Assembly: GCA_018819225.1 (NCBI GenBank) | Contig: JAHJQN010000004.1 | Coordinates: 194,813-258,812, forward strand | Direction: 5' to 3' | DNA from: Candidatus Micrarchaeota archaeon | Lineage (GTDB): Archaea; Micrarchaeota; Micrarchaeia; Norongarragalinales; SBBD01 | Length of the DNA: 64,000 nucleotides | Part shown: piece by piece, positions 1-64,000 of the stretch | How the letters are laid out: each line of letters opens with the position of its first letter | Numbering within the stretch: the first letter of the stretch is position 1 | Made by a program: the position numbers and the translations under genes | Notes under the pieces: generated by a model | The model's input: only the letters and a program-made list of their open reading frames with translations | Database searches by the model: none | What the model was told of the DNA's origin: nothing

Positions 1-423
1 TCGATTACTCCTAGTAATAACATCTTTTATCGTTCCCAATCGAACATTTAAATCGGCCTGTTTCCCTTCTCGAATGGCATCTTTGAATGCAATAACTCGC
101 GGATTTTCCATACCGTGATCTCGTAAGTGATCATGAATAGCGGTTAAAACGGAGGACACACGTTCTGACGGAATTCGTGTCAAATGACTTTGTTCTATTT
201 GTAGCAATAGTTGATCTTCAACCATTTTTCCATGAAGGGCGGTCGTAATATCTCTAAAAGTTGCAGATGGAAAAATTTTTCTCATTAGTTTGGTATGCGA
301 CTCTCCATTTCGTCCCAACATTACTATTGGTTCGGTTGGATGCACTATAAAAGTAATGTCTGAAGTCGGGGTCCGAATTAATCGACTGCTTTTCCGAACT
401 ATAATTTCTTCATTCCGATTCAT
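1..423 (-). CDS. hypothetical protein, N-terminal part only (gene continues beyond window start); low-GC
   Basis: Minus-strand reading frame from ATG at 423..421 (MNRNEEIIVRKSSRLIRTP...) runs open to position 1; AT-rich codon usage like neighbouring island genes; no recognisable motif. Confidence 0.4.
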   Translation of the reverse strand, partial: MNRNEEIIVRKSSRLIRTPTSDITFIVHPTEPIVMLGRNGESHTKLMRKIFPSATFRDITTALHGKMVEDQLLLQIEQSHLTRIPSERVSSVLTAIHDHLRDHGMENPRVIAFKDAIREGKQADLNVRLGTIKDVITRSNR

Positions 424-643
424 AATTCCGTTTCTTGTTAAGGGTATTTAAATCAGGCGCTGGGGATGGGAGCAGGAAGAAAAGTTCCGGTCCCTCTCGC
501 AAAAGGAAAGCCCCGGCGGGAACCGACCAAAAAGGTCAAAGCCCTCAATAAAACGACTCGGAAGCGGGAAAAAAAGGCTAAATGAACCTATTCAATAGAT
601 ATACAATAATCAGATCCGCACCATTATTCATTTAAAGCCCTTA

Positions 644-1864
644 ATGAGTATTAAGTTGATGTTAATTGAGCTTCGAATAAAGCCAGGTAAGTTAAAGCTA
701 GTTCGAATGATAAACAAAATTTCTAAAAAATGTCATTTATCAAGTCGAAAAATACACAGAATACCTCACATTACAATATACGGCCCTTTCAAAGGTCGTG
801 GTTCAAATATTCGAAGTATTAATCAGATTTTAGCTCAAATTGGATCAAAATATGGACCATTGGAATTCCAAGTAAAAGGTTTCGAGTGGATGCAGGGCGA
901 GCATGGAAAAGTCATTTACTTCAACATTATACCTTCACCAGATTTAATAAAAATTCAAAAAGAACTTGCGTTTGAATTAAGTACAATTACGCCTAGTAAT
1001 AAAGAATGGGATAAATTTGGAAAATATACATTTCATTCTACTTTAGCATACCGACTAACTGATTCAGAGTTTAAACGCGTTTGGTCTTACGTAAATAGTG
1101 TTCCAAATTTTAAAACTAAAGTATTGAGTTATTTTGGAATTATTAGTCCTGATCGGAAATTTAAAATTAATGATTTTCATTTTCCAATGACTGCGTTCCG
1201 AATTACATTCCTCAACGACTATAGCAAAATCATTTCAGAATATGATTTTGTTACTCATCATATTCTAAATCGTTATGAAGCATTAAACCCAAAAGAATGG
1301 TCTAAAACTTTATGGAAATATCGCATAAATCGCGGAATAGAATTGTCTAACAATATTTCTTCAAAATCCTCTAGCGGACCGTACATAATTAGCGATACTC
1401 ATTTTGGTCATGAAAATATTATCGAGTATTGTATTCGTCCGTTTTCGTCTATTCATGAAATGAATCGAGTACTTATTTCAAATTGGAATCGGATTGTCAA
1501 ACCTAATGATATTGTTTATTTCTTAGGCGATTTATCGTTTGGAAGAAGTAAAAAACCTCCGTCTTATTGGCTAAACCAACTAAATGGAGATATTAGATTT
1601 ATTAGGGGAAACCACGATGACTTAGTTTTGTTAGGGAAAAAACACGAATACATTGATTTTGAAGGGGAAAAAATACTATTAGTACATGATCCAAAAGAAA
1701 AACCAAAAAATTGGAGTGGATGGATTATACACGGTCACAATCATAATAATGATCTTTCACGATATCCTCTGGTAAATAATACGAATAAAACAATCAACGT
1801 TAGCAGTGAACTAATCAATTATTCCCCGATTTCTCTTAAATATTTACTTTCTTTTCGAAAATAG
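644..1864 (+). CDS. 2H phosphoesterase (LigT/2',3'-cyclic phosphodiesterase-like) fused to calcineurin-like metallophosphoesterase
   Basis: N-terminal half has two H-x-T/S-x motifs (HITIYGPF, HSTLAY) typical of 2H phosphoesterases; C-terminal half has MPP motifs DTHFGH, GDLSFGR, GNHDD; AT-rich. Confidence 0.7.
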   Translation: MSIKLMLIELRIKPGKLKLVRMINKISKKCHLSSRKIHRIPHITIYGPFKGRGSNIRSINQILAQIGSKYGPLEFQVKGFEWMQGEHGKVIYFNIIPSPDLIKIQKELAFELSTITPSNKEWDKFGKYTFHSTLAYRLTDSEFKRVWSYVNSVPNFKTKVLSYFGIISPDRKFKINDFHFPMTAFRITFLNDYSKIISEYDFVTHHILNRYEALNPKEWSKTLWKYRINRGIELSNNISSKSSSGPYIISDTHFGHENIIEYCIRPFSSIHEMNRVLISNWNRIVKPNDIVYFLGDLSFGRSKKPPSYWLNQLNGDIRFIRGNHDDLVLLGKKHEYIDFEGEKILLVHDPKEKPKNWSGWIIHGHNHNNDLSRYPLVNNTNKTINVSSELINYSPISLKYLLSFRK

Positions 1865-2138
1865 ACGGTATTCATTCTTCTTTTAAAGAAAATCTATCTA
1901 GCTGCCTTCAATAACAAATCGGTGTATGGGAAGATAATATTCGTCATTCCCATCAACAATCCATAAATTAACGATATAAACTCCTGGCCCATCCGTTAAA
2001 TAATCACCAATTCCTGCTTCGACTTCAAATAAACCCGAAGGATTCGCATTCCATTTTCTTGGATACATGTATCGGGCATCATCTAGAAAATGACCGGGTT
2101 CGATAATTGCGGTTACATAATTATTTTCTAACTTAAAT

Positions 2139-2537
2139 TCACCAGCCGAATTTAATCGGCTTCATAGAAAAACCAAACGGCGATACCCGTTTTCTACGTT
2201 TTTTTCTTTTCATTTTCTTTCTTGGTTTAATCGCTTCTCGGGCATGCCTTTGCATTCGTTGAAACTCAGCCCACGATTTCCTTCCCATGTTCTTGTTACA
2301 TTGATAGCAGAGAACAACCGTGTTCTTAATCGTGGTTTTGCCTCCAGTTGACCAAGCCCGTTTATGTCCAAATTGAGCGGCAGGGTAATCCAATCGTTTT
2401 CGACAATTTTGACATCTTTTTCCTTGTTGAGCCCAAACGATTTGTTTCTGATTCGTCGGAAGTGTTCTTTTGTTATCCCTCCTCGGATCATTAGCCCCCC
2501 ATATCATGCGTTCAAAATTTCGGTTAGTTCCATACAT
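2139..2537 (-). CDS. HNH endonuclease
   Basis: C-x2-C ... H ... N ... C-x2-C arrangement (CQNCRKRLD...HKRAWSTGG...NTVVLCYQCN), basic C-terminal tail. Confidence 0.75.
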   Translation of the reverse strand: MYGTNRNFERMIWGANDPRRDNKRTLPTNQKQIVWAQQGKRCQNCRKRLDYPAAQFGHKRAWSTGGKTTIKNTVVLCYQCNKNMGRKSWAEFQRMQRHAREAIKPRKKMKRKKRRKRVSPFGFSMKPIKFGW

Positions 2538-2563
2538 CTAAATCCCCCATTAAATCTTGATCG

Positions 2564-2860
2564 TTAGAATCTCCAGACTTCATAGCTTCGCTTGTGCTTC
2601 CTATAAGTCTTCCGTTGTAATTTTGAAAGACGTGCTCTACCCGATTTGACTTCTACTAGTTTTTTCTTTTTCCTTCCAGTACGCCAACTACGCTTTGAAA
2701 CCTCGTAGTCAGACCCCCGACCTGTTCTTTTAATACTATAGCCGTGTAGTCCATAACGGGTAATTGCCAGGTCTTCCGCCATCTTGCCTTTTGTTTTATT
2801 TCGAACTAAACGTGTACGTTTTGCTTCTCGCAATAATCCGCCAAGAAGACCCAATTCCAT
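2564..2860 (-). CDS. hypothetical small basic protein
   Basis: 98-aa Lys/Arg-rich ORF co-directional and 27 nt upstream of HNH gene; no motif recognised. Confidence 0.35.
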   Translation of the reverse strand: MELGLLGGLLREAKRTRLVRNKTKGKMAEDLAITRYGLHGYSIKRTGRGSDYEVSKRSWRTGRKKKKLVEVKSGRARLSKLQRKTYRKHKRSYEVWRF

Positions 2861-2979
2861 CTCCTAATGGCAAAGCGTTAAACTCCTTTTTTAAGGCATA
2901 TCCTACAAGAGAGTACAGGGACCTTTTTATTAGAATAAAAATATGAAAATCGATAGTGCACTTTAATAGTTGACGACAA

Positions 2980-3948
2980 ATGGAAGTATATGAAATAATG
3001 TCAACTCCGCCAATAACGGTTAGATTAACGGATAGTGTACATAAAATTCAAAAATTATTTTACAGGCATAAAATTGCTAGTATTTTTGTCGTTGAAAATG
3101 GAAGAGTTGAAGGGCTAGTTACAAGAAAGAACTTTTTTTCAAGTAAACATTTTCTTAGACACAATTCAACTGCAAAAAATGTAATGACAAGAAACGCATA
3201 TACAATTCATTCAACTGCCGGCGTAGATACTGCTTCGGATTTAATGATTCAATATGGTGTCAATAGTCTTGCTGTAATCAGAAGTGGAAAAATTGTAGGG
3301 GTAGTCACCCGATTTGACTTTAATAAACGCAAACGAGAGCATAATCCGCCAACCTACATTCAGTATACGCCAAATCCGCCATCAAACAATAAAAGTTTTG
3401 GTTTTTATATTTTTATAAGCATTATTTTATTGTATCTAGGCTACACTTTTATCTACCCCATTATTGAATTTAGTAATACTAGTTCAATAGAATTTCTAAT
3501 ACACCAAAAAATCAATTATGAACGCGGTAAATACAGACTTCCACATTTAATGTACGATAGTTCATTACAAAGAACTGCAGACAAGCATAGTATAGATATG
3601 GAAGAAAATAATTTCTTCGACCATATTAATAAACAAGGGAAAGATCCCGCTCAAAGACTCTACGAACAAGGATTCTCGTGTTCAAAACAATACGGTAACC
3701 TAATTTATTCAGGCGTTGGCGAAAATATTGCAAAAGAACCAATTTTTAGCCAAAGGGGATTTTTAGCCATTTTTCCATACGTTATTTGGAACGATAAAGA
3801 AAAAATTGCCTCGGCAACAGTGGAAGGATGGATGAAAAGCCCAAGTCATAGAGAAAATATCTTAACTGCTCATTATTCGTCTGAAGGAATTGGTGTTCAT
3901 AGAAGTACTTTTGGAGAGTATTTCTATATAACTCAAAACTTCTGTTAG
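2980..3948 (+). CDS. CBS-pair domain / transmembrane / CAP (SCP, PR-1-like) domain protein
   Basis: Two CBS-like repeats at N-terminus (VVENGRVEGLVTRKNF; VIRSGKIVGVVTRFDF), central hydrophobic helix (FGFYIFISIILLYLGYTFIYPII), C-terminal CAP signature (HRENILTAHYSSEGIGV...GEYFYITQNF). Confidence 0.65.
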   Translation: MEVYEIMSTPPITVRLTDSVHKIQKLFYRHKIASIFVVENGRVEGLVTRKNFFSSKHFLRHNSTAKNVMTRNAYTIHSTAGVDTASDLMIQYGVNSLAVIRSGKIVGVVTRFDFNKRKREHNPPTYIQYTPNPPSNNKSFGFYIFISIILLYLGYTFIYPIIEFSNTSSIEFLIHQKINYERGKYRLPHLMYDSSLQRTADKHSIDMEENNFFDHINKQGKDPAQRLYEQGFSCSKQYGNLIYSGVGENIAKEPIFSQRGFLAIFPYVIWNDKEKIASATVEGWMKSPSHRENILTAHYSSEGIGVHRSTFGEYFYITQNFC

Positions 3949-4032
3949 ACCGTTTTATATTGAGTAGTTAGGGCATTGTGATATCGTGTTCAAACCCGGC
4001 CTGCGGCATAGACAACGGTATACGGAAAAAAG

Positions 4033-5796
4033 CTATTTCGTTGGAATCAATCTCTCCAGATCATGCAAAATATGGGCAACGGATGTCCTCAATTCGTCCA
4101 AAATGTTACTTAACTCCGCGATTGTTACTTCAAGTGTTCCTACCCGTCCTTCAAGATCGGAACTCCCAAAAGGGGTAACCGAAGTGCATCCCTTGCTTTG
4201 TTTCTGAAGCCCCACAAGAGTACACATGTATTCCGTCTGGAACTTATTATTTTTTCCTTCAATGCGACGATGAGTGTAAGCGTTCACACCCGTGCAATAG
4301 AAGTCATAAAACGTGTTGCAAACCTGATTATCGTTAATGATATTATTTCCACTGGATAAAACAATTCCCCTCTCATTTCTGGAAATATCGTTATTCGTAA
4401 TATTAGTATCGGAGGTCACTTCAAGAGCAAGAAATTGATCTCTGAACTTATTACGAAAGATCGTTAGTGTTCCCTCAGAATTACCTAAGTTGGATGCGAT
4501 ACCCACATAATTGTTGTTTATTGTATTGTTCTCAAATAGCGATTGGGAAGCCGAATAATTGTGCCAGTACAGGATGTATCGAATGCCGTACTTGAAGTCT
4601 TGGATGATGCAATTCTTAACTGTTAAATTGCCATGGTGCAAGCTGTCTACTCCGCTGCCGAATCCTGATTCATAACCCGGCCCAGTAATGGAATGACCCT
4701 GACAATCCAAGGTTACGTCGTCTGATCCGATTATGATACAGCTATCGTTGTAGGTATCCACATGCAAGTCTTCTTCCAAGTAAGTGTCTTCGAAAATAAT
4801 ACCGCACGCAGAAGGCTCCGGTTCAGTTTCGTTCTGGGAATTGATTACGAAGTTGTCGAAAACGGAGTCCACGACGCCATCATGGCCGGCAACCGTCTCA
4901 AAAGAAAAAGTGATGGGATACTGATCGGTAAAATCGGTAATAATTGGAGGAGAACCATACACGTGCCACTCATTCGTCTGCGTAATCGTTCCGTTCGGCA
5001 ATATGGTTGTTAAAACGGCGGAAGAGTTACTGAACGAAATGTGGAGCTGGTAGTCTCCCAAATCGTTCCCCAACTGAACTTCCCCGTTCCAATTACCAAC
5101 CCATTTCTCAACCAACGTGCCATCCCTGAGTTTCAAGACCGTGCGAATCAAGCGGTTGCCGGAACCACTCGGGTAATACACGTAATAGGAAAGCTCATTG
5201 CCAGGATAGAATGAATGATTAGTCATAGTCATTCGTGTGCGGGCGTCACGGGCACCAAGCTGGCTGAGCCGATAGTTTTGAGTGAAGTTGTCACGGTAAT
5301 GCAAGTCAACGTGCCCAGACCCAGGCGTGCTTTCGTTCCATAACAGGTTCGTAGCCACTTCGTTGGAAAAGTCGTCGTATAACTGCTCGCCTTCATCTAG
5401 AACTGGAAGAGTCGTAAAGTTCTGGTTAGATGAATTAAGACAACCGAATTCATTGCAGTTCATTGTCATGACGTGATAAGTCGTGTTCGGCTCAAGGTCA
5501 TCGGAAATATTGAAGAAAAATGTTTGATTATAAGGAATACCTGCCCTGTAGTAAGAATACGTGTAATTATTCCAACCGCTACCCTCACCACTTCCAACAA
5601 AAAGAGTTGAATTAGCTGGCTGGTTAGTATACCAAGCAAACCACGCACTCGAACTCGTAATAAAGTAGACAGACAAATTGATCAGTGCAGGCGGTTCCGA
5701 AGGAATGGAAGGCGCTGACCCGAAATCATCTCCAGAAACGTAAGGAAAACTCGCCGCTAAACACAGAATCAATGCCCAAAAGCTAAAACGGTTCAT
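4033..5796 (-). CDS. secreted right-handed beta-helix repeat surface protein with many N-glycosylation sequons
   Basis: Signal peptide MNRFSFWALILCLAASFPYVSG (start chosen at internal Met, codon 5796..5794); parallel beta-helix-like repeats (NNTINNNYVGIASN, NITNNDISRNERGIVLSSGNNIINDN); >25 N-x-S/T sequons. Confidence 0.7.
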   Translation of the reverse strand: MNRFSFWALILCLAASFPYVSGDDFGSAPSIPSEPPALINLSVYFITSSSAWFAWYTNQPANSTLFVGSGEGSGWNNYTYSYYRAGIPYNQTFFFNISDDLEPNTTYHVMTMNCNEFGCLNSSNQNFTTLPVLDEGEQLYDDFSNEVATNLLWNESTPGSGHVDLHYRDNFTQNYRLSQLGARDARTRMTMTNHSFYPGNELSYYVYYPSGSGNRLIRTVLKLRDGTLVEKWVGNWNGEVQLGNDLGDYQLHISFSNSSAVLTTILPNGTITQTNEWHVYGSPPIITDFTDQYPITFSFETVAGHDGVVDSVFDNFVINSQNETEPEPSACGIIFEDTYLEEDLHVDTYNDSCIIIGSDDVTLDCQGHSITGPGYESGFGSGVDSLHHGNLTVKNCIIQDFKYGIRYILYWHNYSASQSLFENNTINNNYVGIASNLGNSEGTLTIFRNKFRDQFLALEVTSDTNITNNDISRNERGIVLSSGNNIINDNQVCNTFYDFYCTGVNAYTHRRIEGKNNKFQTEYMCTLVGLQKQSKGCTSVTPFGSSDLEGRVGTLEVTIAELSNILDELRTSVAHILHDLERLIPTK

Positions 5797-6044
5797 GTAA
5801 CTACACCCCCTATTGGCTACGGACAAACAACATTTTTTAAGGAGTGGCTTTGGTCGATTTCGGTTTGTTCGAGCGCATAACGATTTCAAAGAGGCGAATC
5901 TCGTCGATGGCCAAATAGAGCAGGGCTTAAATAGGGGTTTGCGGTCAGGGCAAGCGGGTGCGAGGCCAAAAGCCAGCCGGAACCGGCTTGGGATAGTAGA
6001 TTATGAGGGAATTATGGCGGGGGGCTTCGCTACCGTGGGCTGAA

Positions 6045-6174
6045 AGCCCCCGGCGAGAATCGAACTCGCGACCTCCTGTTTTCTCGCTCTTGCTTTTTTG
6101 GTCGAGCTTTTCTTAAAGAAAAGGTCGGGTGGCAAGGTTACGAGACAGGCGCTCTTCCGCTGAGCTACGGAGGC
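6045..6174 (-). tRNA. tRNA-Thr(CGU) with ~57-nt intron at canonical 37/38 position
   Basis: Reverse complement reads GCCTCCG-TA-GCTCAGCGGAAGAGC-G-CCTGT-CTCGTA[intron]A-ACAGG-AGGTC-GCGAGTTCGATTCTCGC-CGGGGGC-T; acceptor, D, anticodon and T arms all pair; intron 3' region (GCAAGAGCGAG) pairs with anticodon-loop/exon (CTCG..CTTGC) as expected for BHB. Confidence 0.75.
6098..6129. repeat. palindromic T-rich hairpin motif copy 1 (TTGGTCGAGCTTTTCTT-AA-AGAAAAGGTCGGG), inside tRNA-Thr intron
   Basis: 8-9 bp stem CTTTTCTT/AAGAAAAG; same motif recurs at 6204-6240, 7584-7622, 7842-7882. Confidence 0.6.
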
Positions 6175-6203
6175 ATAAATGTTTTTTCAAATGCCCATTT
6201 CAT

Positions 6204-6240
6204 TTGGCGGAGCTTTTCTTTATAAAAGAAAAGGTCCGCG
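6204..6240. repeat. palindromic T-rich hairpin motif copy 2 (TTGGCGGAGCTTTTCTTTATAAAAGAAAAGGTCCGCG)
   Basis: Perfect 9-bp stem CTTTTCTTT/AAAGAAAAG extended by GCGGAC/GCTCCGC; lies between tRNA-Thr and a 21-nt partial copy of its 5' end. Confidence 0.6.
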
Positions 6241-6244
6241 CTTC

Positions 6245-6265
6245 CTTCCGCTGAGCTACGGAGGC
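6245..6265 (-). repeat. 21-nt partial duplicate of tRNA-Thr 5' end (acceptor + D-stem/loop)
   Basis: cttccgctgagctacggaggc identical to 6154-6174. Confidence 0.7.
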
Positions 6266-6304
6266 AACTTTATTTTTTATGAACCGTTTGTTTTAAATGG
6301 CAAT

Positions 6305-6353
6305 GGGGGGTAGGGGCGACCCGCGTAAGGGGAACTCCCCTTGGAGGGGGTCC
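6305..6353 (+). ncRNA. GC-rich structured element copy 1 (GGGGGGTAGGGGCGACCCGCGTAAGGGGAACTCCCCTTGGAGGGGGTCC)
   Basis: Two hairpins (GGG-GCGA-CCC GNRA-like; AAGGGGA-AC-TCCCCTT); second copy at 48061-48108 with two compensatory base-pair changes in the second stem. Confidence 0.45.
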
Positions 6354-6520
6354 TGGGGTGCGGAGGCATTCTGACAACAAAATGCGCATTGTTTATGGAC
6401 GGCTTTTGTTTAAAAAAACGTTGGATACTGGATCCGGGGATGCAACCAGACATTTAATAATATTCAGGCGCTCTTTTCAATCGTATTTCACGAACGAAAT
6501 CAAGGGAGGCTGATAAACGG

Positions 6521-7105
6521 ATGCCACACAAATGCGTCAAATGCGGAAAATTGTATCCGAACATGGCGCCAGAGCTCATGAAAGGCTGCGAATGCACGTC
6601 CCGCATCTTCTTGTTCTTGCGCGAAAGCCAAGTCAGCGTCAAGGAGACCATGGAGTTGCTGCAGGAAGAGAGCCAGAAGCTCGTGGAAGACACGAAAGCC
6701 ATTCAAGAACTCGCCGAAGCCACGCCCATCACCATAGAAAAAATCGAGCTGCCTTCCGTACCCGTCAAGTCCATGGTGGAACAACAGGACGTGCACGGCA
6801 AGCCCCACGTCATTCGAGTACAAGAAAAGAAGGATCCTGAAAAAGCCGTGGATGAAATCGAGGAAGCGGACATGGAATCCGATCAAGAAGATGACACGGA
6901 CGGGCTCGTGGACGGGGACATGGAGAAAACCGTTTTACCCGTTGACGCGGACGGAGAACCCGTTGAAAACATCACCATCCTGGAAAAGGGATCGTACGAG
7001 CTCAACATCGAGTCACTCATGGCGGGTAACCCGCTCGTCATCCGAACCGAACGCGGAATATTCTACATACGCATTCCGACGCCCGTCAACCAAAGGAATC
7101 GGTAA
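6521..7105 (+). CDS. Zn-ribbon domain protein with acidic C-terminal region
   Basis: N-terminal C-x2-C ... C-x-C (HKCVKCGKLY...GCEC), acidic low-complexity middle; ends overlapping next gene start (ATGG). Confidence 0.5.
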   Translation: MPHKCVKCGKLYPNMAPELMKGCECTSRIFLFLRESQVSVKETMELLQEESQKLVEDTKAIQELAEATPITIEKIELPSVPVKSMVEQQDVHGKPHVIRVQEKKDPEKAVDEIEEADMESDQEDDTDGLVDGDMEKTVLPVDADGEPVENITILEKGSYELNIESLMAGNPLVIRTERGIFYIRIPTPVNQRNR

Positions 7106-7401
7106 TGGCTATTAACGAGATCGCATCCAAACCGGCTATCGACGTAGCGGAAAGCGTGGCGTTTTCCGGAGCGGACTTGATCATCATCGCCGGAGTCGTC
7201 ATTATTCTGGCACTCATCGTCCTCTTTATTTTCCGGCGGTTTCTCATCAACTCCGTCATCGGAATCATCGCCCTCATCGTACTGAATTATGCGGGCGTAG
7301 AGATTCCGTTGAACGTGGCCACCATTGTCGTCACCGCGATTTTGGGTTTAGTGGGCGTGGCGCTGCTCATCATCCTCAAGCTATCGGGAATCGCCTTTTA
7401 A
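7105..7401 (+). CDS. small integral membrane protein (3 predicted TM helices)
   Basis: 98-aa hydrophobic ORF translationally coupled to upstream gene. Confidence 0.5.
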   Translation: MAINEIASKPAIDVAESVAFSGADLIIIAGVVIILALIVLFIFRRFLINSVIGIIALIVLNYAGVEIPLNVATIVVTAILGLVGVALLIILKLSGIAF

Positions 7402-7433
7402 TGGTTCCCGGGACTAATTTTGTTTCCAGGCAA

Positions 7434-7557
7434 GGGCCCGTAAGAGAAACCATCTCCGGGACGCTCAGCTTGGATAGAGCGATTGCCTCCTAATCACTCG
7501 CGGATTGCAAGTGGAGGGGAAAGCAATAGGTCGTGGGTTCGAATCCCACCGGGCCCG
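7434..7557 (+). tRNA. tRNA-Arg(CCU) with ~29-nt anticodon-loop intron and an unusual 20-nt insert between acceptor 5' strand and D stem
   Basis: GGGCCCG...[20 nt]...GCTC-AGCTTGGATA-GAGC-G-ATTGC-CTCCTA[intron]A-GCAAT-AGGTC-GTGGGTTCGAATCCCAC-CGGGCCC-G; acceptor strands complementary; canonical T loop. Confidence 0.6.
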
Positions 7558-7583
7558 CTTAATGCCAGTTCCCGTGGTTTCAT

Positions 7584-7634
7584 TGGTCGAGTTTCCTTCC
7601 CAAGAAAGGTCGTTCAGAATCCCGACCGGGCCCG
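7584..7634 (+). repeat. hairpin motif copy 3 plus degenerate partial copy of tRNA-Arg 3' end (GGTCGTTCAGAATCCCGACCGGGCCCG)
   Basis: TTGGTCGAGTTTCCTTCCCAAGAAAGGTCG followed by T-arm-like + acceptor-3'-like sequence sharing ACCGGGCCCG with tRNA end at 7547-7556. Confidence 0.55.
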
Positions 7635-7673
7635 TATATTAATTAAACTTGTTTTCCTGCAACCTATACCATT

Positions 7674-7790
7674 GCGGAGGTCGCATAGTGGCTATTGCGG
7701 CAGCCTGCTATCTTTTTGCAGCGAAGGCTGCGGAAGGTTGGAAAGCTGTTGGCGCTTCGCGCCTCGTGGGTTCGAGTCCCACCCTCCGCG
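7674..7790 (+). tRNA. tRNA-Ser(GCU), class II with long variable arm and ~16-nt intron
   Basis: GCGGAGG-TC-GCAT-AGTGGCTA-TTGC-G-GCAGC-CTGCTA[intron]G-GCTGC-variable arm (GGCGC-TTC-GCGCC)-GTGGGTTCGAGTCCCAC-CCTCCGC-G. Confidence 0.75.
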
Positions 7791-7841
7791 CTCAATAATG
7801 CGGTCGTTGGATACCATGGAACATATGGGTAACCGGTTTCT

Positions 7842-7897
7842 TTGGTCGAGCTTTCTTTACAAAGAAAGGTCGTTCGGAATCCTTACCCTCCGCGCTA
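7842..7897 (+). repeat. hairpin motif copy 4 plus degenerate partial copy of tRNA-Ser 3' end (GGTCGTTCGGAATCCTTACCCTCCGCGCT)
   Basis: TTGGTCGAGCTTTCTTTACAAAGAAAGGTCG (8-bp stem) then sequence sharing ACCCTCCGCGCT with tRNA-Ser 3' end. Confidence 0.55.
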
Positions 7898-7943
7898 TTA
7901 ACAGTTATGGATTGCGCGTAGGTTAATCATACAGGTAAAGCAA

Positions 7944-8882
7944 ATGAATTTCCGAAACGTATTGTATTTCATTGCGTTGATTGCCCTTGCGTACGCATTG
8001 CTCAAGATTTTTCAAGCCGAGCAGGCGCTCCCGAAACTCGATGCATTCATCGCGGCAGGCGCTATAGTCAGTTACTTGATCAGCATCGTGCTATGGAACG
8101 AAGCATGGGGCCAGTATTTGAAAATTGATTTTTGGAAAAGCAATACCATTGGATGGAGCGCGCAGTTCGCGGCATTGACGCCGTTAAGCATCGGAAACGA
8201 CGTATTGAGAGGTTATTTCGCGAAACAGCACGGCCACCGGTTTTCCGCAGGGATGGCGGCGAGCCTGGCCACCAAGTTTTATAAGATTGCGTTGGCACTC
8301 GTTTTTTCAGCTGCGGGTATCGCGTTATTGTTTTTGCGAAATGAAGAACTCCAGCAATGGATTGGATTAGGCGTCGTCGTACCGGTACTGCTGTTGCTGG
8401 GGCTATACGTTATCACGAAGGAAGGCTTCGCGGGAATCGTCAACAAGATCACGTTCAACCGTATCGCGAAAGGGCGTATGATCGAGTTCTCCGGCAAAAT
8501 GAAGTATTACGTTCACGCTCCATCGGGAAGCGTCTTGCTGATATTAATCACTTCACTCGCGTTCGAATTTCTGGCGTTCTACCTGTGTTTCCAGGCGTTC
8601 GGCGTGTTCTTGGAACCGTTCACCGCCTATTTGGCTTACGCGCTATTGTTCTTTTTGTCGAAAATTCCGTTGCTGCCGCAAGGCATCGTCATAACGGAGA
8701 TAGCGGGCGTCATGATTTTGAGGAGTGTCGCCGCGTTACCACTGGTGGCAGCAGGAATCCTGTTATGGAACGTTTCACGCGTGTGGGTTCCAGTCGTCAT
8801 GAGCTTTCTCGTTCTATCGTTATCAAAGCAAAAGTTGCCGGACTCCAACGAAATGAGGAAATGGGAGACCGAACGCCATTAA
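7944..8882 (+). CDS. polytopic membrane protein, UPF0104 / lysyl-phosphatidylglycerol-synthase-TM (flippase-like) family candidate
   Basis: ~8 hydrophobic helices, no soluble domain; family assignment by overall pattern only. Confidence 0.5.
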   Translation: MNFRNVLYFIALIALAYALLKIFQAEQALPKLDAFIAAGAIVSYLISIVLWNEAWGQYLKIDFWKSNTIGWSAQFAALTPLSIGNDVLRGYFAKQHGHRFSAGMAASLATKFYKIALALVFSAAGIALLFLRNEELQQWIGLGVVVPVLLLLGLYVITKEGFAGIVNKITFNRIAKGRMIEFSGKMKYYVHAPSGSVLLILITSLAFEFLAFYLCFQAFGVFLEPFTAYLAYALLFFLSKIPLLPQGIVITEIAGVMILRSVAALPLVAAGILLWNVSRVWVPVVMSFLVLSLSKQKLPDSNEMRKWETERH

Positions 8883-9523
8883 GCATCCGCAGCAGCGGCT
8901 TGAGCGAGGCGTTGCTTGGTGAGCTTCAAGGCGAAAAAGCGTTCGGATTCCAAGCGGTTCAAGTGATCGGAAATCGATTTGATCGTTGCTTTCAGTCGGG
9001 GCTGCACGTTGAATTCCAAGGCATTGACTTTGCGATTCGTGATCTCGATTTCCTTCAACAAACGTTTGAGAGCGGTTTCAAATTCGGCGAGCTTGATGAT
9101 GAGATTCAACGATTTTTCGAAGTGTTCGACGGCTTCATCGAATTTCGCGGAAGACCCTTGAAGACTGTAACCGCGGGAAAGCAAGTCCTTCGAGACATCG
9201 ACTCCGCGAATCTCGGCAATGCGCACGCCCATGATGTTCTTGGGTTTGACCTCGATTTCAGGCACTTTCTTGGAAGAAAGTGCAGCGGTTTCCACGAACA
9301 AATCGCCGTGGAACGCGCGGGCAATGGCGAGTGAACGAAAAGAAGATTTCAATTCACCATCGACTTCAGAACGCAGGTTCTTGGCTTTCTTTACCACTTG
9401 AAAGAACTCCAAAACAAGCGCATCACGTTTTTGTTTTAAAAGTTTGTGGCCTTTCGAGGCGAGAATAAGGCGTTGTTTCGTGTTCAACATTTCCATTCGA
9501 GTGGGCCTGACGCCTTCCACCAT
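8879..9523 (-). CDS. atpD: A/V-type ATP synthase subunit D
   Basis: N-terminal PTRMEMLNTKQRLILASKGHKLLKQKRDAL matches the conserved V-ATPase D start (PTRMELL..K.RL..A.KGHKLLK.KRD.L); coiled-coil, ~214 aa. Confidence 0.8.
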   Translation of the reverse strand: MVEGVRPTRMEMLNTKQRLILASKGHKLLKQKRDALVLEFFQVVKKAKNLRSEVDGELKSSFRSLAIARAFHGDLFVETAALSSKKVPEIEVKPKNIMGVRIAEIRGVDVSKDLLSRGYSLQGSSAKFDEAVEHFEKSLNLIIKLAEFETALKRLLKEIEITNRKVNALEFNVQPRLKATIKSISDHLNRLESERFFALKLTKQRLAQAAAADA

Positions 9524-9565
9524 ACGATTACACCAATCCGCAAGAAAAAGAATGCAGTAGAGGAA

Positions 9566-10378
9566 TTATAATCCTTTGGACGCGATTTCGATGCCATAGA
9601 TTCGGCGAGCGGTTTCCGATAGAACGCGGTCGACTTCAGAAATGGGAATGTTTCGTTTGGAAGAGATGCGCTCGTACACCTCCTGCACGTTCTTGGACTC
9701 GTTTCGGCCGTTCAACCATAAATAAGGGGAATCGGTTTCCGCTTGAAGCGAAGAAAGAGGGGCTTTCTTGATGATGGTGTCTCGGGCCTTGTTTTTCATA
9801 GTGCTTAAAGATAAGGTGTAATGGCGTCGAAGCGCTTCGGAGAGAAAAGGCGGGGCGTAGAAACAATGGAGAATCACGCTCAGCTTCGGGAATTCCGCCA
9901 ATATCTCGAAGGCAGGAGCGTGCGACTCGCGCAAGTGAATTTGGACGGGCTTGGAAAAGGATTCGGCGAGCTCGAGCTGCGCGCGGAACGCCTGAATTTG
10001 AACCGCATGATCTTTTTCCTTGAAATAATGGTATTCGAGACCGATTTCGCCGATGGCGATGGCCTGTTCCGCATGTTTCTTGAGAAAAGAGAGCTCGAGT
10101 GGAAGATTTTTTGTGACGGCGTCGTGCGGGGATAAGCCGATGACGGGATAGAGGAATCGGGGATGGCGTTGGCATAATGAAAGCACGTGCTCGGAATCGA
10201 TTTGAGACGTGCCAATGCATAAAACAGCGGATAGCGATTGGCGTGCCCGAGCGATTACGGACTCGACATCGGATTGAAATTTCTCATGCGTGAGATGAGC
10301 ATGGCCGTCGAACATACGGGTATATAGTTTCAATCGGAATAAAACGGTTTGGGGTGAAAGAAGAAGGTCAACTGCCAT
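9566..10378 (-). CDS. tatD: TatD-family metal-dependent hydrolase
   Basis: HAHLTHEKF near N-terminus, conserved His/Glu/Asp positions of TIM-barrel TatD fold, ~270 aa. Confidence 0.75.
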   Translation of the reverse strand: MAVDLLLSPQTVLFRLKLYTRMFDGHAHLTHEKFQSDVESVIARARQSLSAVLCIGTSQIDSEHVLSLCQRHPRFLYPVIGLSPHDAVTKNLPLELSFLKKHAEQAIAIGEIGLEYHYFKEKDHAVQIQAFRAQLELAESFSKPVQIHLRESHAPAFEILAEFPKLSVILHCFYAPPFLSEALRRHYTLSLSTMKNKARDTIIKKAPLSSLQAETDSPYLWLNGRNESKNVQEVYERISSKRNIPISEVDRVLSETARRIYGIEIASKGL

Positions 10379-10497
10379 GTATATAAATGTTTTACACCCT
10401 CAAAGAAAAACATCCGATTCCGTTTTTCCTAAGTGCCTGCAGACGCTTAGAAGGCAAGGGAAAAAAGGAAAACGATTCGATTGAAAGGATTGGAAAA

Positions 10498-12243
10498 ATG
10501 GCTGATTCGGCTTACCTATCCAAAATCGCGGGACCGGTGGTAGAAGCGACCAGCATCCGCGGATCTCAAATTAACGAACTGGTTCGAGTGGGGAGCGATC
10601 AGCTCATGGGCGAGATCGTCGCGCTAAAGGAAGATCGCGCGACCATTCAAGTCTATGAAGATACGAGTGGCTTGCGGCCCGGAGAAAAAGTCGAGCGGAC
10701 GGAACAGCCGTTAAGCGTGGAATTAGGACCCGGATTACTTTCGGGAATTTTTGATGGAATTCAACGCCCGCTGGATCGCATCAAGGAAATGGCGGGCGAT
10801 TACATTCCGAGAGGCATTGATGTCCCTGCACTGAATCGGAAAAAGAAGTGGACGTTCAAGGCATCCGTGAAAAAAGGGGATAGCGTCAAGGCAGGAGACG
10901 TGCTCGGAACCGTCAAGGAATTTGATTTCGAGCACCGGATTCTCGTCCCGTACGGGTTCGAGGGAGCGGTGAGTGACGTCAGGGACGGAGAGTTTACGGT
11001 GACTCAAAGCATTGCAAGCGTGGGAAAGAAGGATGTGACGATGATGCAGAAGTGGGGGGTGCGCACGCCGCGAAAGTCCAAGGAGAAACTGCGCATCGAT
11101 CGGCCGTTAATTACCGGGAAGCGTATTGTGGACACGTTCTTCCCGATTGCCAAAGGAGGGGTGGCGGCCATTCCCGGACCATTCGGAAGCGGTAAAACCG
11201 TTACCCAACAAGATTTGGCGAAGTATGCGGATGCGGATTTGATTGTGTACGTGGGATGCGGAGAGCGCGGGAACGAAATGACGGACGTGTTGTTCGAGTT
11301 CCCGAAGCTGCTGGACCCCAAGAACAAGAAACCGCTCATGAACCGAACCGTTTTGATCGCGAACACGAGCAACATGCCGGTCGCCGCCCGGGAAGCCAGC
11401 ATTTACACGGGGATCACGATTGCCGAGTATTATCGGGATATGGGTTATGACGTGGCGTTGATGGCGGATTCAACGAGCCGGTGGGCTGAAGCCATGAGAG
11501 AAATTTCAGGTCGCATGGAGGAAATGCCGGGGGAGGAAGGGTATCCGGCATACCTGGCCAAGCGTTTAGCGGAATTCTACGAGCGCGCGGGAAGAGTGCG
11601 CTGCCTGGGAACCAAAGACAGGTTCGGAAGCGTATCCGTTATCGGTGCCGTATCGCCGCCTGGAGGCGACATTTCGGAACCGGTTTCTCAATCCACGCTG
11701 CGCGTGACGAAAGTATTTTGGGCGTTGGACGCCGATTTGTCGCGTCGCAGACATTACCCGGCGATTCACTGGTTGAAAAGCTATTCGTTGTATTTAGACG
11801 ATCTCGAGAAATGGTATTTGGAGAACGTGGCCAGTGATTTTTACCAGATTCGCGGACAGTGCATGGCCTTGCTGCAGAAAGAAGCGGAACTGCAGAACAT
11901 CGTGCAATTGATTGGGCCGGACGCATTGCCGGACAAGGAGCGTTTGGTATTGGAAGTCACGAAAATGATTCGGGAAGATTTCTTGCAGCAGAACTCGTTT
12001 GAAGAGATTGACGTGTATTCCTCGTTGAAAAAACAGCACCTCATGTTGAAAACCATTCTCAAGTTCTATGACAAGGCGGAGCAAGCGCTGAAAATGGATG
12101 TGACGTTGGATCGCGTGTTGTTGGCGAAAGAGCGGCAGGTCATTGCCGGATTGAAACGGTTGAAGGATGAGGAAACCGTGAAGGCCGCGAACGGCGCCAT
12201 GAAGAGCTTGGAGACCTCTTTCGGAAAAGGGGAAAAGAAATGA
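10498..12243 (+). CDS. atpA: A/V-type ATP synthase catalytic subunit A
   Basis: Walker [12 protein letters not shown], catalytic-subunit-specific non-homologous insert; start set at [17 protein letters not shown] (internal Met of the 618-aa ORF). Confidence 0.9.
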
Positions 12244-13688
12244 TTAAGGAGTACCAAACCGTGCGGGAAATCTTCGGGCCGATTGTCTACGTCGAGGGCG
12301 TGGAGAATGCGGGGTACGGGGAAACCGTGGAAATCATTCTGCCGGACGGCACGAAAAAGAAGGGGCAAGTGCTTGAAACGCGTAAAGGGTTGGCGGCCGT
12401 ACAAATCTTCGGTAACACGGAAGGGTTGGATACCCAGGAAACGCGCATTCGTTTTACAGGGGATACGTTGCGGTTGGGCGTTTCCGAGGACATGCTGGGA
12501 CGCGTGTTCAATGGAAGCGGTGACCCCATCGACAAGGGATCACCCATCATCAGCAAGGAAAAGTCCGATATCAATGGTTCGGCATTGAATCCAGTGGCGC
12601 GGGACGAGCCCAAGGAATTCATTCAAACCGGCATCTCGACCATCGACACGATGAACACGTTAGTGCGGGGTCAAAAACTCCCGATTTTCTCGGGAAGCGG
12701 TTTGCCCCACAATGAGATTGCCGTGCAGATCGCGAGACAGGCAACGGTTCTCGGAAAGGAGGAAGCGTTTACCGTCGTGTTCGGAGCCATGGGAATTACG
12801 CACTCGGAAGCCTCCTTCTTCATGCAAAACTTTGAAAAAACCGGGGCCTTGGAACGAGCGGTCTTGTTCTTGAATTTGGCGAACGATCCGTCCATTGAAC
12901 GATTGATTACGCCGCGATTGGCGTTAACCACGGCCGAATACTTGGCGTTCGAAAAAGATTATCAGGTGCTGGTTATCCTCACGGATATGACGAATTACTG
13001 CGATTCGCTGCGCGAAATTGCGGCGGCACGACAGGAAGTGCCGGGACGACGGGGATACCCGGGATACATGTACACGGATTTGGCCAATATTTACGAGAGG
13101 GCCGGACGCGTGCGCGGCAAAAAAGGAAGCATTACCCAGCTCCCGATCCTGGCGATGCCGGACGATGACATTACGCATCCGATCCCGGACTTGACGGGAT
13201 ACATTACGGAAGGACAAATCGTGTTGTCGCGCGATTTGTATCGAAAAAACATTTATCCGTGCATAGACGTGTTGCCGTCGCTATCGCGATTAATGAATGC
13301 AGGAATCGGAAAAGGCAAAACGCGGGAAGATCACGCCGGAATTTCATCGCAACTGTACGCGTCGTACGCGGAAGGAAGGGATTTAAGAAACTTGGTCGCG
13401 GTCGTCGGGGAAGAAGCGTTGACGGAACGGGATAAGAAGTTCCTGAAGTTTGCTGACTTGTTCGAGAAACGGTTCGTGACGCAAGAACGCATGGAAAATC
13501 GCGGGATCGAAGAGTCATTGGATCTGGGATGGGAGCTGGCGAGCCTGCTTCCGGAAGAAGAGCTCAAACGCGTTAAACCGGAACACCAAGAGAAGTACGG
13601 GAAAAAGTTCCGGGGATCCGACCCTGAAAAGAACGTCGTGGAACACGAGGAACGCCAGGCCGCCAAACAGGAAGCGCGACCCCCGTGA
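12240..13688 (+). CDS. atpB: A/V-type ATP synthase subunit B, with ~35-aa charged C-terminal extension
   Basis: Overlaps atpA stop by 4 nt; conserved regulatory-subunit motifs ([33 protein letters not shown]). Confidence 0.9.
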
Positions 13689-13691
13689 AAA

Positions 13692-14357
13692 CTATTTGGG
13701 GACAACGCATTCGCCGTATCCGCTCGCCGGAACGCCCAAATGGTGCAGGCACGTATAACCCGACGGGCATAGCAGAGAGGTGACGCCTCCGCACGCCATA
13801 CCCTCGCTGGATTGAGAAACGAGCGGTTCGTTATTGAATGAAACGTGCACGGCATCCACGCGGTTATATACGGGGAGTACGGCGGAATAATGGGCGTTGC
13901 CCGTGCAGTCCTTGCATAACGCCGGATTCTCTGCAATCGTAATAAAGTTCACGGTGAGCTCCCGGTTTTTTAATTCCCATTCCGCGTTCGCGTAATGGGG
14001 ACACGTCGTCATACCGCGGACCACTGCAACGTATACGCCGTTGGAACGCCCGGAAATAATATTTCGGTTCATTTGGGGGCCGCAAGAGGATTGGACGCGC
14101 GCGGAAAGAACGCCGTTTCGATGCGGACCCGGAGGAACCGGGGTGGGAGTCACGTATTGCCAGGGATCCGGAACCCAGTAGACCAGAGATTGACTGCGAT
14201 CACCGCGGGCGGGATACGTGGGAATGGAGGTGGGTTCGATAGTGGACAAGACCGCGTGAGGTTCGGATTCCGTTGGAACTTTTTCCGAGGAAGCGACTTG
14301 AAGACAACCCGATAGGTATAAGGCGAAAATCAATAAGGAGAAGGTTGCGATCTGCAT
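13692..14357 (-). CDS. secreted cysteine-rich protein (lipoprotein-like signal peptide)
   Basis: MQIATFSLLIFALYLSGC signal/lipobox-like; 12 Cys in mature part. Confidence 0.5.
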   Translation of the reverse strand: MQIATFSLLIFALYLSGCLQVASSEKVPTESEPHAVLSTIEPTSIPTYPARGDRSQSLVYWVPDPWQYVTPTPVPPGPHRNGVLSARVQSSCGPQMNRNIISGRSNGVYVAVVRGMTTCPHYANAEWELKNRELTVNFITIAENPALCKDCTGNAHYSAVLPVYNRVDAVHVSFNNEPLVSQSSEGMACGGVTSLLCPSGYTCLHHLGVPASGYGECVVPK

Positions 14358-14387
14358 AACAGTCCGTAGACCATTCCAATCACAACC

Positions 14388-14400
14388 TTTATAAAGTATT
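14388..14400 (+). promoter_or_regulatory. TATA-box-like element upstream of r-protein operon
   Basis: ctttataaagtatttt ~90 nt upstream of Rpp29 start; archaeal TATA consensus-like. Confidence 0.3.
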
Positions 14401-14488
14401 TTCAGTACTTAGATGTTTCCGTCTCGTTGGATGGACTCCACCGGAGGGTTGAAAGCAACCGCGACGATTGCTCGAAAGCTGAGAGCCT

Positions 14489-14764
14489 ATGGATCCCAAT
14501 GTAAAGGCGTTCCTGCTCTCGGAATTCATTGGAGAAATGGTCCGCGTTCAAACCAGTAGTTGCAGAGACTTGCAAGGTGTCGAAGGCTTAATCCTGGACG
14601 AGACGAAATACACGTTCTTGCTGCATACCAGCAAAAAGCGTAAACGCGTTCCCAAAGCAGGTAACACGTTCTATTTTCCCGAAAGGAAAGTGGAAGCGAA
14701 AGGCTCTCTGTTGCTTTACAGGCCGGAGGACCGAACCAAGCTGTTGGGACGACGACTCCGATAA
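14489..14764 (+). CDS. rnp1: RNase P protein component 1 (Rpp29/Pop4)
   Basis: Sm-like fold pattern GLILDETKYTFLL; located immediately upstream of S17 as in archaeal spc-type clusters. Confidence 0.65.
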   Translation: MDPNVKAFLLSEFIGEMVRVQTSSCRDLQGVEGLILDETKYTFLLHTSKKRKRVPKAGNTFYFPERKVEAKGSLLLYRPEDRTKLLGRRLR

Positions 14765-14768
14765 GCGA

Positions 14769-15098
14769 GTGAACGATATGGCGAAGGAAATAACGCCTTC
14801 TCCCGAGAAGAAGGCATCCAAAACAGAATGCGCGGACCGACGGTGCCCAAAACACGGCGGCCTGAAGACGCATGGACGCATTTTTGAAGGCGTCGTGTCC
14901 AGTACGAAGGCGCCGAGTACGGCGAGCATCGTCATCTCGTTCCACCGGAAGGTCCCGAAGTACGAGCGGTTGGAAAAACGCCGCAGTAAATTGCACGTTC
15001 ATATTCCCGCTTGCAGGACCGTCAAAGAAGGCGACCGCATCAAAATCATGGAAACCCGCAAGCTCAGCAAGACCAAGAATTTTGTTATCATTGATTAA
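14769..15098 (+). CDS. rps17: 30S ribosomal protein S17
   Basis: OB-fold S17 pattern (GRIFEGVVSSTKAPSTASIVISF...RKLSKTK). Confidence 0.85.
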   Translation: MNDMAKEITPSPEKKASKTECADRRCPKHGGLKTHGRIFEGVVSSTKAPSTASIVISFHRKVPKYERLEKRRSKLHVHIPACRTVKEGDRIKIMETRKLSKTKNFVIID

Positions 15099-15108
15099 GG
15101 AATGGCGT

Positions 15109-15504
15109 ATGCTCGGAATGCCTGCTCGAATCACCAAAGCGTTGACCACGAAGAGTCGGCTCATCTGCGACGACAACAGCGGCGCAAAAATCGTGGAAAT
15201 CATTAACGTGAAAGGCGCGAAGGCGCGTGCGCGACGCTATCCCAAAGCGGGGATTGGCGACATCGTGATGGTGGCGGTCAAGAAAGGAAAACCGGAGATG
15301 GTCAAGCGAAAAGAATTGGCCGTCATCGTGCGCCAGAAAAAAGAATTTCGTAGAGGAAAAGGACGCGTTAAGTTCGAGGACAACGCCTGCGTATTAATCG
15401 ATGATCAGAACTTGCCGAAAGGAACCGAAATCAAGGGAGCCATCGCGCGTGAAATCGCGGACCGTTTCCCGAAAGTCGTGGCCATTGCCGCATCGGTCGT
15501 GTGA
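15109..15504 (+). CDS. rpl14: 50S ribosomal protein L14
   Basis: LICDDNSGAKIVEIINVKG motif; start set at MLGMPARITKAL (internal Met of longer ORF) directly after S17 stop. Confidence 0.9.
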   Translation: MLGMPARITKALTTKSRLICDDNSGAKIVEIINVKGAKARARRYPKAGIGDIVMVAVKKGKPEMVKRKELAVIVRQKKEFRRGKGRVKFEDNACVLIDDQNLPKGTEIKGAIAREIADRFPKVVAIAASVV

Positions 15505-15517
15505 GGAGAAACGATTC

Positions 15518-15925
15518 ATGAAATTGAATGCAACGATTACCAAACAACCGCGAAAGAAGCGCAAGGCCTTCTATCAAGGCGGGCTTCATCTCAAGCAGAA
15601 GAGCATTCACGTGCACTTGAGTAAGGACTTGAAAAAGAAATTCAACAAACGCTCCATGCTGGCGAAAAAAGGGGACACGGTGCGAGTGATGCGCGGCACC
15701 TTCCGAAAACGGGAAGGAAAGATTTCAAGCGTGGACACCAAACACGTGCAAGTGTTCGTGGAAGGCGTGATTCGCAAGCGTCAAGCGGGTCAAGAAGTAT
15801 TGGCCGCTTTTCATCCATCGAACCTCGTTATGTCAGAATATCAAGAACCGAAACACAAGATCAAGAAAAGCAAAAAGAAGGCGGTCAAACAGGAGACGGC
15901 TTCAAAATTGGAAATGAAAAGGTGA
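15518..15925 (+). CDS. rpl24: 50S ribosomal protein L24
   Basis: KOW motif KKGDTVRVMRGTFRKREGKI. Confidence 0.85.
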   Translation: MKLNATITKQPRKKRKAFYQGGLHLKQKSIHVHLSKDLKKKFNKRSMLAKKGDTVRVMRGTFRKREGKISSVDTKHVQVFVEGVIRKRQAGQEVLAAFHPSNLVMSEYQEPKHKIKKSKKKAVKQETASKLEMKR

Positions 15926-16656
15926 ATTGGGAGATGGCCCGCCATGGCAACTATCGACACTTGAAACGACTGGCTAAGAGCAAAGCGATTAAGATACCGA
16001 AAAAAGGAATGGTTTGGCTCGCGAAATCCGAACCCGGAAAGCACGAGAAAAACCATTGCATGCCGTTAGTGGTGCTCCTGCGGGATGTCATGAAGCTCAC
16101 TAAAAACGCGTCGGAAACCAAGACCGTGTTGAATGCGGGCCACGTGCTCGTCGATGGAGTCGTACAGAGAAAAACGGACGTCGGGATCGGTCTCATGGAC
16201 ATCGTGTCGTTCCCGAAACTCAAGAAGCATTACCAGATCTTTATGGTGAGGGGAGCGTTGGCCCCCGTCGAAATCTCGGATAACGAGGCGAAATTCAAGT
16301 CCTGCCGAGTCGTCAACAAAACGTTGATTAGCGGAAACAAGGTGCAATTGAACTTGCACGATGGACGCAACGTGATTATTGAAAAAGAGGAGGACCGCTT
16401 CCGGGTAGGGGATACGGTTCGCGTCACGATTCCGGACAACAAAATAGACTTGTTTATCAAGCTGGAGAAAGGCGTCAAATGCTACATTTTCAAAGGAAAG
16501 CACTCCGGCACGATCGGAGTCCTTGAAGAGATCGTGGCGATGCCCGGAGGACTGCCGTCGCAAGCCCATTTAAGCCTGGACGGTAAGCAGCTCATCACCC
16601 AAAAAAATTACTTGTTTGCCGTCGCGAAAGATTTTCCAGGAGTTGAAACGAAATGA
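15922..16656 (+). CDS. rps4e: 30S ribosomal protein S4e
   Basis: Archaeal/eukaryotic S4e N-terminus MARHGNYRHLKRL, S4 + KOW domains. Confidence 0.9.
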   Translation: MNWEMARHGNYRHLKRLAKSKAIKIPKKGMVWLAKSEPGKHEKNHCMPLVVLLRDVMKLTKNASETKTVLNAGHVLVDGVVQRKTDVGIGLMDIVSFPKLKKHYQIFMVRGALAPVEISDNEAKFKSCRVVNKTLISGNKVQLNLHDGRNVIIEKEEDRFRVGDTVRVTIPDNKIDLFIKLEKGVKCYIFKGKHSGTIGVLEEIVAMPGGLPSQAHLSLDGKQLITQKNYLFAVAKDFPGVETK

Positions 16657-17177
16657 ATCCCATGGAGGCCGTACGCCTCGAAAAAGTGACGTTGAATATC
16701 GGCATTGGAGGCGCCGGCGAGCGGCTGGACCAGGCGAAAGCGTTACTCGAACGCATTGCCAACCGAAAATCGATTTACACGCGAGCGAAAGCACGCAATT
16801 CAACGTTTAAAGTCCGGAAAGGACAGCCGATCGGAGTGAAGACGACGCTACGGGGAACCAATGCAAAGGAAGTGCTCACGCGTTGTCTGGAAACACTGGA
16901 CAATCTGCTTCGAACCACGAATTTCGATCGGTTTGGAAACGTGTCCTTTGGAATCAAGGAATACATTGACGTCCCGGGATTGAAATATGATCCGAAAATC
17001 GGTATGATGGGTTTCGACGTGAGCGTGACGCTGGCCAAACCAGGAAAACGCGTGTCGAGACGACGGATTGCCAAACGCAGGCTATCCATGAAACAGCGCG
17101 TGACCCCGCAGGAAGCCAAGGCCTACGTGGAAACGACGTACGGCGTCAAAGTCGAAGAACCCGAGGAAGAAGAATAA
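16653..17177 (+). CDS. rpl5: 50S ribosomal protein L5
   Basis: Conserved L5 core (NVSFGIKEYIDVPGLKYDPKIGMMGFDV). Confidence 0.9.
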   Translation: MNPMEAVRLEKVTLNIGIGGAGERLDQAKALLERIANRKSIYTRAKARNSTFKVRKGQPIGVKTTLRGTNAKEVLTRCLETLDNLLRTTNFDRFGNVSFGIKEYIDVPGLKYDPKIGMMGFDVSVTLAKPGKRVSRRRIAKRRLSMKQRVTPQEAKAYVETTYGVKVEEPEEEE

Positions 17178-17188
17178 AGGTGTGTTGG

Positions 17189-17350
17189 ATGACGAAGCTA
17201 AGCGTGGATTTGAAATTTAAACACCGCGGAAGACGCAAGTGCAAGTTCTGTGGAAACGTCAGCGGATTGATCCGCAAATACAACTTGTACGTTTGCCGAA
17301 AATGTTTCCGCGATAAAGCCGTTGAATTCGGTTTCAAAAAATTCGGTTGA
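17189..17350 (+). CDS. rps14: 30S ribosomal protein S14 (zinc-binding type)
   Basis: 53-aa ORF below ORF-track cutoff: MTKLSVDLKFKHRGRRKCKFCGNVSGLIRKYNLYVCRKCFR with C-x2-C...C-x2-C. Confidence 0.8.
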   Translation: MTKLSVDLKFKHRGRRKCKFCGNVSGLIRKYNLYVCRKCFRDKAVEFGFKKFG

Positions 17351-17742
17351 TGGATATGACGGACACCCTCGCCAACGTATTGAACACCATGAAGGTCGCG
17401 GAAATTCGAGGCAAGCAAGACACGCTCGTCCGGCCCGCTTCCAAAATGATCCGCAGCGTACTGGAAATCTTGAAGGAAGAAGGGTACATCGATGAATTCG
17501 AGCTGCTGAACAACGGATTGGACGGAGAGTTTTCCGTGAAACTGAGTGGAAAGATAAATGCGTGCGGAGCCGTGAAGCCGCGCTTCCCCGTTAAAACAAG
17601 TGATTGGGAAAAATATGAATCGCGATTTCTCCCCGCCAAAGGAATGGGAATCTTACTGGTATCCACGTCCAAAGGCATTGTAACGCACCAGAAAGCAAAG
17701 GAACAGAATGCGGGTGGACGATTGATCGCGTACGTGTATTAA
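17347..17742 (+). CDS. rps8: 30S ribosomal protein S8
   Basis: S8 signature DTLANVLNTMKVAE...GGRLIAYVY. Confidence 0.9.
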   Translation: MMDMTDTLANVLNTMKVAEIRGKQDTLVRPASKMIRSVLEILKEEGYIDEFELLNNGLDGEFSVKLSGKINACGAVKPRFPVKTSDWEKYESRFLPAKGMGILLVSTSKGIVTHQKAKEQNAGGRLIAYVY

Positions 17743-17746
17743 GGGA

Positions 17747-18262
17747 TTGAACATGATTTTAGAGTTGCCAAGCAACGTATCCGTCGAAGTCCAAGGTATG
17801 CGGATCGCCATCAAAACCCCGAAAGGAGAGGCGACGGTTAAATTTAACACGCGATTCACTTCCGTTAAAAAAAATGAGAAGGGACTGGAAATTCTTCCGG
17901 CTCGAAAGGAAAACCGTGCGTCGAAAGCGGCCATGAACAGCTTCAAGAAACACATTCAAAACGCCATCCAAGGATTGGAAACGCCTTTCCAAAAGAAAAT
18001 GCGCATCATATTTGCCCACTTTCCAATTTCCATCGAGGTTAAGGGCAATGAAATCTTGGTCAAGAATTTCCTGGGTGAAAAGGTGCCGCGCGTGGCCTAC
18101 ATCCAAGGAAACACGAAAGTGGAGATTAGGGGCCAGGAGGTTATCGTGAGTGGAAACAGCAAGGACGATGTGGGTCAAACCGCGGCCAACATCAGAAAAT
18201 CCGGACGCATTCGAAGAAAAGACGAACGCGTGTTCCAAGACGGCATTTACTACGATGAATAG
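17747..18262 (+). CDS. rpl6: 50S ribosomal protein L6
   Basis: Two-domain L6 pattern, position between S8 and L32e. Confidence 0.9.
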   Translation: MNMILELPSNVSVEVQGMRIAIKTPKGEATVKFNTRFTSVKKNEKGLEILPARKENRASKAAMNSFKKHIQNAIQGLETPFQKKMRIIFAHFPISIEVKGNEILVKNFLGEKVPRVAYIQGNTKVEIRGQEVIVSGNSKDDVGQTAANIRKSGRIRRKDERVFQDGIYYDE

Positions 18263-18265
18263 GTC

Positions 18266-18610
18266 ATGATCATGAAGAAACATCCAAAATTCCAACGCCC
18301 GAACCTGTCCGGTCGCAACATCAAGAAACGCGTCAAAGACTCGTGGAGGAAGCCGCGGGGTATTGACAGCAAACAGCGTCAAAAGCTCAAGTGGGCGGGA
18401 GCGGTCGTTAAAATCGGTTATCGAAGTCCGAGAAGCGAGCGCGGGAAACACCCGAAAGGGTTGCCGGAAGTCCTCGTGCATAATTTGAAGGAATTGGAAC
18501 TCGTCAAAGGAAATACGGTGGTGATCCGGTTGGGAGGAGCCCTCTCAAAGAGAAACAAAATAGTGCTAAGAACGAAAGCGAAAGAAAACAAGATGCATGT
18601 CGTCAACTAA
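18266..18610 (+). CDS. rpl32e: 50S ribosomal protein L32e
   Basis: KHPKFQRPNLSGRNIKKRVKDSWRKPRGIDSKQR typical L32e. Confidence 0.85.
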   Translation: MIMKKHPKFQRPNLSGRNIKKRVKDSWRKPRGIDSKQRQKLKWAGAVVKIGYRSPRSERGKHPKGLPEVLVHNLKELELVKGNTVVIRLGGALSKRNKIVLRTKAKENKMHVVN

Positions 18611-18627
18611 TGAAGGAGATCCCGGTT

Positions 18628-19074
18628 ATGGCTATACATACGGTTCGAAGACTGGCGGCGAAGATTTGGAGAAGCGGCGAGTCCCGCGTTCGGATTATGG
18701 ACGCGAAGCGCGCGGGCGAAGCGTTGACGACGGAAGACGTGAAACAATTGATTGAAGAAAAAGTCGTTATTCTGCTACCCAAACAAGGCGTTTCGAGAGG
18801 AAAAGCGCGCATCAAGCAATCCCGGAAAAAAATGGGGAGAGGTCGCGGTAAGGGAAGCCGTAAAGGCTCGAAATATGCCGGAATTTCCAAAAAAGACCGC
18901 TGGATTCGTAAAGTCCGAGCGCAACGAAGGCTGTTGAAATCCCGACAGGGAAAAATCCCGAATGCGGTGTACCGAAGCACGTACCGAATGATCAAGGGTA
19001 ACGCGTTCCCCGACAAGAAGCGTCTGGAGGACTATTTGAAGAAAATGGCGCCCATTAAAGGTGAAAAAGCGTGA
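18628..19074 (+). CDS. rpl19e: 50S ribosomal protein L19e
   Basis: TVRRLAAKIWRSGESRVRIMD matches L19e N-terminus; GGAG 8 nt upstream of this ATG. Confidence 0.85.
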   Translation: MAIHTVRRLAAKIWRSGESRVRIMDAKRAGEALTTEDVKQLIEEKVVILLPKQGVSRGKARIKQSRKKMGRGRGKGSRKGSKYAGISKKDRWIRKVRAQRRLLKSRQGKIPNAVYRSTYRMIKGNAFPDKKRLEDYLKKMAPIKGEKA

Positions 19075-19574
19075 CCGAAGCAACTGGAGCCATATTTGAT
19101 GTCCATTTTCGGAGGAGACGAGAAGGAAAGACGGATTACGTGAAGCGTCTTCACCACCTGAAATCCAGGAAAACGCGATTGATTGTGCGTCGAACGAATC
19201 GATTCATCATCGTGGCATTTGCCCAATATGATCCGAAAGGCGACCACATCATCGTGTCCAGGACCTCGAAAGAACTCAAGAAGATGGGCTTCGACGGGAA
19301 ATGCAATGTTCCGTCAGCCTACTTAACCGCGTATTGGTGCGCCAAAGAAGCGCAAAAGAAGAACGTGAAGGACGCCATTCTGGACATGGGGTTGCATGCC
19401 GCCACAAAAGGAAACGTGATTTTTGCGGCGCTGAAAGGCGCGGTGGATGGAGGCATTGCCATACCGATGGGTAACGACATTGCGCCGTCCGATGACCGGA
19501 TCAAAGGAAAGCACTTGAATGAAACGTTGCAGAATCAATTCGACGAATCCAAGAAGAAAATCGACGCTTCGTGA
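19071..19574 (+). CDS. rpl18: 50S ribosomal protein L18 (L5e family)
   Basis: RRRREGKTDYVKRLHHLKSRKTRLIVRRTNRFIIVAF. Confidence 0.85.
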   Translation: MTEATGAIFDVHFRRRREGKTDYVKRLHHLKSRKTRLIVRRTNRFIIVAFAQYDPKGDHIIVSRTSKELKKMGFDGKCNVPSAYLTAYWCAKEAQKKNVKDAILDMGLHAATKGNVIFAALKGAVDGGIAIPMGNDIAPSDDRIKGKHLNETLQNQFDESKKKIDAS

Positions 19575-19589
19575 ACAGGGGGATGACTT

Positions 19590-20426
19590 TTGGCAGAACG
19601 AGAATATCGAAAACGAACGATTGAAGCCCCTCCGTGGGTACCGCGAACGGAACTCGGAAAAAAGGTAGCCGCGGGACTGGTTACGAGTATCGATGAAGTC
19701 CTTAAAAGTGGAAAACCCATTCTGGAGACACAAATCGTGGACGCGTTGCTCCCCGACTTAAGGGAAGAGGTGCTGGATGTCACGAACACGCAACGCATGA
19801 CCTCCTACGGGCGAAAGATGACCATGCGCGCCATTGTGATCATCGGAAATCAGCGCGGATACGTTGGAGCCGGTGTCGGAAAATCGGCGGAAGCACGAGA
19901 TGCCATTCAAGAAGCCATTACGGATGCAAAGAAAAATATCGTTAAAGTCATGTTGGGATGCGGTTCATGGGAATGCGGTTGCGGAACCCCCCACAGTATT
20001 CTTCACAAAGGCAGTGGAAAGAGCTCGAGCACATCCATTCAAGTGATTCCGGCACCGAAAGGAGTGGGGATCGTGGCCGGTCAAACCTCCAAAAAAGTAT
20101 TGGAACTCGTGGGGATTAAGGACTGCTGGACGTTTACAAAAGGGCGCACCCGCAACATCCTGAACATGGTTCTCGCAACGCTGCACGCCCTGGATGCATT
20201 GAATCATTTCAAGAAAGGAAGAACGTACATGGAACCCGAACCCCTTCACGAAGGCGTGACTCAATCCATTGAACAGACTACGATTGAAGAGTCCCCGAAG
20301 AAAGAAGAAGCACCTGAAAAAGAAATAGCGGAAACCACTCCGAAACCTTCCAAGCCTAAAAAATCGCCCGTCAAGAAAAAAGACGTTGAAACGGATCAAG
20401 AAGTCAAGGAACCCGAGGAGGATTAA
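19590..20426 (+). CDS. rps5: 30S ribosomal protein S5 with ~55-aa Lys/Glu/Pro-rich C-terminal tail
   Basis: S5 dsRBD + S5 C-domain (VVIIGNQRGYVGAGVGKSAEARDAIQEAI...); tail KKEEAPEKEIAETTPKPSKPKKSPVKKKDVETDQEVKEPEED. Confidence 0.85.
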   Translation: MAEREYRKRTIEAPPWVPRTELGKKVAAGLVTSIDEVLKSGKPILETQIVDALLPDLREEVLDVTNTQRMTSYGRKMTMRAIVIIGNQRGYVGAGVGKSAEARDAIQEAITDAKKNIVKVMLGCGSWECGCGTPHSILHKGSGKSSSTSIQVIPAPKGVGIVAGQTSKKVLELVGIKDCWTFTKGRTRNILNMVLATLHALDALNHFKKGRTYMEPEPLHEGVTQSIEQTTIEESPKKEEAPEKEIAETTPKPSKPKKSPVKKKDVETDQEVKEPEED

Positions 20427-20428
20427 GC

Positions 20429-20899
20429 ATGAGCAACGTATTCGCCATTATTCGCATTCGAGGAAGCATGGAGACCCAACGAACCGTCGAGAAAGCACTC
20501 GTTCAATTGCACCTCACCCGCAAGAACCACTGCGTTTTCATAACGAACACGCCCTCTCACAAAGGAATCCTCCAAAAAGGAAAAGATTTTTTGACGTGGG
20601 GCGAAGTCTCCGCACCCGTTGTTCTTCAATTGTTGCAGAAAAGAGGCCGCGTCGCAGGAGATAGGCCGGTATCAGACGAATACGTGGAGAAAAACAGTCC
20701 GTTCAAGACCCTCAATGAATTGGCGGATGCTCTCGCACAAGGAACGGCGACCATGAAAACCGTGAAGGGATTGCGCCCCATGCTGCGTTTGTCTCCCCCG
20801 TTAAAAGGATTCAAGGCCAGCGTGAAACGCCCGTACCCGAAAGGCGTGTTAGGCTACCGCGGTGCCGACATCGAGAAACTGCTCGCGCGCATGATGTAA
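20429..20899 (+). CDS. rpl30: 50S ribosomal protein L30
   Basis: MSNVFAIIRIRGSMETQRTVEKALVQLHLTRKNHCVF ferredoxin-like L30 N-terminus. Confidence 0.85.
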   Translation: MSNVFAIIRIRGSMETQRTVEKALVQLHLTRKNHCVFITNTPSHKGILQKGKDFLTWGEVSAPVVLQLLQKRGRVAGDRPVSDEYVEKNSPFKTLNELADALAQGTATMKTVKGLRPMLRLSPPLKGFKASVKRPYPKGVLGYRGADIEKLLARMM

Positions 20900-21063
20900 A
20901 CCGTTTGGTTTGGAGATTAAATAGTTCATCACGAATAGCGTGCGCCTTAAACGCAATCCATATAAAACGGGAACGCGTATTCTTGTTAAGCGTTCATATT
21001 GGATAAAGAGGTGGAGCGAGATGAATGGACCAGGCGGGTGTTGTTAGACAAGTGACTTCCCAT

Positions 21064-21097
21064 GCGCGTTTCGGCGCGCCCTTTTTTCTTTTTTTTC
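21064..21097 (+). terminator. GC hairpin followed by 16-nt T-tract (putative operon terminator after L30)
   Basis: gcgcgtttcggcgcgc stem-loop then cttttttcttttttttcc; archaeal termination uses oligo-T tracts. Confidence 0.4.
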
Positions 21098-21230
21098 CAT
21101 CCACTCGAAGCATACCTTAATATTCTCAATTTTACCTATTTCTAATAGATGATGAGATTGCCCCAGACGGAGCCGAAAGGCTGTGACGAACGAGGTAGCT
21201 ACTGATAAATTCAATTAAAGTGATACCCGC

Positions 21231-21596
21231 ATGACCGTAGTGGAATACACGGATCCCAGAAGGCTGAAATCGCGGATTATGGAAATGAGGCCCATACTCG
21301 TGCATTTTGCGAACGAAGGAAGAATAAGGGGAGAAACCCATGCGACGGTATTCGAGCAGGTACCCCGGGGACTGCCGGTACGCCACGTGGATGTGGCACG
21401 CATACTAATAAAAGATCGACTGGGTGGATTAAAGTCAGCTGATCATTCCGATTTGGTTATGGGTCACCAGATACGCGAATTGCCTACGGTCGCGCTATTT
21501 CATATGGGAAAACTGATTGCGCAAACGTCCGAGCCCATCGACCGCACTCATTTTCCGACTTGGTTGAAACAGGCCTTGGAAAAAATTGGAAAATAG
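21231..21596 (+). CDS. thioredoxin-fold-like small protein lacking CxxC active site
   Basis: ILVHFANEGRIRGE resembles the Trx beta1-alpha1 segment but with no cysteines; lies adjacent to trxB. Confidence 0.35.
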   Translation: MTVVEYTDPRRLKSRIMEMRPILVHFANEGRIRGETHATVFEQVPRGLPVRHVDVARILIKDRLGGLKSADHSDLVMGHQIRELPTVALFHMGKLIAQTSEPIDRTHFPTWLKQALEKIGK

Positions 21597-22269
21597 GCGA
21601 TCTGAAATGAGAGCCATCGATATGCTGTCGGTTTCCCTCGTGATCATTGCATTTCTTTTAGCGATCGGTAGTTACGGAAATCTACCGGATCGGGTGCCCA
21701 CGCATTGGGACATTTCAGGCAAACCGGATAAGTACGATAGCCGGGAAATGGGGGCGTTTCTGATTCCAGGGATCATGGTCGTTCTGTTTGTTTTATGGGA
21801 ATTCATTCCCCGAATCGCCGTGTTTAAGAAAAATTTCAAGGCGCACATGAGTGAATACAAGCAGTTTCGAGCGGTATTCCTCTTGTTTTTCCTGCTTGTT
21901 TATGGCGCCATGCTCGCTCCGCATTACGGAATCTATTTTCACATGGGACAATCGATGCTAATAGGTATCGGCCTGCTCTTCCTGTATATTGGACAGGTGT
22001 TACCGCGTTTCAAGCGCAATTTCTTCGTAGGCATTCGGACTCCGTGGGCCATTGCCAGTGACGAAGTCTGGAAGAAGACGCACATCCTGGGAGGTAAGGT
22101 GTTCAAAGTTCTGGGAGTCATCATGCTGTTGTCTCTCTTCCTTGACCAAAAGGATGCGTTCCTCGTTATGATGGCGTCCATATTGGTAGGGGTATTCGGA
22201 TTATTCGTTTATTCGTATCTTGAATACCGAAAAATGCCTGCCAGCAAGCGAAACAACCGCTTTCAATAA
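21586..22269 (+). CDS. SdpI/YhfL-family membrane protein (DUF1648 + SdpI domains)
   Basis: PDRVPTHWDISGKPD (DUF1648-like) and GIRTPWAIASDEVWKKTH (SdpI-like), 4-5 TM helices. Confidence 0.6.
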   Translation: MENRRSEMRAIDMLSVSLVIIAFLLAIGSYGNLPDRVPTHWDISGKPDKYDSREMGAFLIPGIMVVLFVLWEFIPRIAVFKKNFKAHMSEYKQFRAVFLLFFLLVYGAMLAPHYGIYFHMGQSMLIGIGLLFLYIGQVLPRFKRNFFVGIRTPWAIASDEVWKKTHILGGKVFKVLGVIMLLSLFLDQKDAFLVMMASILVGVFGLFVYSYLEYRKMPASKRNNRFQ

Positions 22270-22343
22270 TGAATGGCTGCGGAACGAAAAGACTTAAAAT
22301 GGTTGTAATGCAATCATTATTGCACTGATAACGTTCAGCGCTA

Positions 22344-23288
22344 ATGGGTTTGGACATGTACGACGTGCTAATAGTAGGTGCTGGTGCGGCAGGGCTCACG
22401 TCCGCGTTGTATACGGCAAGGAAGAAACTCAAAACCCTTGTGATCAGTGCCGATGTGGGAGGACAGATGAATTTGACCTCGCATATCGAGAATTATCCGG
22501 GAGTGAGCACGTCAACCGGGCCGGGTTTGATGAAAAAGTTTCAGGACCAAGCCGTGAGGCACGGCGCCGAAATCGTGATCGGACACGTTAAAAAAGTCGA
22601 GAAGAATGAGAAGGGATTCAAGTCGTTGATGGCGAACGGACAGAGCATTGAAAGTAAAACGGTGATCCTCGCGTTCGGATTGGTGCCGCGAACGCTCGGT
22701 ATCCCCGGAGAAGAGCAATTCATCGGAAAAGGCATTTCGACTTGCGTAACGTGCGACGGCCCCCTGTTCAAAAACAAGACCGTGGCCGTCGTCGGCGGCG
22801 GCAACTCGGCCATCGAAGGCGTTTTGGAATTGGCCGAGTATTGCGAAAAGGTTTATTCCATTCACAGGCGAGATAAATTTACGGCGGACGCGCATACCAT
22901 TGACAAGCTCAAGCATACCCGAAACGTGGAAATGATTATGCACAGTGCGCTCAAGGACGTGAGAGGCTCTCCATTCTTGAAAAGCACGACGGTTATCGAC
23001 GTGAATACGCACAAGACGCGAGACATCGACGTGAGCGGAATATTCCTGCAGATTGGTCACGTGGTGGATACGGCCCTTGTCAAAGGAATCGTGGAACTGA
23101 CGAATCGAAACGAGGTCGTCATCAACGACCGGAACGCCACATCCGTTCCCGGCATCTTCGCAGCTGGCGATTGCACGAATATCCCGTTTAAACAAACGGT
23201 GATTTCAGCCGGGGAAGGCGCGAAAGCCGGTTTGGAGGCACAGCGCTATTTGAAAGGAGGCAAAGGGGTCTCCATCGACTGGAGTTAA
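22344..23288 (+). CDS. trxB: thioredoxin-disulfide reductase
   Basis: FAD site VLIVGAGAAGLTSALY, redox-active CVTCDG, NADPH site VAVVGGGNSA. Confidence 0.85.
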   Translation: MGLDMYDVLIVGAGAAGLTSALYTARKKLKTLVISADVGGQMNLTSHIENYPGVSTSTGPGLMKKFQDQAVRHGAEIVIGHVKKVEKNEKGFKSLMANGQSIESKTVILAFGLVPRTLGIPGEEQFIGKGISTCVTCDGPLFKNKTVAVVGGGNSAIEGVLELAEYCEKVYSIHRRDKFTADAHTIDKLKHTRNVEMIMHSALKDVRGSPFLKSTTVIDVNTHKTRDIDVSGIFLQIGHVVDTALVKGIVELTNRNEVVINDRNATSVPGIFAAGDCTNIPFKQTVISAGEGAKAGLEAQRYLKGGKGVSIDWS

Positions 23289-23351
23289 GGGGCTCCGAGT
23301 CTCCGCGAACCCTTTTTAATTTGCTTCACGTCTACCCCCACGGGTCTCATC

Positions 23352-24026
23352 ATGAATTCCATCAACGAACGGTTAATGCAGGTGGAGAAACGAATCGCGG
23401 CCAGTTGCGCGAAAGCCGGGCGTGATTTCGGAGAGGTTCGCATTGTCGCCGTTAGCAAGGGAAGGACGTTCGACGACATGCGGGAAGCTTATGACAATGG
23501 AGTACGATTTTTCGGAGAAAATCGTCTTAAAGAAGCAGAAGAAAAGTGGCCGTTGATGCCGGCGGAAGCGGAATTGCACATGGTGGGATCGCTGCAAAAA
23601 AATAAGGTCAAGAAGGCCGTGCAGATGTTCGAAACCATTCATTCACTGGATGACGAGGATCTGGCAAAGAAATTAAATCGGCACGCGGAAGACCAACAAA
23701 AACGCCTGAAAGTATTACTGCAAGTGAACATTTCGGGCGAAACCAGCAAACACGGTTTTTCCGTGAATGAAGCCTCACGGGCCGCGGAACGAATCTTGGA
23801 TTTCAAGAGCTTAGACTTACAAGGGCTCATGACTCTGGCGCCGTTCACGAAGAACGCGGAGGAGTCTCGCCCGGTCTTCAAAAACCTTCGCGAAATAAGG
23901 GACGGTATGGAAAAGGATATGGGATTGCGTCTGCCTGAATTATCTATGGGTATGAGTCAAGACTTTGAAGTCGCGATTGAGGAAGGGGCAACGTATATTC
24001 GTTTGGGCACCGCCATCTTCGGATAA
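23352..24026 (+). CDS. yggS: YggS-family pyridoxal-phosphate homeostasis protein
   Basis: VAVSKGRTF...HMVGSLQKNKVKKAV...YIRLGTAIFG family pattern. Confidence 0.8.
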   Translation: MNSINERLMQVEKRIAASCAKAGRDFGEVRIVAVSKGRTFDDMREAYDNGVRFFGENRLKEAEEKWPLMPAEAELHMVGSLQKNKVKKAVQMFETIHSLDDEDLAKKLNRHAEDQQKRLKVLLQVNISGETSKHGFSVNEASRAAERILDFKSLDLQGLMTLAPFTKNAEESRPVFKNLREIRDGMEKDMGLRLPELSMGMSQDFEVAIEEGATYIRLGTAIFG

Positions 24027-24446
24027 TTACAGCTTTTCCTTGATCTTATTGCGGTACGAATCCATCTCTCCTTCCTTATACAAGTTGCGCGGCCATTTGA
24101 GTTCAAGATCATCGCCCTTGAACCGCGGAATCACGTGAAGGTGGTTGTGGAAGATCAATTGGCCCGCGGATTCCCCGTTATTCTGAAGAATATTCACTCC
24201 GTCGCACTGAAGAGCGTCTTTCAATGCTTTCGCTATGCGCTGCGCCAATAACGCCATGCCAGCCAACTCCTCCTCGGAAAGATTCCATACGGATTCCGAA
24301 TGTTTTTTGGGAGATATTAATACGTGGCCTTTGTTGGCCGGATACAAATCCAGAAAGGCCATGAAAAGAGAATCCTCGTACACTTTAGAGGAAGGCACTT
24401 CCCCCGAAGCCACTTTGCAAAAAAGACAATCCGCCATCGCATTCAC
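24027..24446 (-). CDS. HIT-family nucleotide hydrolase
   Basis: Histidine triad HNHLHVIP, CLFCKV zinc-binding N-terminus. Confidence 0.8.
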   Translation of the reverse strand: MNAMADCLFCKVASGEVPSSKVYEDSLFMAFLDLYPANKGHVLISPKKHSESVWNLSEEELAGMALLAQRIAKALKDALQCDGVNILQNNGESAGQLIFHNHLHVIPRFKGDDLELKWPRNLYKEGEMDSYRNKIKEKL

Positions 24447-24491
24447 CCCCTAATCCACTCATGACTTAAAGAGCGGCGAATCTTTTATAAA

Positions 24492-24767
24492 CTAGGCGTT
24501 CTTCCAACAGCGAAACATGCCTCTGGCGACCGGCGTCAACGAGTAGCGTGAAGACAGGGGACGCTTACGGAGAATGTGGCGGTTGACCAAACCGCGTTTT
24601 TCAAGTTCGCGCAGGCGCGAGCTTAATACGCCTTGCGTAATACCCCGAAGCGCATGCTTTAATTCGTTAAATTGACTGGGATGGCGGTGTAAGTTCCGGA
24701 TAATGCGTACGGTCCACCGTTTTTCCAGAACGTCAAAATTGAGCACAATAGGACAATCCGGATGCAT
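24492..24767 (-). CDS. HxlR/MarR-type winged-helix transcriptional regulator, divergent from suf operon
   Basis: CPIVLNFDVLEKRWTVRIIRNLHRHPSQFNELKHALRGITQGVLSSRLRELEKRGLV; shorter start (Met at 24767) chosen because the longer ORF would overlap sufC. Confidence 0.6.
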   Translation of the reverse strand: MHPDCPIVLNFDVLEKRWTVRIIRNLHRHPSQFNELKHALRGITQGVLSSRLRELEKRGLVNRHILRKRPLSSRYSLTPVARGMFRCWKNA

Positions 24768-24872
24768 GTTATCGACCCGATGCGACCATTTACCGAAAGG
24801 TATTAATAGGGTCAAAGGTATTAAAAACATACCTATTGGCGACTCCTTTTTAATCCGTAGTGGGAGAGATTC

Positions 24873-25616
24873 ATGAGCGTTCTCGAAATTAAGAACCTGC
24901 ACGCAAGCGTGGACGGGAAGAAAATCCTTAACGGATTAACCCTTACGATACGCGCGGGAGAACGCCACGCGCTCATGGGTCCGAATGGATCGGGAAAAAG
25001 CACGTTGAGTCACCTCATCATGGGACACCCGAAGTATGAAGTGACGAAGGGAGACATTCGGTTGAACGGAAAAAGCGTATTAGAATGGCCTCCGGATGTT
25101 CGTGCCCGAAACGGAATCTTCCTGGCATTTCAGTACCCGGAGGAGGTTCCCGGCGTATTGCTTCCGAGCTTTCTTAGAAATACGTATACGGCGGTACACC
25201 CGAACGAAAAATTGCTTTCCGTTAAAGAATTCATGGATCGATTGCGAAAACAAATGAAGCTCATCCAAATGGATGAGAGCTTTATTGACCGTTACCTCAA
25301 CGAAGGATTCTCAGGCGGAGAGAAAAAAAGAAACGAGATTCTTCAAATGGCACTGATACAACCCCAAATCGCGATCCTCGACGAAACCGATTCGGGGTTG
25401 GATGTGGATGCCCTCAAAACCGTGGCTGAAAACGTGAAGCGAATAGCCCATGAGGATATCGGGCTGCTCATTATCACGCATTACCCCCGGATATTGAAAT
25501 ACATCCGGCCGGCATTCGTCCACCTAATGGTTAAGGGAAAAATCATCAAGTCGGGCGGACTCGATTTAGCCACGGAACTGGAAGAAAAAGGGTATGCGAA
25601 AACGCTTCGAGCGTGA
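24873..25616 (+). CDS. sufC: Fe-S cluster assembly ATPase SufC
   Basis: Walker A GPNGSGKST, ABC signature FSGGEKKR, Walker B ILDETDSGLD. Confidence 0.9.
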   Translation: MSVLEIKNLHASVDGKKILNGLTLTIRAGERHALMGPNGSGKSTLSHLIMGHPKYEVTKGDIRLNGKSVLEWPPDVRARNGIFLAFQYPEEVPGVLLPSFLRNTYTAVHPNEKLLSVKEFMDRLRKQMKLIQMDESFIDRYLNEGFSGGEKKRNEILQMALIQPQIAILDETDSGLDVDALKTVAENVKRIAHEDIGLLIITHYPRILKYIRPAFVHLMVKGKIIKSGGLDLATELEEKGYAKTLRA

Positions 25617-27079
25617 AGACCATGAAAACGCAAGGATATCGCGATTCATACACTAAAAAATACGGGTTCAAAACCCGGGCGAAAGTGGAGTACGAAACCG
25701 AAAAAGGATTATCGCCGTCCGTAGTCGGAACGATTTCCAAAACGAAAACGGAAGCCCATTGGCTCACTCGTTTTCGATTGAATGCATTGCAACATTTCGA
25801 GAAACGAACCCTGCCGCAATGGGGCGCTGATTTGTCAGAAATCGACTTCAATGATGTGGTATATTACTCGAAGGCCACGGAATCTCAAGCCAATCAATGG
25901 GAAGACGTGCCAGTCGAAATCAAGAACACATTCGAAAGACTCGGCATCCCCGAGGCGGAACGAAAATTCCTCGCCGGAGTCGGAGCCCAATTCGACAGTG
26001 AAAACGTGTATCATAGCCTACAACAAGCCCTTCACAAAAAAGGCGTCGTATTTGTGGATCCGGATACCGCGCTGAACCCGACTCCCGAACGCCTGAAAAC
26101 GCTGGGTTTGAAAGCCGGTGCCATGAAAAAAGCCTCCCAAAAATTCAGGGAGTGGTTTGGAAAAATCGTCCCGTTCCAAGACAATAAGTTCGCCGCACTA
26201 AATAGTGCCGTGTTTTCAGGCGGCAGCTTCATTTACATTCCACCGCACGTGGACGTCCAACTCCCACTTCAAGCCTATTTCCGAATCAACCGCGAAGGCG
26301 TTGGTCAATTCGAAAGAACGTTAATCATTGCAGATGAAGGCAGCAAAGTCCATTACATTGAAGGATGCACCGCCCCCACGTATCAAGACAAGAGCCGCTC
26401 ATTGCACACAGCAGTCGTCGAACTGGTCGCGCTTCCAGGAGCCCAAGTCCGTTATACGACACTGCAAAACTGGTCGAACAACGTGTACAATTTAGTCACG
26501 AAACGCGCATTCGCTTACGAAAATGCGGTGGTGGAATGGCTGGATTCCAATATCGGGAGCCGCGTGACCATGAAATACCCTAGCGTGCACCTTAAAGGCG
26601 CTCACGCAAAAGCCGACATATTATCGGTTACCTACGCAGGCGAAAACCAATATCAAGACGCTGGAGGAAAAGTCCTTCATCTCGCTCCGTACACGTCATC
26701 CAAAATCGTTTCCAAATCCGTCAGTAAAGACGGCGGGCATTCGTCATACCGAGGATTGCTTCATGTCGCGAAAGGGGCCACGAACGCCACCTCGTCCGTG
26801 CGCTGCGACGCCTTGTTATTAGACGAAAAATCGACCACCGACACCTACCCGTATAATATCATTCGCGACGAATCCGCCACCGTGTCTCATGAAGCCAGCG
26901 TCGGAAAAATCAGCGAAGACACCGTCTATTACTTGATGAGTCGAGGCTTAAGTGAACCTCAAGCACTCAGTCTCGTCGTCAACGGATTTCTCGAGATATT
27001 CAGCAAGGAACTTCCCATGGAATACGCTGTTGAATTCAACCGCCTCATCCAACTCGAAATGGCGGGATCCGTAGGTTAA
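25613..27079 (+). CDS. sufB: Fe-S cluster assembly protein SufB
   Basis: SufB/D beta-helix core, overlaps sufC stop by 4 nt. Confidence 0.9.
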   Translation: MKTMKTQGYRDSYTKKYGFKTRAKVEYETEKGLSPSVVGTISKTKTEAHWLTRFRLNALQHFEKRTLPQWGADLSEIDFNDVVYYSKATESQANQWEDVPVEIKNTFERLGIPEAERKFLAGVGAQFDSENVYHSLQQALHKKGVVFVDPDTALNPTPERLKTLGLKAGAMKKASQKFREWFGKIVPFQDNKFAALNSAVFSGGSFIYIPPHVDVQLPLQAYFRINREGVGQFERTLIIADEGSKVHYIEGCTAPTYQDKSRSLHTAVVELVALPGAQVRYTTLQNWSNNVYNLVTKRAFAYENAVVEWLDSNIGSRVTMKYPSVHLKGAHAKADILSVTYAGENQYQDAGGKVLHLAPYTSSKIVSKSVSKDGGHSSYRGLLHVAKGATNATSSVRCDALLLDEKSTTDTYPYNIIRDESATVSHEASVGKISEDTVYYLMSRGLSEPQALSLVVNGFLEIFSKELPMEYAVEFNRLIQLEMAGSVG

Positions 27080-27083
27080 CGCA

Positions 27084-28400
27084 ATGAAGAATCTACCGAT
27101 ATCCGAACAACAGATACGGGCCATTTCAACCGGTAATAACGAACCCGCTTGGATGCGTCAACGACGGATCAGCGCATTCAAGAAATATGACGAGCTGCCT
27201 CCCGAAACTTCCCCGCTTTTTAAAAAGAATTTAGACTTATCGGACATCCCGTGGAATCAATATCAGTTAAAACGAGCGGTACCTAATCCAACCAAACCGC
27301 TCATGCCGCAACCCGCGAACGCCATTATACTCGATTGGCCGACCGCGCTAAAAAAACACGAAAAGACCGTCCGGACGACGTTGAAAACATTATATTTGCA
27401 CGAACCCGAGAATGCGTTCACGGCATTAAATGATGCGGTTTTTCAAAACGGCTACGTCGTCATCATACCCGATAACACGCAATTAGAGACGCCCATTTAC
27501 CTTCCTGCTTACGTTAAAGGAACGAATGGAATTCAAGGGGTTCAAAACCTGATTATCGCGGGGAAAAAAAGCCGTTCTACTTTGATACAAGAAACCGTTA
27601 ACCAACTTCCCATCGGTAAAGGCACGTGTTTTCTATCGATGACGCGAATAGTCGCTCAAGAAAACGCGCACGTCAACGAAGGAACCTTGAGCGCACTCAA
27701 TTCGCAAACCGTATCCTTCACGCATAAAATGGCGGTGGCCGGACCCCGTGCCCAACTGGCGCTAGCCAACGGATTATTCGGAGGAAAAACCAGCATGTCA
27801 AGAACCGAAATCATGTTGCTCGGCGAACGCTCGCACGTTCTGGATGCGGAACTTTCATTTAGCGACGGAAACCAGCGAACCAATAGCACGGCAAATTTGC
27901 ATTTTAAAGGATTCAATGCGACTGGAAAAATAGTGCATAAGAGTATTTTTACGGACCATGCTAAAGGCGTATTCAAGGGAATTATCTCCATTCCGGAAAA
28001 AGCATTCGGTTCCAGTGCGTATCTTTCCAGCCATTCCGTTCTATTAAGCCCATACGCTCAAGCGGATACCATCCCGGCCCTTGAAATTAAAAACAATAAC
28101 GTGAAGGCAACCCACGCCGCATCCGTCGCACGATTGAATGATGAGACCTTATTTTACATCATGAGTCGCGGCATTCGATTGGAAGCCGCGAAAAAAATGG
28201 TCGTCCAAGGTTTCATGGAACCGGTGTTGCGCCAAATCCAAGTACCGGAAGTCCGGCAACACGTCCGGCAATTCATTGCACGAAAAATGGATGGAGAAAG
28301 CATTGAAAATGCGAAACCGACCTGCGTTTCCTATCTGAAAGAAATTCCCGTTAACGCGCCTGCTCCTCCACAATTCGAACGCCACTATAAATACCGGTAA
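27084..28400 (+). CDS. sufD: Fe-S cluster assembly protein SufD
   Basis: SufB/SufD-family paralogue directly after sufB. Confidence 0.8.
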   Translation: MKNLPISEQQIRAISTGNNEPAWMRQRRISAFKKYDELPPETSPLFKKNLDLSDIPWNQYQLKRAVPNPTKPLMPQPANAIILDWPTALKKHEKTVRTTLKTLYLHEPENAFTALNDAVFQNGYVVIIPDNTQLETPIYLPAYVKGTNGIQGVQNLIIAGKKSRSTLIQETVNQLPIGKGTCFLSMTRIVAQENAHVNEGTLSALNSQTVSFTHKMAVAGPRAQLALANGLFGGKTSMSRTEIMLLGERSHVLDAELSFSDGNQRTNSTANLHFKGFNATGKIVHKSIFTDHAKGVFKGIISIPEKAFGSSAYLSSHSVLLSPYAQADTIPALEIKNNNVKATHAASVARLNDETLFYIMSRGIRLEAAKKMVVQGFMEPVLRQIQVPEVRQHVRQFIARKMDGESIENAKPTCVSYLKEIPVNAPAPPQFERHYKYR

Positions 28401-28425
28401 CGAAACCGTATCGAAGGTTAATAAA

Positions 28426-29652
28426 ATGATCAACGCCGAACACGTACGAAATGATTTTCCCATTCTAAACAAGAAAAAACAAGGTCAGCGATTCGTCTAT
28501 TTAGACTCCGCGGCCAGTTCTCAAAAACCAATGTCCGTCATCGAATCCATGTCAAACTATTACAAGGAAACGCATTCGAATGTGCATCGCGGACTCTATG
28601 ATGCCAGCGTGGAAGCCACGCGACTCTATGAAGAAAGCCGGAAGAAACTGGCCCGTTTCGCGAATAGCCAACCGGAGGAAATGATTTTTACACGAAACGC
28701 CACGGAGTCCCTCAACCTCGTTGCCCGCTCGTTAGGCGATCAGCTCATCACCAAAGATGATTGCGTGCTCACCACGTACCTCGAACACCATAGTAACCTC
28801 GTGCCTTGGCAACTCCTCGTTCAAAGAAAAAAAGCCCGGCTCGTCGCCGCCCGCATCACTCGTGAAGGCACTCTCGACATGGCCGATTTTGAAAAGAAAT
28901 TGGACGAACAGCCCAAATTGGTCGCGATTACGCTTTGCTCGAATGTGACCGGAACGCTACCGGATATTAAAAAAATGGTCATGAAAGCCCACCAACAGGG
29001 AGCCGTAGTCGTTGTGGACGGAGCGCAAGGCGTTCCCCATATGGAAGTCGACGTGAAATCCATGGGAATGGACTTCATGGCCATAACGGGTCACAAAATG
29101 CTGGGCCCGACTGGAATCGGGGCCCTGTACGGAAAAAAAGAGTGGCTTGAAAACATGCCCCCCTTTCTAGGCGGAGGGGACATGATCAAGGAAGTGAAAA
29201 TCCAGCAATCCACTTGGAACGATTTGCCGTTCAAGTTCGAAGCCGGCACGCCCAATATTTCCGGAGCCATCGGACTCGGAACCGCCATAGACTATTTGAA
29301 CGATCTCGGCATGCATCAGGTTCGCGACCATGAAAAGAAATTATTCAAACACGCGTATGGGGCGTTATCGGAGAGGGGAATGACCGTTTACGGACCATCG
29401 GATGCGGATGAAAAAAGTGGCATCATCGCATTCAACATCGAAGGCCTTCACAGTCACGATATCGCGAGCATTCTCAATGAACGAAACATCGCGATTCGCG
29501 CAGGACATCATTGCGCGCAACCCCTCGTCAACGCGTTGGGGGCCGTGGCGATGGCCCGTGCCAGTTTTTACGTTTACAACACGGAAGACGACATTGATCA
29601 AATGGTTCTCGCGCTATCACACGCCCAGCGCATTCTAGGGAAATCCAAATGA
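28426..29652 (+). CDS. sufS: cysteine desulfurase SufS
   Basis: Class V aminotransferase; PLP lysine region ITGHKMLGPTG; RAGHHCAQP persulfide-cysteine motif. Confidence 0.9.
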   Translation: MINAEHVRNDFPILNKKKQGQRFVYLDSAASSQKPMSVIESMSNYYKETHSNVHRGLYDASVEATRLYEESRKKLARFANSQPEEMIFTRNATESLNLVARSLGDQLITKDDCVLTTYLEHHSNLVPWQLLVQRKKARLVAARITREGTLDMADFEKKLDEQPKLVAITLCSNVTGTLPDIKKMVMKAHQQGAVVVVDGAQGVPHMEVDVKSMGMDFMAITGHKMLGPTGIGALYGKKEWLENMPPFLGGGDMIKEVKIQQSTWNDLPFKFEAGTPNISGAIGLGTAIDYLNDLGMHQVRDHEKKLFKHAYGALSERGMTVYGPSDADEKSGIIAFNIEGLHSHDIASILNERNIAIRAGHHCAQPLVNALGAVAMARASFYVYNTEDDIDQMVLALSHAQRILGKSK

Positions 29653-30050
29653 ATTTGTATCAAGAAAACATTTTAGACCATTACCAGCACCCGCGCAATA
29701 AACGCGTAATGAAGAAAGCGGACATTCGCCGCCGGGAACCGAACCCCGTTTGTGGCGATGATATCGAGATATTCATCAAATTACGAAACGGAAAAGTGGC
29801 CGAAGCGCAGTTCGAAGGAAACGGATGCGCGATTTCCATGGCGGCCGCGTCGATGTTAACGGAAGAACTCATTGGAAAAACGCCGAAAGTCATTTTAAAA
29901 ATGAATCAAAAAAGCATGGTGCAATTATTGGGAGTCGATCCCGGTACGGCTCGAATCTCATGCGCGACCTTGGCATTAAAAGCCACTCAAAATGGGTTGA
30001 TTGCATCCTTGAATAAAACCAATAAACGTCATTCCAAAAAGGGGAAGTGA
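29649..30050 (+). CDS. sufU: SufU/NifU-like Fe-S scaffold/sulfur acceptor
   Basis: NPVCGDDIEI...GNGCAISMAAASM...RISCATLAL with three conserved Cys. Confidence 0.8.
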   Translation: MNLYQENILDHYQHPRNKRVMKKADIRRREPNPVCGDDIEIFIKLRNGKVAEAQFEGNGCAISMAAASMLTEELIGKTPKVILKMNQKSMVQLLGVDPGTARISCATLALKATQNGLIASLNKTNKRHSKKGK

Positions 30051-30051
30051 T

Positions 30052-30882
30052 ATGGATCGATTACGATTCGGAACCGCCGGCATTCCTTTGAAGACCGTCC
30101 AACGGAAAACCGTCTTCGGTATTGAAACGGTTCGATCCCTTCATCTCGATGCCATGGAACTCGAGTTCGTTCATAGCGTCCACGTCACGCCGGAAAAGGC
30201 CCCGTGGATCAAAGAGGCAGCGAAAAAAAACGGTGTCGCGCTCACGTGCCACGCCCCATACTACATGAACCTGAACGCGCAAGAAAAACCCACGTTGGAA
30301 GCCAGCAAGCAACGGCTCATAAAAAGTGCGCGTATCCTGGATCTCTGCGGAGGAAAAAGCGTAGCGTTTCATGCCGCGTTCTACATGAAACAAGAAAAGG
30401 AAACGGTTTATCAAAACGTACGACACGCTCTGAAAGAGATCATGCAGGTTCTGAAGGATGAAAGTATCCCGGTCATCATGCGTCCGGAACTCATGGGCAA
30501 ACCCAAACAGTTTGGATCCTTGGAAGAGATCATTCGTCTCTGCGAAGAAATTGAAAACGTTCAACCCTGTATCGACTGGGGGCATTTCATTGCCCGAACG
30601 AACGGGAAAACCAATTCGAAGGAAGCGTTTGTTGAAGTGCTGGAAACCATGGAAAACCGCCTGGGCCGTGAAACCCTCGACCACGTGCACTTTCACGTGG
30701 AAGGCATTGAATTCGCGGAAAACGGAGAGCGTCGTCATGTGGCGCTCAAGGATTCTCCTCTCAAGTACAAGGACTTGGCGAGCGTGTGGAAGACCTTCAA
30801 GCTCAAGGGAATCGTCATCAGCGAAAGTCCGAACATTGAATCGGACGCGCTATTAATGCAAAAACTCGTCCTCTCGAAATAA
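30052..30882 (+). CDS. xylose-isomerase-like TIM-barrel protein (AP endonuclease family 2 / endonuclease IV-like)
   Basis: Metal-ligand His/Glu/Asp pattern (HAPYYMNL...HAAFY...DWGHF...HFHVEG). Confidence 0.55.
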   Translation: MDRLRFGTAGIPLKTVQRKTVFGIETVRSLHLDAMELEFVHSVHVTPEKAPWIKEAAKKNGVALTCHAPYYMNLNAQEKPTLEASKQRLIKSARILDLCGGKSVAFHAAFYMKQEKETVYQNVRHALKEIMQVLKDESIPVIMRPELMGKPKQFGSLEEIIRLCEEIENVQPCIDWGHFIARTNGKTNSKEAFVEVLETMENRLGRETLDHVHFHVEGIEFAENGERRHVALKDSPLKYKDLASVWKTFKLKGIVISESPNIESDALLMQKLVLSK

Positions 30883-30991
30883 ACGAGACTCGGGAACGGT
30901 ATACAGGCGGTCCGCGTCCTCATTCCTTAGAGCGAAATGGCCCATAATCACTGGAAAAAAGGACCGGAGTTAAACCTTATCCATAATAACC

Positions 30992-31522
30992 ATGAGATTC
31001 ATATCCCTACTCGAACGGATATTGAAACAAGCTCTACGGAGCGATAGGTGGAATCCCATGTTAAACGAAGGAGACAAGGCTCCGGCATTCACGACCAGGG
31101 ACACGAATGGAAAAACCATTTCATCAAGCCAATTCAAAGGAAAACGATTCGTGCTCTATTTCTACCCTAGAGATGACACGCCGGGTTGCACCATCGAAGC
31201 CTGCAGTTTTCGAGATCATTTCAAGGAATTCAAGAAAAGAAAAATAGAGATTCTGGGCGTCAGCATGGACAATGAAACGTCTCACCAGAAATTCTCGAAA
31301 CGCTTCCAGCTTCCCTTCCCGCTATTAGTGGACGAACACGGGGAAATCGCTCAGGCGTACGGAGCGTACGGTGAAAAGAAGTTCTTGGGAAGAACGTTTC
31401 AAGGCGTCAAACGCATGACGTTCATCATCGATAAAAAAGGCCGAATCGCAAAAATATACTGGAAAGTGAAAACGTTCAACCACGCACAGGAAGTCATGGA
31501 ATTCGCCCAGACTCTCCAATAG
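30992..31522 (+). CDS. bcp: peroxiredoxin (Bcp / thiol peroxidase type)
   Basis: FVLYFYPRDDTPGCTIEACSFRD peroxidatic-Cys motif. Confidence 0.85.
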   Translation: MRFISLLERILKQALRSDRWNPMLNEGDKAPAFTTRDTNGKTISSSQFKGKRFVLYFYPRDDTPGCTIEACSFRDHFKEFKKRKIEILGVSMDNETSHQKFSKRFQLPFPLLVDEHGEIAQAYGAYGEKKFLGRTFQGVKRMTFIIDKKGRIAKIYWKVKTFNHAQEVMEFAQTLQ

Positions 31523-31619
31523 ATCATGTGAAAATAACTCGCGCCGTAGAAAAGGTTTACGGAGAACGTTTTAAAAATCCCATTTCCGTAAAGCGGTTAT
31601 TCAAAAAGAATGACGAGGG

Positions 31620-32810
31620 GTGGGATACGTCATGCAGATCGCAGACCGGCAACGACGACTCGGAACCGAAACCGCATTTGAAGTCTTGGCCAAAGCCAAG
31701 GCACTCGAAGCCCAAGGAAAGAATATCGTGCACCTTGAAATCGGGGAACCTGACTTTGACACGCCCCAAAACATCAAGAATGCAGGAAAAAAAGCCATTG
31801 ACAACGGTTTCACGCATTACGGGCCATCGAACGGGCTCGCGGACTTCCGAAACGTCATTGCGGAAGACGCGGGAAAAGCACGCGGAATCGAATATTCACC
31901 TGACGAAGTCGTCGTCGTACCCGGTGCAAAACCCATCATGTTCTACGCGATGCTCGCCTGCATCAACCCCGGGGACGAAGTCATTTACCCCAACCCCGGA
32001 TTTCCCATTTACGAAAGCATGATCGAATACGTGGGTGCAAAAGCCGTGCCCATTAAAATCAAGGAAGAAAAAGAATTCCGGCTGGACGTCGAGGATCTTT
32101 CGAAACTCATTACCCCGAAAACCAAAATGATCATCGTCAATTCTCCTGCGAACCCCACGGGAGGCGTGCTCGAAAAAAGCGACTTGGAAGCCGTTGCCGA
32201 GATCGCGAAAAAACATAACTTGTGGGTGTTAAGCGACGAAGTGTACAAGGAAATCCTGTACGAAGGAAAACATTATAGTATTGCGTCACTGCCGGAAATG
32301 AAGGAGCGCACCATTCTCCTCGATGGATTCAGTAAAACGTTTGCCATGACGGGATGGAGGCTGGGATACGGCATCATGAACAAGACATTGGCGCCTCACA
32401 TGACGCGGCTCATGACCAACTCGAACTCGTGCACGGCCAGCTTTACGCAAATGGCGGGAATCGAAGCGCTCAAAGGACCGCAAGACAGCGTAAAAAAAAT
32501 GGTGTCGGAATTCAAGCGGCGCCGGGACGTGATTGTGGACGGACTGAATGATATCCCGGGGGTTAGCTGTCTGAAGCCGAAAGGCGCGTTCTACGTATTT
32601 CCGAACGTGAAAGAGCTTACGAAAAACGAGAAAACCTCTCAAGAGCTTTCGGACTTCATCATGTACGAGGCCAACGTGGCGTGCTTGCCAGGCACCTCGT
32701 TCGGCGCTTCCGGCGAAGGATATTTGCGTTTCTCGTACGCGAACTCCGTGGAAAATATCCACGAGGCACTCAAGCGCATTCGGGAAGCACTTGAAAACAA
32801 AGGATTCTAG
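31620..32810 (+). CDS. class I pyridoxal-phosphate aminotransferase (aspartate/aromatic type)
   Basis: NPTG, SKTFAMTGWRLGY (PLP lysine), fold-type I pattern. Confidence 0.85.
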   Translation: MGYVMQIADRQRRLGTETAFEVLAKAKALEAQGKNIVHLEIGEPDFDTPQNIKNAGKKAIDNGFTHYGPSNGLADFRNVIAEDAGKARGIEYSPDEVVVVPGAKPIMFYAMLACINPGDEVIYPNPGFPIYESMIEYVGAKAVPIKIKEEKEFRLDVEDLSKLITPKTKMIIVNSPANPTGGVLEKSDLEAVAEIAKKHNLWVLSDEVYKEILYEGKHYSIASLPEMKERTILLDGFSKTFAMTGWRLGYGIMNKTLAPHMTRLMTNSNSCTASFTQMAGIEALKGPQDSVKKMVSEFKRRRDVIVDGLNDIPGVSCLKPKGAFYVFPNVKELTKNEKTSQELSDFIMYEANVACLPGTSFGASGEGYLRFSYANSVENIHEALKRIREALENKGF

Positions 32811-32833
32811 TTTAACCGAGAGGCGAAACGGGC

Positions 32834-34294
32834 TTGAATCTTTCAGGAAAAGAACTGATCGCTCTCGCAGAAATAAAGGAAAAATGGACCTACATGGGAC
32901 GATGGCTCCAACCCACGCTTTCCATGTGTTTCTGGCCGTTATGGGGACATCGACGTACCTATAACGATTTGGGTTTACCGCCCATTCCTGGCTATAATTT
33001 GCAACTGGACGGACATTACGTTGAGTTCAATCCGGACTTCCAGGTCATCGAGCAAGCGTGCCTCGAGGCCTGCGAGAAACACGATGACTCCTTTTTCCGA
33101 CAATACGTAAAAACGGCCGAGCGAACGTGCCGGAATCATCTGGATCTCGCCGGTAAACTGGATTCCAAAAAATCACCTTTGAAGGAAACACTTAAGGCGT
33201 TTTTTGATTCAACCAACCAGCTCGTTGTGCCATGGATTGCGGTCTTTCCGGTTGGTATGGGGGTTGATAAGGCGCTTTCAAAGCAACTGAAGAAAGAAGG
33301 AATCCGACAAATCGAGCTGTTAAGTCACTTCGAGCCTCCAAAGCCAACCATGCTTATGCAACAAGAAAGACAGGCGCGGGAGTTCGCCGAATACGTGAGG
33401 GACGCAGGCGTAATGCACGTTCTTGAAGAACCGCCTGAAAAAATCATGGACGTGCTTTCAATCAATCATGAACAACTGGCCAACCGCATTTCATCGCACT
33501 TGGAGGAATTCGAATGGGTCGGAACGCATCACTGCTGGGGCGAACCCCTTACGGCGGATCGGTTATTCACTCAAATAAAAGAGATGCCCCCAAAAAAAGA
33601 AGAAAAAGAGGAAATGAAAAAGATTTCTGAAGAACTTCAATGGCTTATCCGCTGGCAAAACGAACTCGCTTACTGGAGGCAATACTGTGCCGAAACCTCG
33701 GATGTAGGATTCTTCAAAGCAAGATCCGTATTGAACGAAGCGGCAGCCCAACTCGAATTGTCGTACGAGGAAATCATTTGGTTATCGGACCAGGAAATTC
33801 TCAAGGGACTCGAGAACGCAACCATTCCTTCCAAAGATGAATTGAAAGCAAGAGAAAGAGGGTTCGGGCTGACGGAAGGATTTGCGGACGATGAAATCAT
33901 TATTACGGGCGAAAAGCTGGAACATTTAAAGCGTATTCTGATCCCAACGGTCGACACAACCGTTCAAGAATTCGTTGGAACCGTTGGAAGCAAGGGATTG
34001 GTGATTGGAAAGGCGTTCGTCGCGTTCACGCCACAGGAAGCGGCACCCATGCAGAAAGGAAGCGTATTGGTGGTGCCGCAAACCACGCCCGATTACGTCG
34101 TGGTCATGAAAAAAGCGAAGGCCATCGTAACCGATGAAGGCGGCATGACGTGCCATGCAGCGGTGGTAAGTAGGGAGTTGGGCGTGCCGTGCGTCGTGGG
34201 AACGAAAGTAGCCACGCGAGTGCTCAAAACAGGGGATCTAATCGAAGTGGATGCCCACTCGGGAATCATCAGAAGAATCCGTTCCGGCGAATAG
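32834..34294 (+). CDS. protein with C-terminal PEP-utilising-enzyme mobile (swivel His) domain and uncharacterised ~380-aa N-terminal region
   Basis: C-terminus GGMTCHAAVVSRELGVPCVVG matches PEP-utilizers phosphohistidine domain; no ATP-grasp or TIM-barrel PEP-binding domain recognisable. Confidence 0.55.
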   Translation: MNLSGKELIALAEIKEKWTYMGRWLQPTLSMCFWPLWGHRRTYNDLGLPPIPGYNLQLDGHYVEFNPDFQVIEQACLEACEKHDDSFFRQYVKTAERTCRNHLDLAGKLDSKKSPLKETLKAFFDSTNQLVVPWIAVFPVGMGVDKALSKQLKKEGIRQIELLSHFEPPKPTMLMQQERQAREFAEYVRDAGVMHVLEEPPEKIMDVLSINHEQLANRISSHLEEFEWVGTHHCWGEPLTADRLFTQIKEMPPKKEEKEEMKKISEELQWLIRWQNELAYWRQYCAETSDVGFFKARSVLNEAAAQLELSYEEIIWLSDQEILKGLENATIPSKDELKARERGFGLTEGFADDEIIITGEKLEHLKRILIPTVDTTVQEFVGTVGSKGLVIGKAFVAFTPQEAAPMQKGSVLVVPQTTPDYVVVMKKAKAIVTDEGGMTCHAAVVSRELGVPCVVGTKVATRVLKTGDLIEVDAHSGIIRRIRSGE

Positions 34295-34331
34295 TATTTA
34301 AGTTGCGTGTTCATGAAAGATTGGAATCGTT

Positions 34332-35057
34332 ATGAAAATCGCGGCGCGTATCCGGAAAGCGTGGAGGAAGCTCAGGAAAGAGAAGCCACAAAACGGGATA
34401 TTATTTGAAAAAGAAAAAGGCCGCGTGGAACTCGAAGTCGCTAATGATTTCAAGATCCGACTCGATTTGTTCAAGGAATTCAAAGGCAGGAATCGATGGG
34501 GATTCGAGCTGACGGCCATGAACAAAAGCGACATTAAATACGCGGAAATCGTGGTCGCGTTCAATCGGAAAAAAGGAGTGCAAATCAAGGAGTTGCCTCC
34601 GGAAAGCATGCGCGTTAAATCCGTCGAGTTCACGAAAGACGAACTCTCCATCAACAACGTGCTCGTGGAAGTCTACCGATTATCCGGAAACGAAAAACAA
34701 AAGAAGAGTTTTGTCGTGCCCATGCACGAATACTTTGAAACCTTGCGCGGAACCAAATATTTGACGGTCGTGGAAGGTGCTGGAAACGACTCGGAAATCG
34801 AACGGCAAAAGCAGGCCTGGCGAACCGCCAACGCCGCCACGCTGAAAGGCTTGAGCTTGCCCCGCGTCCACACGGAAACCACGCTGGATTTGCAGGCTCG
34901 CATTCAAGAACTCGAAGAACAAAAACAGAATTTAACCAAACAATTCATGAAACGGGAAATCAGTTACAACGAGTACGCCGAAGTATTGAACTCGATCTCC
35001 AGGGAATTGAATGCGTCGAAAACCAAGCTCGACCACATGAAAAAGGATTTAGAGTAA
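34332..35057 (+). CDS. hypothetical coiled-coil protein
   Basis: 241-aa ORF, C-terminal heptad-like region; no motif. Confidence 0.4.
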   Translation: MKIAARIRKAWRKLRKEKPQNGILFEKEKGRVELEVANDFKIRLDLFKEFKGRNRWGFELTAMNKSDIKYAEIVVAFNRKKGVQIKELPPESMRVKSVEFTKDELSINNVLVEVYRLSGNEKQKKSFVVPMHEYFETLRGTKYLTVVEGAGNDSEIERQKQAWRTANAATLKGLSLPRVHTETTLDLQARIQELEEQKQNLTKQFMKREISYNEYAEVLNSISRELNASKTKLDHMKKDLE

Positions 35058-36518
35058 CTAGCCGCTACGCAATAACTCCACGAGCAAGCGTACCCCGAAA
35101 CCCGTTCCGCCTTTCGCCAGACCCGGTTTATCCCGCGTCGTCCATGCCACACCCGCTATGTCCAAGTGAGCCCACGGAATCCCTTCTTTCACGAACGCGT
35201 GCAAGAAAGAGGCGCCTGCAATGGTTCCGGCGGCTCCATTCGCACCAACATTCTTAACATCCGCGACATCGCTTTTCACGTGTTCCAAGTACTCGGGCCA
35301 TAATGGAAGTCTCCAGACGCGTTCGCCTGACACGCGTCCGGCTGATTCCAGTTTGGTTAAAAGCGGATCGTCCGTGCCCATGAGTCCGGCGGCCAAGTCT
35401 CCTAAAGCGACGACACACGCACCCGTAAGAGTCGCCAAATCCACGATGGCTTTCGGATTCATTTCGCTCGCAAATGCCAGCGCGTCCGCCAACGCCAAAC
35501 GACCTTCCGCATCCGTATTAAGAATTTCAATGGTTTTGCCGTTCCTCGCGGTAATAATGTCTCCGGGCTTGCTCGCCGAACCGGACGGCAAATTCTCGGA
35601 CAGTGCGAGGATGCCGATCACGCGTTGCTTAATTTTTAGTTCGGCAGAGGCTTGCAACACGCCGAGTACCGCGATGGCACCTGCCTTGTCAAACTTCATT
35701 TGATCCATGTCTTTCGAAGGCTTGAGGGAAATGCCTCCCGAATCAAAGGTAATCCCTTTTCCAACAAAAATGACGGGTTTTCCGGCGCCGGCATGCTCGA
35801 GGACCACGAGCACCGGCGGTTGTACGCTGCCCTGCGATACGCTAAGGAGCGCATTCATCCTCATTTTCTGCAATTCCGATTTTCCGTAAACCGTGCATTT
35901 GAGGCCGTGGCTTTTCGCCATTTTACCCGCAATATCCGCTACGTTCATGGGCGTCATCTGATTCGCCGGTTCATTTAACACGGCACGCGTCTCGTTCTGC
36001 ACGCGTGCCAACGCGCCGCCGAAACGAACCGCTTTATCGGTGCGCGCTATGTCTCGCTTTTCCACGAGCACATCCACGCGTTCCAGTTGCCCTTCTTTTT
36101 CCTCCTGACTCGTCCGATATTTATCAAACCGGTAAGACGCCAGCTCAACGCCTTCGGCAACGGCTTGCGCATGATTCGCAAGCGCCGGATGCAACAGCCA
36201 TGCGACGTGTTTGCGCTTAAGGCGAGACAGATGAAGAGTCGCTATACCAGCGGTTTCGCGGACTCGATCGCTGGAAAGTTCCTTCTTTTTTCCCATGCCG
36301 ATAGCGAGCAAGCGCTTCCAAGCCGCGTCGCACCTCAAAACAATAACCTGACCTTTTTTCCCGGTAAACTCCTCTTCCTTGAACGCGTTAGCAAGCTGCC
36401 CGCTGACCTGCGAATCGAACGGTTTAACGAAAACGGGAACGCCTTCATTCTCGAAGAGCGGTACAATGAGCGCATCGCACGCGTGTTTATGATCAACGGG
36501 TTGAACAGCCATTTTCAT
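35058..36518 (-). CDS. pepA: leucyl aminopeptidase (M17 family)
   Basis: NTDAEGRLALADAL and DxAG metal-binding region of M17 peptidases. Confidence 0.85.
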   Translation of the reverse strand: MKMAVQPVDHKHACDALIVPLFENEGVPVFVKPFDSQVSGQLANAFKEEEFTGKKGQVIVLRCDAAWKRLLAIGMGKKKELSSDRVRETAGIATLHLSRLKRKHVAWLLHPALANHAQAVAEGVELASYRFDKYRTSQEEKEGQLERVDVLVEKRDIARTDKAVRFGGALARVQNETRAVLNEPANQMTPMNVADIAGKMAKSHGLKCTVYGKSELQKMRMNALLSVSQGSVQPPVLVVLEHAGAGKPVIFVGKGITFDSGGISLKPSKDMDQMKFDKAGAIAVLGVLQASAELKIKQRVIGILALSENLPSGSASKPGDIITARNGKTIEILNTDAEGRLALADALAFASEMNPKAIVDLATLTGACVVALGDLAAGLMGTDDPLLTKLESAGRVSGERVWRLPLWPEYLEHVKSDVADVKNVGANGAAGTIAGASFLHAFVKEGIPWAHLDIAGVAWTTRDKPGLAKGGTGFGVRLLVELLRSG

Positions 36519-36600
36519 GAATCATACACCTATCAGCGCAAACACTGAAACCAGCCTCGTATATAAAGGATTTCATCTCCTGAAGCGGAAGCAAAATGAA

Positions 36601-37122
36601 TCAGATTTTACGCATGTGAAGCCCTTGCAGGAAAGGCCCGTAGTTCTCGCCGAACGTGACCGCTACGGCTCTCGCGCGCAAGGGATTCATGTAACGCATC
36701 GCGACTTTCTCCGTCGCAATCGCGACCGCGTACCGCGTATTGTAAACGATATGGTTCCACCGAGCGTGGTCGCGCAAGCTCACGGGACCGTGACGTTCGT
36801 GCATACGCAACGCGTATAACCGTTTGACCAACGGGGAATGGCGAATCGCTTTCAAAATGGTGTGCACGCGTCTCTGCGGTAATTTAGCAAAGCCTTCTTC
36901 AACGAGGTGCGCGCGATGCGACTCCGTGTCCATGCGTTTCAAGCGTTCGAGCGCCTCCGTTGCAATCTGGGGGTTCTGGCCGATCAGGCCCCAAGTGACC
37001 GCGCGCCATAAGTTAATATCCTTCTCGAGGAAGTGGCCGACGAACAAGTGTCTGCGTGCAGCACGGGTATGCATTTCCAAGGGTTTAACGCGTTCCATGA
37101 ACCGCATTATTGAAAAGCCCAA
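36601..37122 (-). CDS. hypothetical protein
   Basis: 173-aa ORF, helical, His/Arg-rich; no motif. Confidence 0.35.
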   Translation of the reverse strand: MGFSIMRFMERVKPLEMHTRAARRHLFVGHFLEKDINLWRAVTWGLIGQNPQIATEALERLKRMDTESHRAHLVEEGFAKLPQRRVHTILKAIRHSPLVKRLYALRMHERHGPVSLRDHARWNHIVYNTRYAVAIATEKVAMRYMNPLRARAVAVTFGENYGPFLQGLHMRKI

Positions 37123-37155
37123 TAAAAGGGTTTGCTTTCAATGAATTAATGTGAA

Positions 37156-37953
37156 ATGGAAAGCATGCAGAAAAAAGAAATCGATCGCAATCAAAAAGAA
37201 ATTGTTCAGCGGGTATACTATCTTCAACCCGTTCTTCCACCCGGGCCATCGATTCAACTGATTGGAATCCCTCACGGAACTCATCGATCAGCCATTCCAA
37301 GAGCAGTCTCTAGGTTTTTGAATAAAGCTCTATTGGACTATCCAGGACGGATTTATACGGAAGGGGCTATGAAAGGACCATCGTACGCTCTTCCGCGGGT
37401 TTATCGATCATCCGCAAAAGGAATCGAATCTCGCTCGGTCATGAATCATTCCTGGAGATTATTGACTCACGATCGGAAAAAAGGATGGCAAAGCGTATGG
37501 GGAACCATAACGAGTCCGTTATTTGATCGGGCAACAGGAGCGGTCGATTATTTTAAGCTCGGGAAACAAATTGCAACGAATCCTCTCAGCGATCGTCAAT
37601 TGGAATTAAATCGGAATTGGTTTAAATATCACCTAAAAAAAGAAACCAGCTTGCCGGATAAAGCCATTGCCCATCGCGCTGAATTCATCACGTCCATTCG
37701 AAGCGTGATGATGGCCGGACGGTTATTACAACATCGAAGACGTCATCAGCAACCCATCGTATTTGTTTCAGGTAGTATTCATGCAAGTGAAATTCACCAA
37801 TTTCTCAAGAACCCAGCTAAAACGTTGGAATACGTCAAAGGAGCCCATCCACGTTTTGGAGAAGATAATATGAGTGCACGAATGGGTTTGCTGGTTGCGG
37901 AAAGGGAGTTCACGAGATTGCGAAGAGAAAAGGAGCGAAGGGGTGCCTCGTAA
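37156..37953 (+). CDS. hypothetical protein (weak TraB/GumN-like resemblance), lower GC than flanks
   Basis: IGIPHGTH and VSGSIHASE segments faintly resemble GumN/TraB motifs; GC ~45% versus ~55% nearby. Confidence 0.3.
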   Translation: MESMQKKEIDRNQKEIVQRVYYLQPVLPPGPSIQLIGIPHGTHRSAIPRAVSRFLNKALLDYPGRIYTEGAMKGPSYALPRVYRSSAKGIESRSVMNHSWRLLTHDRKKGWQSVWGTITSPLFDRATGAVDYFKLGKQIATNPLSDRQLELNRNWFKYHLKKETSLPDKAIAHRAEFITSIRSVMMAGRLLQHRRRHQQPIVFVSGSIHASEIHQFLKNPAKTLEYVKGAHPRFGEDNMSARMGLLVAEREFTRLRREKERRGAS

Positions 37954-38069
37954 CGCCCTCGCAAGCACAAGCCATTGTTTAAAAATATTGTGTCCCCAAT
38001 ACTTTTCTCTTCTGCTAGAACTCGTCCGACGAGTAGCTGCAAGTGTGAATATCATCAAAGGGAGGGCAT

Positions 38070-38498
38070 ATGGCAAGACGAATTAAATCGCATAAACGAA
38101 AGCATTACGGTAACCGCACGTTCGGCCATGGAAACAAGAAGAACTGGCGCGGCAAGGGAAGCCGCGGTGGAACCGGTCGAGGAGGATACCACAAACAAAA
38201 CTGGATGCGTACCTTAAAGACCGAAGGCCCCAGGCAAACGGCTTCCGGATTCGTCAATCCGACCACCCGCCGGATCATCGCCGTACCCCTGACGCACGTG
38301 TCCACGCGAATCGAGAAAGGCGCGTTCAAGCAGGAAGGGAACGCGTACAACATCGACTTGACCCGCAAAGGCAAGCTCGTAAAAGTACTCGGAAACGGAG
38401 CGTTTTCATATAAGGCACACGTGAAAGCCAACGCGTTTACAGGAAGTGCGAAAGTAAAAATTGAGAAAGCCGGGGGAAGCGTGCTCGTCGCCCAATAA
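38070..38498 (+). CDS. rpl15: 50S ribosomal protein L15
   Basis: Gly/Arg-rich N-terminus GKGSRGGTGRGGYHKQNW, position directly upstream of secY. Confidence 0.85.
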   Translation: MARRIKSHKRKHYGNRTFGHGNKKNWRGKGSRGGTGRGGYHKQNWMRTLKTEGPRQTASGFVNPTTRRIIAVPLTHVSTRIEKGAFKQEGNAYNIDLTRKGKLVKVLGNGAFSYKAHVKANAFTGSAKVKIEKAGGSVLVAQ

Positions 38499-38569
38499 AT
38501 GCGGCGGAGTAAAACGCTTATAAACCCCGTTCAAGAAAAGCATTGAAAGAGGGAGAGAGGGTTCGAATC

Positions 38570-39997
38570 ATGAGCTGGCTGCAATCACTGGCGCCCATCA
38601 TCAACAATTTGCCGGAAGTAAAATCTCCGATCCGCGCGCCATCCCTCAAAGAAAAACTACTTTGGACCGGAGCCATCCTCCTCCTATTTTACATTCTAGG
38701 ACAAATCTATCCTTTGGGCGTTGATGCCTCGAGATTGGTGCGTTTCGAACGACTTGAAATCTTGCTCGGCAGCCGAACCGGAACCCTGATTACAACGGGA
38801 ATTGGACCCATCGTGCTCGCCAGTATCTTCTTGCAACTAGCGGTCGGCTCGAAACTCATCAATATTGATTTGAGCCAGCAGGAAAACAAGAAGTTGTTTC
38901 AGGGACTGCAAAAGCTTCTCGCCATCGGACTGAGCATCATTGAAGGATTCATTTACGCGAAAAGCATCGTGGTATCCACGGATGCCGCAACACCGGCATT
39001 GTACGCAGCCAACATGGTACTGGGCTTTGCTACGCCGGGCCAGCTTGCAATCGCCGCACAACTCGCACTCGGCTCGATCATGCTGCTGTATATGGACGAG
39101 GTCACGCAAAAATACGGAATCGGCTCAGGCATCTCGCTCTTTATTGCAGCAGGAGTTACGCAAGCCGTTTTCATTGGAGCGTTCAGTATTGCTTCGGAAG
39201 GAACGGCCATAGCCGGGCTTATACCGCAAGCGTTCATTGAAGTGTTCGGCGGTAACGTCGCTACCGCGTTTTGGGCGATTGTCCCCATCCTGTTCACGAT
39301 AGGCGTGTTCCTCGTCGTCGTTTATGCGGAAGGCATGCGCATCGAACTGCCTCTATCGTATGGAGGAGCACGGGGATTGGGAGCGCGCTACCCCATCAAA
39401 TTCCTTTACGTTTCAGTTATCCCCGTCATTCTGGCAACGGCCGTGCTGCTTAACATACAGGTATTCGGTTTATTCTTGTTCAACGCAGGCATGCCCATTT
39501 TCGGCAATTATCAAAACAACCAGCCCGTGGACGGCCTCGCCTACTTTACGACGGCATTACCCTCGCCATTGTTAATCGTGGGAGGCTATCCGGCGTATCT
39601 GGCGTTCATTTCCAACCCGCGCGAAATTCTTCATATTGTTACGTACGGTATAGCGCTAGTGTCGCTATGCATGGTATTCGGATGGTTCTGGATCGAAAGC
39701 ACGGGAGCCAGTGCAGCCAACGTCGCGCAGCAGCTTGAAAAGACCGGTTTGCAAATACCGGGATTCCGGCAAGACACGCGCGTCACGGAAAGGATTTTGA
39801 ACCGGTACATCCCAGTCATTACGGTTCTAGGGAGTTTGTTCGTGGGATTGCTGGCGTGGTTTGCGGACATCACGGGCGCTCTGGGAACCGGTACCGGAAT
39901 TCTTCTGACCGTCGGAGTATTATACCGATTCTACGAAGACTTGGCGAAACAGCAAGTATTTGAATTGTATCCCGCGCTTAAACGCGTCGTGCAATAA
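38570..39997 (+). CDS. secY: preprotein translocase subunit SecY
   Basis: 10 TM helices, conserved SecY segments; start at MSWLQSL preceded by GGAGAGAGGG. Confidence 0.9.
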   Translation: MSWLQSLAPIINNLPEVKSPIRAPSLKEKLLWTGAILLLFYILGQIYPLGVDASRLVRFERLEILLGSRTGTLITTGIGPIVLASIFLQLAVGSKLINIDLSQQENKKLFQGLQKLLAIGLSIIEGFIYAKSIVVSTDAATPALYAANMVLGFATPGQLAIAAQLALGSIMLLYMDEVTQKYGIGSGISLFIAAGVTQAVFIGAFSIASEGTAIAGLIPQAFIEVFGGNVATAFWAIVPILFTIGVFLVVVYAEGMRIELPLSYGGARGLGARYPIKFLYVSVIPVILATAVLLNIQVFGLFLFNAGMPIFGNYQNNQPVDGLAYFTTALPSPLLIVGGYPAYLAFISNPREILHIVTYGIALVSLCMVFGWFWIESTGASAANVAQQLEKTGLQIPGFRQDTRVTERILNRYIPVITVLGSLFVGLLAWFADITGALGTGTGILLTVGVLYRFYEDLAKQQVFELYPALKRVVQ

Positions 39998-40020
39998 ATG
40001 GAGCAGGTGAATCGACAAAC

Positions 40021-40503
40021 ATGGTTTTAGGACTCGAGGACTGGATCATTATTTTCCTTGCTGCAGGCGTGTTTTCGCTCATCGTCAACTTCGCGAACCG
40101 AATTCTGGGAATCCGAAAACGCACCAACGAATTGCAGAAACAAGTAAATGCGTACCAGAAAGAGTATCAGGAAGCAGTCAAGAAGAACGATGAAACGGAA
40201 ATGGCGCGCCTGAAGAAACGAGAACCCGAAGTCATGAAAATGATGCAAGAAATGCTATTCCTCCCGTTCAAGAACATGATCGTCGTCATCCCCATGTTTT
40301 TGATCGTGATCTGGATGGTCGGATCCGCGCTGCCGAACTTTGTCATCGATCTGCCCATTGCCCTTCACTTGAACGGAAACGAGTTGTTGGGATTAAACGT
40401 GTTCCAGTCGAGCACATACGGATCCCGAGGATTCTTCATCCTTTCCTCCGTGATATCGGGACTCGTCATTGAAGGCATTGCCGGAAAGCTTTTGAAACAA
40501 TAA
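40021..40503 (+). CDS. DUF106-family membrane protein (archaeal Oxa1/YidC/EMC3-like insertase candidate)
   Basis: 3 TM helices with coiled-coil cytoplasmic loop; conserved position after secY in archaea. Confidence 0.65.
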   Translation: MVLGLEDWIIIFLAAGVFSLIVNFANRILGIRKRTNELQKQVNAYQKEYQEAVKKNDETEMARLKKREPEVMKMMQEMLFLPFKNMIVVIPMFLIVIWMVGSALPNFVIDLPIALHLNGNELLGLNVFQSSTYGSRGFFILSSVISGLVIEGIAGKLLKQ

Positions 40504-40520
40504 AGAGTTGAGCAAACACC

Positions 40521-40850
40521 ATGGTCGCACCAAGATTTAAGAGAATGAAACGCCGCGTCAAGAAGAGTCCTAAAGGACGACGGGTCGTCATATACAAACC
40601 CGGAAAGCCCGCAGGCGCGGTATGCGCGATATGCGACGCGCGATTGAATGCCGTCCCCAAACGGGATCCGACCGCGATGCGCAAGCTGGCCAAGACCGAA
40701 AAAAGGCCTGAACGAATCTTCGGAGGCGTCCTCTGCCACGCATGCGTCGAACAATTGATTAAAGAACGCATTCGTCTCCAATCCGGAGACTTGCAGAAAG
40801 AAGATGTCGACCTCCTGCATCTGAAATACTTGGAGCGCATGAAAGGGTGA
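40521..40850 (+). CDS. rpl34e: 50S ribosomal protein L34e
   Basis: Zn-ribbon CAICDARL...CHAC and basic N-terminus typical of L34e. Confidence 0.8.
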   Translation: MVAPRFKRMKRRVKKSPKGRRVVIYKPGKPAGAVCAICDARLNAVPKRDPTAMRKLAKTEKRPERIFGGVLCHACVEQLIKERIRLQSGDLQKEDVDLLHLKYLERMKG

Positions 40851-41446
40851 ACCATGGCGTGCGCATTGCTATCTCGGGACTCGCCGGTTGTGGTAATACG
40901 ACCGCGTGCAAGAATGTCGCTAAAACCTTGAAATTGAAGGTCGTAAACTTCACGCTCCGAAATCTCGCGGAAGAAATGGGCATGACGCTAGATGAAATAC
41001 TGGATAAACGCAAAGACGACCCCAAATACGATTACCTGCTCGACCGAAAACAGATCAGCCTCGTTTCATCGGAAGACGACACGATTCTGGGAAGCCGGCT
41101 ATCCAGCTGGCTCATCTACGCGGACTTGAAAGTATGGTTGGATGCGTCCCTGCGTGAACGAGCCGCCCGCATCGTGGAACGGGAAGAACGCGAGTATTAC
41201 GAAGTGCTGGTAGAAACCAAGAAACGGGACGAGGAAGACATTGCCACGTACAAAAAGCTATATGGAATCGACATCATGAAACACGATGAAATCGATCTCA
41301 CGATCAACACGGAACGGTTTGATGCCAACGAGGTCGCGCAAATCATCATCAACACGGTACGCGTTCTCGAGGCCCGCAAGCCCAAGCACAACCGATACAC
41401 GCAACGCATCATGGACACCATCAACAAAAAAATCGGTAGAAGTTAG
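40847..41446 (+). CDS. cmk: cytidylate kinase (archaeal type)
   Basis: P-loop ISGLAGCGNTT; position after L34e as in many archaea. Confidence 0.8.
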   Translation: MNHGVRIAISGLAGCGNTTACKNVAKTLKLKVVNFTLRNLAEEMGMTLDEILDKRKDDPKYDYLLDRKQISLVSSEDDTILGSRLSSWLIYADLKVWLDASLRERAARIVEREEREYYEVLVETKKRDEEDIATYKKLYGIDIMKHDEIDLTINTERFDANEVAQIIINTVRVLEARKPKHNRYTQRIMDTINKKIGRS

Positions 41447-41467
41447 ATCATTCAACAGGTGACGAAA

Positions 41468-41632
41468 ATGCCAGCCATTCAAGTCGGACAGAAATGCGTA
41501 AAAACGCGCGGCCGGAAAGCCGGAAAAACCGTGGAAGTCGTCAAAATCGTGGACGGCAGCTTCGTGCAAGTCAAGGACGCCAAAGGCAAAGTCAATCGCT
41601 GCAATGTCCTGCATTTGGAGCCGCTTCCTTAA
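41468..41632 (+). CDS. rpl14e: 50S ribosomal protein L14e
   Basis: 54-aa ORF below ORF-track cutoff: MPAIQVGQKCVKTRGRKAGKTVEVV...NVLHLEP matches L14e (MPAIEVGRICVKTAGREAG...NILHLEP). Confidence 0.8.
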   Translation: MPAIQVGQKCVKTRGRKAGKTVEVVKIVDGSFVQVKDAKGKVNRCNVLHLEPLP

Positions 41633-41726
41633 ACCCGCAGTCTTTCTCTCTTAAACGGGTGTACGGCATTTGCACATCCTCCAAAAGCGTGAAGGAAAAA
41701 AAGGCGTTCGACCCCCAGAACGCTCG

Positions 41727-42605
41727 ATGTCCGAACGGCTCCGATACGGCGTGGTCTGCATCAACAAGCCCCCGGGACCCTCTTCCCACGAAGTATCGGC
41801 GTTCGTAAAGAAATTGCTTCGCGTGGAACGCACCGGCCATACGGGTACTTTGGATCAAAACGTTTCCGGCGTGCTCGTCGTCCTCATAAACGAATCCCGA
41901 AAAAGCGCGACGTATTTGATGCAAAGCCGCAAAACGTATGTCTGCGTCATGCGCACGGCTCAAGCCGTATCAAAAAGCGATTTGGAAGACGCGTTTCAGC
42001 ATTTCCGGGGGCCCATTTTTCAAAAACCGCCTGAAGCCAGCGCCGTACGAAGAGTCTTGAGAGTACGCCGCATCCATTCCCTTCAATTACTGGAGATGGA
42101 AGGCAAATCGGTATTGTTCCAATGCGAATGCGATGCCGGAACCTATATCCGAAAACTCGTTTATGATATCGGAGAAATTCTCGGGATGGAAACCGAGATG
42201 AAGGAACTGCGAAGAATTGAAGCCGCCGGACTATCGGAATCGCGCGGCATCACGTTGCAACAGTTGGCCGACTATTACTGGCTCGCAACAGAAAAAGGAC
42301 GGCCAAAACACCTGGAAAGCGCCTTAATTCCCATCGAAGAAGTCATCGAAAAAGCGCTAAAGAAAGTCGTGGTGACGGATGAAGCCCTTTCCAGCATCAG
42401 TCACGGCGTTCCTCCACGCGTTTCCCAAATCGTGGAGATGCCCGATCGAATTCACGTCGGCGAAACGCTCTCAGGATTTACGCTGAAAGGCGAGCTCGCA
42501 TTCATTCTGCAGGCGACGCTCTCCGAAAAAGAGATTCTCGAATTGCATGAAAAAGAGCACGACACGGAATTCGCGCGCGTGGTGCGAGTCGTGCACGCAT
42601 TCTAG
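41727..42605 (+). CDS. cbf5: tRNA/rRNA pseudouridine synthase Cbf5 (TruB family) with PUA domain
   Basis: VVCINKPPGPSSHEV...TGHTGTLDQNVSGVLVV catalytic Asp motif; C-terminal PUA. Confidence 0.85.
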   Translation: MSERLRYGVVCINKPPGPSSHEVSAFVKKLLRVERTGHTGTLDQNVSGVLVVLINESRKSATYLMQSRKTYVCVMRTAQAVSKSDLEDAFQHFRGPIFQKPPEASAVRRVLRVRRIHSLQLLEMEGKSVLFQCECDAGTYIRKLVYDIGEILGMETEMKELRRIEAAGLSESRGITLQQLADYYWLATEKGRPKHLESALIPIEEVIEKALKKVVVTDEALSSISHGVPPRVSQIVEMPDRIHVGETLSGFTLKGELAFILQATLSEKEILELHEKEHDTEFARVVRVVHAF

Positions 42606-42703
42606 CGAAAGACGTTCGCTTATTAAACGTTGGCGTTTACAAACCTTCTTGCGCTACTGCTTTTGTTTGGTGTCGCTCTTTCGAAGCGCTAGCGAGGAAT
42701 ATT

Positions 42704-43930
42704 ATGACTCAAGCAGCCGTTAACATCGGAACCATCGGACACGTGGATCACGGAAAAACCACGTTAGTATCCGCTCTCACGGGCAAATGGACGGACACGC
42801 ACAGCGAAGAACTCAAGCGCGGCATTACCATTAAATTGGGTTACGCGGACGTGGAATTTCGTAAGTGCCCCAAATGTCCAGCGCCCCAACAATACACCAT
42901 AAAAAAAGTATGCGAAGAATGCAAATCGAAAACCGAGCCGCTGAGAAAAGTCTCTTTTTTAGACGCCCCCGGACACGAAACGCTGATGGCCACCGTCATT
43001 GCCGCTAGCAGCATCATGGACGCCGCGCTCTTCGTCATTTCCGCCAACGAAAAGTGTCCGCAACCCCAAACCATCGAACATTTAGCGGTATTGGAAGCCG
43101 CAGAAATCGAACACGTGGTGATCGCGCAAAGCAAAGTGGATTTGGTTCCTAAAAGCCGCGCGCTCGAACACTATAAGGAAATCAAAGCGTTCTTGAAAGG
43201 CACGCGGTATGAAAACTCGGTCATTGTTCCGACGGCCGTCACCGCCCCGAAAAGCTTGCACTCACTCATTCAAGCCATTGAAGAAAACATTCCCACGCCC
43301 AAACGAGAGAACGATAAGCCCGCCCGGATGCTGATCGCACGCAGTTTTGACGTCAACAAACCCGGTACCGCGATAACGAAAATCGTGGGAGGCGTTCTCG
43401 GAGGCAGCATCGTGACCGGAACATTAAAAGTAGGGGACGAAATCGAAATTTCTCCCGGAATACTCAAGAAGAAAAAGGATCGCGAAGAATACGAGCGTTT
43501 CCAGACGCGCATTGTTTCCTTGAACGCGGGAGGAGAAATGCTGCAGAAAGCGTTTCCAGGCGGTCTGATCGGAGTCGCCACTTCCGCGGATCCTGCTCTG
43601 ACGAGAGCCGATTCGGTCGGAGGCAATCTGTTGGGCATGAAAGGTTCTTTACCGCCGGTTCAAAAACAAGTGCGCGTCGACATTGAACCGTTGAAACGAA
43701 CGCTGGACCTATTCAAGGCGGCTGCGGGCATCAACGAACCGCTGGTGCTCGGAATCGGTACGAACACGACCATAGGATTCATCGTCGATCGCAAGAAAAA
43801 AATTGCCACCATCAAGCTCAAGAAACCGATTTGCGCCAACGTGGGAGAGAAAATGGCCGTCATGCGGCGAGCCAACAACCGCTGGCACTTATACGGAACC
43901 GCGACCATATTGGAGGATAAAAACCCTTAG
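42704..43930 (+). CDS. eif2g: translation initiation factor aIF-2 gamma subunit
   Basis: G1 GHVDHGKTT, Zn-ribbon insert CPKCPAPQQY...CEEC, G4 QSKVD. Confidence 0.9.
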   Translation: MTQAAVNIGTIGHVDHGKTTLVSALTGKWTDTHSEELKRGITIKLGYADVEFRKCPKCPAPQQYTIKKVCEECKSKTEPLRKVSFLDAPGHETLMATVIAASSIMDAALFVISANEKCPQPQTIEHLAVLEAAEIEHVVIAQSKVDLVPKSRALEHYKEIKAFLKGTRYENSVIVPTAVTAPKSLHSLIQAIEENIPTPKRENDKPARMLIARSFDVNKPGTAITKIVGGVLGGSIVTGTLKVGDEIEISPGILKKKKDREEYERFQTRIVSLNAGGEMLQKAFPGGLIGVATSADPALTRADSVGGNLLGMKGSLPPVQKQVRVDIEPLKRTLDLFKAAAGINEPLVLGIGTNTTIGFIVDRKKKIATIKLKKPICANVGEKMAVMRRANNRWHLYGTATILEDKNP

Positions 43931-43937
43931 AAAAAAA

Positions 43938-44039
43938 GCGGGCCCGCCGGGATGTTCGCGGTCAAGAGCATTCGACCGATTCGAACCCGGATCTAAAGCT
44001 CCGCAAGCTTCCGTTCTGTCCAGGTTATACTACGGGCCC
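43938..44039 (-). tRNA. tRNA-like gene (possibly tRNA-Arg GCG) with ~27-nt insertion in the T-loop; D-arm pairing poor
   Basis: Reverse complement GGGCCCG-TA-...-GAAGC-TTGCGGA-GCTTT-AGAT-CCGGG-TTCGAATC[insert]CCCGG-CGGGCCC-G; acceptor and T stems complementary, D stem not. Confidence 0.4.
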
Positions 44040-44106
44040 AATAAAAAACGTTAATGCATTTACACGAAAAAGAATTTAAAGTCATGGACCAATGAGGAAT
44101 GGAACT

Positions 44107-44259
44107 ATGAAAGCATGTACCTCTTGTGGAAGAACAACGGAAGACTTCACGGCATTCCCGTGCCCGAAATGCGGACAAAAGGAACTCGTCCGTTGTAAGG
44201 CCTGCCGGGAAAACGTGAACGCCTACTCGTGCACCGAATGCGGCTTCGAAGGACCATAA
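44107..44259 (+). CDS. small Zn-ribbon protein (four C-x2-C pairs)
   Basis: 50-aa ORF below ORF-track cutoff: MKACTSCGRTTEDFTAFPCPKCGQKELVRCKACRENVNAYSCTECGFEGP; resembles the archaeal Zn-ribbon protein often found next to aIF2gamma. Confidence 0.5.
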   Translation: MKACTSCGRTTEDFTAFPCPKCGQKELVRCKACRENVNAYSCTECGFEGP

Positions 44260-44274
44260 GGCGATCCGCGCACA

Positions 44275-44703
44275 ATGAAAAAGCGCAAAGTCATGGCCTT
44301 TGGAGGCTTCGACGTACTGCACCTTGGCCACGTCCAGTTCCTGAAAGAAGCAAAAAAGAAGGGGGACGAACTCGTCGTCGTGGTCGCGCGAGACCGCGTG
44401 CTCCGACACGTCAAACACCACGAACCCTATTTCAAGGAAGCCGAGCGCCTGGAACTCCTTTCGAGCTTAAAATGCGTGGACCGCGCCATTCTAGGAGACC
44501 AACACAACACGTTGCTACCCATTAAATGGGAACGCCCCCAAGTCATCGTTCTCGGATACGATCAACCTAAACGCATTCCGGAATTGAGACGCGAGCTCCT
44601 CGCGATGGGCATCCGCATCGAAAAAATCGTGCGGGCAAAACCGTACGGCACCCGAAGGCATAAAAGCAAGAAAGTCAAGCACTATTTCGAACGATTCGTT
44701 TAG
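44275..44703 (+). CDS. ribL: cytidylyltransferase-family FAD synthase (RibL-like)
   Basis: AFGGFDVLHLGHVQFL (HxGH nucleotidyltransferase motif). Confidence 0.7.
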   Translation: MKKRKVMAFGGFDVLHLGHVQFLKEAKKKGDELVVVVARDRVLRHVKHHEPYFKEAERLELLSSLKCVDRAILGDQHNTLLPIKWERPQVIVLGYDQPKRIPELRRELLAMGIRIEKIVRAKPYGTRRHKSKKVKHYFERFV

Positions 44704-44737
44704 CACGGGATGTTATCGCACGCGCATGACCGAATAG

Positions 44738-45832
44738 TCAGAGCATGAATCCATACGCGTCCTCTAACAAACCGGCCCCCTTCTTCAACGTTCGACCGGC
44801 TAACGCGATTCCTCCCTCCTCCGGATAGGCATCGACCGCATACTGATCGTAAAGGAATTCACCCGTGCTCTTGAACAAGAAGCGATGCTTCGCCTTGGGA
44901 TACAAGTGTAATAACAAACGCCCCTTTCCATCGCGAATCACCCAGGAAGAACGATCCGCATCCCGCGAAATGGACGTCCCGGAAAGCGTGCGCTGTCGGC
45001 CGGTACGCGCGTCCCAGAACGTGGAGCGAGAAGGCGATATGGAACCGAACGAGTGACTCGGAACGAATCGCAGAGAAAACACGTCGAGTATGCTGCCGTC
45101 TGGAAAGTGAATGCGCGCCCAATTCCAGGGAATAAACGGACCCACCGCCACGACTTTCTGCAAATATCCGTGACCGGAAACCGGTTTTCCGTAAAGCGTT
45201 CCCTTGAATGTCGGGAATACATTCACGAGCTCGAAACCGAATACCGACGTCGAAAAATGTCCGATTTCATACGGTTTTCCGGATCGAGGAGCGGAAAACG
45301 AGATCGATGCAATCCGTTGACCGTTCTCTCGAATGGAAAACGAGTAGAACGGGTATTTTCCAGTAAGCGAAACGCGTTTCGAACGATCTTCCAGCGCGTT
45401 TTCAGGAGAATTTCGAACGGAAAAAACGGATTGAAATCCTTTAGAACGTTTTTTCTTTCCGGAGTACGACCAGTACTCGCATACGAGCGGGATCTCGGTT
45501 TTCGGCGACGCGGCATGCGATTCCTTCAAGCGACGCCGATTGATATTTACGGTTCCTTGCGCTCGACCGAACATGACCACGAGATGATTTAGGGTTTTCG
45601 CGTCCGACACGTAAAGAAACCAGTACTCTTTACCGAATACCGGCAGTTCCTCGAATTGGAAGAACATGCGATCAACCCCGGCGTGGCGATGCCTTTGGGA
45701 AAACAGGAGGGATAACGGTTTAATTTTTTGCAGAGGCCACTCAAAATCATGCAGGTGCCGGCGTTGGGACCGCGATAAACGCGCGATCACGCGATTCAAG
45801 GAAGGAAACCGGGCACGAGAGGGCATGAACAC
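44738..45832 (-). CDS. hypothetical protein
   Basis: 364-aa ORF; no confident motif (faint lipocalin/CrtC-like impression only). Confidence 0.35.
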   Translation of the reverse strand: MFMPSRARFPSLNRVIARLSRSQRRHLHDFEWPLQKIKPLSLLFSQRHRHAGVDRMFFQFEELPVFGKEYWFLYVSDAKTLNHLVVMFGRAQGTVNINRRRLKESHAASPKTEIPLVCEYWSYSGKKKRSKGFQSVFSVRNSPENALEDRSKRVSLTGKYPFYSFSIRENGQRIASISFSAPRSGKPYEIGHFSTSVFGFELVNVFPTFKGTLYGKPVSGHGYLQKVVAVGPFIPWNWARIHFPDGSILDVFSLRFVPSHSFGSISPSRSTFWDARTGRQRTLSGTSISRDADRSSWVIRDGKGRLLLHLYPKAKHRFLFKSTGEFLYDQYAVDAYPEEGGIALAGRTLKKGAGLLEDAYGFML

Positions 45833-45874
45833 CCTTCACCCTCGCGAAATAAATAGGTTTTGTCTTTCGCGAAA

Positions 45875-46253
45875 CTAATGATGCGCGTCGATTTTAATGG
45901 CCGCAATAATTAACAGGGCGATAAAAACCATGCCCGCGTTCATGAAGCTGCCGATACGGTAGTGAGAATTAATGATTAGAATTCCCAGTAGCGCGACAAC
46001 GATCCAGTTCCAGCTTGAATCCCAAACGAATACCATTTCGAACGCCTTATCCCGCAAACCAGTCTTTTCCCACCCAAACAACGAGAATCAAGAGCACTAA
46101 GAAAAACGAAGGCGTCCACATGTCGACGTACTGCGTACCAATTACCGTTAAAAATAAGAGCCCGGCTAACCCCCACAACACGTTGTCGTCCATCATGTCC
46201 ACGAGATATTCACACGCTATTCCCGAAAATGCAGGTATATATGCATTTTCCAC
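45875..46253 (-). CDS. two overlapping 68-aa hydrophobic ORFs, possibly one membrane-protein gene split by a frameshift
   Basis: ORFs 46047..46253 and 45875..46081 overlap by 35 nt in different frames; each has 2 predicted TM helices. Confidence 0.3.
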
Positions 46254-46405
46254 GCGTCGAACGGGAAAACCTTTTTAAACGTTCAATGGCAATAAATTTG
46301 AGCAGTCGATAGGCTTAACATGGCTGATTCTGAAGGGCAACCAATGCACCCTAAAGGGGTTACGCGGCGCGTCCTTCCAAAAAACGATATAGTGGGTGGG
46401 AAAAC

Positions 46406-47677
46406 ATGGCAGATAAACCGCATCTGAATCTCATTTTTACGGGTCACGTGGACCACGGTAAGTCGACGCTAGTCGGCCGCCTGTTGTACGATACAGGCGC
46501 ATTATCCGAGAACGACCTCCGCAAGCTTAAGGAGGAAGCCGAAAAAGTTGGAAAAGCGACTTTCGAATTCGCTTTCGCTATGGACCAACTCAAGGAAGAG
46601 CGCGAACGAGGCGTCACGATCGATATTGCGCACAAAGACTTTCACACGCAAAAGTACTACTTTACGATCATTGACGCGCCTGGACACAAGGACTTCGTCA
46701 AGAACATGATTACGGGGGCATCGCAAGCCGACGCAGCCGTACTCGTGTGTTCAGCGAAGGATGGGGTGCAGGCTCAAACCATCGAGCACGCGTTCTTGCT
46801 GAAAGTGTTAGGGGTACAACAATTCATCTTCGCGATCAACAAGATGGACGCCGTCAATTTTGATAGTGCAAAGTACGAGGAAACGAAGAACGCCTTGCAT
46901 ACAAAGCTCAAGCCCATGGGATACCCCGTGGACAAGATCGCCACCATTCCCGTGAGCGCGTATACGGGAGACAACGTGGCCAAGAGAAGCGAGAAAATGG
47001 CGTTTTATACGGGACCGACGTTCATCGAGGCGTTGGACGCGTTGAACATTCCCAAGAAGGCTACGGACAAGCCATTGCATCTCCCCATCCAGGAAGTGTT
47101 CACGATCACGGGACAAGGAACGGTTCCCGTCGGCCGCGTAGAATCCGGAATCATGAAACCCAACCAGAAAGTGATTATCATGCCGGAAGGCTCGATTGGG
47201 GAAGTGAAAAGCATTGAAATGCATCACCAGCAGCTCGAGCAAGCGGTTCCCGGAGACAACGTGGGATTCGCGTTGAAGGGAATTGACAAGAAAAGCATTC
47301 GGAGAGGCAGTGTCGTAGGCGAACCCGCGAACCCGCCGACCGTTGTCGAAGAGTTCACCGCTCAAATCGTGGTGTTAAACCATCCGACCGCAATCGGTAA
47401 GAACTACACGCCGGTATTCCACCTGCATACGGCTCAAGTAGCGTGCGCAATAACGGAGATCCTTGAAAAGAAGGATCCCAAGACCGGTCAAACCATGCAG
47501 AAGAATCCGGACTTCCTCAAGACCGGGGATGTAGCGATCGTCAAGATCAAGCCCTCGCGCGCCATCTCGTGCGAGAAGTACTCGGAATACCCTGCACTCG
47601 GCCGGTTCGCCATGCGCGACATGGGTCAAACCGTGGCCGCAGGAATTATTCTGGACGTGGTGCCTCGAAAAGCTTGA
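46406..47677 (+). CDS. tuf: translation elongation factor EF-1alpha
   Basis: [26 protein letters not shown] motifs. Confidence 0.95.
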
Positions 47678-47749
47678 TTCAGTAAGTGGATAGGGTCCTT
47701 CGTCTTTGCAAAGGGCCTCTTTCAACTTTTTTGGTTTTATGGGATCTTT

Positions 47750-48055
47750 ATGAACCGCGCTCGCATCAAACTCGAAAGCAAGGAATACACGGACTTGGAC
47801 GCGGTCTGCGTTCAAATCAAGGATATTGCCAGGAAAGCGGGCGTTGAGCTCAAGGGACCCATTCCACTGCCGACAAAAAAACTTCGCATCTCTACGCGGA
47901 AGACGCCGTGCGGGGATGGAAGCGACACGTACGAAAAGTGGGAAATGCGCGTGCACAAGCGCTTGATCGAGATCAAGGCAGACGACCGCGTGCTGCGCGA
48001 CATCATGCGCATCCGCATTCCTGATAGCGTCCACGTCGAAATGCTTCTAAACTAG
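47750..48055 (+). CDS. rps10: 30S ribosomal protein S10
   Basis: RIKLESKEYTDLDAVCVQIKDIARKAG...THKRLIEIKA typical S10; tuf-rps10 adjacency. Confidence 0.9.
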   Translation: MNRARIKLESKEYTDLDAVCVQIKDIARKAGVELKGPIPLPTKKLRISTRKTPCGDGSDTYEKWEMRVHKRLIEIKADDRVLRDIMRIRIPDSVHVEMLLN

Positions 48056-48060
48056 TTTAC

Positions 48061-48108
48061 GGGGGTAGAGGCGACCCGCGTAGGGGGTGGAACCCCCTGG
48101 AGGGGTCC
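48061..48108 (+). ncRNA. GC-rich structured element copy 2 (GGGGGTAGAGGCGACCCGCGTAGGGGGTGGAACCCCCTGGAGGGGTCC)
   Basis: Same architecture as 6305-6353; second hairpin AGGGGGT-GGA-ACCCCCT carries two compensatory pair changes relative to copy 1. Confidence 0.45.
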
Positions 48109-48114
48109 GCAGAT

Positions 48115-48168
48115 ATCATGCGCATCCGCATTCCTGATAGCGTCCACGTCGAAATGTTGCTTAACTGA
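48115..48168 (+). pseudogene. displaced duplicate of the S10 gene 3' end (last 17 codons + stop)
   Basis: 41 nt identical to 48003-48043, then ATG TTG CTT AAC TGA versus ATG CTT CTA AAC TAG: same peptide IMRIRIPDSVHVEMLLN* with synonymous changes only; out of frame with rps10. Confidence 0.7.
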
Positions 48169-48198
48169 TTCCGCTCAACGAATACGCTTTTCAACGAA

Positions 48199-48735
48199 CT
48201 ACTTCTTTTCGTTCATCAGCTTCTGGACGACATCATCCGACGTCGTGAAGCGGGCAAACTTTTCAGACTCCTTGACCTCCACGGCTTTCTTTCCCGCTTT
48301 TTTCTCGGGAGTCCTCGAGAAATAGAAGAGCAACGTTGCCGCGGAAACGGAGAACAATAGGAGTGAAAGCGTGAGGTTCAACTGGGCTTTCGAGCCCATT
48401 CCTAACGGTTCCTCCTCCTCACCCAAAATGTCATTTAACTGGGATTGCGCCTCCACGAGCTTGTCATACGCTTCCTGCTGTCGTCCCTGCGCTTTCAATA
48501 GTTTCGCGTGCGCCAGCAACACCTCCACTTCCGTTATTTGCTCGCCGCTATCTTTTGCCGCGCGTATAGCGGATTCGACTTCCACTTGCGTTTCCTGAAG
48601 CTCTTCAGCAGTCAACGCCCCCGTCAATGAAAGGCGACCTCCTCCAGGAGTTGCAATATACGCGTCATAGATCAAATAGAGTCCTGCAAATGAGGAGAGG
48701 AAGAAGAATATCAGCACGACGCTTTTGACGTTCAT
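48199..48735 (-). CDS. membrane protein with N- and C-terminal TM helices and coiled-coil/TPR-like middle
   Basis: Hydrophobic segments at residues ~6-24 and ~115-135; last gene of the giant-protein co-directional set. Confidence 0.45.
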   Translation of the reverse strand: MNVKSVVLIFFFLSSFAGLYLIYDAYIATPGGGRLSLTGALTAEELQETQVEVESAIRAAKDSGEQITEVEVLLAHAKLLKAQGRQQEAYDKLVEAQSQLNDILGEEEEPLGMGSKAQLNLTLSLLLFSVSAATLLFYFSRTPEKKAGKKAVEVKESEKFARFTTSDDVVQKLMNEKK

Positions 48736-48739
48736 GGCC

Positions 48740-49357
48740 TTACCCGCACTCGAGTGTTGAAATCATGTAGTCGGCTAGCTCCAAATCAGGGGCCAGCGGT
48801 TCAGAGATCGCTGCCGTGAACACGATCCAGTAGCTCGGGCACTCGTAAAACGCCTCTCTAACGAAAATAGTCTGGCCATCTACTGCTAGCTCGTCGTTTT
48901 CAATGGTAGTCATGTAGAGTTTGCGGCCGCGCTGTTCATATTCCGTCAATACGACGCCTTCACTTGTTGCTGACGCGCGAATCAATTGAGGAGTGAGTTC
49001 GTCTGGTCTCAAAATGCGTAGATCCATGATCTCGGATGAAAACGGGGGATAGAATGCCGCAATTCGCAAACGAATCGTGAATGCGGGTTCTAATTGAATG
49101 GAATACCCAACGGGATAACGAATGCGGTACCCGTAATCAGGATCGTAATAGGAAATGGTTTTTGATGCATATTTTTCATCCAGTTTCGGTAATTGTTCCA
49201 AACGCATCTCCTGAACAGACTCTGTGGCAACCGGAATGCGCTCCACCAGTTGTTGAGGAGCAGTATAAAGAGAGTAAGCAAAATAACCAAACACAATAAC
49301 CAACACAACCACTAGGAATACGTTCAAGAACGCTGAGGTTTTATGTTTCAAAGGCAT
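48740..49357 (-). CDS. N-terminally anchored membrane protein with extracytoplasmic domain
   Basis: TM FLNVFLVVVLVIVFGYFAYSL then 175-aa soluble domain; 4-nt gap to next gene. Confidence 0.45.
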   Translation of the reverse strand: MPLKHKTSAFLNVFLVVVLVIVFGYFAYSLYTAPQQLVERIPVATESVQEMRLEQLPKLDEKYASKTISYYDPDYGYRIRYPVGYSIQLEPAFTIRLRIAAFYPPFSSEIMDLRILRPDELTPQLIRASATSEGVVLTEYEQRGRKLYMTTIENDELAVDGQTIFVREAFYECPSYWIVFTAAISEPLAPDLELADYMISTLECG

Positions 49358-49405
49358 TTATGGATCCCTTATCGAAAAGTCATAATGTAATTGTTGGTAA
49401 TAAAA

Positions 49406-49681
49406 CTATCTTCTCACTTCAAACGAAGAAAAAGAACCCGTTGGTTCTGAATACGTCACGGAAGCATCTTGGACGTGCACGTAACCATCTTGAATCTTAA
49501 TCGCATCAACTAAATGCTTCAAAGCGTTTTCCTCTCCCTCCGCTTGGATTTCCACACGGCCGTCAGACAAATTCCTTACAAAACCTGCTACTGGAAAACG
49601 AGCTGCAATGCGTAAAACAGAATAACGATATCCAACTCCTTGAACGCTCCCCGAAACAATAACATGAACCGCTTTATTCAT
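49406..49681 (-). CDS. acyP: acylphosphatase
   Basis: VSGSVQGVGYRYSV...GFVRNLSDGRVEI acylphosphatase signatures. Confidence 0.8.
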   Translation of the reverse strand: MNKAVHVIVSGSVQGVGYRYSVLRIAARFPVAGFVRNLSDGRVEIQAEGEENALKHLVDAIKIQDGYVHVQDASVTYSEPTGSFSSFEVRR

Positions 49682-49692
49682 TTTCTCACGCG

Positions 49693-50496
49693 TTACTCAT
49701 GATGAACAGGGGGCATATGTTGTTGTAATAACCGCATTAATTCTTCATTCACTCCTCTTTGAATGCGCGCGGTCCCCCTTCCTTGCTGACGAGCCTCCTG
49801 ACTTGCCGCTAAATTTCCGATTTCATGCTGAGCCGTGTTCAATTGCTCTAACATTCTTTTAAGTACTCGATTGCGTTTATAAACTTCTAAAAACGATTGA
49901 CCCATCTCGACCCCGTGATTATTGATTATCGATCGTACGTTACGACGAACAGTAAAGAAATTGGTTTTACCCACAAAGGCGTTAACGAGATACGATTGGT
50001 TCTGGTGAGCACGACTTCTTACGGGACCCAAATCCGCTTGAACCGCTGCCTTGAACAAATCAGGATTTCTACGCAAATTTCCAGCGATTTCCGAATACTT
50101 GTCCACGATGCGCTGAACTTCCGTTAATTGGGTTCCTCGAAGTCCATGAAGTGCGCGTTGAAATTCAGCTGCGCGGGAAGCAAAATACTCGTAATCGCCT
50201 GCCGCCATTCGACTCGCCTCATTCACGTGATGCTCAGTACCAAACGTACGACCTAGACCTCGAAACATCTGGTTGTGAAGGGCTTGCCACTCTTCATTCG
50301 TGCTTGCTATGCTGTGCAAATCATGTTGAATGACGCTTCGGCGACGTCTCCCGAACCCGAAAAGCCTTCCGAGACGGCCAAAAACTCCCGTACGCGATTG
50401 CGGCACCTCCATTTCTTCCGTGTGCAACTTCAACCGCGTCGGTGGACGCGCCCCTTCTTCAAGGGGGCCATGATACTGGACCCGTGCTCTAGCCAT
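49693..50496 (-). CDS. hypothetical alpha-helical protein downstream of giant gene
   Basis: 267 aa, no TM, Arg/Gln-rich helical; 10-nt spacing to neighbours. Confidence 0.45.
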   Translation of the reverse strand: MARARVQYHGPLEEGARPPTRLKLHTEEMEVPQSRTGVFGRLGRLFGFGRRRRSVIQHDLHSIASTNEEWQALHNQMFRGLGRTFGTEHHVNEASRMAAGDYEYFASRAAEFQRALHGLRGTQLTEVQRIVDKYSEIAGNLRRNPDLFKAAVQADLGPVRSRAHQNQSYLVNAFVGKTNFFTVRRNVRSIINNHGVEMGQSFLEVYKRNRVLKRMLEQLNTAQHEIGNLAASQEARQQGRGTARIQRGVNEELMRLLQQHMPPVHHE

Positions 50497-50506
50497 ATCG
50501 AATCAC

Positions 50507-51190
50507 TTACGGAGCGGCCCCTCCTCCTGCAGGCGGAATTCTTCTAGAGCGTAGCTTCCGCATCCTTGAATCGCTTTGTTGGGCATATGCGCGAAGTAAA
50601 TCCAAAGCTTCTCGAGCAGCATGCCTTCTTGGAATTTCTGCGTTAATGCTTCGAGCCAGCAAATCAGGATTCTCAGTTAAAAATTTCTCTACCGTATGTC
50701 CGGAATATTCTTCACTTCGACCCGAATCCACCAATCGTTTAGCAATGGCATTGGCTCGGCTAGTAAATACCTGCTGAAAATGGCTATAACGAGTGGCCGG
50801 CAAACGTCGACTCACCATGACCTCGTGAAGTGCAGCTAAAGTTTCTCTACGCGGATCGCCGTGTCGAAGCTCATCACGCATACTCTCAATAGTCATATGA
50901 TCTCCCGCCACCCATGCACGCAGGACGTCCATGGTACGCCGCGTTTTTATCATATCTCGACGCGATCCAAAAACAGTTTCAACAACGGGCTCCAGATTCA
51001 TAGCTGGTTCTCGAGCAATTTTCTGAAGGACCGGTAATATCTGAGATTGATGCACAGTTGGATCCGTATTCAATAACTCTCTTGCTTCTTTAAAGGGATA
51101 AAGTGCTCTCCGTTTACCTCGTGCGCTTAGTTCTCCTTCCCGAGAGATCATTCGTTCACGCATTTGTTTCGGACCGGAAGGGGTCGCCAT
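50507..51190 (-). CDS. hypothetical alpha-helical protein immediately downstream of giant gene
   Basis: 227 aa, no TM, Arg-rich; 11 nt after giant-gene stop. Confidence 0.45.
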   Translation of the reverse strand: MATPSGPKQMRERMISREGELSARGKRRALYPFKEARELLNTDPTVHQSQILPVLQKIAREPAMNLEPVVETVFGSRRDMIKTRRTMDVLRAWVAGDHMTIESMRDELRHGDPRRETLAALHEVMVSRRLPATRYSHFQQVFTSRANAIAKRLVDSGRSEEYSGHTVEKFLTENPDLLARSINAEIPRRHAAREALDLLRAYAQQSDSRMRKLRSRRIPPAGGGAAP

Positions 51191-51201
51191 TCTACTTCAC
51201 C

Positions 51202-54200
51202 TCATGGTTCAATGGGAACTCCTGCGGATTGTCGCAGGGTGTTCAATGCTTCAGGATACTTCGTATCATCAAACTGTTTTTGCGCCACAGGAATCGCGTC
51301 TTCCACAGCCTGCGGGCATCCATCGTTGATACACCATTCGCGGAAACGCTTTAATAAAGCCTCCACTGCCTCTTTCGGCGATGCTGGAACCAAAGTCACT
51401 GCGTTCGTAACCGTTGCACCCGTGACCGTCGTGAAAACAGGTGAACGGAAGTCCAGTGGATCCGAGTAAGAATGAACAAGAGAAGGATCGGGAACAAACG
51501 AAGAGGCAACAGGAACATTAGGATCAAACATCGACGTAATGAAATAATCAGGGGACACTCCTTTGTTGAAAGAGGTCACTAAATTGTATTGAGGAATTCC
51601 GGCCAAAACCGTTCCTTCAGTAAGATAAAGGCACGCGTGTTCGGAATCCGGACACAATTCTTCCGTGTCCACCCGGTTCGCGCATTCATTCAAATCCTTT
51701 TCATTGCGGAAACAGTATTCTTTCATGGAAGCGGCTTGGCCTTCCTCATTATGGTATACGACGAGATGGTTCCCGAAACGGTAATCCAATTCAGCGCGCA
51801 CGGGACGCACTTCCGTGTAAAACAGCAAGGGCGCAACCAGTGATCCTATCAAGCTGATACCCCGGAAACTTTTCTTTGTAAACGACGACTCCTTAACTGC
51901 GTTCCCAACGGAGCGGAAACGTCCGGAGCGGGAACGAACCGCATCGAAATCATCGGCAAGCGTTTTGGATGCTTGTTCAACGGCATCGTCGAATTTAGTC
52001 AGGGTTCTAGCTTTCGTGGCGCGATCGCGTACGTGCTCAATGATTGCGCGTTCTTCCGTATTTGTCAATGCGCCACCCAAAGCATTCCGCAGTTTACCGT
52101 TCAATGAAGTGCGAACAAATCTGCCACTTCCGCCTTTGATTTCATTGACGGCCACTTCATCGTAATTGCGCAATACGTTTGCAAGTTCGTCGGGGGTGAG
52201 AATGCGTCTGAAATCGAGGTCAATAGGTCCTGCAGTTTGAGAATATAATTTCCATAATTCATCCGACACCGCTGACGGTCGGGCATCGCTCCTAAGGAAA
52301 GCAGATAACGTTTCCGATTTTCCATATAAATTATAATTTGGAGGCAGACGATTATTAATTAATTCATCCACTACTTTTTCTCGTATATTTGGATCCCTAT
52401 CAAGGGCGGTGAATAAACTTCTAATCTTGGTATTGAATTGATCTTGCGTCGGGGCTATTGTCCGAGATACGTCGGTGAGTTCATTATAGAGCGTCGTACG
52501 AGTTCCGGGTGCGGTAAGATCCACCCAGGCATTCATTCGCGCCCGTCCGTCCGCTCCAGAAAGGAGTTGAGTGAAATCATTGACGCTGCTTCTTGGCACA
52601 AGAGCAGTTTCTCCCGGGGTATGAATCAAGTTGACGAGCGCACGAGAAATCGTTGAGGAACTAATCGTGCCGCCGGCTGTTTGGGTATAACGAGTGACCA
52701 AAGCGTCCGCGAATTCAAGCGACATGCCTTGGTGCATGAAGTAATCGGTCATAAACGCTCGGCTGCCGAACGGACGGAATACTTTGGAAGCGCCCGCCAC
52801 AATGGGAACCGTAGCAGGAGTAATACCTGGTGCGAACTCGCTATCTAGGACCGTATTCGAGCCTCCGAGAATGGCACTTAATGCACCAGTAACCGCCAAA
52901 TTACCGATCAATTCATTACCTCCTCGACGTGCCACCTGACTGGCAAATGTACTAGAGAGTAAGCCGCTGGCTCCAGTTATTGAATTGACTCCAGGAACAG
53001 CACCGGTTGGAAGAACCAAGTTAAGATAGAAATCAGTTAGAGCAAATGTTTGGAACGAAATACATGCATTGATTCCTTCGCATATTCCGACGCGTGAAGG
53101 CGCAAGGGAATCAACGGCAATGGATGCGGTACAACCCGTGATTCCGGTAACCAAGCTGTAAACGCCCTGCGCAAGACGAGGGGCGAATACGGGAGCGGCA
53201 AAAATGCTTCCGACAATTGCGACTAATGCGCCCGGAGCACCAGCTAATAATAATGCACCGGTTGCTTTTCCTCCGTTTTCAATGCAGGCACCCGTATCTT
53301 CGAATGGAACCGCCTGTGATAAGGGGTAATCGTTGTATCCGTAAAGGGTGTTCAACAGCAAATCGGCGTGCCGTTCATCATCCGCGCTGGGCGCTTCGCG
53401 GTATGGACCAATAGAGAATATGCGGAATTTTTCAAAAAATCCAGTATCCCCTTCCCGTTTCTTATTGGTCCAAATAATGTGCGGATTCGGTTCTCTTCCA
53501 ATGATGACTTCCGGCGTGTCCGCGGTCAACAGGTTCGTGTTGTACAATTTTTCCTCGCATGCAAGAAAACGAGTTGGAGAAGGCAAAGAGCTGTCCACAT
53601 GCATTTCAATGAATGAAGATTTCAACCACTCCTCCTTATTAGGTCGTAGCTCACATAGACCCAGGCGCGCAGTTGCAATGTAAATACCGCATTGATCGGC
53701 AGTACCCGTTGCAGTATATTTGATTGATTTCTTGCCGCCGACAAAACCGAATTCACCTAAACCTTCTTGGAAAGCGGTTTGAAGATCGTTCAAATTGATT
53801 TTCGTGTTCGCCATTTGAACGACAACGCTTTTACGGTAATCGCGGTTGAATGCGCGAACAACGGGATCGGATGGATTGCAGAACTTATTGAGCTCTTCAT
53901 TGAATTTTTCGTCTTCTTGTGTATAGAAGGTTGTTATGAGTTGAGCCACTTGTGCTCCGAATCCCTTGAAAGCTGCTTTCGCCTCATCTGCAGTGCAGAA
54001 GTTTGTGGAACAGGGTATGACCGCGTCAGCCACTCGAATAATCCCTGACGGAACAACAGAAACTGGAGTGGTTGGAGCACTTGCAGGCGGAACAGATGGT
54101 GCAGAATGTGCCGGCACTGCTGGTGCGGGTGTTCCCGGGGGCACACCACTCGCAGGCGTTAATGATGGAGGCATAGCGGGTGGATCGCGGAGTATAAGAT

Positions 54201-57200
54201 CCCCAAGCGGTGTGCCGGAAAAGAGGTTTTTCATAGCAGGGTTCGCGGGATCGATTTCATACGATTCAACATTTACGAACTTGGAGTCCGTTTTTCCGTT
54301 GATGGATCCTTTGAACTTGATCTCCATGTATCCACTCCACGGGCGCAGAGACTCGCATTCTGAAATATAGCCTTCTCCGGCACGCAACGAAGTGGGAATG
54401 TCGCATCGTAAGAAACCGGTTCCGTTAGCGGAATAGGTTTGATAGTTAAGCGTCACCGACTCATCGAGATTGTTGGCCATGGAAATCCATCGCTTGTGAC
54501 CCAAATCCTTGAACACCAGTTTTTGGGGCGCCGTGGTTTTCACGTTTTGTTGCGAGCGGTCATAATTTACGTAGAAACCACCCAGCGCGTCTCGAAGTTG
54601 AGCGCGAAGAGAGCCTACGCACGAACCGGTTTTCTCGAAGGTGAGAATCAGTTTAGCGGGAACGAATTGCGCGCCGCTTCCCCGGTAATCATAAAATATT
54701 TTGACGTCGCCTTCCAAGGGACCGAGTTCATCCAACTTCTCTTGAGGCAACAAACAGCCATCATCATCCGTATACTGTTGAGGTACTTGAACCGAGAACA
54801 AGAATTGCTGCACCTGGCAAGCCGCATCCTCATTCTTATCCTGTTGGGCTTTACCCGCCAGAATCATGTGCGCGCCTTCATCCCAAGCGCTGGGTTTGCG
54901 AATCTTTCGAATCACGCCCTCCAACTCGGAACTAATGGACTCGCCAGAAAGCGCGTTACGGCTTTCCGCAGTCCAGCTCTTCTCGTCCTCATCACCGGAA
55001 ATATCCATGTAAACGCTTACTTCCGAAGGAGCGTCATTCAATACGCAGAATCCTTTCTCCACGATTCCTTCCACGTTCGAATCCGTGAACTCAAAGGTTT
55101 GCTCCTTGGGCTTGATGCGAATGGGCACGAAATTATCGGTAATCATGGCGAAGCCATCCGGATTGCGGGATGGACGCTCGCATAAAATCAAGGTAGTCTT
55201 CGAATCGGCGGGAACGGAGATCTGCTGGGGTTCGTCCTTCTCTTTCGGAAACGGATTCATGTCAGAGAACCAAATCTCTTTCACTTGAGGCAATTGATAA
55301 CTCGTTTCGCCGCGGACATTGATTTGTATTTCGCGGCACCCCTGCAAGTCAACGCGTTTCGTCATGCTATGGATTTCCGTGCTCACCTCCGGCGCGTCCT
55401 CAGGCAATAAGTATACGACGTCATCCGTGAACGTGGCGTGGAACTTGTATTTCTTGTCCGTATCCTGGCAGATGCGCGTCACGAACCGCGTGTCGACCGG
55501 AATGGAGAACGTGACCGCGTCTTCCGTTTCATCCGCTTTTTCGACGTCATCCGCCATCAAACGCATGCCATTGAATTCAAACAAATCATTCTCCGCGTTG
55601 TCTTCCATTGCGAGCTCCGTGCAAATGCTCAAGCGGTAAGACTGCATGATGTCGCCATTCTTTTCGAACGGTTCCTCAAGGAACTTGTCGAATGTTTCTT
55701 GCGGAACATTCACGTCCACATCATTCGGGAAGTGATGAAAAACAAAGTCAACGCCTTGCAAGCCCGCAAGGTCCTCATCGATCATGACGAACGTGATGGG
55801 AACATTGCGTTCCACGAACAAATCCTTGTACGGTTCAGCGGCTTGCAATACCGGTCGGAAGGGAAGCTCAACGTTGTAACTGTACGTCGTAACCGCGTTC
55901 TTGACCACGCGGGCGTTCACCGGAAAGTGCAAGACGACATCCTGCGGGAACGTGACCGTAAAGCGGTCCTCCCCGAAGCGTTGTTCCTCTTCCTGTAACA
56001 TGCTGTAATCGAATACGATGGACACGGATGGCGGTACTTTGAGGTCGCGGCGTTCGCCGAATTCCTCATCTTCAATCGAAGCGCCTTTGACGAGCATGCG
56101 TTGGTTGGACGGGAATTCTAACAGATGGCGGTCATCCTTTACGCTATAGCGCGCGTTGACGTTGAACGGCAACGTCATGTCGAAACCGACTGGCAAGCGC
56201 TTTTCATTACCCGTCATGCCAAAGTCAGGGCGACCGAAAATAATTTGAGTGAGAGGCATGACTTCGACCGTCCGGGAACCGTCCGGCGCTTTCAAGCCCG
56301 CACGAGCGACTCCGTTCAAGAAACTCATTTCCAGGTAATCCGTGGAAATGCTTTTCGCGCGCACGCCATCCGGAGCAATATTCAAGGATACTTCAGGGCC
56401 GTCGCGTACCAAGAATAGGACGCGGAAAGGCAGGCTCAGAACGATCTCGCCGTTATAGGTTCGTAATGCGAACGGCGATGGAATGCGCAAGGCACTACCG
56501 GCTGGAATCGTGACGCGTTTGAAATCACGCGCGTCCATTGAAATAATGGCATCGGAAGGCAACGAAATCGTGTTTCCGCTTTGGAATTGAAGGGCTTTTC
56601 CTCCGCTAAAACTGTCTTTCTTGACGCGAATGAATTCCTCGATGATGAACGTGGCTTCAACGGGGAACTCGACTTCTAAAGCGTCTTGAGAGGAAATGAT
56701 GGGCGTCAACGAAATCTGAATGGGTTGGTGCGCGTTGACGCGGACGCGGCGTTCTTCACCCGAATAGGGGCGATATTGAGTGGAACTCGTCGGGTACTTG
56801 ATGTCGAAATCGTTGATGGAAGCCGTTTCAAAAGCCCCTTCGCGAGCAAACTCGGTTTCCGTTGGGAAATCGAGGTATACGACGACGGGCAAGCGGAGTT
56901 CCCAACCGTATTGCATGAAGTTGCGCTGGTAAGGCGATAGGTAACTACGGTACGTATTGTAACCTTGCACGGGAATGCGTCGCGCATAGCGGGCGGGAAC
57001 TTCAAAGAAAGCGCCGGAAGGAATGACGGCCACTAGACTGCCGCCTCCTTGCTCGATGGAAAACGTGAAGGTGCTCGAGTAAGGCGAGGATTGTTGCAAA
57101 TCGTTGAGATCTCCCACGCGAACGTCTGCATCAAACAGCATGGTGTCCCCGCTCGGAAGCTCAATGAAAGTCGAGCCATCCGGATTAGTATGCGTAAGCG

Positions 57201-60200
57201 TATTGGGAGGCAATTGCAAGACGATTTGCATGGGAAGCGATATGCGCACGCCTCCACTCACGCTTTTCACTTCGGGTTCGACGGCTTGGCAAGTGTGATC
57301 AATGGCGGCCTCGCTTTCTCCGCATTCGAGGAACTCGCACACTCCCGAAGAACAGATTTCATCATTGGAACATTCATCATCGGCAACACAGCCGGGTTCA
57401 GGGGTCGGAGTGAACGTGACTCCTGCCGGATAGATTTCCACGCGAGTGGAAAGGCAAGCGAGATTGCCGGCTTGTGCGCGAACCTCGTAACGACCCTTCG
57501 AACTGTAGTAACAGGAGGCCGTGCAGCTACCCGTGGTTCCCGTGCAACTCACGGCATTGGATGTGCGGCCGTTACCGCAATTTACGACAACGACGTTTGG
57601 GGCGCGATTCAAGTCATAATAGTCAACAGTAATGGTACTCGTCCCTTCTTCCTCAATGCGGTTCGGATCCGCATTTAATGCACAAGTGGGTACTAACGGA
57701 GTGGGAACCGGAGTCGGCGTCACGAATTCCGTTGGTTCGGGAGTTGACGTCGGATCCTCATCGCCCGCATGCACGTCCCTGCAATTTTCGGATGAAGACG
57801 CGGTATACGTAAGTCCGACGCGCTTGCGGGACGTGATTCCGAGCGTGCTCGCGTAAAGCGTTAATGTACCGTCGCGTTCATCGTCCTCTAGATCGCACGG
57901 ATCCACGGGATACGCGCGCGCCACCACCTTAAATTCCGCTGAATCCCCTGCGGCAATGGTTTGCGAAAGCGGTTCCATGTATACGTTGGAGAGCGTGCTC
58001 TGGTAATTGATGAGAATGGGATAATCGGCGTCGTTGGTAACGACCATGGTTTGCGTGTCACGGGGTTCGCGAGGCGGTTTCAAGGTAAACTGCAGGGAAT
58101 CAGCTGAAGCAGACCACAACGCCTCCAAGTCCTGTTGGGTAAACGAAGAGGCGATCGTGAACGGAACGGATTCCTCTTGGTCGTAGCTGCCCAAGCGAGC
58201 TCGTACGAGGAGGCGGCCGGAAACGGTTTCGGATAGAGTGTTCGCACGAGCTGCAACGGGCAAAATAGTATCGAGAATGCGGGCTCGCAAATTGATGGAT
58301 TGGGTATCGCGCGCTTTCAAACGGAAGGAGGAAAGGTCGACGGATACGTCCGTATACTGGGGGTTGCGTCCAAACTGCATTTGAACGGAAACGCGTACTT
58401 CATTATCCAATAGGTTAGTGACGCTGAAACCTTGTTCTTGATTGTCGGTCGAATCAACGGTTAATGACAAGGTTTCCCCTTCCACGGAAATGAGTTCATC
58501 GCCAGTGACGCGCAGGAAACCGCGTTTGACCTTAAAGCCTTCGGCCTCGACCTGGTAGGTGACGGTCCCGATCGCGACGGGGTGAATGCCTTCCACGCGG
58601 TACTGGGCACTGCCATCCCGACCCTCGGAAAAAACGCCTTCAATGATGGCGCCGCGGAGGGCATCATTCCCGTTTCCAACGGATACGTAGGCATGAGAAA
58701 CCGGCAGCCCCAATGAATCTTCGACGGCAAACGTCACCATGTTGTCTTGAAGTGCTTGCAATGAAGACGGACGATTCGTCACTTTGAGATCGGGTTTGGT
58801 GCCGACCACGCGGACGTACAGCGAACGAGTGATCACGGTTTCCGCGTTGCGTACTTGAAGCTGCAATGCCACGTCATTCGAGAGACGCTGGGCTTGAATC
58901 AAGAACTGGCCTTCCGCATTGTCTTCAGAAGTCGTAATAGTGATCAGTTCCTGATCGCCTGCGGAACGCGCCACCGCGCGACTTCCACCGGATGAACCTT
59001 CCGTTAACGTGATCGATTCGTCGAGAGCAGATGAAGAAAGCTCGACCACGGTTCCTCTTGGAGCCGCTACGTGGAATTGAAGCGAAAAGGTTTCGCGAAT
59101 TTCCGCCTCATAATTATCCAAAGCGCGCCCATTTTGTCCTTCGAAGAAGTAATCCAAACAAAGATCGTCTTCACATAATCCACCAAATGAAATGGGTGCG
59201 GTAATCGTTTTCATGTTCGCGAGAATGGAAGATGTCGAAGCGGTTTCGTCGAGGGGATCGCGAAGGGTTTCGCGCGCGGTGTCGAAAGCCGAACGGTATT
59301 GCAACATAGCCGTTCCATCGGAAACCGCTTTGGTTCGCACAAACACCGCGATTTCCTTCGTGCCTTCAAACGGTTGGAACGTGAAATGAACGTATTTATA
59401 CGCGGGCTGGAATTCCGGATCCGCGAACTCCAATTCCTCCGCAGGCGTCGGGGAAGGCGTTTCCGTAGGGACATCCGTAACGATAACGGGGGACAAATCG
59501 TATAACGTTCCTTTTGTGACGAAAGCCGTGCCGGCTTCGTAACCAACGATTTCAACGAGCTCGTTATCCAGCGAAGAATCCGCTGAACCGACGCGCACGT
59601 GAACTTCAGCCCTTGAAACGTCGACATTGGGGCGAGTCAACAAGAATTTGGCTTTGTAAACCGTTGAAGGCGATAACGAAGAGGCTTTGTTGCTCTTCAA
59701 ATCATACAATCCCTGGAAAACGATTTGCGATCCTCGGGCGCCGGAAGGCAGCAGTTCAAACGAATCCCGATTCGTGATCCCGGGAATGACTTCAAATTCA
59801 GACGATAGCAAGGTTTCATACCCTTCCAGGGAAACGCGAGCAACATAAAACCCTTCCAAGATATCCACCGCGCATTTACCGCGTTCCGTGACGCACGAAT
59901 CCTCTTTAATAAACGTTCCGCCGGAAAACGATAATTCAACGAGGGCACCATCCAGAGATTGATTCGTAAAGTAATCATAAACGGAGACGACGAGCTTGGC
60001 TTTTCCGGGCTGCAAGATCACTTCAATCAAGTTGACTTCAGGTTCTTCCCCGGTTCCGTCAATCGAAATCAATTCCGGATTACTTTTTCCTTCCCGGCCC
60101 GCGAAACTGGCTTTGACAAAAATGCGTTCCAACGGAACATCGGGAAAATCAGCGGATCCATCGGCGGACGTGAACTTTTCGGAGATGCCCATGGGTTTCC

Positions 60201-61563
60201 CGTTCTCCCAGAATAATCCAACCGAAGCCTCGGGAATCGATTCCAGGGATTGGTCAATCACATTCACTTCCACTAACGCCGAATTTTCGTCGTTCGCCTT
60301 AACTAAAACCATTTCGTAACGTTCTCCGCGACGCGCCTCTTCAACGAACGCCGGAAGGAAACCGAACTTGTAAGCCGTAACATAATAGGTTCCGGGGTCC
60401 ACGTTCTCGAATGCGGCCGAGCCATTGCTCGGAATCTGTTCCTCAATGCGAGCCCCCTTGCTGTCATAAAGCCGCACAATCGGGTTCAACACATGGGTGC
60501 CGCCTTCATCGTTCACTTGAACCATGATGGACCGCTGAGCCGACTCGGGAATCGCGTGCAATGAGAGTTCAATAACCGTATCCTTTTCCACGAACACGGG
60601 AATGGAGGATAAGGACTCAAAACCGGCCGCTCGCGCGGATACGATGATGCGGGTGCCCAACAGAACGTCTTGAACCGGAATCCGGCCGTTTTCTCCGGTG
60701 AGGAGATTCGTATACAAGGCCTTTCCAGAAATGGCATCTGCAATGTCTACGCTGGCATTCGCAATGCTTTCATCGTTCGCGTCATCCGATACCAGGACGC
60801 GGACTTTTCCCAAAACGTCTCGATCCTTCGGAAGCAAAACAAAGGGCGTGAAGACCTCGTCACGCGTCCCAACCGAAATTTCACGGGAATCGTCAACGTA
60901 CCCTTCAGCGGAAACAATGATTTTATACGTGTTTTCGGGCTCGACTTCAAACGTCACCGATGAACCGGATTTTGAATCCTGAACGGGCACCAGCGTATCG
61001 GAATCCACGATCCAGAAAACCGCCGAAGGCGGGCCTTGAACCGACAAACTGATGCTCACGGTTTGTTTAACGACTTCTTCCACTAAACGTAAAGAAACAA
61101 TGTTATCGGAAGCGTCTTTCTCGATGGTCACGGTCTTACCCGCCGTAGAAAACTCGAGCGTTTCCTCATCCGAATTCAATGCCGAAATGCGGAACGTGAC
61201 CCCGATCGGCACATTCGAAAAAAAGGCGACGCCCTCGGAATCCGTGATGCCCTCCAATCGTTCGTGAATGCCTTCCGTGTCCACCAAATAAACGGCGGCA
61301 TTGATGACGGGAAATCCGTCGGCCGTCTGAATTTCGATGGCGACGTCCGATTGCTGAGGCCCTAACAGCGCGGTCCCCCCCAGTAAAAAGAATCCGGCGC
61401 CGCCGATCAGAAGCAGCAATATTAAAACAAACGCGGGTAGCGACGGAATGCCTTTTTCTTCAAGGGTTTCGGCAACGCTCTTGAACGGCAGTCCTTTTTC
61501 CTCGCTCCAATCCAAGAAATTGGCCCAACCATCCTGGATTTTTTCAAATAAGTCTTCTAGCAT
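51202..61563 (-). CDS. giant (3453 aa) signal-anchored multidomain surface protein: CarboxypepD_reg/Ig-like repeat array, Cys-rich modules, Pro-rich linker, ~950-aa C-terminal module with glycine-zipper hydrophobic segment
   Basis: Single uninterrupted frame of 10.4 kb; N-terminal cytoplasmic acidic 40 aa then TM (LPAFVLILLLLIGGAGFFLLGGTALLG); >=6 repeats of the DG.P...A.V.L.D..G....TD..G.A.F..V..G.Y pattern; PT-rich linkers; DPPAMPPSLTPASGVPPGTPAPAVPAHSAPSVPPASAPTTP linker; GALLLAGAPGALVAIVGSIFAAPVFAP GxxxG-rich segment. Confidence 0.8.
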   Translation of the reverse strand: MLEDLFEKIQDGWANFLDWSEEKGLPFKSVAETLEEKGIPSLPAFVLILLLLIGGAGFFLLGGTALLGPQQSDVAIEIQTADGFPVINAAVYLVDTEGIHERLEGITDSEGVAFFSNVPIGVTFRISALNSDEETLEFSTAGKTVTIEKDASDNIVSLRLVEEVVKQTVSISLSVQGPPSAVFWIVDSDTLVPVQDSKSGSSVTFEVEPENTYKIIVSAEGYVDDSREISVGTRDEVFTPFVLLPKDRDVLGKVRVLVSDDANDESIANASVDIADAISGKALYTNLLTGENGRIPVQDVLLGTRIIVSARAAGFESLSSIPVFVEKDTVIELSLHAIPESAQRSIMVQVNDEGGTHVLNPIVRLYDSKGARIEEQIPSNGSAAFENVDPGTYYVTAYKFGFLPAFVEEARRGERYEMVLVKANDENSALVEVNVIDQSLESIPEASVGLFWENGKPMGISEKFTSADGSADFPDVPLERIFVKASFAGREGKSNPELISIDGTGEEPEVNLIEVILQPGKAKLVVSVYDYFTNQSLDGALVELSFSGGTFIKEDSCVTERGKCAVDILEGFYVARVSLEGYETLLSSEFEVIPGITNRDSFELLPSGARGSQIVFQGLYDLKSNKASSLSPSTVYKAKFLLTRPNVDVSRAEVHVRVGSADSSLDNELVEIVGYEAGTAFVTKGTLYDLSPVIVTDVPTETPSPTPAEELEFADPEFQPAYKYVHFTFQPFEGTKEIAVFVRTKAVSDGTAMLQYRSAFDTARETLRDPLDETASTSSILANMKTITAPISFGGLCEDDLCLDYFFEGQNGRALDNYEAEIRETFSLQFHVAAPRGTVVELSSSALDESITLTEGSSGGSRAVARSAGDQELITITTSEDNAEGQFLIQAQRLSNDVALQLQVRNAETVITRSLYVRVVGTKPDLKVTNRPSSLQALQDNMVTFAVEDSLGLPVSHAYVSVGNGNDALRGAIIEGVFSEGRDGSAQYRVEGIHPVAIGTVTYQVEAEGFKVKRGFLRVTGDELISVEGETLSLTVDSTDNQEQGFSVTNLLDNEVRVSVQMQFGRNPQYTDVSVDLSSFRLKARDTQSINLRARILDTILPVAARANTLSETVSGRLLVRARLGSYDQEESVPFTIASSFTQQDLEALWSASADSLQFTLKPPREPRDTQTMVVTNDADYPILINYQSTLSNVYMEPLSQTIAAGDSAEFKVVARAYPVDPCDLEDDERDGTLTLYASTLGITSRKRVGLTYTASSSENCRDVHAGDEDPTSTPEPTEFVTPTPVPTPLVPTCALNADPNRIEEEGTSTITVDYYDLNRAPNVVVVNCGNGRTSNAVSCTGTTGSCTASCYYSSKGRYEVRAQAGNLACLSTRVEIYPAGVTFTPTPEPGCVADDECSNDEICSSGVCEFLECGESEAAIDHTCQAVEPEVKSVSGGVRISLPMQIVLQLPPNTLTHTNPDGSTFIELPSGDTMLFDADVRVGDLNDLQQSSPYSSTFTFSIEQGGGSLVAVIPSGAFFEVPARYARRIPVQGYNTYRSYLSPYQRNFMQYGWELRLPVVVYLDFPTETEFAREGAFETASINDFDIKYPTSSTQYRPYSGEERRVRVNAHQPIQISLTPIISSQDALEVEFPVEATFIIEEFIRVKKDSFSGGKALQFQSGNTISLPSDAIISMDARDFKRVTIPAGSALRIPSPFALRTYNGEIVLSLPFRVLFLVRDGPEVSLNIAPDGVRAKSISTDYLEMSFLNGVARAGLKAPDGSRTVEVMPLTQIIFGRPDFGMTGNEKRLPVGFDMTLPFNVNARYSVKDDRHLLEFPSNQRMLVKGASIEDEEFGERRDLKVPPSVSIVFDYSMLQEEEQRFGEDRFTVTFPQDVVLHFPVNARVVKNAVTTYSYNVELPFRPVLQAAEPYKDLFVERNVPITFVMIDEDLAGLQGVDFVFHHFPNDVDVNVPQETFDKFLEEPFEKNGDIMQSYRLSICTELAMEDNAENDLFEFNGMRLMADDVEKADETEDAVTFSIPVDTRFVTRICQDTDKKYKFHATFTDDVVYLLPEDAPEVSTEIHSMTKRVDLQGCREIQINVRGETSYQLPQVKEIWFSDMNPFPKEKDEPQQISVPADSKTTLILCERPSRNPDGFAMITDNFVPIRIKPKEQTFEFTDSNVEGIVEKGFCVLNDAPSEVSVYMDISGDEDEKSWTAESRNALSGESISSELEGVIRKIRKPSAWDEGAHMILAGKAQQDKNEDAACQVQQFLFSVQVPQQYTDDDGCLLPQEKLDELGPLEGDVKIFYDYRGSGAQFVPAKLILTFEKTGSCVGSLRAQLRDALGGFYVNYDRSQQNVKTTAPQKLVFKDLGHKRWISMANNLDESVTLNYQTYSANGTGFLRCDIPTSLRAGEGYISECESLRPWSGYMEIKFKGSINGKTDSKFVNVESYEIDPANPAMKNLFSGTPLGDLILRDPPAMPPSLTPASGVPPGTPAPAVPAHSAPSVPPASAPTTPVSVVPSGIIRVADAVIPCSTNFCTADEAKAAFKGFGAQVAQLITTFYTQEDEKFNEELNKFCNPSDPVVRAFNRDYRKSVVVQMANTKINLNDLQTAFQEGLGEFGFVGGKKSIKYTATGTADQCGIYIATARLGLCELRPNKEEWLKSSFIEMHVDSSLPSPTRFLACEEKLYNTNLLTADTPEVIIGREPNPHIIWTNKKREGDTGFFEKFRIFSIGPYREAPSADDERHADLLLNTLYGYNDYPLSQAVPFEDTGACIENGGKATGALLLAGAPGALVAIVGSIFAAPVFAPRLAQGVYSLVTGITGCTASIAVDSLAPSRVGICEGINACISFQTFALTDFYLNLVLPTGAVPGVNSITGASGLLSSTFASQVARRGGNELIGNLAVTGALSAILGGSNTVLDSEFAPGITPATVPIVAGASKVFRPFGSRAFMTDYFMHQGMSLEFADALVTRYTQTAGGTISSSTISRALVNLIHTPGETALVPRSSVNDFTQLLSGADGRARMNAWVDLTAPGTRTTLYNELTDVSRTIAPTQDQFNTKIRSLFTALDRDPNIREKVVDELINNRLPPNYNLYGKSETLSAFLRSDARPSAVSDELWKLYSQTAGPIDLDFRRILTPDELANVLRNYDEVAVNEIKGGSGRFVRTSLNGKLRNALGGALTNTEERAIIEHVRDRATKARTLTKFDDAVEQASKTLADDFDAVRSRSGRFRSVGNAVKESSFTKKSFRGISLIGSLVAPLLFYTEVRPVRAELDYRFGNHLVVYHNEEGQAASMKEYCFRNEKDLNECANRVDTEELCPDSEHACLYLTEGTVLAGIPQYNLVTSFNKGVSPDYFITSMFDPNVPVASSFVPDPSLVHSYSDPLDFRSPVFTTVTGATVTNAVTLVPASPKEAVEALLKRFREWCINDGCPQAVEDAIPVAQKQFDDTKYPEALNTLRQSAGVPIEP

Positions 61564-61595
61564 GGGGCTATCGTAGAAAATACTATTAACTCAGC

Positions 61596-61603
61596 TATTT
61601 AAA
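61596..61603 (-). promoter_or_regulatory. TATA-box-like element upstream of giant gene
   Basis: TTTAAATA on minus strand ~35 nt upstream of the ATG at 61563. Confidence 0.3.
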
Positions 61604-61639
61604 GGCTTACGAAAGCCGAAAAAAGCAACGGAATAATGG

Positions 61640-61978
61640 TTAAGAAAACCGGCGAGGCAACGCGTAAATGGAACCGCATTTCTTGCATACCTTCTCCTTG
61701 TGCTTCCAATTTAATTCAAACGAAGTCGATCCACATTCATTGCACGCCTTCACATCCGTTTTGTGAAAGTCTTTCCAGCCCGCCTTCCCCTCACGAGCCA
61801 CAAACGATTGATGCGAATAAGCCACGCGTTCTTTGTGGAGAGGCGACGGATGATCGGGTCGACCGCGTTTTTCGATCGCACGACGAACTTTCCGAGAACT
61901 GCAGCGCGGGCAATTCATCGGATCTTCTGCATCAAACTCCAACTTGCAATTTTCGCACGAGTACTTATCGGATTTCAT
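61640..61978 (-). CDS. double Zn-ribbon protein
   Basis: CENC...CPRC and CNEC...CKKC pairs. Confidence 0.5.
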   Translation of the reverse strand: MKSDKYSCENCKLEFDAEDPMNCPRCSSRKVRRAIEKRGRPDHPSPLHKERVAYSHQSFVAREGKAGWKDFHKTDVKACNECGSTSFELNWKHKEKVCKKCGSIYALPRRFS

Positions 61979-61984
61979 GGGGCA

Positions 61985-62263
61985 TCACGTCGAAAACGCC
62001 TTGGTAGACGTTTTAAATTCAAGATATGCCTTCGCGAGATCGGGGTCTCGGGCCTTTAACAAATCGCCGACTTCTTCTTTCACGCATAACGTACTGATGA
62101 CGCCGCCGTGCGTACGATCCTTTAATTTGGGAATCAGCTGCTCAAGGAGTTCCCGCGCGGTCGATTCCGAACCCCCGGCGTTCAAAATACTTTTCATCAC
62201 CTTGTCCGGTGAAAACGGTTCGACGCTGCCGTCAAATTTTCGAACGTTTTGAATCTCTTCCAC
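61985..62263 (-). CDS. stand-alone ATP-cone domain protein
   Basis: VRKFDGSVEPFSPDKVMKSILNAG matches ATP-cone N-terminal pattern (V.KRDG..E.F...KI...I..AG). Confidence 0.6.
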   Translation of the reverse strand: MEEIQNVRKFDGSVEPFSPDKVMKSILNAGGSESTARELLEQLIPKLKDRTHGGVISTLCVKEEVGDLLKARDPDLAKAYLEFKTSTKAFST

Positions 62264-63260
62264 GCGGAATTTCCCTCAAAATATAGCGTACAAAGCGCGC
62301 CATTCCCTCATGCAAAAGAATACGGGGACGGAATCCCAGCACCCGTTTCGCCTTGGAAATGTCGTACCGACGATCTTCAGTAAGCGTATGCAAATACGCA
62401 TTATAAAATCTTTGCTTGCGTCCAAGCAACCGGTCGCGAAAACGGAATCCCGCGAACAGGATGAAGGCGGCCGACCGCGAAATATGTTTCGTGGGAGGCG
62501 ATGCACCGAAAGCCGTCGCCAATTCCGAAAACAATTGTTTCTGGGTGTGCGTTTCGCCGGAAGTAATGATGAAATCCTCCCGGCCTTTTTTCAACATCAA
62601 CGCGCGGCGTATCGCTTGCACCACATCGTCCACGAAAATCAAGGGAATCGCATTCTCACCGGATCCGATCGTGCGCAATTGTCCTTTACGCAGCATGCGC
62701 ACCATGAATTCAAATCCGGATGTGAATCCTTCGCCGTAGATAATGGGCGGGCGTAAAATCACGTAGTCCAAATGACTTTCCTTCAACGCGGTTTCGGATG
62801 CCCGCTTGCTTCGACCGTACGGGCTAACGGGTTGGAACGGCGTGCGTTCATCGATGCGTTTTCCGCGAGGAGACTTAATGCCTCGGTAGACCGAGGTGGA
62901 TGAAAGAAATACGAATCGCCTCACGCCCTTCAATTCAGCCGCCCGAATCAATTGAAGCGTCCCTTTGTAATTAACCGTCCAATGGCGGGTCTCCGGAGCC
63001 CCGTAATCGATGAGAGCCGCCAAGTGAATCAGGCGATCCACGTGTTGGCAGGCTTCCGTCAACCCAATAAAGTCCGAAGAAGACAGGTCGTGGGAAACGA
63101 CTTGAACGCGATTTCCGAACAAGCGCTTCGCTTTAATGGGATCACGGACCAGAACGCGAATCCTTTTGCGAAAATTTTTTTGCGCTAATAAGTCGTTGAC
63201 GATCGCGGTTCCTAAACGACCCGTCGCTCCGGTCACCAGAATCCAGCCGTTCCGAGTCAT
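62232..63260 (-). CDS. NAD-dependent epimerase/dehydratase family protein
   Basis: Rossmann GxxGxxG ILVTGATGRLGTAIVNDLL, extended SDR YxxxK region. Confidence 0.8.
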   Translation of the reverse strand: MTRNGWILVTGATGRLGTAIVNDLLAQKNFRKRIRVLVRDPIKAKRLFGNRVQVVSHDLSSSDFIGLTEACQHVDRLIHLAALIDYGAPETRHWTVNYKGTLQLIRAAELKGVRRFVFLSSTSVYRGIKSPRGKRIDERTPFQPVSPYGRSKRASETALKESHLDYVILRPPIIYGEGFTSGFEFMVRMLRKGQLRTIGSGENAIPLIFVDDVVQAIRRALMLKKGREDFIITSGETHTQKQLFSELATAFGASPPTKHISRSAAFILFAGFRFRDRLLGRKQRFYNAYLHTLTEDRRYDISKAKRVLGFRPRILLHEGMARFVRYILREIPRGRDSKRSKI

Positions 63261-63304
63261 GAACTACAACAGAAATCTCCGATATATAAACCTCAAGGAG
63301 AGCG

Positions 63305-64000
63305 CTAATCGTGCAGCGCGTTCAACGATACCAACGAGAAAGGCGAGCGAACCACGCGCATCGAACGAGCCAGTTGAAGCGCCAAATACGCGCTCGTGAG
63401 CACGGGCAGGCCTCGTTGAACCGCTTCCCTGCGCAATGCAGAATCAGATCGAGCGTTGGAGCGGCTGCGAATCCCGTCAATGATGAACGAGATCTCTCCG
63501 TTCCTCAGATGAGTAAGCGCTTCTTCGGGGGACCACGCCGGTAAAACGCGAATGCCCGCTTCCCTGAACGCATTGACCAACGCCTTGCGCCACTTTCCGC
63601 ATGATCCGATGTAAACGGTTGGACCGAAGGAATGCCCTGCGGCGCTCATGGCCTTCAAGAATGCTTCTTCAAAAGTCGGCGCGACGCCCATGACTTCTCC
63701 CGTGCTCTTCATTTCAGGCGACAACACGGGATCGACATCCGCAAATTTTCGAAACGGAAACACGGGGGCTTTCACCGCATAGTATCCTTTCGGGGGAATC
63801 AGTTCGCGATCGAAATCCTTGAAGTATTCCGTCAGCTTCCCGCCCACTTGAATGGATGCCGCAATTTTCGCTAATGGAATGCCGGTCGCCTTACTCAAAA
63901 AAGGAATCGTGCGGGAAGCCCGCGGATTCACTTCCAAAACGTATACCGCATCGCCTTTCACGGCCATTTGAATGTTGACGAGTCCAAGAATATGAAACGA
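63305..64000 (-). CDS. carB: carbamoyl-phosphate synthase large subunit, C-terminal part (gene continues beyond window end)
   Basis: YVLEVNPRASRTIPFLSKATGIPLAKIAA (ATP-grasp end) followed by MGS-like domain (VYIGSCGK...IRVLP). Confidence 0.8.
   Translation of the reverse strand, partial: SFHILGLVNIQMAVKGDAVYVLEVNPRASRTIPFLSKATGIPLAKIAASIQVGGKLTEYFKDFDRELIPPKGYYAVKAPVFPFRKFADVDPVLSPEMKSTGEVMGVAPTFEEAFLKAMSAAGHSFGPTVYIGSCGKWRKALVNAFREAGIRVLPAWSPEEALTHLRNGEISFIIDGIRSRSNARSDSALRREAVQRGLPVLTSAYLALQLARSMRVVRSPFSLVSLNALHD

Follow-up and report, generated by a model that had tools for sequence, protein, structure and literature searches.

How archaea gain non-canonical tRNA introns, and how their tRNA genes come to be split or fragmented, is a long-standing question for which the existing models draw on few cases and on kilobase-sized elements. 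Transposition of tRNA introns in Thermoproteales was reportedly described by Fujishima et al. in 2010. Direct repeats of the 3' part of a tRNA gene that begin in the T-loop are a classical signature of integrative elements. REPs have been described in Proteobacteria, and we know of no description from DPANN archaea. A mobile-element model of tRNA gene disruption, with insertion as a route to introns and scattered fragments, was put forward by Sugahara et al. (2012; PMC3293823). Here, we report a small hairpin that lies at the tRNA genes of a Micrarchaeota contig, next to duplicated tRNA ends, and that recurs in other archaea and in bacteria.

The window (64,000 nt of Candidatus Micrarchaeota archaeon contig JAHJQN010000004.1, positions 194,813 to 258,812) was searched over all 64 kb with a covariance model (R1; filters off), trained on 42 archaeal copies, all from other contigs, with the window sequence excluded. 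R1 recovered exactly four copies, c1 to c4 (Table 1; E = 1.7e-11 to 4e-3, c3 having E = 0.004), all on the plus strand and no more than 90 nt from the only three tRNA genes; no other tRNA was found with Rfam, and the remaining 62 kb held no further hairpin copy. These are the sites named in the original prediction, which had also placed all four beside or inside tRNA genes, on one strand although tRNA-Thr is on the other, had given good stems to three of them and a weaker one to the copy at 7584, and had proposed a covariance-model check; all of this held, for a model that had seen none of the window. Fold z-scores were good for c1 (−2.6), c2 (−4.2), and c4 (−3.4), and c3 (+0.25) no longer folds. 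Copy c2 (inverted repeat I6; 15-nt arms, 93% complementarity, −19.7 kcal/mol) carries a compensatory C-G to G-C change in its lower stem and a TATA-like loop, TTTATAAAA. In all copies GAGC stands opposite GGTC with a G.G mismatch, next to an unpaired 5' TTGG, and because the palindrome is imperfect, the orientation of the hairpin can be defined; minus-strand R1 matches (12 to 16 bits) covered the symmetric apex alone. The strict pattern gave 0 matches in 100 shuffles. The next-best R1 match (41014-41053, minus strand, 16.5 bits) lies inside an open reading frame and has no stem, and was therefore rejected as a chance match. Only tRNA models of Rfam matched in the window; the hairpins had no match even at E ≤ 10, nor did a Gaiellales copy. 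A scan for bacterial-type terminators called none of the four copies, whose stem is followed by an A-run.

Table 1. Hairpin copies (counted from TTGG to GGTCG, with refined coordinates), tRNA genes, and duplicated tRNA ends in the window; scores of c1 to c4 are R1 scores
Feature	Position	Strand	Remarks
tRNA-Thr(CGU)	6045-6174	−	Host gene of c1; canonical intron of 58-60 nt; Rfam (54.2 bits), ARAGORN with -i
Hairpin copy c1	6098-6127	+	TTGGTCGAGCTTTTCTTAAAGAAAAGGTCG; 51.9 bits
Hairpin copy c2	6204-6239	+	TTGGCGGAGC...GGTCCGC; 26.4 bits; 30 nt upstream of tRNA-Thr 5' end
tRNA-Thr 5' duplicate	6240-6265	−	tRNA positions 1 to about 25, GCCTCCGTAGCTCAGCGGAAG-GA-AGC; abuts c2
tRNA-Arg(CCU)	7434-7557	+	Exon 1 at 7434-7442; non-canonical 20-nt intron at 7443-7462; canonical intron next; 3' end intact at 7557
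Hairpin copy c3	7583-7612	+	Degenerate, weak stem; 20.4 bits; 26 nt downstream of tRNA-Arg(CCU), sense
tRNA-Arg duplicate, T-loop to 3' end	7613-7634	+	TTCAGAATCCCGACCGGGCCCG, against TTCGAATCCCACCGGGCCCG in the real gene; degenerate; abuts c3
tRNA-Ser	7674-7790	+	Intron-bearing, intact; c4 and 3'-end duplicate downstream; Rfam, ARAGORN with -i
Hairpin copy c4	7842-7872	+	Best copy; inverted repeat I16; 54.8 bits; 52 nt downstream of tRNA-Ser, sense
tRNA-Ser duplicate, T-loop to 3' end	7873-7894	+	TTCGGAATCCTTACCCTCCGCG; degenerate; abuts c4

Copy c1, antisense to its host tRNA-Thr(CGU), occupies the tip of that gene's canonical (37/38) intron. The tRNA-Thr pre-tRNA folds as a cloverleaf, from which c1 projects on the intron helix CUUGC/GCAAG as an arm of its own; the hairpin forms no bulge-helix-bulge in this precursor, its junction helices being made by other intron sequence. 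For tRNA-Arg, the start at 7458 given by Rfam, which leaves the acceptor mismatched, has to be moved to 7434, where a first exon of 9 nt begins, followed by a non-canonical intron of 20 nt; with this start GGGCCCG (7434-7440) pairs with CGGGCCC (7550-7556), and the same gene occurs without the first intron at two other loci (L004 and L005). Default ARAGORN found no tRNA in the window; in genomes of this kind, hairpin insertions and extra fragments are the reason that tRNA finders run with default settings overlook tRNAs or misplace their ends. A low-GC block (35 to 37%) with HNH and VRR-NUC nucleases adjoins tRNA-Thr, and an OapC gene neighbours the cluster.

Directly after each of c2, c3, and c4 comes a degenerate second copy of the neighbouring tRNA terminus (Thr 5', Arg 3', and Ser 3', respectively), a feature absent from the original prediction. 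For the tRNA-Thr duplicate, weak similarity continues through the upstream flank as far as 6278 (repeat D3, 6154-6187 versus 6245-6278, 85% over 34 nt), and the tRNA-Thr(GGU) gene of another Micrarchaeota MAG (L129) shows the same arrangement of hairpin and 5' duplicate. Repeat D20 (7545-7557 versus 7622-7634, 92%) joins tRNA-Arg to its duplicate; at the orthologous tRNA-Arg locus (L004) a related hairpin is followed by an exact 17-nt copy of that locus's own tRNA-Arg 3' end. The hairpin-proximal part of the tRNA-Ser duplicate is closer to the c3 fragment than to tRNA-Ser (repeat D2, 7592-7627 versus 7852-7887, 83%), and another locus (L003) has a decayed counterpart of the duplicate after its own tRNA-Ser. 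Between the repeats lie 60 to 90 nt in the window and 30 to 100 nt elsewhere. Splicing to the pieces downstream of c3 and c4 would give mismatched T-stems (CCCGAC and CCTTAC), so these pieces are pseudo-fragments and not functional alternative 3' exons. The changes common to the c3 and c4 fragments are most simply explained by local gene conversion; T- and D-loop indels of the tRNA fragments were rejected as scars of reverse transcription because their junctions are heterogeneous and c3 and c4 share changes.

Pattern scans of metagenomes and GTDB genomes yielded at least 207 distinct matches and at least 162 true hairpins. Hundreds of contigs carry the hairpin, from DPANN archaea, from Gaiellales (actinobacteria of high GC), and from some Clostridia; among the matches listed, archaeal sources were Woesearchaeota, Nanoarchaeota, Micrarchaeota, Parvarchaeota, Iainarchaeum, Altiarchaeota, and unclassified archaeal MAGs, and bacterial sources were about 17 Gaiellales/Actinomycetota loci and 7 Clostridia loci. 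The two expectations attached to the original prediction, further copies and conservation at orthologous loci, were thus borne out, the latter by the Arg arrangement kept in another Micrarchaeota genome. The element (26 to 40 nt), which we named the GGTCGAG hairpin, has a conserved base, (T)YTT-TTGGTCGAGCTTT ... AAAGGTCG, with the G.G mismatch; its arms (GGTCGAGCTTT and AAAGGTCG) are invariant, so that terminal inverted repeats are present, and the 14+9-nt base is unchanged across two domains and organisms of 28 to 74% GC. The apex varies in sequence and length, is always paired, and co-varies freely. In the 42 non-window copies the stem was 96.4% paired (45 to 62% in slid controls), with 41 double-change cells against 10.9 in shuffles, a value reached by 0 of 500 shuffles. 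Coding constraint was rejected, as the reading frame differs between loci. Single MAGs hold several copies, and unrelated loci can share identical ones (e.g., L152 and L179); tandem arrays have periods of 47, 77, and 117 nt, and some genomes contain inverted doublets (L014, L092, and L119). Viral contigs gave 2 matches among 2.9 million. Neither Rfam nor the literature searched (for the sequence string, DPANN tRNA introns, and archaeal MITEs at tRNA genes) describes the element. The motif can conveniently serve to mark DPANN contigs, and the base common to DPANN and Gaiellales could reflect transfer between the domains within groundwater communities. Of 63 Gaiellales copies, 55 have the sense orientation and lie at most 20 nt from a start codon, and 43 end no more than 2 nt from it, which looks like a selected 5'-untranslated-region element or a very specific insertion site and not like random insertion. 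A hammerhead-like ribozyme was considered for the CUGAUGA-like boxes upstream of Gaiellales copies and dismissed, since the order of core elements does not fit. Replication-origin ORB repeats, considered in view of the OapC neighbour and the GC-skew minimum, were likewise rejected: copies of the motif are scattered among tRNA genes and gene ends across hundreds of contigs, and the distance between the arms is not constant.

When the hairpin was deleted in silico, a junction-spanning tRNA was restored for 20 of about 93 archaeal copies listed (about 20%), against 1 and 2 (1 to 2%) in shifted controls, the junctions lying at about 37/38 (anticodon loop), in the T-loop, and around the D-loop. A T-loop motif directly adjoins the right end of the hairpin in 11 of 99 copies, compared with 0 of 99 in the control. 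When the extra deletion was allowed on the right instead of the left, no additional tRNAs were recovered; the right end (GGTCG) is joined precisely to duplicated or exonic sequence, and the left, T-rich side carries variable extra sequence. Host tRNAs are met in both orientations (sense at L047; antisense at c1, L037, L094, L231, and others). In several archaeal contigs the last G of the hairpin is tRNA nucleotide 1 (L020/L153, L143, and L184), and sense copies also stand directly before tRNA 5' ends. Other contexts are 5' leaders, 3' trailers, protein-gene ends, and bacterial loci; relative to neighbouring protein genes, archaeal copies follow no orientation rule.

Direct repeats of local sequence, 15 to 50 nt and of variable length, flank the hairpin: 16% of copies exceeded the 99th percentile of mismatched-flank controls, against 4% of non-hairpin chance matches, and in 84% of copies no repeat was detectable. 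Clean examples were 36/36 nt at a tRNA-Lys 3' end and trailer (L059), 32/33 (L203), 38/38 (L131), and 24/25 at a tRNA-Thr 5' end (L129). Repeats at protein-gene ends differ almost only synonymously (6/6 at L219; TTG>CTA, CGT>AGG, and TTA>TTG at L167), unlike the neutral decay of a fresh duplicate. A target/template pair of a diversity-generating retroelement was rejected, as the repeats are not long enough and the differences do not single out adenine. Among orthologous loci, the tRNA-Thr(CGU) introns of L004 and L002 have no hairpin and L005 has no intron; L003 tRNA-Arg has a T-loop intron where the window and L004 have a hairpin and a 3'-exon copy. The arrangement of hairpin and tRNA fragment at tRNA-Arg and tRNA-Thr is common to Micrarchaeota whose OapC neighbours are about 45% identical, which hints at retention by selection or gene conversion. 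No transposase, integrase, or reverse transcriptase was identified within 6 kb of the cluster (12 kb around) or beside three tandem arrays, and no pair of empty and filled alleles was obtained at near-identical sequence.

Since its copies are dispersed, prefer tRNA genes, and are accompanied by duplicated tRNA scrap, the hairpin behaves like a miniature mobile element. On balance we consider it likely, with considerable room for doubt, that it is a non-autonomous MITE/REP-like mobile element residing in tRNA introns or at gene ends, where insertion is tolerated. We infer that it moves as DNA and that the flanking repeats are target duplications made at insertion; tolerance, not function, would then explain where it is found. 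Recognition would probably be of a folded single strand, because the variable spacing rules out a double-strand dimer site, and presumably by an enzyme encoded elsewhere. In compact DPANN genomes the hairpin would persist mostly where insertion is harmless. Inside tRNA introns or loops, as at c1, it would be removed by splicing. Within the last 20 to 30 nt of a gene, a target duplication of about 25 to 50 nt (more for old copies) would preserve one complete copy of the gene on one flank, with a decaying end piece on the opposite flank; this outcome would be represented by c2 for the 5' end of tRNA-Thr and by c3 and c4 for the 3' ends of tRNA-Arg and tRNA-Ser, respectively. Side effects may include help from the c3 and c4 T-runs in stopping archaeal transcription after tRNA-Arg and tRNA-Ser, and use of the c2 loop as a TATA box for tRNA-Thr. 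A counterpoint to mobility is that variable repeats of 25 to 50 nt fit no well-known prokaryotic transposition mechanism.

The original prediction had offered four roles. Its MITE-like mobile option is favoured by the dispersed family, the direct repeats, orthologous presence and absence, and identical copies at unrelated loci, and needs amendment in that the target duplication is not short and fixed; a recombination site, a reading related to the mobile one, may also apply. A bidirectional oligo-T terminator lost ground, as it leaves the intron copy unexplained and was not called by the bacterial-type scan; the argument that c1 speaks against a simple terminator was sound. Sense copies as terminators were also rejected: the orientation of neighbouring protein genes gives no support, and such copies also precede tRNA 5' ends. 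An RNA-processing signal is disfavoured by copies in both tRNA orientations, beside protein genes, and in bacteria; given both orientations, copies are not all transcribed into one sequence, some having a G.G and others a C.C mismatch.

It is unlikely, though deserving of weight, that the hairpin is instead a host-encoded functional motif, bound by a conserved protein or RNA that acts on transcripts or on single-stranded DNA, and kept by selection and not by selfish spread. The invariance of the base over such a range of GC and two domains, the strong covariation of the stem, and the start-codon placement in Gaiellales all point this way, as do the arrangement kept at tRNA-Arg and tRNA-Thr of distant Micrarchaeota, the coincidence of the last hairpin G with tRNA nucleotide 1, and the T-runs in or before c3 and c4, which could terminate archaeal RNA polymerase. 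Such a motif would serve as a termination, processing, or stabilisation mark on archaeal tRNA transcript ends, leaders, or introns and would govern translation starts in Gaiellales. Against this reading, the RNA would differ between the two tRNA orientations, the contexts are heterogeneous (three loop positions, leaders, trailers, protein-gene ends, and tandem arrays), archaeal protein genes impose no orientation rule, orthologous introns do without the hairpin, c3 no longer folds, and a binding-site model does not predict flanking duplications.

Improbable in our judgement is a second proposal, in which the hairpins are parts of mobile archaeal tRNA introns, spread via RNA or tRNA-gene recombination along the lines suggested for Thermoproteales, with the duplicates as intermediates of intron gain or loss. 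Many copies do lie in tRNA introns at canonical and non-canonical positions, the L003 tRNA-Arg intron occupies the place of a hairpin and 3'-exon copy, and c2, c3, or c4 would become an intron of the D-arm or T-loop if the inner duplicated segment were lost. Yet the hairpin is not the bulge-helix-bulge splice motif, sits at the intron tip, is antisense as well as sense, and is the same element at protein-gene ends and in bacteria; to our knowledge, bacteria have no tRNA splicing endonuclease. Very improbable is that the duplicates are attL/attR-type integrase scars, with the hairpin as the retained terminus of larger, mostly deleted elements. Direct repeats of tRNA parts do lie on both sides of the insert (D3, D20, L004, and L129), a nuclease block adjoins tRNA-Thr, and a Caldiarchaeum tRNA-Thr 5' fragment beside a recombinase-bearing insert is comparable (PMC3293823). 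At all of more than 20 independent loci, however, just 30 to 90 nt separate the repeats, with neither an integrase nor a kilobase-sized element; the repeats are different from locus to locus, which a common attP cannot account for; and the same hairpin occurs without repeats inside introns and is nearly absent from viral contigs.

Returning to the mobile hairpin, we raise tentatively, as a possibility short of an even chance, that it is an undescribed cross-domain element defined by a fixed 3' end (GGTCG), a ragged 5' side, long and variable duplications, and a preference for tRNA loops. If so, later loss of one duplicated segment would decide the outcome of a single insertion: an intact tRNA with a terminal fragment, a new D-arm, anticodon-loop, or T-loop intron, or potentially a split tRNA. 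This would be a direct and still-active route to non-canonical tRNA introns in DPANN archaea, and the polarity and variable duplications would fit target-primed, reverse-transcriptase-like, or other insertion chemistry. The hairpin may thus seed tRNA introns. At 30 to 40 nt, it is found in every relevant state, in canonical, T-loop, and D-loop introns, beside duplicated 5' and 3' tRNA ends, and absent from orthologues, a concrete and testable series of intermediates over hundreds of DPANN genomes.

Among known systems, archaeal oligo-T terminators share with c3 and c4 the T-runs (TTTCTTT and GCTTTCTTT) shortly after tRNA 3' ends, but need no 14+9-nt base or duplicated tRNA end and would be harmful in an intron (c1) or a 5' leader (c2). 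Integron attC sites share architecture alone (imperfectly paired base, variable apex, strand-specific recognition, and location between genes); their core RYYYAAC/GTTRRRY, integron integrase, and cassette arrays are absent here, where the neighbours are housekeeping genes. MITEs are likewise short, non-coding, multi-copy, mostly intergenic, and non-autonomous, with an inverted-repeat hairpin and target direct repeats. The GGTCGAG hairpin is far smaller, its 26 to 40 nt being essentially two terminal repeats back to back; its interior is under selection to pair, its palindrome is asymmetric with a fixed G.G mismatch and unpaired TTGG, and its flanking repeats are about 25 to 50 nt and variable in length, whereas those of known MITE families are a fixed 2 to 9 bp. 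No autonomous element with matching ends was identified in the 12 kb around the cluster or beside the three arrays.

REP/REPIN-RAYT (Y1/HUH) systems and IS200/IS605 ends share a 20- to 40-nt imperfect palindrome with a conserved mismatch and an unpaired 5' extension, and REPs and REPINs are also extragenic, present in high copy number, asymmetric between strands, and in some genomes arranged as inverted doublets. REPs and IS200/IS605 make no target duplication, whereas repeats flanking the hairpin are significantly enriched; REP/REPIN systems include a RAYT gene, usually with REPs on its flanks, and no RAYT or TnpA gene was identified around the cluster or beside the three arrays; and the preference for tRNA loops and introns belongs to the hairpin and not to REPs. 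The case of Sugahara et al. shares a tRNA-Thr with an extra 5' fragment upstream, separated by inserted DNA. There the insert is 1.8 kb with a recombinase gene, whereas here it is a hairpin of 30 to 40 nt, and the same small element is met again in three loop positions, at either end of tRNAs, and in many phyla.

Four copies of an imperfect palindrome, here called the GGTCGAG hairpin, lie in the window (c1 to c4), all at tRNA genes and all in the same plus-strand orientation, as originally predicted. A covariance model of the hairpin (R1), which that prediction had proposed as a check and which was built from 42 copies on other contigs only, recovered exactly these four sites in the window, all on the plus strand (54.8, 51.9, 26.4, and 20.4 bits); the sole other match, below threshold, was stemless, lay inside an open reading frame, and was rejected. 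tRNA genes with 100-nt margins make up ∼1.5% of the window and hold 4/4 copies, far beyond chance. Three of the four copies fold significantly better than shuffles; c3, for which a weaker stem had been claimed, does not. The copies share the same imperfections (a G.G mismatch where GAGC lies opposite GGTC, and an unpaired 5′ TTGG after T-rich sequence), so that the strand of the hairpin can be defined; left (the T-rich side) and right (the GGTCG end) are read here on the plus strand. The lower stem of c2 carries a compensated change (C-G to G-C), and c1 is predicted to fold as an independent arm atop the intron helix of the tRNA-Thr precursor.

Features of the tRNA cluster (window positions)
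Feature	Position	Strand	Description	Basis
tRNA-Thr(CGU)	6045-6174	−	58-60-nt canonical intron	Rfam; ARAGORN with introns allowed
tRNA-Arg(CCU)	7434-7557	+	20-nt noncanonical intron, 7443-7462	Rfam; start from sequence
tRNA-Ser	7674-7790	+		Rfam; ARAGORN with introns allowed
c1	6098-6127	+	Hairpin	Sequence read; R1
c2	6204-6239	+	Hairpin	Sequence read; R1
c3	7583-7612	+	Hairpin	Sequence read; R1
c4	7842-7872	+	Hairpin	Sequence read; R1
Thr fragment	6240-6265	− (reverse complement)	First ∼25 nt of tRNA-Thr, right of c2	
Arg fragment	7613-7634		Right of c3; TTCAGAATCCCGACCGGGCCCG versus real Arg end TTCGAATCCCACCGGGCCCG	
Ser fragment	7873-7894		Right of c4; TTCGGAATCCTTACCCTCCGCG	

The region from 6.0 to 7.9 kb is the sole tRNA-bearing part of the 64-kb window, with three genes (Rfam). 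ARAGORN detected none of the three in default mode and recovered tRNA-Thr and tRNA-Ser when introns were allowed. Rfam starts tRNA-Arg(CCU) at 7458, with a mismatched acceptor stem, because the noncanonical intron follows position 9 of a gene whose true 5′ end is at 7434; the 5′ acceptor strand read there (GGGCCCG, 7434 to 7440) pairs with the 3′ acceptor strand. This intron is shared with two related contigs (L002 and L003) and missing from the same gene in two others (L004 and L005). A 17-nt inverted repeat (6011 to 6027 and 6044 to 6060, 82% complementary) relates the 3′ acceptor/T-stem region of tRNA-Thr to its own 3′ trailer.

The window derives from a Micrarchaeota (DPANN) archaeon; the gene order Thr/OapC/BofA-like/Arg/Ser/LPG-synthase/AtpD/TatD/AtpA is kept in other Micrarchaeota contigs. 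The gene adjoining the tRNA cluster (6521 to 7105) encodes a Zn-ribbon protein of the OapC family (Pfam; origin-associated protein), homologues of which are named from Micrarchaeota metagenome-assembled genomes (MAGs); a 709-kb contig encodes a protein 100% identical to it. Cumulative GC skew (1 to 24000) is lowest at ∼2 to 6 kb and climbs steadily up to 24 kb. It is conceivable that a replication origin lies near the tRNA cluster and is related to the uniform strand of c1 to c4. Some 2 kb off, toward the 3′ side of tRNA-Thr, a low-GC block (1 to 4000; 35 to 37% versus ∼50% elsewhere) carries genes for an HNH endonuclease, a CBS-CAP protein, a weak VRR-NUC-like protein, and a fusion of LigT-type 2′-5′ RNA ligase with metallophosphoesterase. 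No integrase was detected in this block, which is a possible foreign island.

Overlooked in the original prediction was a terminal copy of the adjacent tRNA directly to the right of c2, c3, and c4 on the plus strand, the layout at all three being alike (intact gene left, fragment right of the hairpin). These are pseudo-fragments, unable to replace the real tRNA ends because the T-stems would be mismatched. Weak similarity of the Thr fragment reaches into the upstream flank (direct repeat D3; 34 nt at 85%). Copies c3 and c4 share derived changes (direct repeat D2), most simply from local gene conversion between the very similar neighboring T-arm regions (direct repeat D5).

Comparable loci were found in other Micrarchaeota. 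In L004 (another MAG; OapC 45% identical), CACCTTTTCTTCGCGAAGAAAAGGGG follows tRNA-Arg and, 11 nt further, a 17-nt exact copy of that gene's own 3′ end, with a T-stem unlike the window's. L129, from the same MAG, has the layout of c2, with a canonical hairpin upstream of tRNA-Thr(GGU) and then a 21-nt exact copy of the gene's own 5′ end. In L003, a hairpin-like sequence and a 3′-end copy, both decayed, come after tRNA-Ser, and tRNA-Arg(CCU) (1613 to 1759) has a 40-nt T-loop intron between GGGTTCGAA and TCCCACCGGGCCCG plus two other introns. No hairpin is present in the tRNA-Thr(CGU) intron of L004 or of L002, and in L005 the gene is intronless. Orthologous sites thus have the hairpin, lack it, or show it decayed.

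A second conserved GC-rich hairpin, with consensus GGGG(G/A)(T)AGGGGCGAC(C/A)CGCGT(A)(A)GGGG...CCCC..GAGG(G/T)GTC and no Rfam match, occurs at 6300 to 6369 in the window and in L004 (9815 to 9890), L129 (∼1090 to 1160), L005 (9860 to 9915), and L002 (6505 to 6565). It is followed by a third tRNA-Thr 5′-end copy in the window (6353 to 6369, CTGGGGTGCGGAGGC), L004, L129, and L005; the L002 copy comes after tRNA-Arg and is cut off from any following sequence by the end of the contig. This second hairpin could represent a conserved leader structure or a further, older insertion like those of the GGTCGAG hairpin.

The wider pattern search that had also been proposed (TTGGTCGAGYTT-N(6-20)-AAAGGTCG; metagenome and GTDB genome collections) gave at least 207 distinct matches, with 162 genuine hairpins among the matches listed; the others were rejected as chance matches in unrelated bacteria. 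By record title, the hairpin-type matches listed fall into three groups: DPANN archaea (Woesearchaeota, Nanoarchaeota/Nanobdellati, Micrarchaeota/Norongarragalinales, Parvarchaeota, Iainarchaeum, Altiarchaeota, and archaeal MAGs without classification), Actinomycetota of high GC (Gaiellaceae/Gaiellales), and a few Oscillospiraceae/Clostridia MAGs. Only two pattern matches were in viral contigs. Rfam has no family for the hairpin, and no description was found in the literature searched.

The interior ranges from AT rich in DPANN to GC rich (GCCGCCGAAGGCGGG and similar) and always pairs. Across 42 archaeal copies, 96.4% of cells were paired (45 to 62% in slid controls), with double changes in 41 cells versus 10.9 in shuffles. 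The spacing between the arms varies, which speaks against a dimeric site bound as a double strand and for recognition in folded, single-stranded form (DNA or RNA). Tandem arrays of hairpin plus spacer have periods of 47, 77, and 117 nt. Oscillospiraceae/Clostridia copies form the opening module of a longer, conserved multihairpin intergenic repeat (...AAAGTTT-hairpin-CGGGTCGAGGGCAGCGCCCTCGTCGCTCTCCGCAGAGAGCGAAA...), which recurs at many loci within one genome (L141, L169, L173, L196, L205, L212, and L239; Oscillospiraceae/Clostridiales MAGs). Some DPANN contigs (L014, L092, L119, L083, and L060) carry inverted doublets reminiscent of REPIN doublets (reverse-complement copy, 11 to 50 nt, forward copy, TTGG ends inward), including some fully symmetric copies (TTGATCGACC...GGTCGATCAA).

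The tRNA association recurs among archaeal copies. Deletion in silico of the hairpin with 0 to 60 nt to its left and 0 to 12 nt to its right, followed by ARAGORN, yielded a junction-spanning tRNA in 20 of ∼93 archaeal copies (1 and 2 in two shifted controls), with junctions at canonical 37/38, in the T-loop, or in the D-loop or D-arm. Mirroring the scheme, with the extra sequence taken from the right, recovered no further tRNAs. This asymmetry indicates that the GGTCG end is joined directly to exon or duplicated sequence, with variable extra sequence on the T-rich side. A T-loop motif adjoins the right end in 11/99 copies (0/99 at a control offset). Both orientations relative to the host tRNA occur; intron-type copies, c1 included, are mostly antisense (L047 is sense).

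When 110 nt to the left of each hairpin was aligned with 90 nt to the right (cutoff, 99th percentile of mismatched controls), flanking direct repeats exceeded the cutoff in 16% of hairpin copies versus 4% of nonhairpin chance matches. The right copy begins 0 to 7 nt past GGTCG; at the cleanest loci, the left copy stops 0 to 7 nt short of the conserved T-rich left end (L059, 36 to 41 nt; L203, 33 nt; L197, 49 nt). What is repeated can be either end of a tRNA (3′ with the trailer or 5′ with the leader), the closing codons of a protein gene together with its stop codon (L131, L203, L219, L167, and L197), or a ribosome-binding site with the first codons of a gene (L103). Repeat copies at protein-gene ends in archaeal MAGs (L219, L167, L149, and L197) differ almost only synonymously, multinucleotide changes included (e.g., TTG>CTA, CGT>AGG, and TAG>TGA), which implies either that alleles were later replaced by recombination extending as far as the hairpin or that homologous ends of diverged lineages were juxtaposed.

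High-GC Gaiellales/Actinomycetota loci (e.g., L031, L071, L073, L085, L120, and L152) have the same base, an apex that is GC rich, and a second G.G mismatch. The Gaiellales copies are intergenic in housekeeping operons (before S8, L20, dnaX, and cmk) and form a sense-strand 5′ element ending 1 to 2 nt before ATG/GTG in 43/63 cases. A locus-specific hairpin, starting at the preceding stop codon, is found ∼40 nt upstream of the element, and a short upstream open reading frame frequently continues across the element as far as an ATGA or GTGA overlap. The placement looks functional, or like a very specific insertion site.

We favor, with some reserve, the reading that the GGTCGAG hairpin is a mobile element. 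The simplest account would be a nonautonomous mobile hairpin whose insertion duplicates a long target stretch, so that insertion in the last 20 to 30 nt of a gene would leave one intact gene and one terminal fragment. Such end-proximal insertion would explain why the tRNA part of the fragments never exceeds ∼26 nt, why the adjoining flank is coduplicated, and why, in genomes this compact, no insertions are seen other than these and those within introns that can be spliced out. Copy c1 would be an insertion into a preexisting intron, and c2, c3, and c4 would be end-proximal insertions. Loss of the inner duplicate could give the tRNA at a locus of the latter type an intron in its D-arm or T-loop; the L003 tRNA-Arg shows the T-loop-intron state expected from such loss.

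Several observations fit this account poorly and keep alive a reading that we judge unlikely, in which the hairpin serves a host function. No mobilizing enzyme was found near the window cluster or the hairpin arrays examined, and the duplication length is unusual for prokaryotic transposons. The almost exclusively synonymous differences at protein-gene ends are not expected of a fresh, neutrally decaying duplicate, the Gaiellales copies stop just short of start codons, and the archaeal copies have no consistent orientation relative to neighboring protein genes.

The hairpin is of interest for the origins of tRNA introns and for DPANN genome evolution, with the mobile mechanism as a proposal. 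It works most like a MITE or a REP but has neither the short, fixed target duplication of the former nor the lack of target duplication of the latter. The closest precedent for its consequences for tRNAs is the Caldiarchaeum tRNA-Thr locus, where an intron-containing gene and a 5′ tRNA fragment are kept apart by a 1.8-kb recombinase-bearing insert (PMC3293823). The same logic applies at the hairpin loci, the element there being fifty times smaller than that insert and recurrent across phyla.

Follow-up and report, generated by a model that had tools for sequence, protein, structure and literature searches.

A covarying hairpin element at gene ends of Micrarchaeota and its possible nature as a small mobile DNA family

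Two short GC-rich hairpin sequences, each beside the end of a gene and 42 kb apart, occur in a 64-kb stretch (hereafter the window) of a 709-kb contig of Candidatus Micrarchaeota, a DPANN archaeon. Base changes that preserve pairing between the two had led an earlier note to propose selection on structure, either in a noncoding RNA or in a structured DNA recombination site. Which of the two is it, and how did such sequences come to lie at the ends of genes? Here, we describe the family to which the two sequences belong (element E), its sites in relatives, and the gene fragments that accompany it.

Two copies between duplicated gene ends

Both quoted sequences were present on the plus strand of the window, at 6305-6353 (copy 1) and 48061-48108 (copy 2). 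A repeat search pairs the two, with an ungapped identity of 75% over 48 nt. Sequence and covariance-model match, together with the structural alignment for copy 1 and the fold for copy 2, extend the element to 6304..6355 and 48059..48110 (both plus strand). Copy 1 was recovered at E = 1.3e-08 by a covariance model built without it, and a 17-sequence model scored copy 2 at 68.7 bits (E = 3.3e-15) and copy 1 at 58.2 bits (E = 1.2e-12). These two are the only copies in the window; with the filters of the covariance search off, no further candidate in the 64 kb was better than E = 0.16.

Copy 2 begins 3 nt beyond the stop codon of rps10 (ribosomal protein S10; 47750..48055, plus strand), a gene identified by its translation, Pfam PF00338 and the source annotation name. 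The expressed last 18 codons of rps10 (DIMRIRIPDSVHVEMLLN) with the stop codon (dupA; 47999..48055, plus strand) recur as a displaced second tail (dupB; 48112..48168, plus strand) that starts ~4 nt past the hairpin foot, as found by repeat search and codon comparison. The peptide and stop of dupB are identical to those of dupA, and the six nucleotide differences are all synonymous. The gene-end insert position that had been assigned to this copy is therefore real and stronger than claimed, since the rps10 3' end is present as 57-nt copies on both sides of the element.

Copy 1 likewise occupies a gene-end insert position, between two ~70% identical copies of the 5' end of a tRNA-Thr gene and its upstream DNA. 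The gene (anticodon CGU; 6045..6174, minus strand; Rfam RF00005, 54.2 bits) carries a 60-nt insertion, and its 5' end is the duplicated target. Local and pairwise alignments place the left duplication, the tRNA-Thr 5' end (as complement) plus ~55 nt upstream, at 6160..6228 (plus strand). The diverged right duplicate (CTGGGGTGCGGAGGCAT...; 6353..6418, plus strand; ~70% identity with small indels) starts directly after the hairpin foot. The 5' half of tRNA-Thr has, in addition, been partially duplicated in tandem, and this duplicate, with an AT-rich hairpin (6200..6278, plus strand; repeat search), sits between tRNA-Thr and copy 1.

The other neighbor of copy 1 is an OapC-like gene (6521-7105; Pfam OapC, origin-associated protein). 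Its adjacency and the G-rich strings of the element prompted a comparison with origin recognition boxes (ORBs), which carry G-strings and have the consensus GTTCCAGTGGAAAC-AAA----GGGGG (PMC1868953). Neither the ORB nor the mini-ORB consensus is found in element E, however, and its inner stem varies freely, whereas a protein-binding box is expected to have a fixed sequence. [quoted passage not shown] The consensus mismatch and the dispersed copies effectively refute the ORB reading, to which we assign a negligible probability.

The window also contains a second, AT-rich hairpin family (GGTCGAG-TTTYCTT..AAGAAA-GGTC), with three exact pattern matches against 0.07 expected, at 6100-6126, ~6206-6238, 7585-7611 and 7844-7871 (plus strand). 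One copy is inside the 60-nt insertion of tRNA-Thr, and one variant falls within the partial duplicate of tRNA-Thr. Another two come after the tRNAs at 7458-7557 and 7674-7790, and each of these is succeeded by a degenerate copy of the T-arm and 3' acceptor strand of its own tRNA. The layout of gene end, hairpin and duplicated gene end is as in element E; the AT-rich hairpin sites could be split-tRNA or alternative tRNA-half genes. Rfam finds all three tRNA genes with insertions of 30-60 nt (6045-6174, minus; 7458-7557 and 7674-7790, plus), and ARAGORN finds none. Positions 1-4000 of the window have a GC content of 34-37% vs ~50% in the remainder and encode, at 644-1864, a fusion of a LigT-like 2'-5' RNA ligase with a metallophosphatase and, at 2980-3948, a protein with CBS + CAP domains. 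This region may be an acquired island beside the tRNA-Thr 3' end; no integrase was seen.

A single bipartite hairpin with maintained pairing

Covariance models built from 3 and then 17 copies yielded 17 full copies in addition to truncated, interrupted and variant ones. The full copies come from the window, a GTDB Micrarchaeota MAG (L003), the rps10 loci of relatives and two groundwater metagenomes. A pattern scan of GTDB genomes returned 17 chance matches in GC-rich bacteria and one real copy (L003), and another three, in L058, L059 and L070, came from the rps10 loci of close relatives, where their position is exactly the same. A degenerate-pattern scan of the metagenomes returned nine contigs, six of them from one Hainich groundwater assembly; eight of the nine contain real copies. 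The sample is biased and small because copies were retrieved with sequence patterns.

At the gathering score of Rfam 15, only three tRNAs reach the threshold in the window, and element E is unmatched; at E up to 10, nothing meaningful overlaps the copy 1 region of the window or the L003 copy. The IMG/VR, phage and plasmid collections gave no real match. A viral origin was accordingly rejected, the 38 + 2 IMG/VR pattern matches being chance hits in GC-rich contigs, with the exception of a weak partial resemblance in L078. This IMG/VR stretch (6871-6912, minus strand; TAGGGGGTAGGTGGGC-GCGTAGG...CCTAGAGGGG; 14.5 bits, E = 0.026, a match partly forced by the search pattern) has no outer helix and little inner pairing. 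No description of such an element was found in the literature on Micrarchaeota or DPANN, and the family is previously undescribed in Micrarchaeota.

The element had been described as two hairpins. In a 17-copy structural alignment fitted to the covariance model, the GGG(GCGA)CCC hairpin is paired in only 57% of cells and is never compensated, and element E is instead one bipartite hairpin, in which an outer helix encloses an internal loop and an inner stem. The common order is GGGGG-TAG-RGGC, an outer helix of 5-6 bp, the internal loop, an inner helix of 7-8 bp, and a variable apex. In copy 1, the G-run/TAG box is at 6305-6317 (plus strand), and the structural alignment pairs 6318-6322 with 6348-6352 (outer helix GACCC/GGGTC) and 6327-6332 with 6337-6342 (inner helix; loop 6333-6336). 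The corresponding features of copy 2, also on the plus strand, are the box at 48061-48072, the outer helix GACCC/GGGTC at 48073-48077 with 48103-48107, and the inner helix at 48082-48088 with 48092-48098 around the loop 48089-48091. The internal loop is conserved as GCG(U)/(U)RGAG and ranges from 3x3 to 5x5. GGTAG precedes the outer helix in 13 of the 17 copies, 4-5 nt before it in most. The core measures ~50 nt, or ~75 nt with a stop-codon-rich 5' extension (consensus ATTCGCAGAAGTAA(A/C)TAA) that is present with most copies. The boundary is sharp on the 3' side, at the foot of the outer helix, and looser on the 5' side. Apex length varies between 3 nt and, with apical insertions, 13 nt (L058) and ~60 nt (L070). 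The element is strand-asymmetric, with covariance-model scores of 60-78 bits on one strand vs 11-19 on the other.

Variant forms were also observed. A "class 2" sequence variant exists (GGGGGGAGGCGGCGAC...GTGGTGGGGGCTTAGCCCCCATGGGGTGTC), and its long form has two extra covarying hairpins within the 5' arm (L062, ~490-601, plus; L069, 8450-8560, minus; L065, 648-752, plus). In these three, the two hairpins form a module of ~48 nt that is inserted after GGCGA in the 5' arm; the long form of L070 (1-106, plus) instead has a two-hairpin insertion of ~60 nt in the apex. In 10 of 14 copies, the G count of the 5' G-run tracks that of the inner helix's 5' strand; A-containing G-runs, which are rare (L003; L064/L066), co-occur with A-containing inner stems. 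This correlation suggests alternative pairing, a triplex or shared ancestry. Base pairing between the G-run and the inner helix's 3' strand was considered and set aside, as L003 and L066 do not agree in register. Inspection of the internal loop for a K-turn or a sarcin-ricin motif led to both being dropped because the required bulged-strand GA is absent.

Standard pairs occupy 99.5% of the pair cells in the 17-copy alignment, and 8 of the 12 pairs show changes on both sides, amounting to 36 cells. None of 500 shuffles reached the observed pairing and compensation, and sliding the partner by 1-3 columns as a control lowered the pairing to 37-68%. RNAalifold on an independent MAFFT alignment with flanks gave the same two helices. 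These results support the proposed selection on pairing. The two inner-stem changes quoted in the earlier note, A-T to G-C and A-T to T-A, were correct in the structural alignment, but the innermost A-T of copy 1 is probably unformed because only a 2-nt loop would remain. The note had held that additional copies with broken stems would speak against selection on structure; the search of related metagenomes and genomes did find further copies, and as these leave the stems intact, the claim withstood its own test. The outer helix occurs as GACCC/GGGTC, GACAC/GTGTC, CACAC/GTGTG, AACAC/GTGTT, AACCC/GGGTT and CACCC/GGGTG.

The compensation is nearly all of the Watson-Crick type, with one G-U in 203 cells vs 36 doubly changed cells. 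Many inner stems are palindromic wholly or to a single central base (e.g., AGGAGGGAT/ATCCCTCCT), and hypervariable apical pairs differ among otherwise near-identical copies of one assembly. The palindromy and the Watson-Crick compensation hint at selection or correction at the level of a DNA hairpin.

Strong covariation is also what a host-functional structured RNA would show, either as a cis-acting UTR element (a stabilizer, a terminator or a translation control via GGAGG/GAGGUG) or as a small noncoding RNA, the link to duplicated gene ends then being incidental. Stable tetraloop types occur at some apices (UACG in L059, CUUG in L003 and L063), the 3' strand carries the Shine-Dalgarno-like GGAGG/GAGGUG, and many copies are 10-170 nt upstream of, or just after, a same-strand gene. 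Against this stand the lack of an Rfam match even at E up to 10, helices 1 and 2 that are nearly devoid of G-U, and a palindromy that continues into loops so small that it would not matter in an RNA hairpin. The whole-region fold of copy 1 is no better than those of shuffles (z = -0.6). Together with the distribution of the copies, which is described below and also runs against it, this makes a structured RNA of the host an unlikely explanation.

Occupied and empty sites, duplications and arrays

The rps10 locus allows occupied and empty sites to be compared. Element E follows the rps10 stop in the window, L058, L059 and L070, and is absent there in L060, L071/L072 and L073/L074. The S10 protein is identical in L059 (filled) and L060 (empty), and the downstream gene context is common to L059 and L071 (empty). 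L070 has a copy upstream of tuf, where none is found in the window, L058 or L059. The 2-kb L070 contig starts and ends inside copies, as expected for a repeat that disrupts assembly. A second presence/absence polymorphism at the rps10 locus is a nucleotidyltransferase/HEPN gene pair between rps10 and the next conserved gene, present in L059 (3913-4880) and L071/L072 and not in the window, L058 or L060. Farther along the window, 51202-61563 (minus strand) is a single ORF of 3453 aa, with counterparts of 2843-3657 aa in the same place in L058 and L059; it probably encodes a giant surface protein, and its Big_1/CarboxypepD_reg matches are only faint.

Throughout the family, the element adjoins a gene terminus or lies slightly within it; the terminus is the 3' end of a gene on the same strand or the 5' end of one on the opposite strand. 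Direct target duplications of ~30-66 nt enclose about half of the copies; for about half, no flanking duplication was detectable (L003, L062a, L066, L067 and L061c). The downstream duplicate starts 0-4 nt past the outer-helix foot, and the upstream one ends at a variable distance before the G-run. The duplications measure 53-61 nt at rps10 in three genomes, 52 nt in L061, ~63 nt in L063, 32 nt in L064, 36-54 nt (four times) in L065 and ~66 nt at copy 1. The duplicated 3' ends of same-strand genes are those of rps10, a TadA-like ATPase and a CoA-binding protein. The duplicated 5' ends of opposite-strand genes are those of tRNA-Thr in the window and of an HTH gene in L064, where the duplicate corresponds to the first 32 nt of the gene; in L063, promoter DNA is duplicated. 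Since the target is directly duplicated, the gene keeps an intact end 5' of the element, and the displaced copy follows the foot. A loose TNA before the 5' extension is a weak candidate for a target motif.

Repeated events result in polar arrays (gene, tail, element, tail, element, and so on). In L065 (443-885), five tails of the ATPase gene alternate with four elements; L061 has two units, and in L069 a class-1 copy is nested in a class-2 copy. Among the informative tandem contexts, the orientation relative to the neighboring genes is sense in three and antisense in two.

Presence or absence at one site among near-identical relatives, the flanking duplications, the arrays and the nesting, as well as the mixed orientation, are at variance with the structured-RNA explanation discussed above. 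Of the two alternatives in the earlier note, the evidence leans to the recombination site, through the polymorphism, the duplications at the hairpin foot, the arrays and the nesting; the inconsistent orientation and the Watson-Crick compensation with palindromy into the loop also favor it, and some room is left for an RNA role. We class the element with hairpin repeats or miniature mobile elements. With a confidence slightly above even, we regard element E as a family of small, non-autonomous, structure-defined mobile DNA elements of Micrarchaeota. Several points count against this reading: the lack of terminal inverted repeats and of a transposase, integrase or HUH gene beside any copy, the copies with no detectable flanking duplication, the small and biased sample, and the coding signature of the internal array tails described below. 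In addition, the variable length of the duplication is unusual for a transposase, and the empty sites, instead of never having been occupied, might reflect precise deletion through recombination of the direct repeats.

Coding signature of the displaced tails

The three rps10 tail pairs have identical translations, including lineage-specific residues and the stop, yet differ at 15 nucleotides (P ~4e-8 if one copy were neutral). All 15 differences are within the outer 12 nt of the repeats, and the central 33 nt are identical within genomes and differ by 4-9 nt between genomes. At the 3' end in L059, the downstream tail, not the expressed one, matches the empty allele of L060. The downstream tails of the L065 array, including internal nonexpressed ones, have a pS of ~0.9 and a pN/pS of 0.02-0.13 (P = 1.3e-11 vs neutrality). 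Because the displaced tails look coding, target duplication by a staggered cut followed by decay cannot account for them.

The rps10 pattern could result from gene conversion in the center of the repeat and allelic recombination at its edges. In the L065 array, either tail-plus-element units were imported from other lineages or paralogues, or the downstream tails are somehow expressed; the signature of the internal tails is at odds with plain target-site duplication and, at ~25% divergence, with ordinary homologous recombination. The L065 array gene has homologues of only 48-58% identity, and the two homologue contigs examined both lack element E.

Several simple explanations were rejected. 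The spacing between tails (113, 135 and 124 nt at rps10; 103, 102 and 154 nt in L065) is out of frame, being indivisible by three, which rules out stop-codon readthrough or an in-frame insertion. As to expression as mini-ORFs, rps10 dupB has an in-frame ATG, as do two L065 tails (within the element's loop), and a third tail lacks a start codon. Template and variable repeats of a DGR do not fit either, since the differences between rps10 tails (C/T, T/G, A/T and A/G at synonymous sites) are not adenine-specific.

A further explanation is a selfish unit that acts as RNA, in which the first tail and the element are removed like an intron, or in which the element is an omega-RNA-like scaffold whose adjacent tail serves as a guide for homing and directs a nuclease to empty alleles. 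Such a unit would explain why displaced tails, including the internal ones of arrays, are under purifying selection and why, wherever a duplication is present, a tail starts exactly at the hairpin's 3' foot; the out-of-frame spacing, which excludes readthrough, also suits it. The order of scaffold and then guide is that of TnpB right-end RNAs. However, the three rps10 loci show neither a bulge-helix-bulge (BHB) nor a conserved long-range junction pairing, no TnpB, IscB or HNH partner was seen apart from a small HNH gene in L064, and the expressed tail would itself be a target. The copies at 5' ends and in antisense (copy 1 and L064) cannot be introns of the duplicated gene. Taken together, we consider an RNA-level unit quite unlikely, a shade more so than a structured RNA of the host. 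An archaeal BHB intron in particular was rejected, as the internal loop is symmetric rather than two 3-nt bulges 4 bp apart, and folds of the three rps10 loci share no junction pairing.

An insert between gene-end duplicates, with the expressed copy synonymously different, is the classical signature of elements that integrate at the 3' ends of tRNA and protein genes. The copies of element E might accordingly be scars, attL and attR with little leftover DNA, of larger plasmids or viruses whose tyrosine integrase used gene ends restored by attP. The flanking gene-end duplicates, the synonymous differences between the expressed and displaced copies, and the clustering of the rps10 differences at the repeat edges are all as such scars would have them. 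The insert, however, is always the same structured element of 50-75 nt with sharp boundaries and never other leftover DNA, and the same element occurs at many different targets. No integrase was found nearby, and no real match in the IMG/VR, phage or plasmid collections. Integrative scars are therefore improbable, and somewhat more so than either of the RNA explanations.

Comparison with known systems

Element E resembles several known systems and departs from each in a defining feature. The bacterial REP/BIME sequences with their RAYT (TnpA-REP) transposases, especially the GTAG type such as SMAG, are likewise short GC-rich imperfect palindromes after a GTAG motif. They too are noncoding and intergenic, lie at gene ends, keep their structure while the stem sequence varies, and are presumed to be recognized as folded single-stranded DNA. 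Unlike element E, which is single or in direct arrays, REPs are bacterial, usually very numerous and often in inverted pairs. They also have no long target duplications, which in element E measure ~30-66 nt in about half of the copies.

The attC sites of integrons share the outer stem, the unpaired central spacer, the inner stem and a variable terminal structure (3 to >60 nt), with pairing kept while the sequence is free and the junction at the 3' foot of the hairpin. Integrons, too, form polar arrays of a short insert plus a hairpin site beside a fixed point. The R''/R' boxes (RYYYAAC/GTTRRRY) of attC are absent from element E, whose outer helix is xACyC/GyGTx with no GTTRRRY at the foot, and extrahelical bases are lacking. 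The "cassettes" of element E are copies of neighboring gene ends, not foreign ORFs. Neither an intI integrase nor an attI platform was found among the scanned neighbors; the arrays abut rps10, the TadA-like ATPase gene and the gene of the CoA-binding protein. The word Micrarchaeota is absent from the archaeal-integron paper.

IS200/IS605 elements, which have hairpin DNA ends, are the most widespread IS family in Micrarchaeota and are reported from >65% of their genomes (PMC13343696). The ends of this family and the ORF-less PATEs resemble element E in being asymmetric, with a subterminal imperfect hairpin and no terminal inverted repeats. With TnpB right-end guide RNAs, the flanking sequence comes immediately after a structured right end, as in element E. 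By contrast, IS200/IS605 elements generate no target duplication, need hairpins at both ends and insert 3' to a fixed tetra- or pentanucleotide, whereas element E has one main hairpin and only the loose TNA before the 5' extension. MITEs are also small, noncoding and multicopy, with insertion polymorphism and direct target duplications. Their terminal inverted repeats are absent in element E, whose 3' end GAGGTGTCG is no inverted copy of the 5' extension ATTCGCAGAAGTAAATAA, and their duplications are fixed at 2-11 nt, against 32, 36, 52, 53-61 and ~63-66 nt in element E.

Integrative elements, casposons and CRISPR adaptation likewise place an insert between target copies of 30-60 nt and leave the gene end intact. 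Casposons integrate at the 3' end of the aEF-2 gene. They are also reported to integrate at tRNA 3' ends (PMC6614799). In CRISPR arrays, spacers are added beside the leader, as the units of element E are added on the side of the gene. Element E differs in that its cargo is only a hairpin of 50-75 nt and its duplication has no fixed length. The repeats in those systems are identical copies that decay, whereas the duplicates at element E differ by synonymous changes. No Cas1/casposase or integrase was seen among the scanned ORFs.

Proposed mechanism

Here, we propose a mechanism in keeping with a mobile DNA element, which can only be inferred because no recombinase was found. A trans-acting, structure-specific enzyme would recognize the folded hairpin, probably as single-stranded DNA, by analogy with REP/RAYT, IS200/IS605 ends or integron attC, and would join the 3' foot of the hairpin to the target at a gene terminus. 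The event would be accompanied by a long duplication of the target end or by a copy of it carried along. A copy of the end of the target gene would be part of the unit that is moved or is passed between lineages; a carried tail is assumed because decaying target-site duplications could not keep a coding signature. Such units would be stackable and are probably exchanged.

Pfam searches of 40 flanking and window ORFs revealed no transposase, integrase or HUH gene beside any copy, and the neighbors are housekeeping genes; no Y1 transposase or orc1/cdc6 was found among the ORFs scanned in the window and the short loci. The only nuclease-like neighbor seen is the 160-aa HNH endonuclease gene in L064 (3077-3559, minus strand), 92 nt downstream of an element copy and on the same strand. 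Its proximity may be coincidental because the element sits in a former divergent promoter region.

More speculatively, element E and the gene fragment that follows it might constitute a self-propagating, protein-less "tail-swapping" unit with homology-specified integration, in which the incoming copy replaces the gene end; we consider this possible but doubtful. In the cassette, a recombination site formed by a hairpin (or an RNA scaffold) would be joined to a copy of the target gene end, which would direct the site of integration by nucleic-acid homology. The incoming copy would replace the end of the gene, even of the essential rps10, and the end that it displaces would stay on as the following unit in a chronological array.

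Implications

Element E provides a covariance model that is searchable across Micrarchaeota and a testable link to hairpin-specific recombinases (HUH/Y1, integron-like or Cas1-like). It may be behind the assembly breaks at its loci, as in the L070 contig. The arrays of tails under purifying selection are predicted by no standard insertion mechanism; they suggest either that lineages exchange gene-end cassettes or that the downstream tails are expressed, and either would be mechanistically new. There is thus an appreciable chance that the tail-carrying behavior reflects an undescribed mechanism. If tail swapping were true, it would be an integration programmed by homology or a guide, unlike that of fixed-target transposases, integrons or CRISPR adaptation. 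DPANN archaea have tiny genomes and few recognized mobile elements, and if a structured mini-element can land at the ends of core genes, rps10 and tRNA-Thr among them, and leave them active, selfish DNA would have a new route to persistence in reduced genomes.

Follow-up and report, generated by a model that had tools for sequence, protein, structure and literature searches.

Between 6.0 and 7.9 kb of the window, by which we mean the whole 64,000-nt stretch of a Candidatus Micrarchaeota contig that was analysed (GCA_018819225.1, JAHJQN010000004.1, positions 194,813 to 258,812), lie three intron-containing tRNA genes, tRNA-Thr(CGU), tRNA-Arg(CCU) and tRNA-Ser(GCU). ARAGORN found no tRNA in the window because of the introns, whereas the Rfam covariance models identified all three genes, although tRNA-Arg was matched only from 7458 as its 5' intron splits the acceptor strand. 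The 3' ends of tRNA-Arg and tRNA-Ser, the 5' end of tRNA-Thr and, some 40 kb away, the 3' end of rps10 are each accompanied by a second copy of the same terminus, with a hairpin between the gene and its copy (Table 1).

Table 1. Features of the window at the three tRNA genes and at rps10 (positions are those of the window; R1 is the covariance model of hairpin E).
Position	Strand	Feature	Support
6045..6174	-	tRNA-Thr(CGU) with an intron of about 58 nt at the canonical position; the intron carries an E hairpin	Rfam tRNA 54.2 bits, with a 60-nt insert after the anticodon; in the fold the E hairpin is at the apex of the intron
6098..6128	+	E hairpin copy 1 (TTGGTCGAGCTTTTCTTAAAGAAAAGGTCGG), inside the tRNA-Thr intron; the tRNA-sense RNA carries its reverse complement	Pattern match; R1 50.8 bits, E=1e-10
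6204..6239	+	E hairpin copy 2; outer helix co-varied (GCGGA/TCCGC) with the G.G mismatch kept	R1 22.8 bits, E=0.001; fold -28.3 kcal/mol, z=-3.8
6240..6266	+	Copy of tRNA-Thr positions 1 to about 27 (reverse complement), joined directly to the 3' end of E copy 2	22 nt exact plus flanks; alignment score 24, 0/1000 shuffles
6305..6353	+	F hairpin copy 1 (GGGGGGTAGGGGCGACCCGCGTAAGGGG...GGAGGGGGTCC)	Pattern GGCGACCCGCGTARGGGG matches twice in the window against 0.08 expected; fold
6354..6369	+	Third, degenerate copy of the tRNA-Thr 5' end (TGGGGTGCGGAGGCAT), directly after F copy 1	Repeat search, 82% identical to 6160-6176; weak on its own
7434..7557	+	tRNA-Arg(CCU), introns after about position 9 and at 37/38; T-arm and 3' end intact (functional proximal copy); last bases TTCGAATCCCACCGGGCCCG	Rfam tRNA 32.2 bits from 7458; 5' acceptor strand GGGCCCG at 7434-7440 read from the sequence; orthologues in relatives L117 and L118 have the same layout
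7558..7582	+	Spacer between tRNA-Arg and E; part of the insert or a decayed part of the duplication, origin undecided	No significant similarity to the flank after the distal copy, P=0.71
7583..7612	+	E hairpin copy 3	R1 41.7 bits, E=2e-8; exact pattern match
7613..7634	+	Distal, decaying copy of tRNA-Arg positions 54-73 (TTCAGAATCCCGACCGGGCCCG)	Alignment score 17, 0/1000 shuffles; no tRNA model match at E<=1
7674..7790	+	tRNA-Ser(GCU) with a canonical intron; 3' end intact (functional proximal copy), ending TTCGAGTCCCACCCTCCGCGCT	Rfam tRNA 44.2 bits
7791..7841	+	Spacer between tRNA-Ser and E; contains a small hairpin (ACCATGGAACATATGGGTA)	Inverted-repeat search; no significant similarity to the flank after the copy
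7842..7872	+	E hairpin copy 4	R1 51.5 bits, E=8e-11
7873..7896	+	Distal, decaying copy of tRNA-Ser position 54 to discriminator +2 (TTCGGAATCCTTACCCTCCGCGCT)	Alignment score 15, 0/1000 shuffles; degenerate counterpart at the same place in relative L117
47996..48055	+	3' end of rps10 (gene 47750-48055, Pfam Ribosomal_S10); proximal, functional copy of the duplicated segment	Pfam match
48061..48108	+	F hairpin copy 2	Pattern match; fold -29.8 kcal/mol
48109..48168	+	Distal copy of the last ~58 nt of rps10, including a stop codon; 93% identical over 55 nt	Repeat search; alignment score 48, 0/1000 shuffles

A sequence-only reading of the region had claimed that tRNA-Arg and tRNA-Ser are each followed, about 90 nt downstream, by a degenerate copy of their own 3' half with exact cores of 10-12 nt and a T-arm-like stretch, that a hairpin repeat sits between gene and copy, and that the same pattern occurs at tRNA-Thr and rps10. 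Failure of such copies to exceed chance expectation when all tRNA loci are analysed had been put forward in advance as grounds for discarding the claim, and we examined this for the three tRNAs and rps10 of the window by local alignment of each gene end against its own downstream 150 nt. The maxima of 1000 dinucleotide shuffles were 13 (Arg), 12 (Ser), 13 (tRNA-Thr 5' end) and 16 (rps10), so that none reached the observed scores of Table 1, and among 658 windows of 30 nt sampled along the 64 kb only 2 reached a score of 14 or more. Absence of the repeats from raw reads had likewise been named as a way in which the claim could fail. However, an independent Logan assembly from another sample (SRR6514730_8796) carries identical sequence, beginning inside the Arg hairpin (window 7586) and ending inside the rps10 repeat (about window 48031). 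Chance similarity, for which only the shortness of the exact cores speaks, and assembly artefact are refuted by these data. The observation is real.

Two details of that reading needed correction. The copies are not tRNA halves, as each comprises only the last ~22 nt of the tRNA (22-24 nt), from T54 in the T-loop to the discriminator, lacks the 5' strand of the T-stem and cannot fold as a tRNA part. No tRNA model (RF00005) matched 7577-7636 or 7836-7898 even at E<=1. In addition, the AGGTCG that makes the copies resemble fuller T-arms is the 3' end of the hairpin, is identical in the Arg and Ser copies, and is not derived from each tRNA; tRNA-Ser has no such sequence. The copies also differ from the split-tRNA 3' halves of Nanoarchaeum and Caldivirga, with which they share a 3' tRNA fragment preceded by a structured leader, in that the 5' strand of the T-stem and everything upstream of it are missing, no complementary 5' half was found, and a complete gene lies immediately upstream.

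Each tRNA copy is joined directly to the 3' end of a conserved hairpin that we term E, with the consensus TTYTT-TTGGT-CGA(G)CUUUU...AAAAG(G)UCG. E is about 35-40 nt and consists of a short T-rich lead, TTGGT, and a hairpin with a 3-5 bp outer helix, a conserved G.G mismatch, a C-G pair plus four U-A pairs, and a variable apical stem-loop. A covariance model of E found exactly four copies in the window, all on the + strand and all at the three tRNAs. The rps10 gene carries a different hairpin, F, and not the same repeat; the only other copy of F in the window is that followed by the third copy of the tRNA-Thr 5' end. No Rfam 15 family matched E or F at the gathering score or at E<=1, the only nearby match being a sub-threshold YrlA hit (19.8 bits against a gathering score of 69) spanning the tRNA-Arg T-arm and E. 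Literature searches for the hairpin sequence and for related concepts found no description of this element.

To determine how widespread E is, we scanned one genome per GTDB species with an exact 20-base pattern, an approach that only partly characterises the true breadth of the family and its bacterial membership. The scan returned at least 119 matches (loci are designated below by L and a number), of which 99 have the same stereotyped hairpin; by our arithmetic about 28 chance matches are expected in the whole collection. The matches come from Woese-, Nano-, Micr-, Iain- and Altiarchaeota, Methanosarcinales, a thaumarchaeon and the isolate Haladaptatus litoreus, and also from Gaiellales/Actinomycetota and Clostridia MAGs, in which the apical stem is GC-rich like the host genome. 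The apical stem is maintained by compensatory changes (71 double-change cells against 20 in shuffles, 0/500), and the outer helix co-varies while the G.G mismatch is kept in window copy 2 and in variants in L052 and L117. Positions -5 to -1 are conserved as TTYTT. Copies within one lineage share a lineage-specific apex at non-homologous loci, for example the four copies of the window, and L016, L052 and L111 next to three different tRNAs, which implies copying within genomes.

In other genomes the right end of E abuts a copy of the sequence that lies to its left, as in the window, and eleven of 47 strictly filtered copies exceeded the 99th percentile of the control. The duplicated segments are tRNA 3' ends starting at G53/T54 (L022, L032, L041, L062 and L085), a tRNA-Thr 5' end (L006), and protein C-termini with their stop codons (L071, L074, L087 and L064), the distal copy overlapping the end of a convergent gene in the first two. 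L021, in the same MAG as L117, has a protein start on the other strand, and L086 has a bacterial gene start whose left copy forms an upstream ORF through E. In L067 the 5S rRNA end lies in a tandem [X-E]x3 array in which the duplication includes 27 nt beyond the gene and runs right up to E. As a background control, of about 115 metagenomic tRNA genes with the same 3' end, mostly from unrelated organisms, only two (L193 and L184) showed a hairpin plus a 3' copy.

Two further contexts were found. The last G of E is tRNA nucleotide +1 in L016, L025, L052, L111 and L115. In many DPANN tRNAs the intron begins exactly with the reverse complement of E, and its 3' end carries a degenerate copy of the last 8-12 nt of exon 1. 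E also sits in an insertion in a 16S rRNA gene (L050). The +1 position suggested that E might be a promoter, but we rejected this as the hairpin length varies from 27 to 39 nt, leaving no TATA-like box at a fixed -26, and as E also occurs in bacteria and in introns.

Comparison with relatives for presence or absence of the inserts had been proposed beforehand as a test of the insertion idea. Orthologous loci were reached through the neighbouring flippase-like gene. L118 (53% amino-acid identity in the neighbouring protein) has both tRNAs but neither hairpin nor copy. L117 (59% identity) has none at tRNA-Arg, which instead carries a T-loop intron after TTCGAA, and has a degenerate hairpin plus CCCTCTGCGCT at tRNA-Ser. 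L119 has a 120-nt T-loop intron in tRNA-Ser, also after TTCGAA. The inserts are therefore gained and lost on the time scale of these lineages, and at least one of them is old, although no empty and filled sites were available in near-identical genomes, so that the duplication was never seen being created. The persistence of the degenerate hairpin and copy in a relative as distant as L117 could also mean retention by selection rather than a decaying relic.

Together, these data led us to favor, with moderate confidence, the insertion of a short, non-autonomous hairpin element accompanied by a long target duplication, the simplest model that fits all contexts. In this view, the insertion at tRNA-Arg and tRNA-Ser joined the 3' end of E (GGTCG) to position 54 of the tRNA gene, so that the segment from position 54 to the tRNA 3' end now lies on both sides of the insert; the proximal copy would remain part of the working tRNA, while the distal copy would be non-functional and accumulating indels. 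The same process would have placed E next to the copy of the tRNA-Thr 5' end and F next to the copy of the rps10 3' end. Our analyses demonstrate the anatomy, the family character of E, the flanking duplications in many genomes and the absence of the inserts in relatives, whereas we infer that the duplication is generated by the insertion event itself, through staggered breaks 8-60 bp apart that are filled in, and that only those insertions survive whose duplication restores a gene end, as at tRNA-Arg, tRNA-Ser, tRNA-Thr and rps10, or, inside RNA genes of archaea with a broad-specificity splicing endonuclease (PMC3239211), in which the element plus one copy can be removed as an intron. Positions 53/54 and 59/60, known intron sites in ARMAN-2, coincide with the left boundary of the copies here. 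The interpretation offered by the sequence-only reading, a genome-wide mechanism of integration/excision or gene conversion at gene termini, is thus supported in part: an insertion process at gene termini is the best explanation, but nothing points to gene conversion or to excision, and "genome-wide" was not examined, as only 64 kb of the 709-kb contig was analysed.

Several observations sit uneasily with this model. Duplications of 8-58 nt (about 22, 24, 27-34 and 58 nt in the window and 8-49 nt elsewhere), sometimes longer than the insert, are unusual for known prokaryotic transposases. The spacers between gene and hairpin in the window match neither the post-copy flanks nor one another significantly, which gives no support to the spacers being part of the duplication and leaves the exact limits of insert and duplication undefined. 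No transposase, integrase, recombinase, reverse transcriptase or Cas1 was recognised in the window, and no enzyme could be linked to E; a Cas1/casposase-like integrase acting at palindromes, or target-primed synthesis, would both give long and variable duplications.

Cas1-type integration next to the tRNA T-loop palindrome is the closest mechanistic analogue (PMC5137440). It occurs at the 3' end of a tRNA gene with the T-loop region as recognition element, the target duplication overlaps the tRNA end, and two nucleophilic attacks a fixed distance apart followed by gap fill naturally give a duplication as long as or longer than a spacer-sized insert. However, casposons are kb-scale, have terminal inverted repeats, Cas1 and PolB, and give a fixed 14-15 bp duplication, whereas E is a single hairpin with no coding capacity and variable duplications; the genome outside the window was not examined for a Cas1-solo gene. 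Like MITEs and REP-like repeats, E is short, non-coding and multi-copy, with a conserved base and variable apex, a conserved short motif 5' of an imperfect palindrome (as with the GTAG of REPs) and a presumed dependence on a trans-acting enzyme. MITEs, however, give short duplications of fixed length, REP and IS200/IS605 hairpins give none, and E spans two domains of life and is tied to gene termini and introns. As to the terminal inverted repeats of MITEs, the only inverted repeat of E is the hairpin itself, with unequal arms and TTGGT unpaired, an arrangement that does not settle the comparison either way. E does not form a CRISPR array, as its spacing is irregular and the "spacers" of the tandem arrays in L067 and L033 are copies of one another. 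A retroposon with an A-tail is not excluded but is without supporting evidence, since the T-rich run 5' of E is a fixed 4-5 nt conserved motif and not a variable tail, and gene 5' ends on the opposite strand are also duplicated. DGR VR/TR pairs were rejected because the differences between copies are not adenine-specific and the repeats are too short, and comparison by eye with the consensus features of hammerheads, K-turns, group II domain V and integron attC showed that none fits.

The closest descriptive analogue is the att-site scar, in which a tyrosine-integrase element (SSV- or pNOB8-type) would have integrated with its crossover in the T-loop, reconstituted the tRNA with its own copy of the 3' end, displaced the host copy downstream and later been reduced to the hairpin-bearing stub. 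Direct repeats of the terminal 20-45 nt of tRNAs, beginning in a stem-loop of the tRNA and following or preceding an intact, reconstituted gene, are well documented at the borders of integrated archaeal elements, for example the 44-bp repeat of SSV1, and have been linked to intron gain and tRNA fragments, as in Caldiarchaeum (PMC3293823). The window has such direct repeats on both sides of the inserted DNA, the distal copies always begin at the T-loop, which is a palindromic arm-loop-arm site, and in two young cases (L111 and L193) identity stops exactly at the discriminator base, which fits an element-borne gene end as well. Nevertheless, we consider this explanation unlikely. The DNA between the repeats is only 55 nt at tRNA-Arg and 82 nt at tRNA-Ser, is similarly short (a 30-90 nt hairpin stub) in more than 20 independent loci, and contains no integrase fragment or kb-scale element. 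The same hairpin adjoins several tRNAs, 5S rRNA, and protein starts and stops, which a fixed attP cannot explain, and the L067 array does not fit. A viral or plasmid origin of E also found little support, as its pattern had a single hit in IMG/VR.

Local tandem duplication or replication slippage at a pre-existing terminator-like hairpin, without a mobile element, appears very unlikely. Palindromes are hot spots for template switching, and tandem [X-E]n arrays exist (L067, L033). However, slippage would give X-E-X-E or X-X-E and not the recurrent X-E-X', and it does not explain a conserved hairpin base of more than 20 nt shared by archaeal and bacterial phyla at non-homologous loci, or its absence from relatives that keep the tRNAs.

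We also considered that the hairpin and copy are a functional proto-intron or alternative 3' exon, with read-through pre-tRNA spliced by the broad-specificity endonuclease from position 53/54 to the distal copy, or are retained for processing or termination. Micrarchaeota (ARMAN-2) have introns at 53/54 and 59/60 and an epsilon2 endonuclease that cuts relaxed BHB motifs (PMC3239211). The T-loop introns of the orthologous tRNA-Arg in L117 and tRNA-Ser in L119, and the persistence of the hairpin and copy in L117, are consistent with this possibility, T-loop introns that contain E end with a T-loop-like copy (GGTTGGGAAAG|TCC), and the tRNA-Ser distal T-stem strand CUUAC can still pair with GUGGG through G.U pairs. 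Such a role is not excluded but is doubtful, as the proximal 3' ends are perfect and no splicing is needed, the tRNA-Arg distal copy would give a T-stem mismatch, and the same architecture occurs at protein genes and in bacteria, which have no BHB splicing. The two 3-nt bulges and 4-bp helix of a BHB were present in outline in the fold of the tRNA-Thr intron that contains E, while none was evident in minimum-free-energy or constrained folds of the proximal-to-distal segments of tRNA-Arg and tRNA-Ser; without a dedicated BHB search, these folds do not decide the matter. Folds comparing whether the acceptor 5' strand prefers the distal copy were ambiguous.

The element has practical consequences, as it breaks short-read assemblies, hides tRNA genes from standard finders, and creates pseudo-termini and upstream ORFs that can mislead annotation. 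Its wider relevance concerns non-canonical archaeal tRNA introns, for which published models invoke integrative plasmids or an unexplained "intron transposition" (Thermoproteales, ARMAN-2). That work describes similarity among introns of different tRNAs without an insertion signature, whereas here, at the same positions (53/54, D-loop, anticodon loop) and in the same lineage, the same element also lies outside genes with flanking duplications, which suggests DNA-level insertion. Within one 2-kb stretch the same small hairpin is found both as the core of a tRNA intron and as an extragenic insert flanked by duplicated tRNA termini, and related genomes show it opening introns at the D-loop, anticodon loop and T-loop and lying in an insertion in 16S rRNA. 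If the hairpin is mobile, intron gain becomes directly testable through population polymorphism, splicing assays and a search for the enzyme. Tentatively, we speculate that E and F belong to an undescribed class of cross-domain mobile hairpins that insert with long, variable target duplications, and that in archaea with a permissive splicing endonuclease an insertion inside a tRNA or rRNA gene becomes a spliceable intron, beginning exactly with the element and ending with a copy of the exon-1 terminus. If this speculation is correct, it would be a concrete DNA-level mechanism for the gain and "transposition" of non-canonical archaeal introns, and the gene-end duplications seen here would be the same event landing at a gene boundary.

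A second hairpin family, which we termed F, was identified in the window and has the form GGGGGTAG(A/G)GGCGACCCGCGTA...GGAGGGGTCC. The F hairpin has a conserved base with a 3x3 internal loop and a compensatory apex, although its distribution outside the window was not examined. Each of the two F copies is followed by a copy of a gene terminus, these being the rps10 3' end and the tRNA-Thr 5' end.

The tRNA-Arg(CCU) gene was found to have an intron after about position 9, between the acceptor stem and the D-stem, in addition to the canonical intron. This intron is conserved in two relatives (loci L117 and L118), the first of which adds a third intron in the T-loop. A sub-threshold Rfam match to YrlA (Y RNA-like; 19.8 bits against a gathering score of 69) spans the tRNA-Arg T-arm and the E hairpin, and is probably due to the tRNA-like part. 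Separately, TTGGTCGAGC resembles a D-loop/D-stem (TTGGTAGAGC) and AGGTCG resembles a variable loop plus the first T-stem base, a resemblance for which we have no explanation. In addition, an ORF 4 kb from the tRNA cluster encodes a fusion of a 2'-5' RNA ligase / 2H phosphoesterase domain with a metallophosphatase domain, an enzyme type that acts on 2',3'-cyclic phosphate RNA ends. The window also contains a giant ORF of 3453 aa with only faint Ig-like/CarboxypepD_reg hits, which is probably a surface protein, and several ORFs neighboring it have no Pfam match.

Features of the window and of other loci, with their coordinates
Sequence	Position	Strand	Feature
Window	644-1864	+	Fusion of a 2'-5' RNA ligase / 2H phosphoesterase domain with a metallophosphatase domain
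Window	6305-6353		F hairpin copy, followed by a copy of the tRNA-Thr 5' end
Window	7434-7557		tRNA-Arg(CCU)
Window	7508-7619	+	Sub-threshold Rfam match to YrlA
Window	48061-48108		F hairpin copy, followed by a copy of the rps10 3' end
Window	48199-51190		Several ORFs with no Pfam match
Window	51202-61563	-	Giant ORF
L117 (relative)	1613-1759		tRNA-Arg(CCU)
L118 (relative)	314-431		tRNA-Arg(CCU)
L050 (Methanosarcinales MAG)	about 7680-7716		E hairpin in a 16S rRNA gene
L193 (high-GC archaeal metagenome contig)	3617-3990		tRNA-Arg 3' end, present three times

Other genomes showed the E hairpin, or a hairpin like it, in further contexts. In the Methanosarcinales MAG, E lies in reverse orientation inside an insertion of about 135 nt in a 16S rRNA gene, within the GGATTAGATACCC region, and this insertion is probably an rRNA intron. 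In Gaiellales/Actinomycetota (loci L024, L068, L082, L086 and others), E sits 0-12 nt upstream of start codons, often inside a short upstream ORF whose stop overlaps the start of the real gene (e.g., cmk, tpiA, tsaD). The AAGG in the 3' arm of E is placed like a Shine-Dalgarno sequence in these bacteria, which suggests translational coupling. In Clostridia MAGs (loci L014, L038, L042, L063, L073, L080 and L105), an E-like hairpin is the first module of a longer intergenic repeat of about 150-250 nt that is built from several hairpins (GGTCGAGGGCAGCGCCCTCGTC, GCTCTCCGCAGAGAGC and others) and has no Rfam match.

The three occurrences of the tRNA-Arg 3' end in the high-GC archaeal contig L193 comprise one intact gene, one perfect 22-nt copy and one 15-nt copy. 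Each copy is preceded by a GC-rich hairpin that is unrelated in sequence to E. The phenomenon of a hairpin accompanied by a terminal copy may therefore be broader than the E family.

Follow-up and report, generated by a model that had tools for sequence, protein, structure and literature searches.

A duplicated rps10 3′ end around a GC-rich hairpin in Micrarchaeota, possibly the mark of a very small protein-less insertion cassette

In the 64,000-nt stretch of Candidatus Micrarchaeota DNA analysed here (the window), the gene for ribosomal protein S10 (rps10) appears to end twice: its last 19 codons, counting the stop, recur downstream of the gene, on the far side of a GC-rich hairpin. The locus thus raises the questions of how a second gene end came to lie there, why it still reads as one, and what the hairpin between the two copies is. 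The genomes of DPANN archaea, Micrarchaeota among them, are tiny, and to our knowledge very few mobile elements have been found in them.

The rps10 locus and its second 3′ end

The rps10 gene follows tuf, and other genes upstream of this pair in the window include those for eIF2-gamma, Cbf5, SecY and a block of ribosomal proteins, in a genome of ~50% GC. The S10 sequence matches exactly a protein annotated as 30S ribosomal protein S10 (Candidatus Micrarchaeota), and an identical S10 protein sits on a 709-kb MEGAHIT contig of the ENA assembly ERZ27247117. The locus comprises the following features:

46406–47677, forward strand: aEF-1alpha gene (tuf), the upstream context (Pfam GTP_EFTU, GTP_EFTU_D2/D3, GTP-eEF1A_C)
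47750–48055, forward strand: rps10 (uS10, 101 aa), the target gene (Pfam Ribosomal_S10, 2.4e-29)
47999–48055, forward strand: copy 1 (c1), the functional rps10 3′ end, encoding DIMRIRIPDSVHVEMLLN-stop
48002–48043, forward strand: 42-nt core, the duplicated target, identical to 48115–48156
48044–48060, forward strand: proposed left part of the insert, with CTT CTA AAC, the stop codon TAG and the spacer TTTAC
48061–48114, forward strand: GC-rich hairpin element (E), the last 3 nt of which overlap the left edge of c2
48112–48168, forward strand: copy 2 (c2), a displaced but intact rps10 3′ end
48157–48168, forward strand: tail of c2, TTG CTT AAC TGA (then TTC), presumably the native rps10 end
48199–48735, reverse strand: convergent downstream ORF of 178 aa with no family match, the right limit of the locus

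The two gene ends form a direct repeat of 55 nt (47999–48053 and 48112–48166; 93% identity, 113 nt spacing), and both 57-nt stretches (47999–48055 and 48112–48168) translate to the same peptide and stop, which bears out the duplication reported in a preliminary description of this DNA. The first copy, placed there at 48003, begins at 48002 (ATC), or at 47999 when the Asp codon is included, and the identical run measures 42 nt rather than 41. A chance origin of the duplication can be ruled out, given that exact matches of 42 nt are expected 0 times in 100 dinucleotide-preserving shuffles.

Six nucleotides differ between c1 and c2 in the window, all of them silent or stop-to-stop (GAC/GAT, CTT/TTG, CTA/CTT, TAG/TGA), and these differences cluster at 48044–48060. 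The preliminary description had recognized the synonymous changes in the last four codons (CTT CTA AAC TAG versus TTG CTT AAC TGA) and missed the additional silent GAC/GAT difference at the left edge. It was also right that the downstream copy is out of frame with rps10 and beyond its stop, as the offset of 113 nt equals 3 × 37 + 2. The possibility it had raised, that c2 belongs to a real overlapping gene, found no support, since c2 lies neither in the convergent ORF (48199–48735) nor in any ORF of at least 30 aa ending at 48168. The leftmost bases of c2 are degenerate (CGCAGAT versus CGCGAC, from 48108), and TAGTTTACG, within 48044–48060, resembles the TRATTCRCG left end of other units described below.

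Filled and empty sites in related genomes

Relatives were sought in two ways, by retrieving the loci that encode the closest S10 proteins and by searching species-representative genomes and JGI metagenomes with the tail peptide. The comparison of orthologous tuf-rps10 regions, which the preliminary description had suggested, revealed the same c1–spacer–E–c2 layout in six other Micrarchaeota assemblies (L002, L003, L005, L125, L198 and L205, the last truncated where its contig ends inside the hairpin at rps10), and empty sites in the nearest relatives. The S10 proteins of L002 and L003 are 91% and 87% identical, respectively, to that of the window; L005, L125 and L198 belong to a clade B with the tail peptide DIMRIKIPSSVNVEMTLG, and the clades are small, at three or four genomes each. 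The offset from c1 to c2 is 113 nt in the window, 135 in L002, 124 in L003, 159 in L005, 161 in L125 and 150 in L198, so that all three frames are represented, and all three stop codons are in use across the copies. The junction between E and c2 is the same in all six complete rps10 sites, spanning both clades, and the synteny of the convergent ORF is kept in relatives. No downstream copy was found at other archaeal S10 loci or at ~35 other Micrarchaeota-like loci (best background match, at most 25 of 42 nt), and no decayed c2 was found at any rps10 site examined. Given that the same architecture recurs with different sequences in independent assemblies (from NCBI, ENA, JGI and Logan), an assembly artefact is ruled out.

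Among close relatives, filled sites are interspersed with empty ones. The S10 protein of L004 is the same as that of the filled L003, yet L004 carries a single gene end, and further empty rps10 sites were noted in L206/L207 and L208/L209, as well as in L097, L140 and L167, which have the clade B tail peptide. The empty L097 and the filled L125 are 100% identical for at least 1000 nt upstream, across tuf-rps10, then diverge abruptly inside c1, after ATGCGGATTAA, with homology returning ~1 kb further on. This break inside c1 indicates that the rps10 end is a recombination junction in natural populations. In both L125 and L005, the spacer and the flank beyond c2 are homologous to each other, and L125 carries a partial second E 5′ motif after c2.

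Across seven sites, c1 and c2 show 47 nucleotide differences over 43 codons, of which all but one (42 of 43) changed silently or from stop to stop; the exception, an Ile to Asn replacement in L005, occurs at the extreme left edge of the repeat. Under random substitution, the joint probability of this silent-only pattern, taken as a product, is about 1e-26. In clade A, the copies differ by 3–5 nt within a genome compared with 9–18 nt between genomes; they share lineage-specific silent states within each genome (the window, L002 and L003), and their differences lie at the repeat edges, next to the insert. The copies of clade B are more diverged (6, 14 and 8 differences) and still silent, with the 14 of 57 nt that differ in L125 accompanied by an intact c2.

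Where an empty relative allows the changes to be polarized, c2 is the native state and c1 the new one. Compared to the empty L004 end, the c2 of L003 differs at 2 nt and its c1 at 5 nt, all within the last 9 nt adjoining the insert. The ending AAC TGA TTC, which follows the core in the c2 of the window, is the native ending in the relatives L004 and L206 and is also found in the c2 of L003, and the clade B c2 copies are nearest to the empty rps10 end of L167. We did note a counter-case in L002, the c1 tail of which is closer than its c2 tail to the native tail of L206. The left edge of c2, beside E, is degenerate in other sites as well: the frame is broken in the window and in L003, the latter by a 1-nt insertion, and it is here that the Ile to Asn change of L005 falls.

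The hairpin element at other genes

At rps10, E consists of a G-run, an outer stem, a 3×3 internal loop and an inner GGGGG/CCCCC stem. The segment 48061–48114 is 72% GC and folds at −29 kcal/mol (z about −2.3), and 5 of its 15 pairs show compensatory changes among three clade A genomes. There was no match to any Rfam 15 family at gathering thresholds, the only hit being mir-929 at 16.8 bits (threshold 56). Candidate identities as a K-turn, H/ACA, C/D, tRNA-like or ribozyme structure were rejected for want of an Rfam match, with the K-turn also unconvincing by eye. The idea that E is a diverged copy of rps10 coding sequence (AAGGCCGACGACCGCGT...) was dropped because near-identical copies occur at a tRNA gene and at aEF-2.

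These other copies were sought with a covariance model, R1, built from the three clade A rps10 hairpins without the second copy in the window (6307–6359). The L167, L205 and second window copies were then added to a model R2, such that only their R1 scores are independent. The rps10 copy of the window scores 75.9 bits with the covariance model, and the second copy, the 5′ 23 nt of which are nearly identical to it, scores 36.7 bits with R1 (E 2.7e-6, filters off). The related sequence searched amounts to the window plus ~1.2 Mb of related loci, a thin sample for copy number and target range, within which the density is two copies in the 64-kb window and one in 20 kb of a relative; the 20 kb around rps10 in the L002 genome held no further copy. 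Two copies are present in the 2-kb L205 contig, which starts and stops in E, a pattern expected of a repeat that breaks assemblies. A clade B model of E spans three genomes, in which E is 94% identical compared with only 82–88% for rps10, and this model also recovered a diverged copy upstream of tuf in L158. We conclude that E is a repeat family with conserved structure.

A further copy away from rps10 is found in L167, ~3 kb upstream of its empty rps10 site, at the 3′ terminus of aEF-2 (Pfam EFG_III/IV/C). Here, E is flanked by two copies of the last 21 nt of aEF-2, GCGAAAGACTT[T/C]ATGGACT[G/A]A, lying 96 nt apart and differing only silently. The aEF-2 gene of L210, 97% identical to that of L167, is an empty site, and its TTC and TAA are also those of the L167 c2. 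The aEF-2 unit of L167 also bears an rps10-type flank, TGATTCACG. A spacer motif that starts with the stop codon, TRATTCRCG.AC...AAAGGGG, is common to the rps10 units (present at rps10 of the window, L002 and L003), the aEF-2 unit of L167 and the L158 copy, suggesting that the left part of the spacer belongs to the insert and travels with E.

In the window, the second copy of E lies beside a tRNA gene, with the following arrangement:

6045–6174, reverse strand: tRNA-Thr(CGU) gene with a 60-nt intron (Rfam tRNA, 54.2 bits), the 5′ end of which is the duplicated target beside the second E
6198–6294, reverse strand: degenerate tandem repeat of the 5′ half of the tRNA together with some of the intron and the promoter flank, internally deleted (local alignment score 78)
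6307–6359, forward strand: second copy of E
6353–6369, reverse strand: third occurrence of the 5′ end of the tRNA with its flank, CTGGGGTGCGGAGGCAT versus CTGAGCTACGGAGGCAT, abutting E

A candidate third decayed tRNA copy at 6389–6475 was discarded, as its score of 36 is exceeded by shuffles, which reach 39. An archaeal bulge-helix-bulge intron was likewise rejected as the identity of E, given that no motif is conserved and that the copy at 6307–6359 lies on the opposite strand to the tRNA gene. An OapC gene and a GC-skew minimum were noted near this second copy. The role for E as an origin-recognition box that these features brought to mind was set aside, since neither the rps10 copy nor the aEF-2 copy is located at an origin.

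When read on the strand of E itself, the order is the same in every case, namely working gene end, spacer, E and displaced copy. The duplicated length varies with the target (about 57 nt at rps10, 21 nt at aEF-2 and 9–17 nt at the tRNA), and at the seven rps10 sites the unit is small, at 113–161 nt. E is sense to rps10 and aEF-2 and antisense to tRNA-Thr, and the antisense placement points to an element acting at the DNA level rather than a signal in the host transcript. We found no description of such an element in the searchable literature, and E is apparently a previously undescribed repeat family at the ends of essential translation genes.

Explanations for the duplicated gene ends

We favour, at a probability of roughly 55%, the reading that this locus is a member of a group of very small, protein-less insertion cassettes of Micrarchaeota, which enter by recombination in a gene end. 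Such a cassette would combine the final few codons of a conserved gene, stop included, with a spacer that has the TRATTCRCG left end, the ~55-nt hairpin E and a few target-like nucleotides just left of the duplicated segment. It would enter an essential conserved gene in its terminal stretch (rps10 at this locus, aEF-2 or a tRNA elsewhere) by Campbell-type or 'ends-in' homologous recombination, or by an att-like exchange. The insert would be flanked on either side by the target core, copied from the recipient, with donor sequence kept at the margins alone. Joined to the last codons and stop of the cassette, the upstream copy would then serve as the working gene end, and the native end (c2) would be pushed downstream of the hairpin. 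We infer that the last codons of c1 arrived with the insert; the recombination was probably homology-dependent, and E itself is likely an active or selected module that could act as a protein-binding or recombination-prone hairpin.

Several observations would follow from a cassette of this kind. Identical cores with host-specific silent states are expected since the core is copied from the recipient, and the differences would be silent only because donor and recipient ends are both working gene ends. Differences at the edges, the filled and empty polymorphism, and the stacking at the tRNA gene and in L125 are also expected, as is the degenerate left edge of c2, a junction that would never be translated. 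If true, a ~100-nt cassette that sits harmlessly inside the end of rps10, aEF-2 or a tRNA gene, and varies between close strains, would be among the smallest gene-targeting inserts and would give a handle on DNA exchange in Micrarchaeota.

The junction between E and c2, the same in the six complete rps10 sites, also allows a single old origin followed by vertical descent, in which case the intact c2 would need gene conversion or selection rather than recency to explain it. The possible but rather doubtful alternative built on this is duplication in place: E would have inserted once, long ago, downstream of rps10, with either a long target duplication or a tandem duplication formed there, and would have been inherited vertically with repeated loss by recombination between the repeats, as gene conversion kept c1 and c2 alike. 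Mutations in c2 would meet selection when copied into the essential c1, leaving only silent ones to survive, at the repeat edges. The shared junction in both clades agrees with this, as do the edge differences of clade A, and the identical cores of clade A with their lineage-specific silent states are explained equally well by continuing gene conversion. The homology of spacer and flank in L125 and L005 is what a duplicated unit of end plus flank would leave, the partial second E motif of L125 falls on the same side, and the tRNA locus does hold a simple tandem duplication whose junction lacks a hairpin. However, conversion is evidently not homogenizing L125, given its 14 of 57 silent differences, yet c2 is intact there; no decayed c2 was found at the rps10 sites examined; the polarized changes in L003/L004 and L167/L210 all fall on c1 beside the insert and none on c2; and the rps10-type flank in the aEF-2 unit implies movement between loci.

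The silent divergence of a c2 that is not obviously translated is a testable puzzle, for which recent origin, gene conversion or function may each account. A functional c2, in which the segment is removed from the mRNA (as a bulge-helix-bulge intron or by ribosomal bypassing) or c2 is translated from its own ATG, would put c1 and c2 alike under direct selection on the encoded protein and would fit the near-exclusively silent differences and the stop codon held at the same position in all sites. An ATG always lies at the left of the rps10 c2, with a Shine-Dalgarno-like GGAGG/GAGGTG 11–12 nt upstream in clade A, and the organism uses such motifs; moreover, tRNA genes in the window have long introns and the phylum has a broad-specificity splicing endonuclease. 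We nonetheless regard a functional c2 as improbable. In seven sites scanned at homologous positions, no bulge-helix-bulge is conserved (best scores of 8–10 out of 12, at differing positions and within the background maximum), offsets in all three frames exclude read-through or frameshifting, and the region past the hairpin folds no better than shuffled sequence. The case for a 16-aa peptide from the ATG of c2 is weakened by the aEF-2 equivalent, which would be only Met-Asp, E is antisense to the tRNA that it flanks, and spliced and unspliced mRNA would give the same protein with no evident need for removal.

Least probable of all, and already largely refuted, is that the locus is a remnant of a full-sized virus or plasmid (attL and attR joined by internal deletion) or an artefact fusing two strain variants. 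A repeat of 42–57 nt at a conserved gene end is typical of archaeal att sites, and the metagenome does hold closely related strains (L097/L125). Against this, the same small unit is present at seven rps10 sites and at other genes, in different samples and from different assemblers; independent deletions would not repeatedly leave the same ~70–100 nt, nor would an artefact recur with different sequences in the databases named above. The preliminary description had proposed either a miniature integrative element or the stub of a larger one, and had suggested looking for larger elements with the same end and for the core on viruses. The miniature element is favoured by the recurrence of the unit at rps10 and of E, along with part of the spacer, at other genes, and the stub is not: no locus examined contained a larger element bounded by a second copy of the tail, and no viral contig matched the 42-nt core, the back-translated tail peptide or either E consensus. 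Its broader proposal of an integrating element holds in that c1 appears as a replacement end and c2 as a displaced one (L003/L004, L167/L210), and does not hold as regards evidence for attL/attR sites of the integrase type.

The cassette reading that we favour does share much with integrative elements that target gene ends (e.g., archaeal SSV/pTN3-type elements and bacterial islands), the attP of which carries a replacement end. In both, direct repeats of a conserved gene end flank an insert that supplies the new end and so keeps the gene intact, the native end lies beyond the insert, relatives can be either filled or empty, and tandem arrangements arise at one target. The single end of the empty sites also matches the distal repeat (L004, L210). 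In contrast to those elements, the insert here is ~70–100 nt and encodes nothing: Pfam (large ORFs) and PHROG searches of the ORFs of the window yielded no recombinase, transposase, reverse transcriptase or nuclease gene in or beside the unit (the insert is 71 nt in the window) or elsewhere in the window, and no free or viral form with an attP was found in the viral contigs searched. An E module at three or more targets with varied duplication lengths is unexpected of one site-specific integrase with one core, and fits homology-dependent insertion better. 'Ends-in' gene targeting, or Campbell integration of a molecule that bears part of the target, offers a mechanistic parallel, in that it leaves target fragment, insert and target fragment in turn. 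The cores come from the recipient, donor sequence persists at the edges alone, and recombination between the repeats can remove the insert again. It is, however, a laboratory or plasmid phenomenon, and we know of no natural, recurrent ~100-nt cassette that uses this route.

Casposons, the Cas1-dependent archaeal transposons with terminal inverted repeats, a duplication of ~14–15 bp, and cas1 and polB genes, resemble these units in preferring the 3′ ends of tRNA genes and aEF-2 and in duplicating a target that includes the gene end. They differ in that terminal inverted repeats, cas1 and polB are all absent here, and the duplications range from 9 to ~57 nt. As with miniature inverted-repeat or other DNA transposons, copies of E are dispersed (two in the window, two in the L205 contig), but no inverted repeat spans the unit ends and the duplication is not of fixed length. 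Short, structured, GC-rich, multi-copy and protein-less elements such as REP/BIME, Correia/NEMIS, Rickettsia palindromic elements and yeast mitochondrial GC clusters are alike in form, and they also sit at gene ends and break assemblies; they are unlike E in lacking a duplicated, coding-intact gene end, and E is low in copy number. The homing spacers of CRISPR-associated transposons and the guide RNAs of TnpB/IscB similarly place a structured, RNA-like module before a copy of a host gene end. Here, unlike in those systems, no Cas, TnpB or transposase gene is nearby, and the 'guide', of as much as 57 nt, would end in the stop codon of the gene and match the resident gene in clade A. A casposon, a CRISPR or omega-RNA guide and an IS200/IS605-type end were all rejected on the absence of defining genes or features, and a diversity-generating retroelement was rejected given that the differences include C/T, T/G, A/T and G/A, rather than being limited to template adenines, and are silent, and that no reverse transcriptase was among the Pfam matches. 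The units thus behave like gene-end-targeting integrative elements, choose targets like casposons and have the form of REP hairpins, and belong to none of these groups.

A more far-reaching reading, which we put forward tentatively as a real possibility, though one less likely than not, is that the cassettes are protein-less selfish DNA invading essential gene ends by homology, and/or that the displaced c2 is kept by selection because it is used. As selfish DNA, a silently recoded replacement end would make the insertion harmless and ensure that the homology arms always match potential hosts; if in use, the displaced copy might act as a guide or homing arm or provide an alternative end to the gene. 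In either case, the termini of essential genes in reduced genomes would be kept as two selected copies. On a practical level, the element breaks metagenome assemblies, and its pseudo gene ends could mislead annotation and marker-gene phylogenies.

The variable region downstream of rps10

The tuf-rps10 segments of two metagenome contigs, L097, with a single rps10 end (the empty site), and L125, with this end duplicated around the GC-rich hairpin repeat E (the filled site), share 100% identity for 1 kb or more (554-1718 and 1722-2766 of the oriented L125 compared). This identity breaks off inside the rps10 end, after which L125 carries about 760 nt that are extra relative to L097, including an ORF of 233 aa that belongs to no known family, and homology picks up again in a RelE/ParE-like gene. 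The rps10 gene end is a recent recombination breakpoint between the two contigs, and the region downstream of it is a variable island. In some relatives, a nucleotidyltransferase/HEPN gene pair is inserted 3′ of rps10 (L003 3538-4505 and L206 965-1132), with a conserved AT-rich palindrome (GTTCACA...TGTGAAC) ahead of it. A tRNA-like sequence (GCCGGGGTGGCAGAGTGGTAATGCGCC...) lies about 190-260 nt downstream of rps10 in L110, a more distant Micrarchaeota relative, recalling the tuf-rps10-tRNA arrangement of other archaea.

The window also encodes the following giant ORF:

51202-61563, minus strand: giant ORF, 3453 aa

A 3657-aa counterpart, for which faint Big_1 and CarboxypepD_reg matches were noted, occupies the same relative position in L214. 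The window ORF probably encodes a surface protein of a type common in DPANN genomes.

The tRNA-Thr locus and the left end of the window

The second E copy of the window lies within an array comprising:

6045-6174, minus strand: tRNA-Thr(CGU) gene with a 60-nt intron, at the head of the 6045-6369 array
6198-6294: degenerate tandem copy that takes in the promoter flank, the 5′ half of tRNA-Thr(CGU) and some of its intron
6307-6359: second E hairpin, after the degenerate copy
6353-6369: further copy of the tRNA-Thr(CGU) 5′ end, after the hairpin

Taken as a whole, 6045-6369 looks like one tRNA gene hit by repeated displacement events. Long introns (about 31-60 nt) occur in three tRNA genes of the window (6045-6174, 7458-7557 and 7674-7790), all of which were detected by Rfam and missed by ARAGORN. 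Two of the three are trailed by similar 36-nt segments (7592-7627 and 7852-7887) containing a T-arm-like GGTCGTTCAGAATCCCGACC; additional tRNA genes of unusual or split form may be present in the region.

There may be a replication origin near this E copy (window 1-8000), where the cumulative GC skew reaches its minimum (about 4-6 kb) and an ORF (6521-7105) matches the Pfam family OapC (origin-associated protein). The first 4 kb, with a GC content of 35-37% compared to about 50% elsewhere, may be foreign DNA.

aEF-2 as a target

At the start of contig L205 (1-330), the apical loop of an E copy is expanded by 57 nt. The sequence following this copy, GATTTTGCTGGATGGAAAAAC (compare GATTTCATGGATTAAAAAAC in L211), resembles a decayed aEF-2 end and, if real, would be one example of a displaced copy, the gene end left downstream of E, gone to decay. 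Some Micrarchaeota aEF-2 proteins among the homologue matches (P0127, P0151) are intein-containing according to their source annotation, indicating that selfish elements of more than one kind target the aEF-2 gene in Micrarchaeota.
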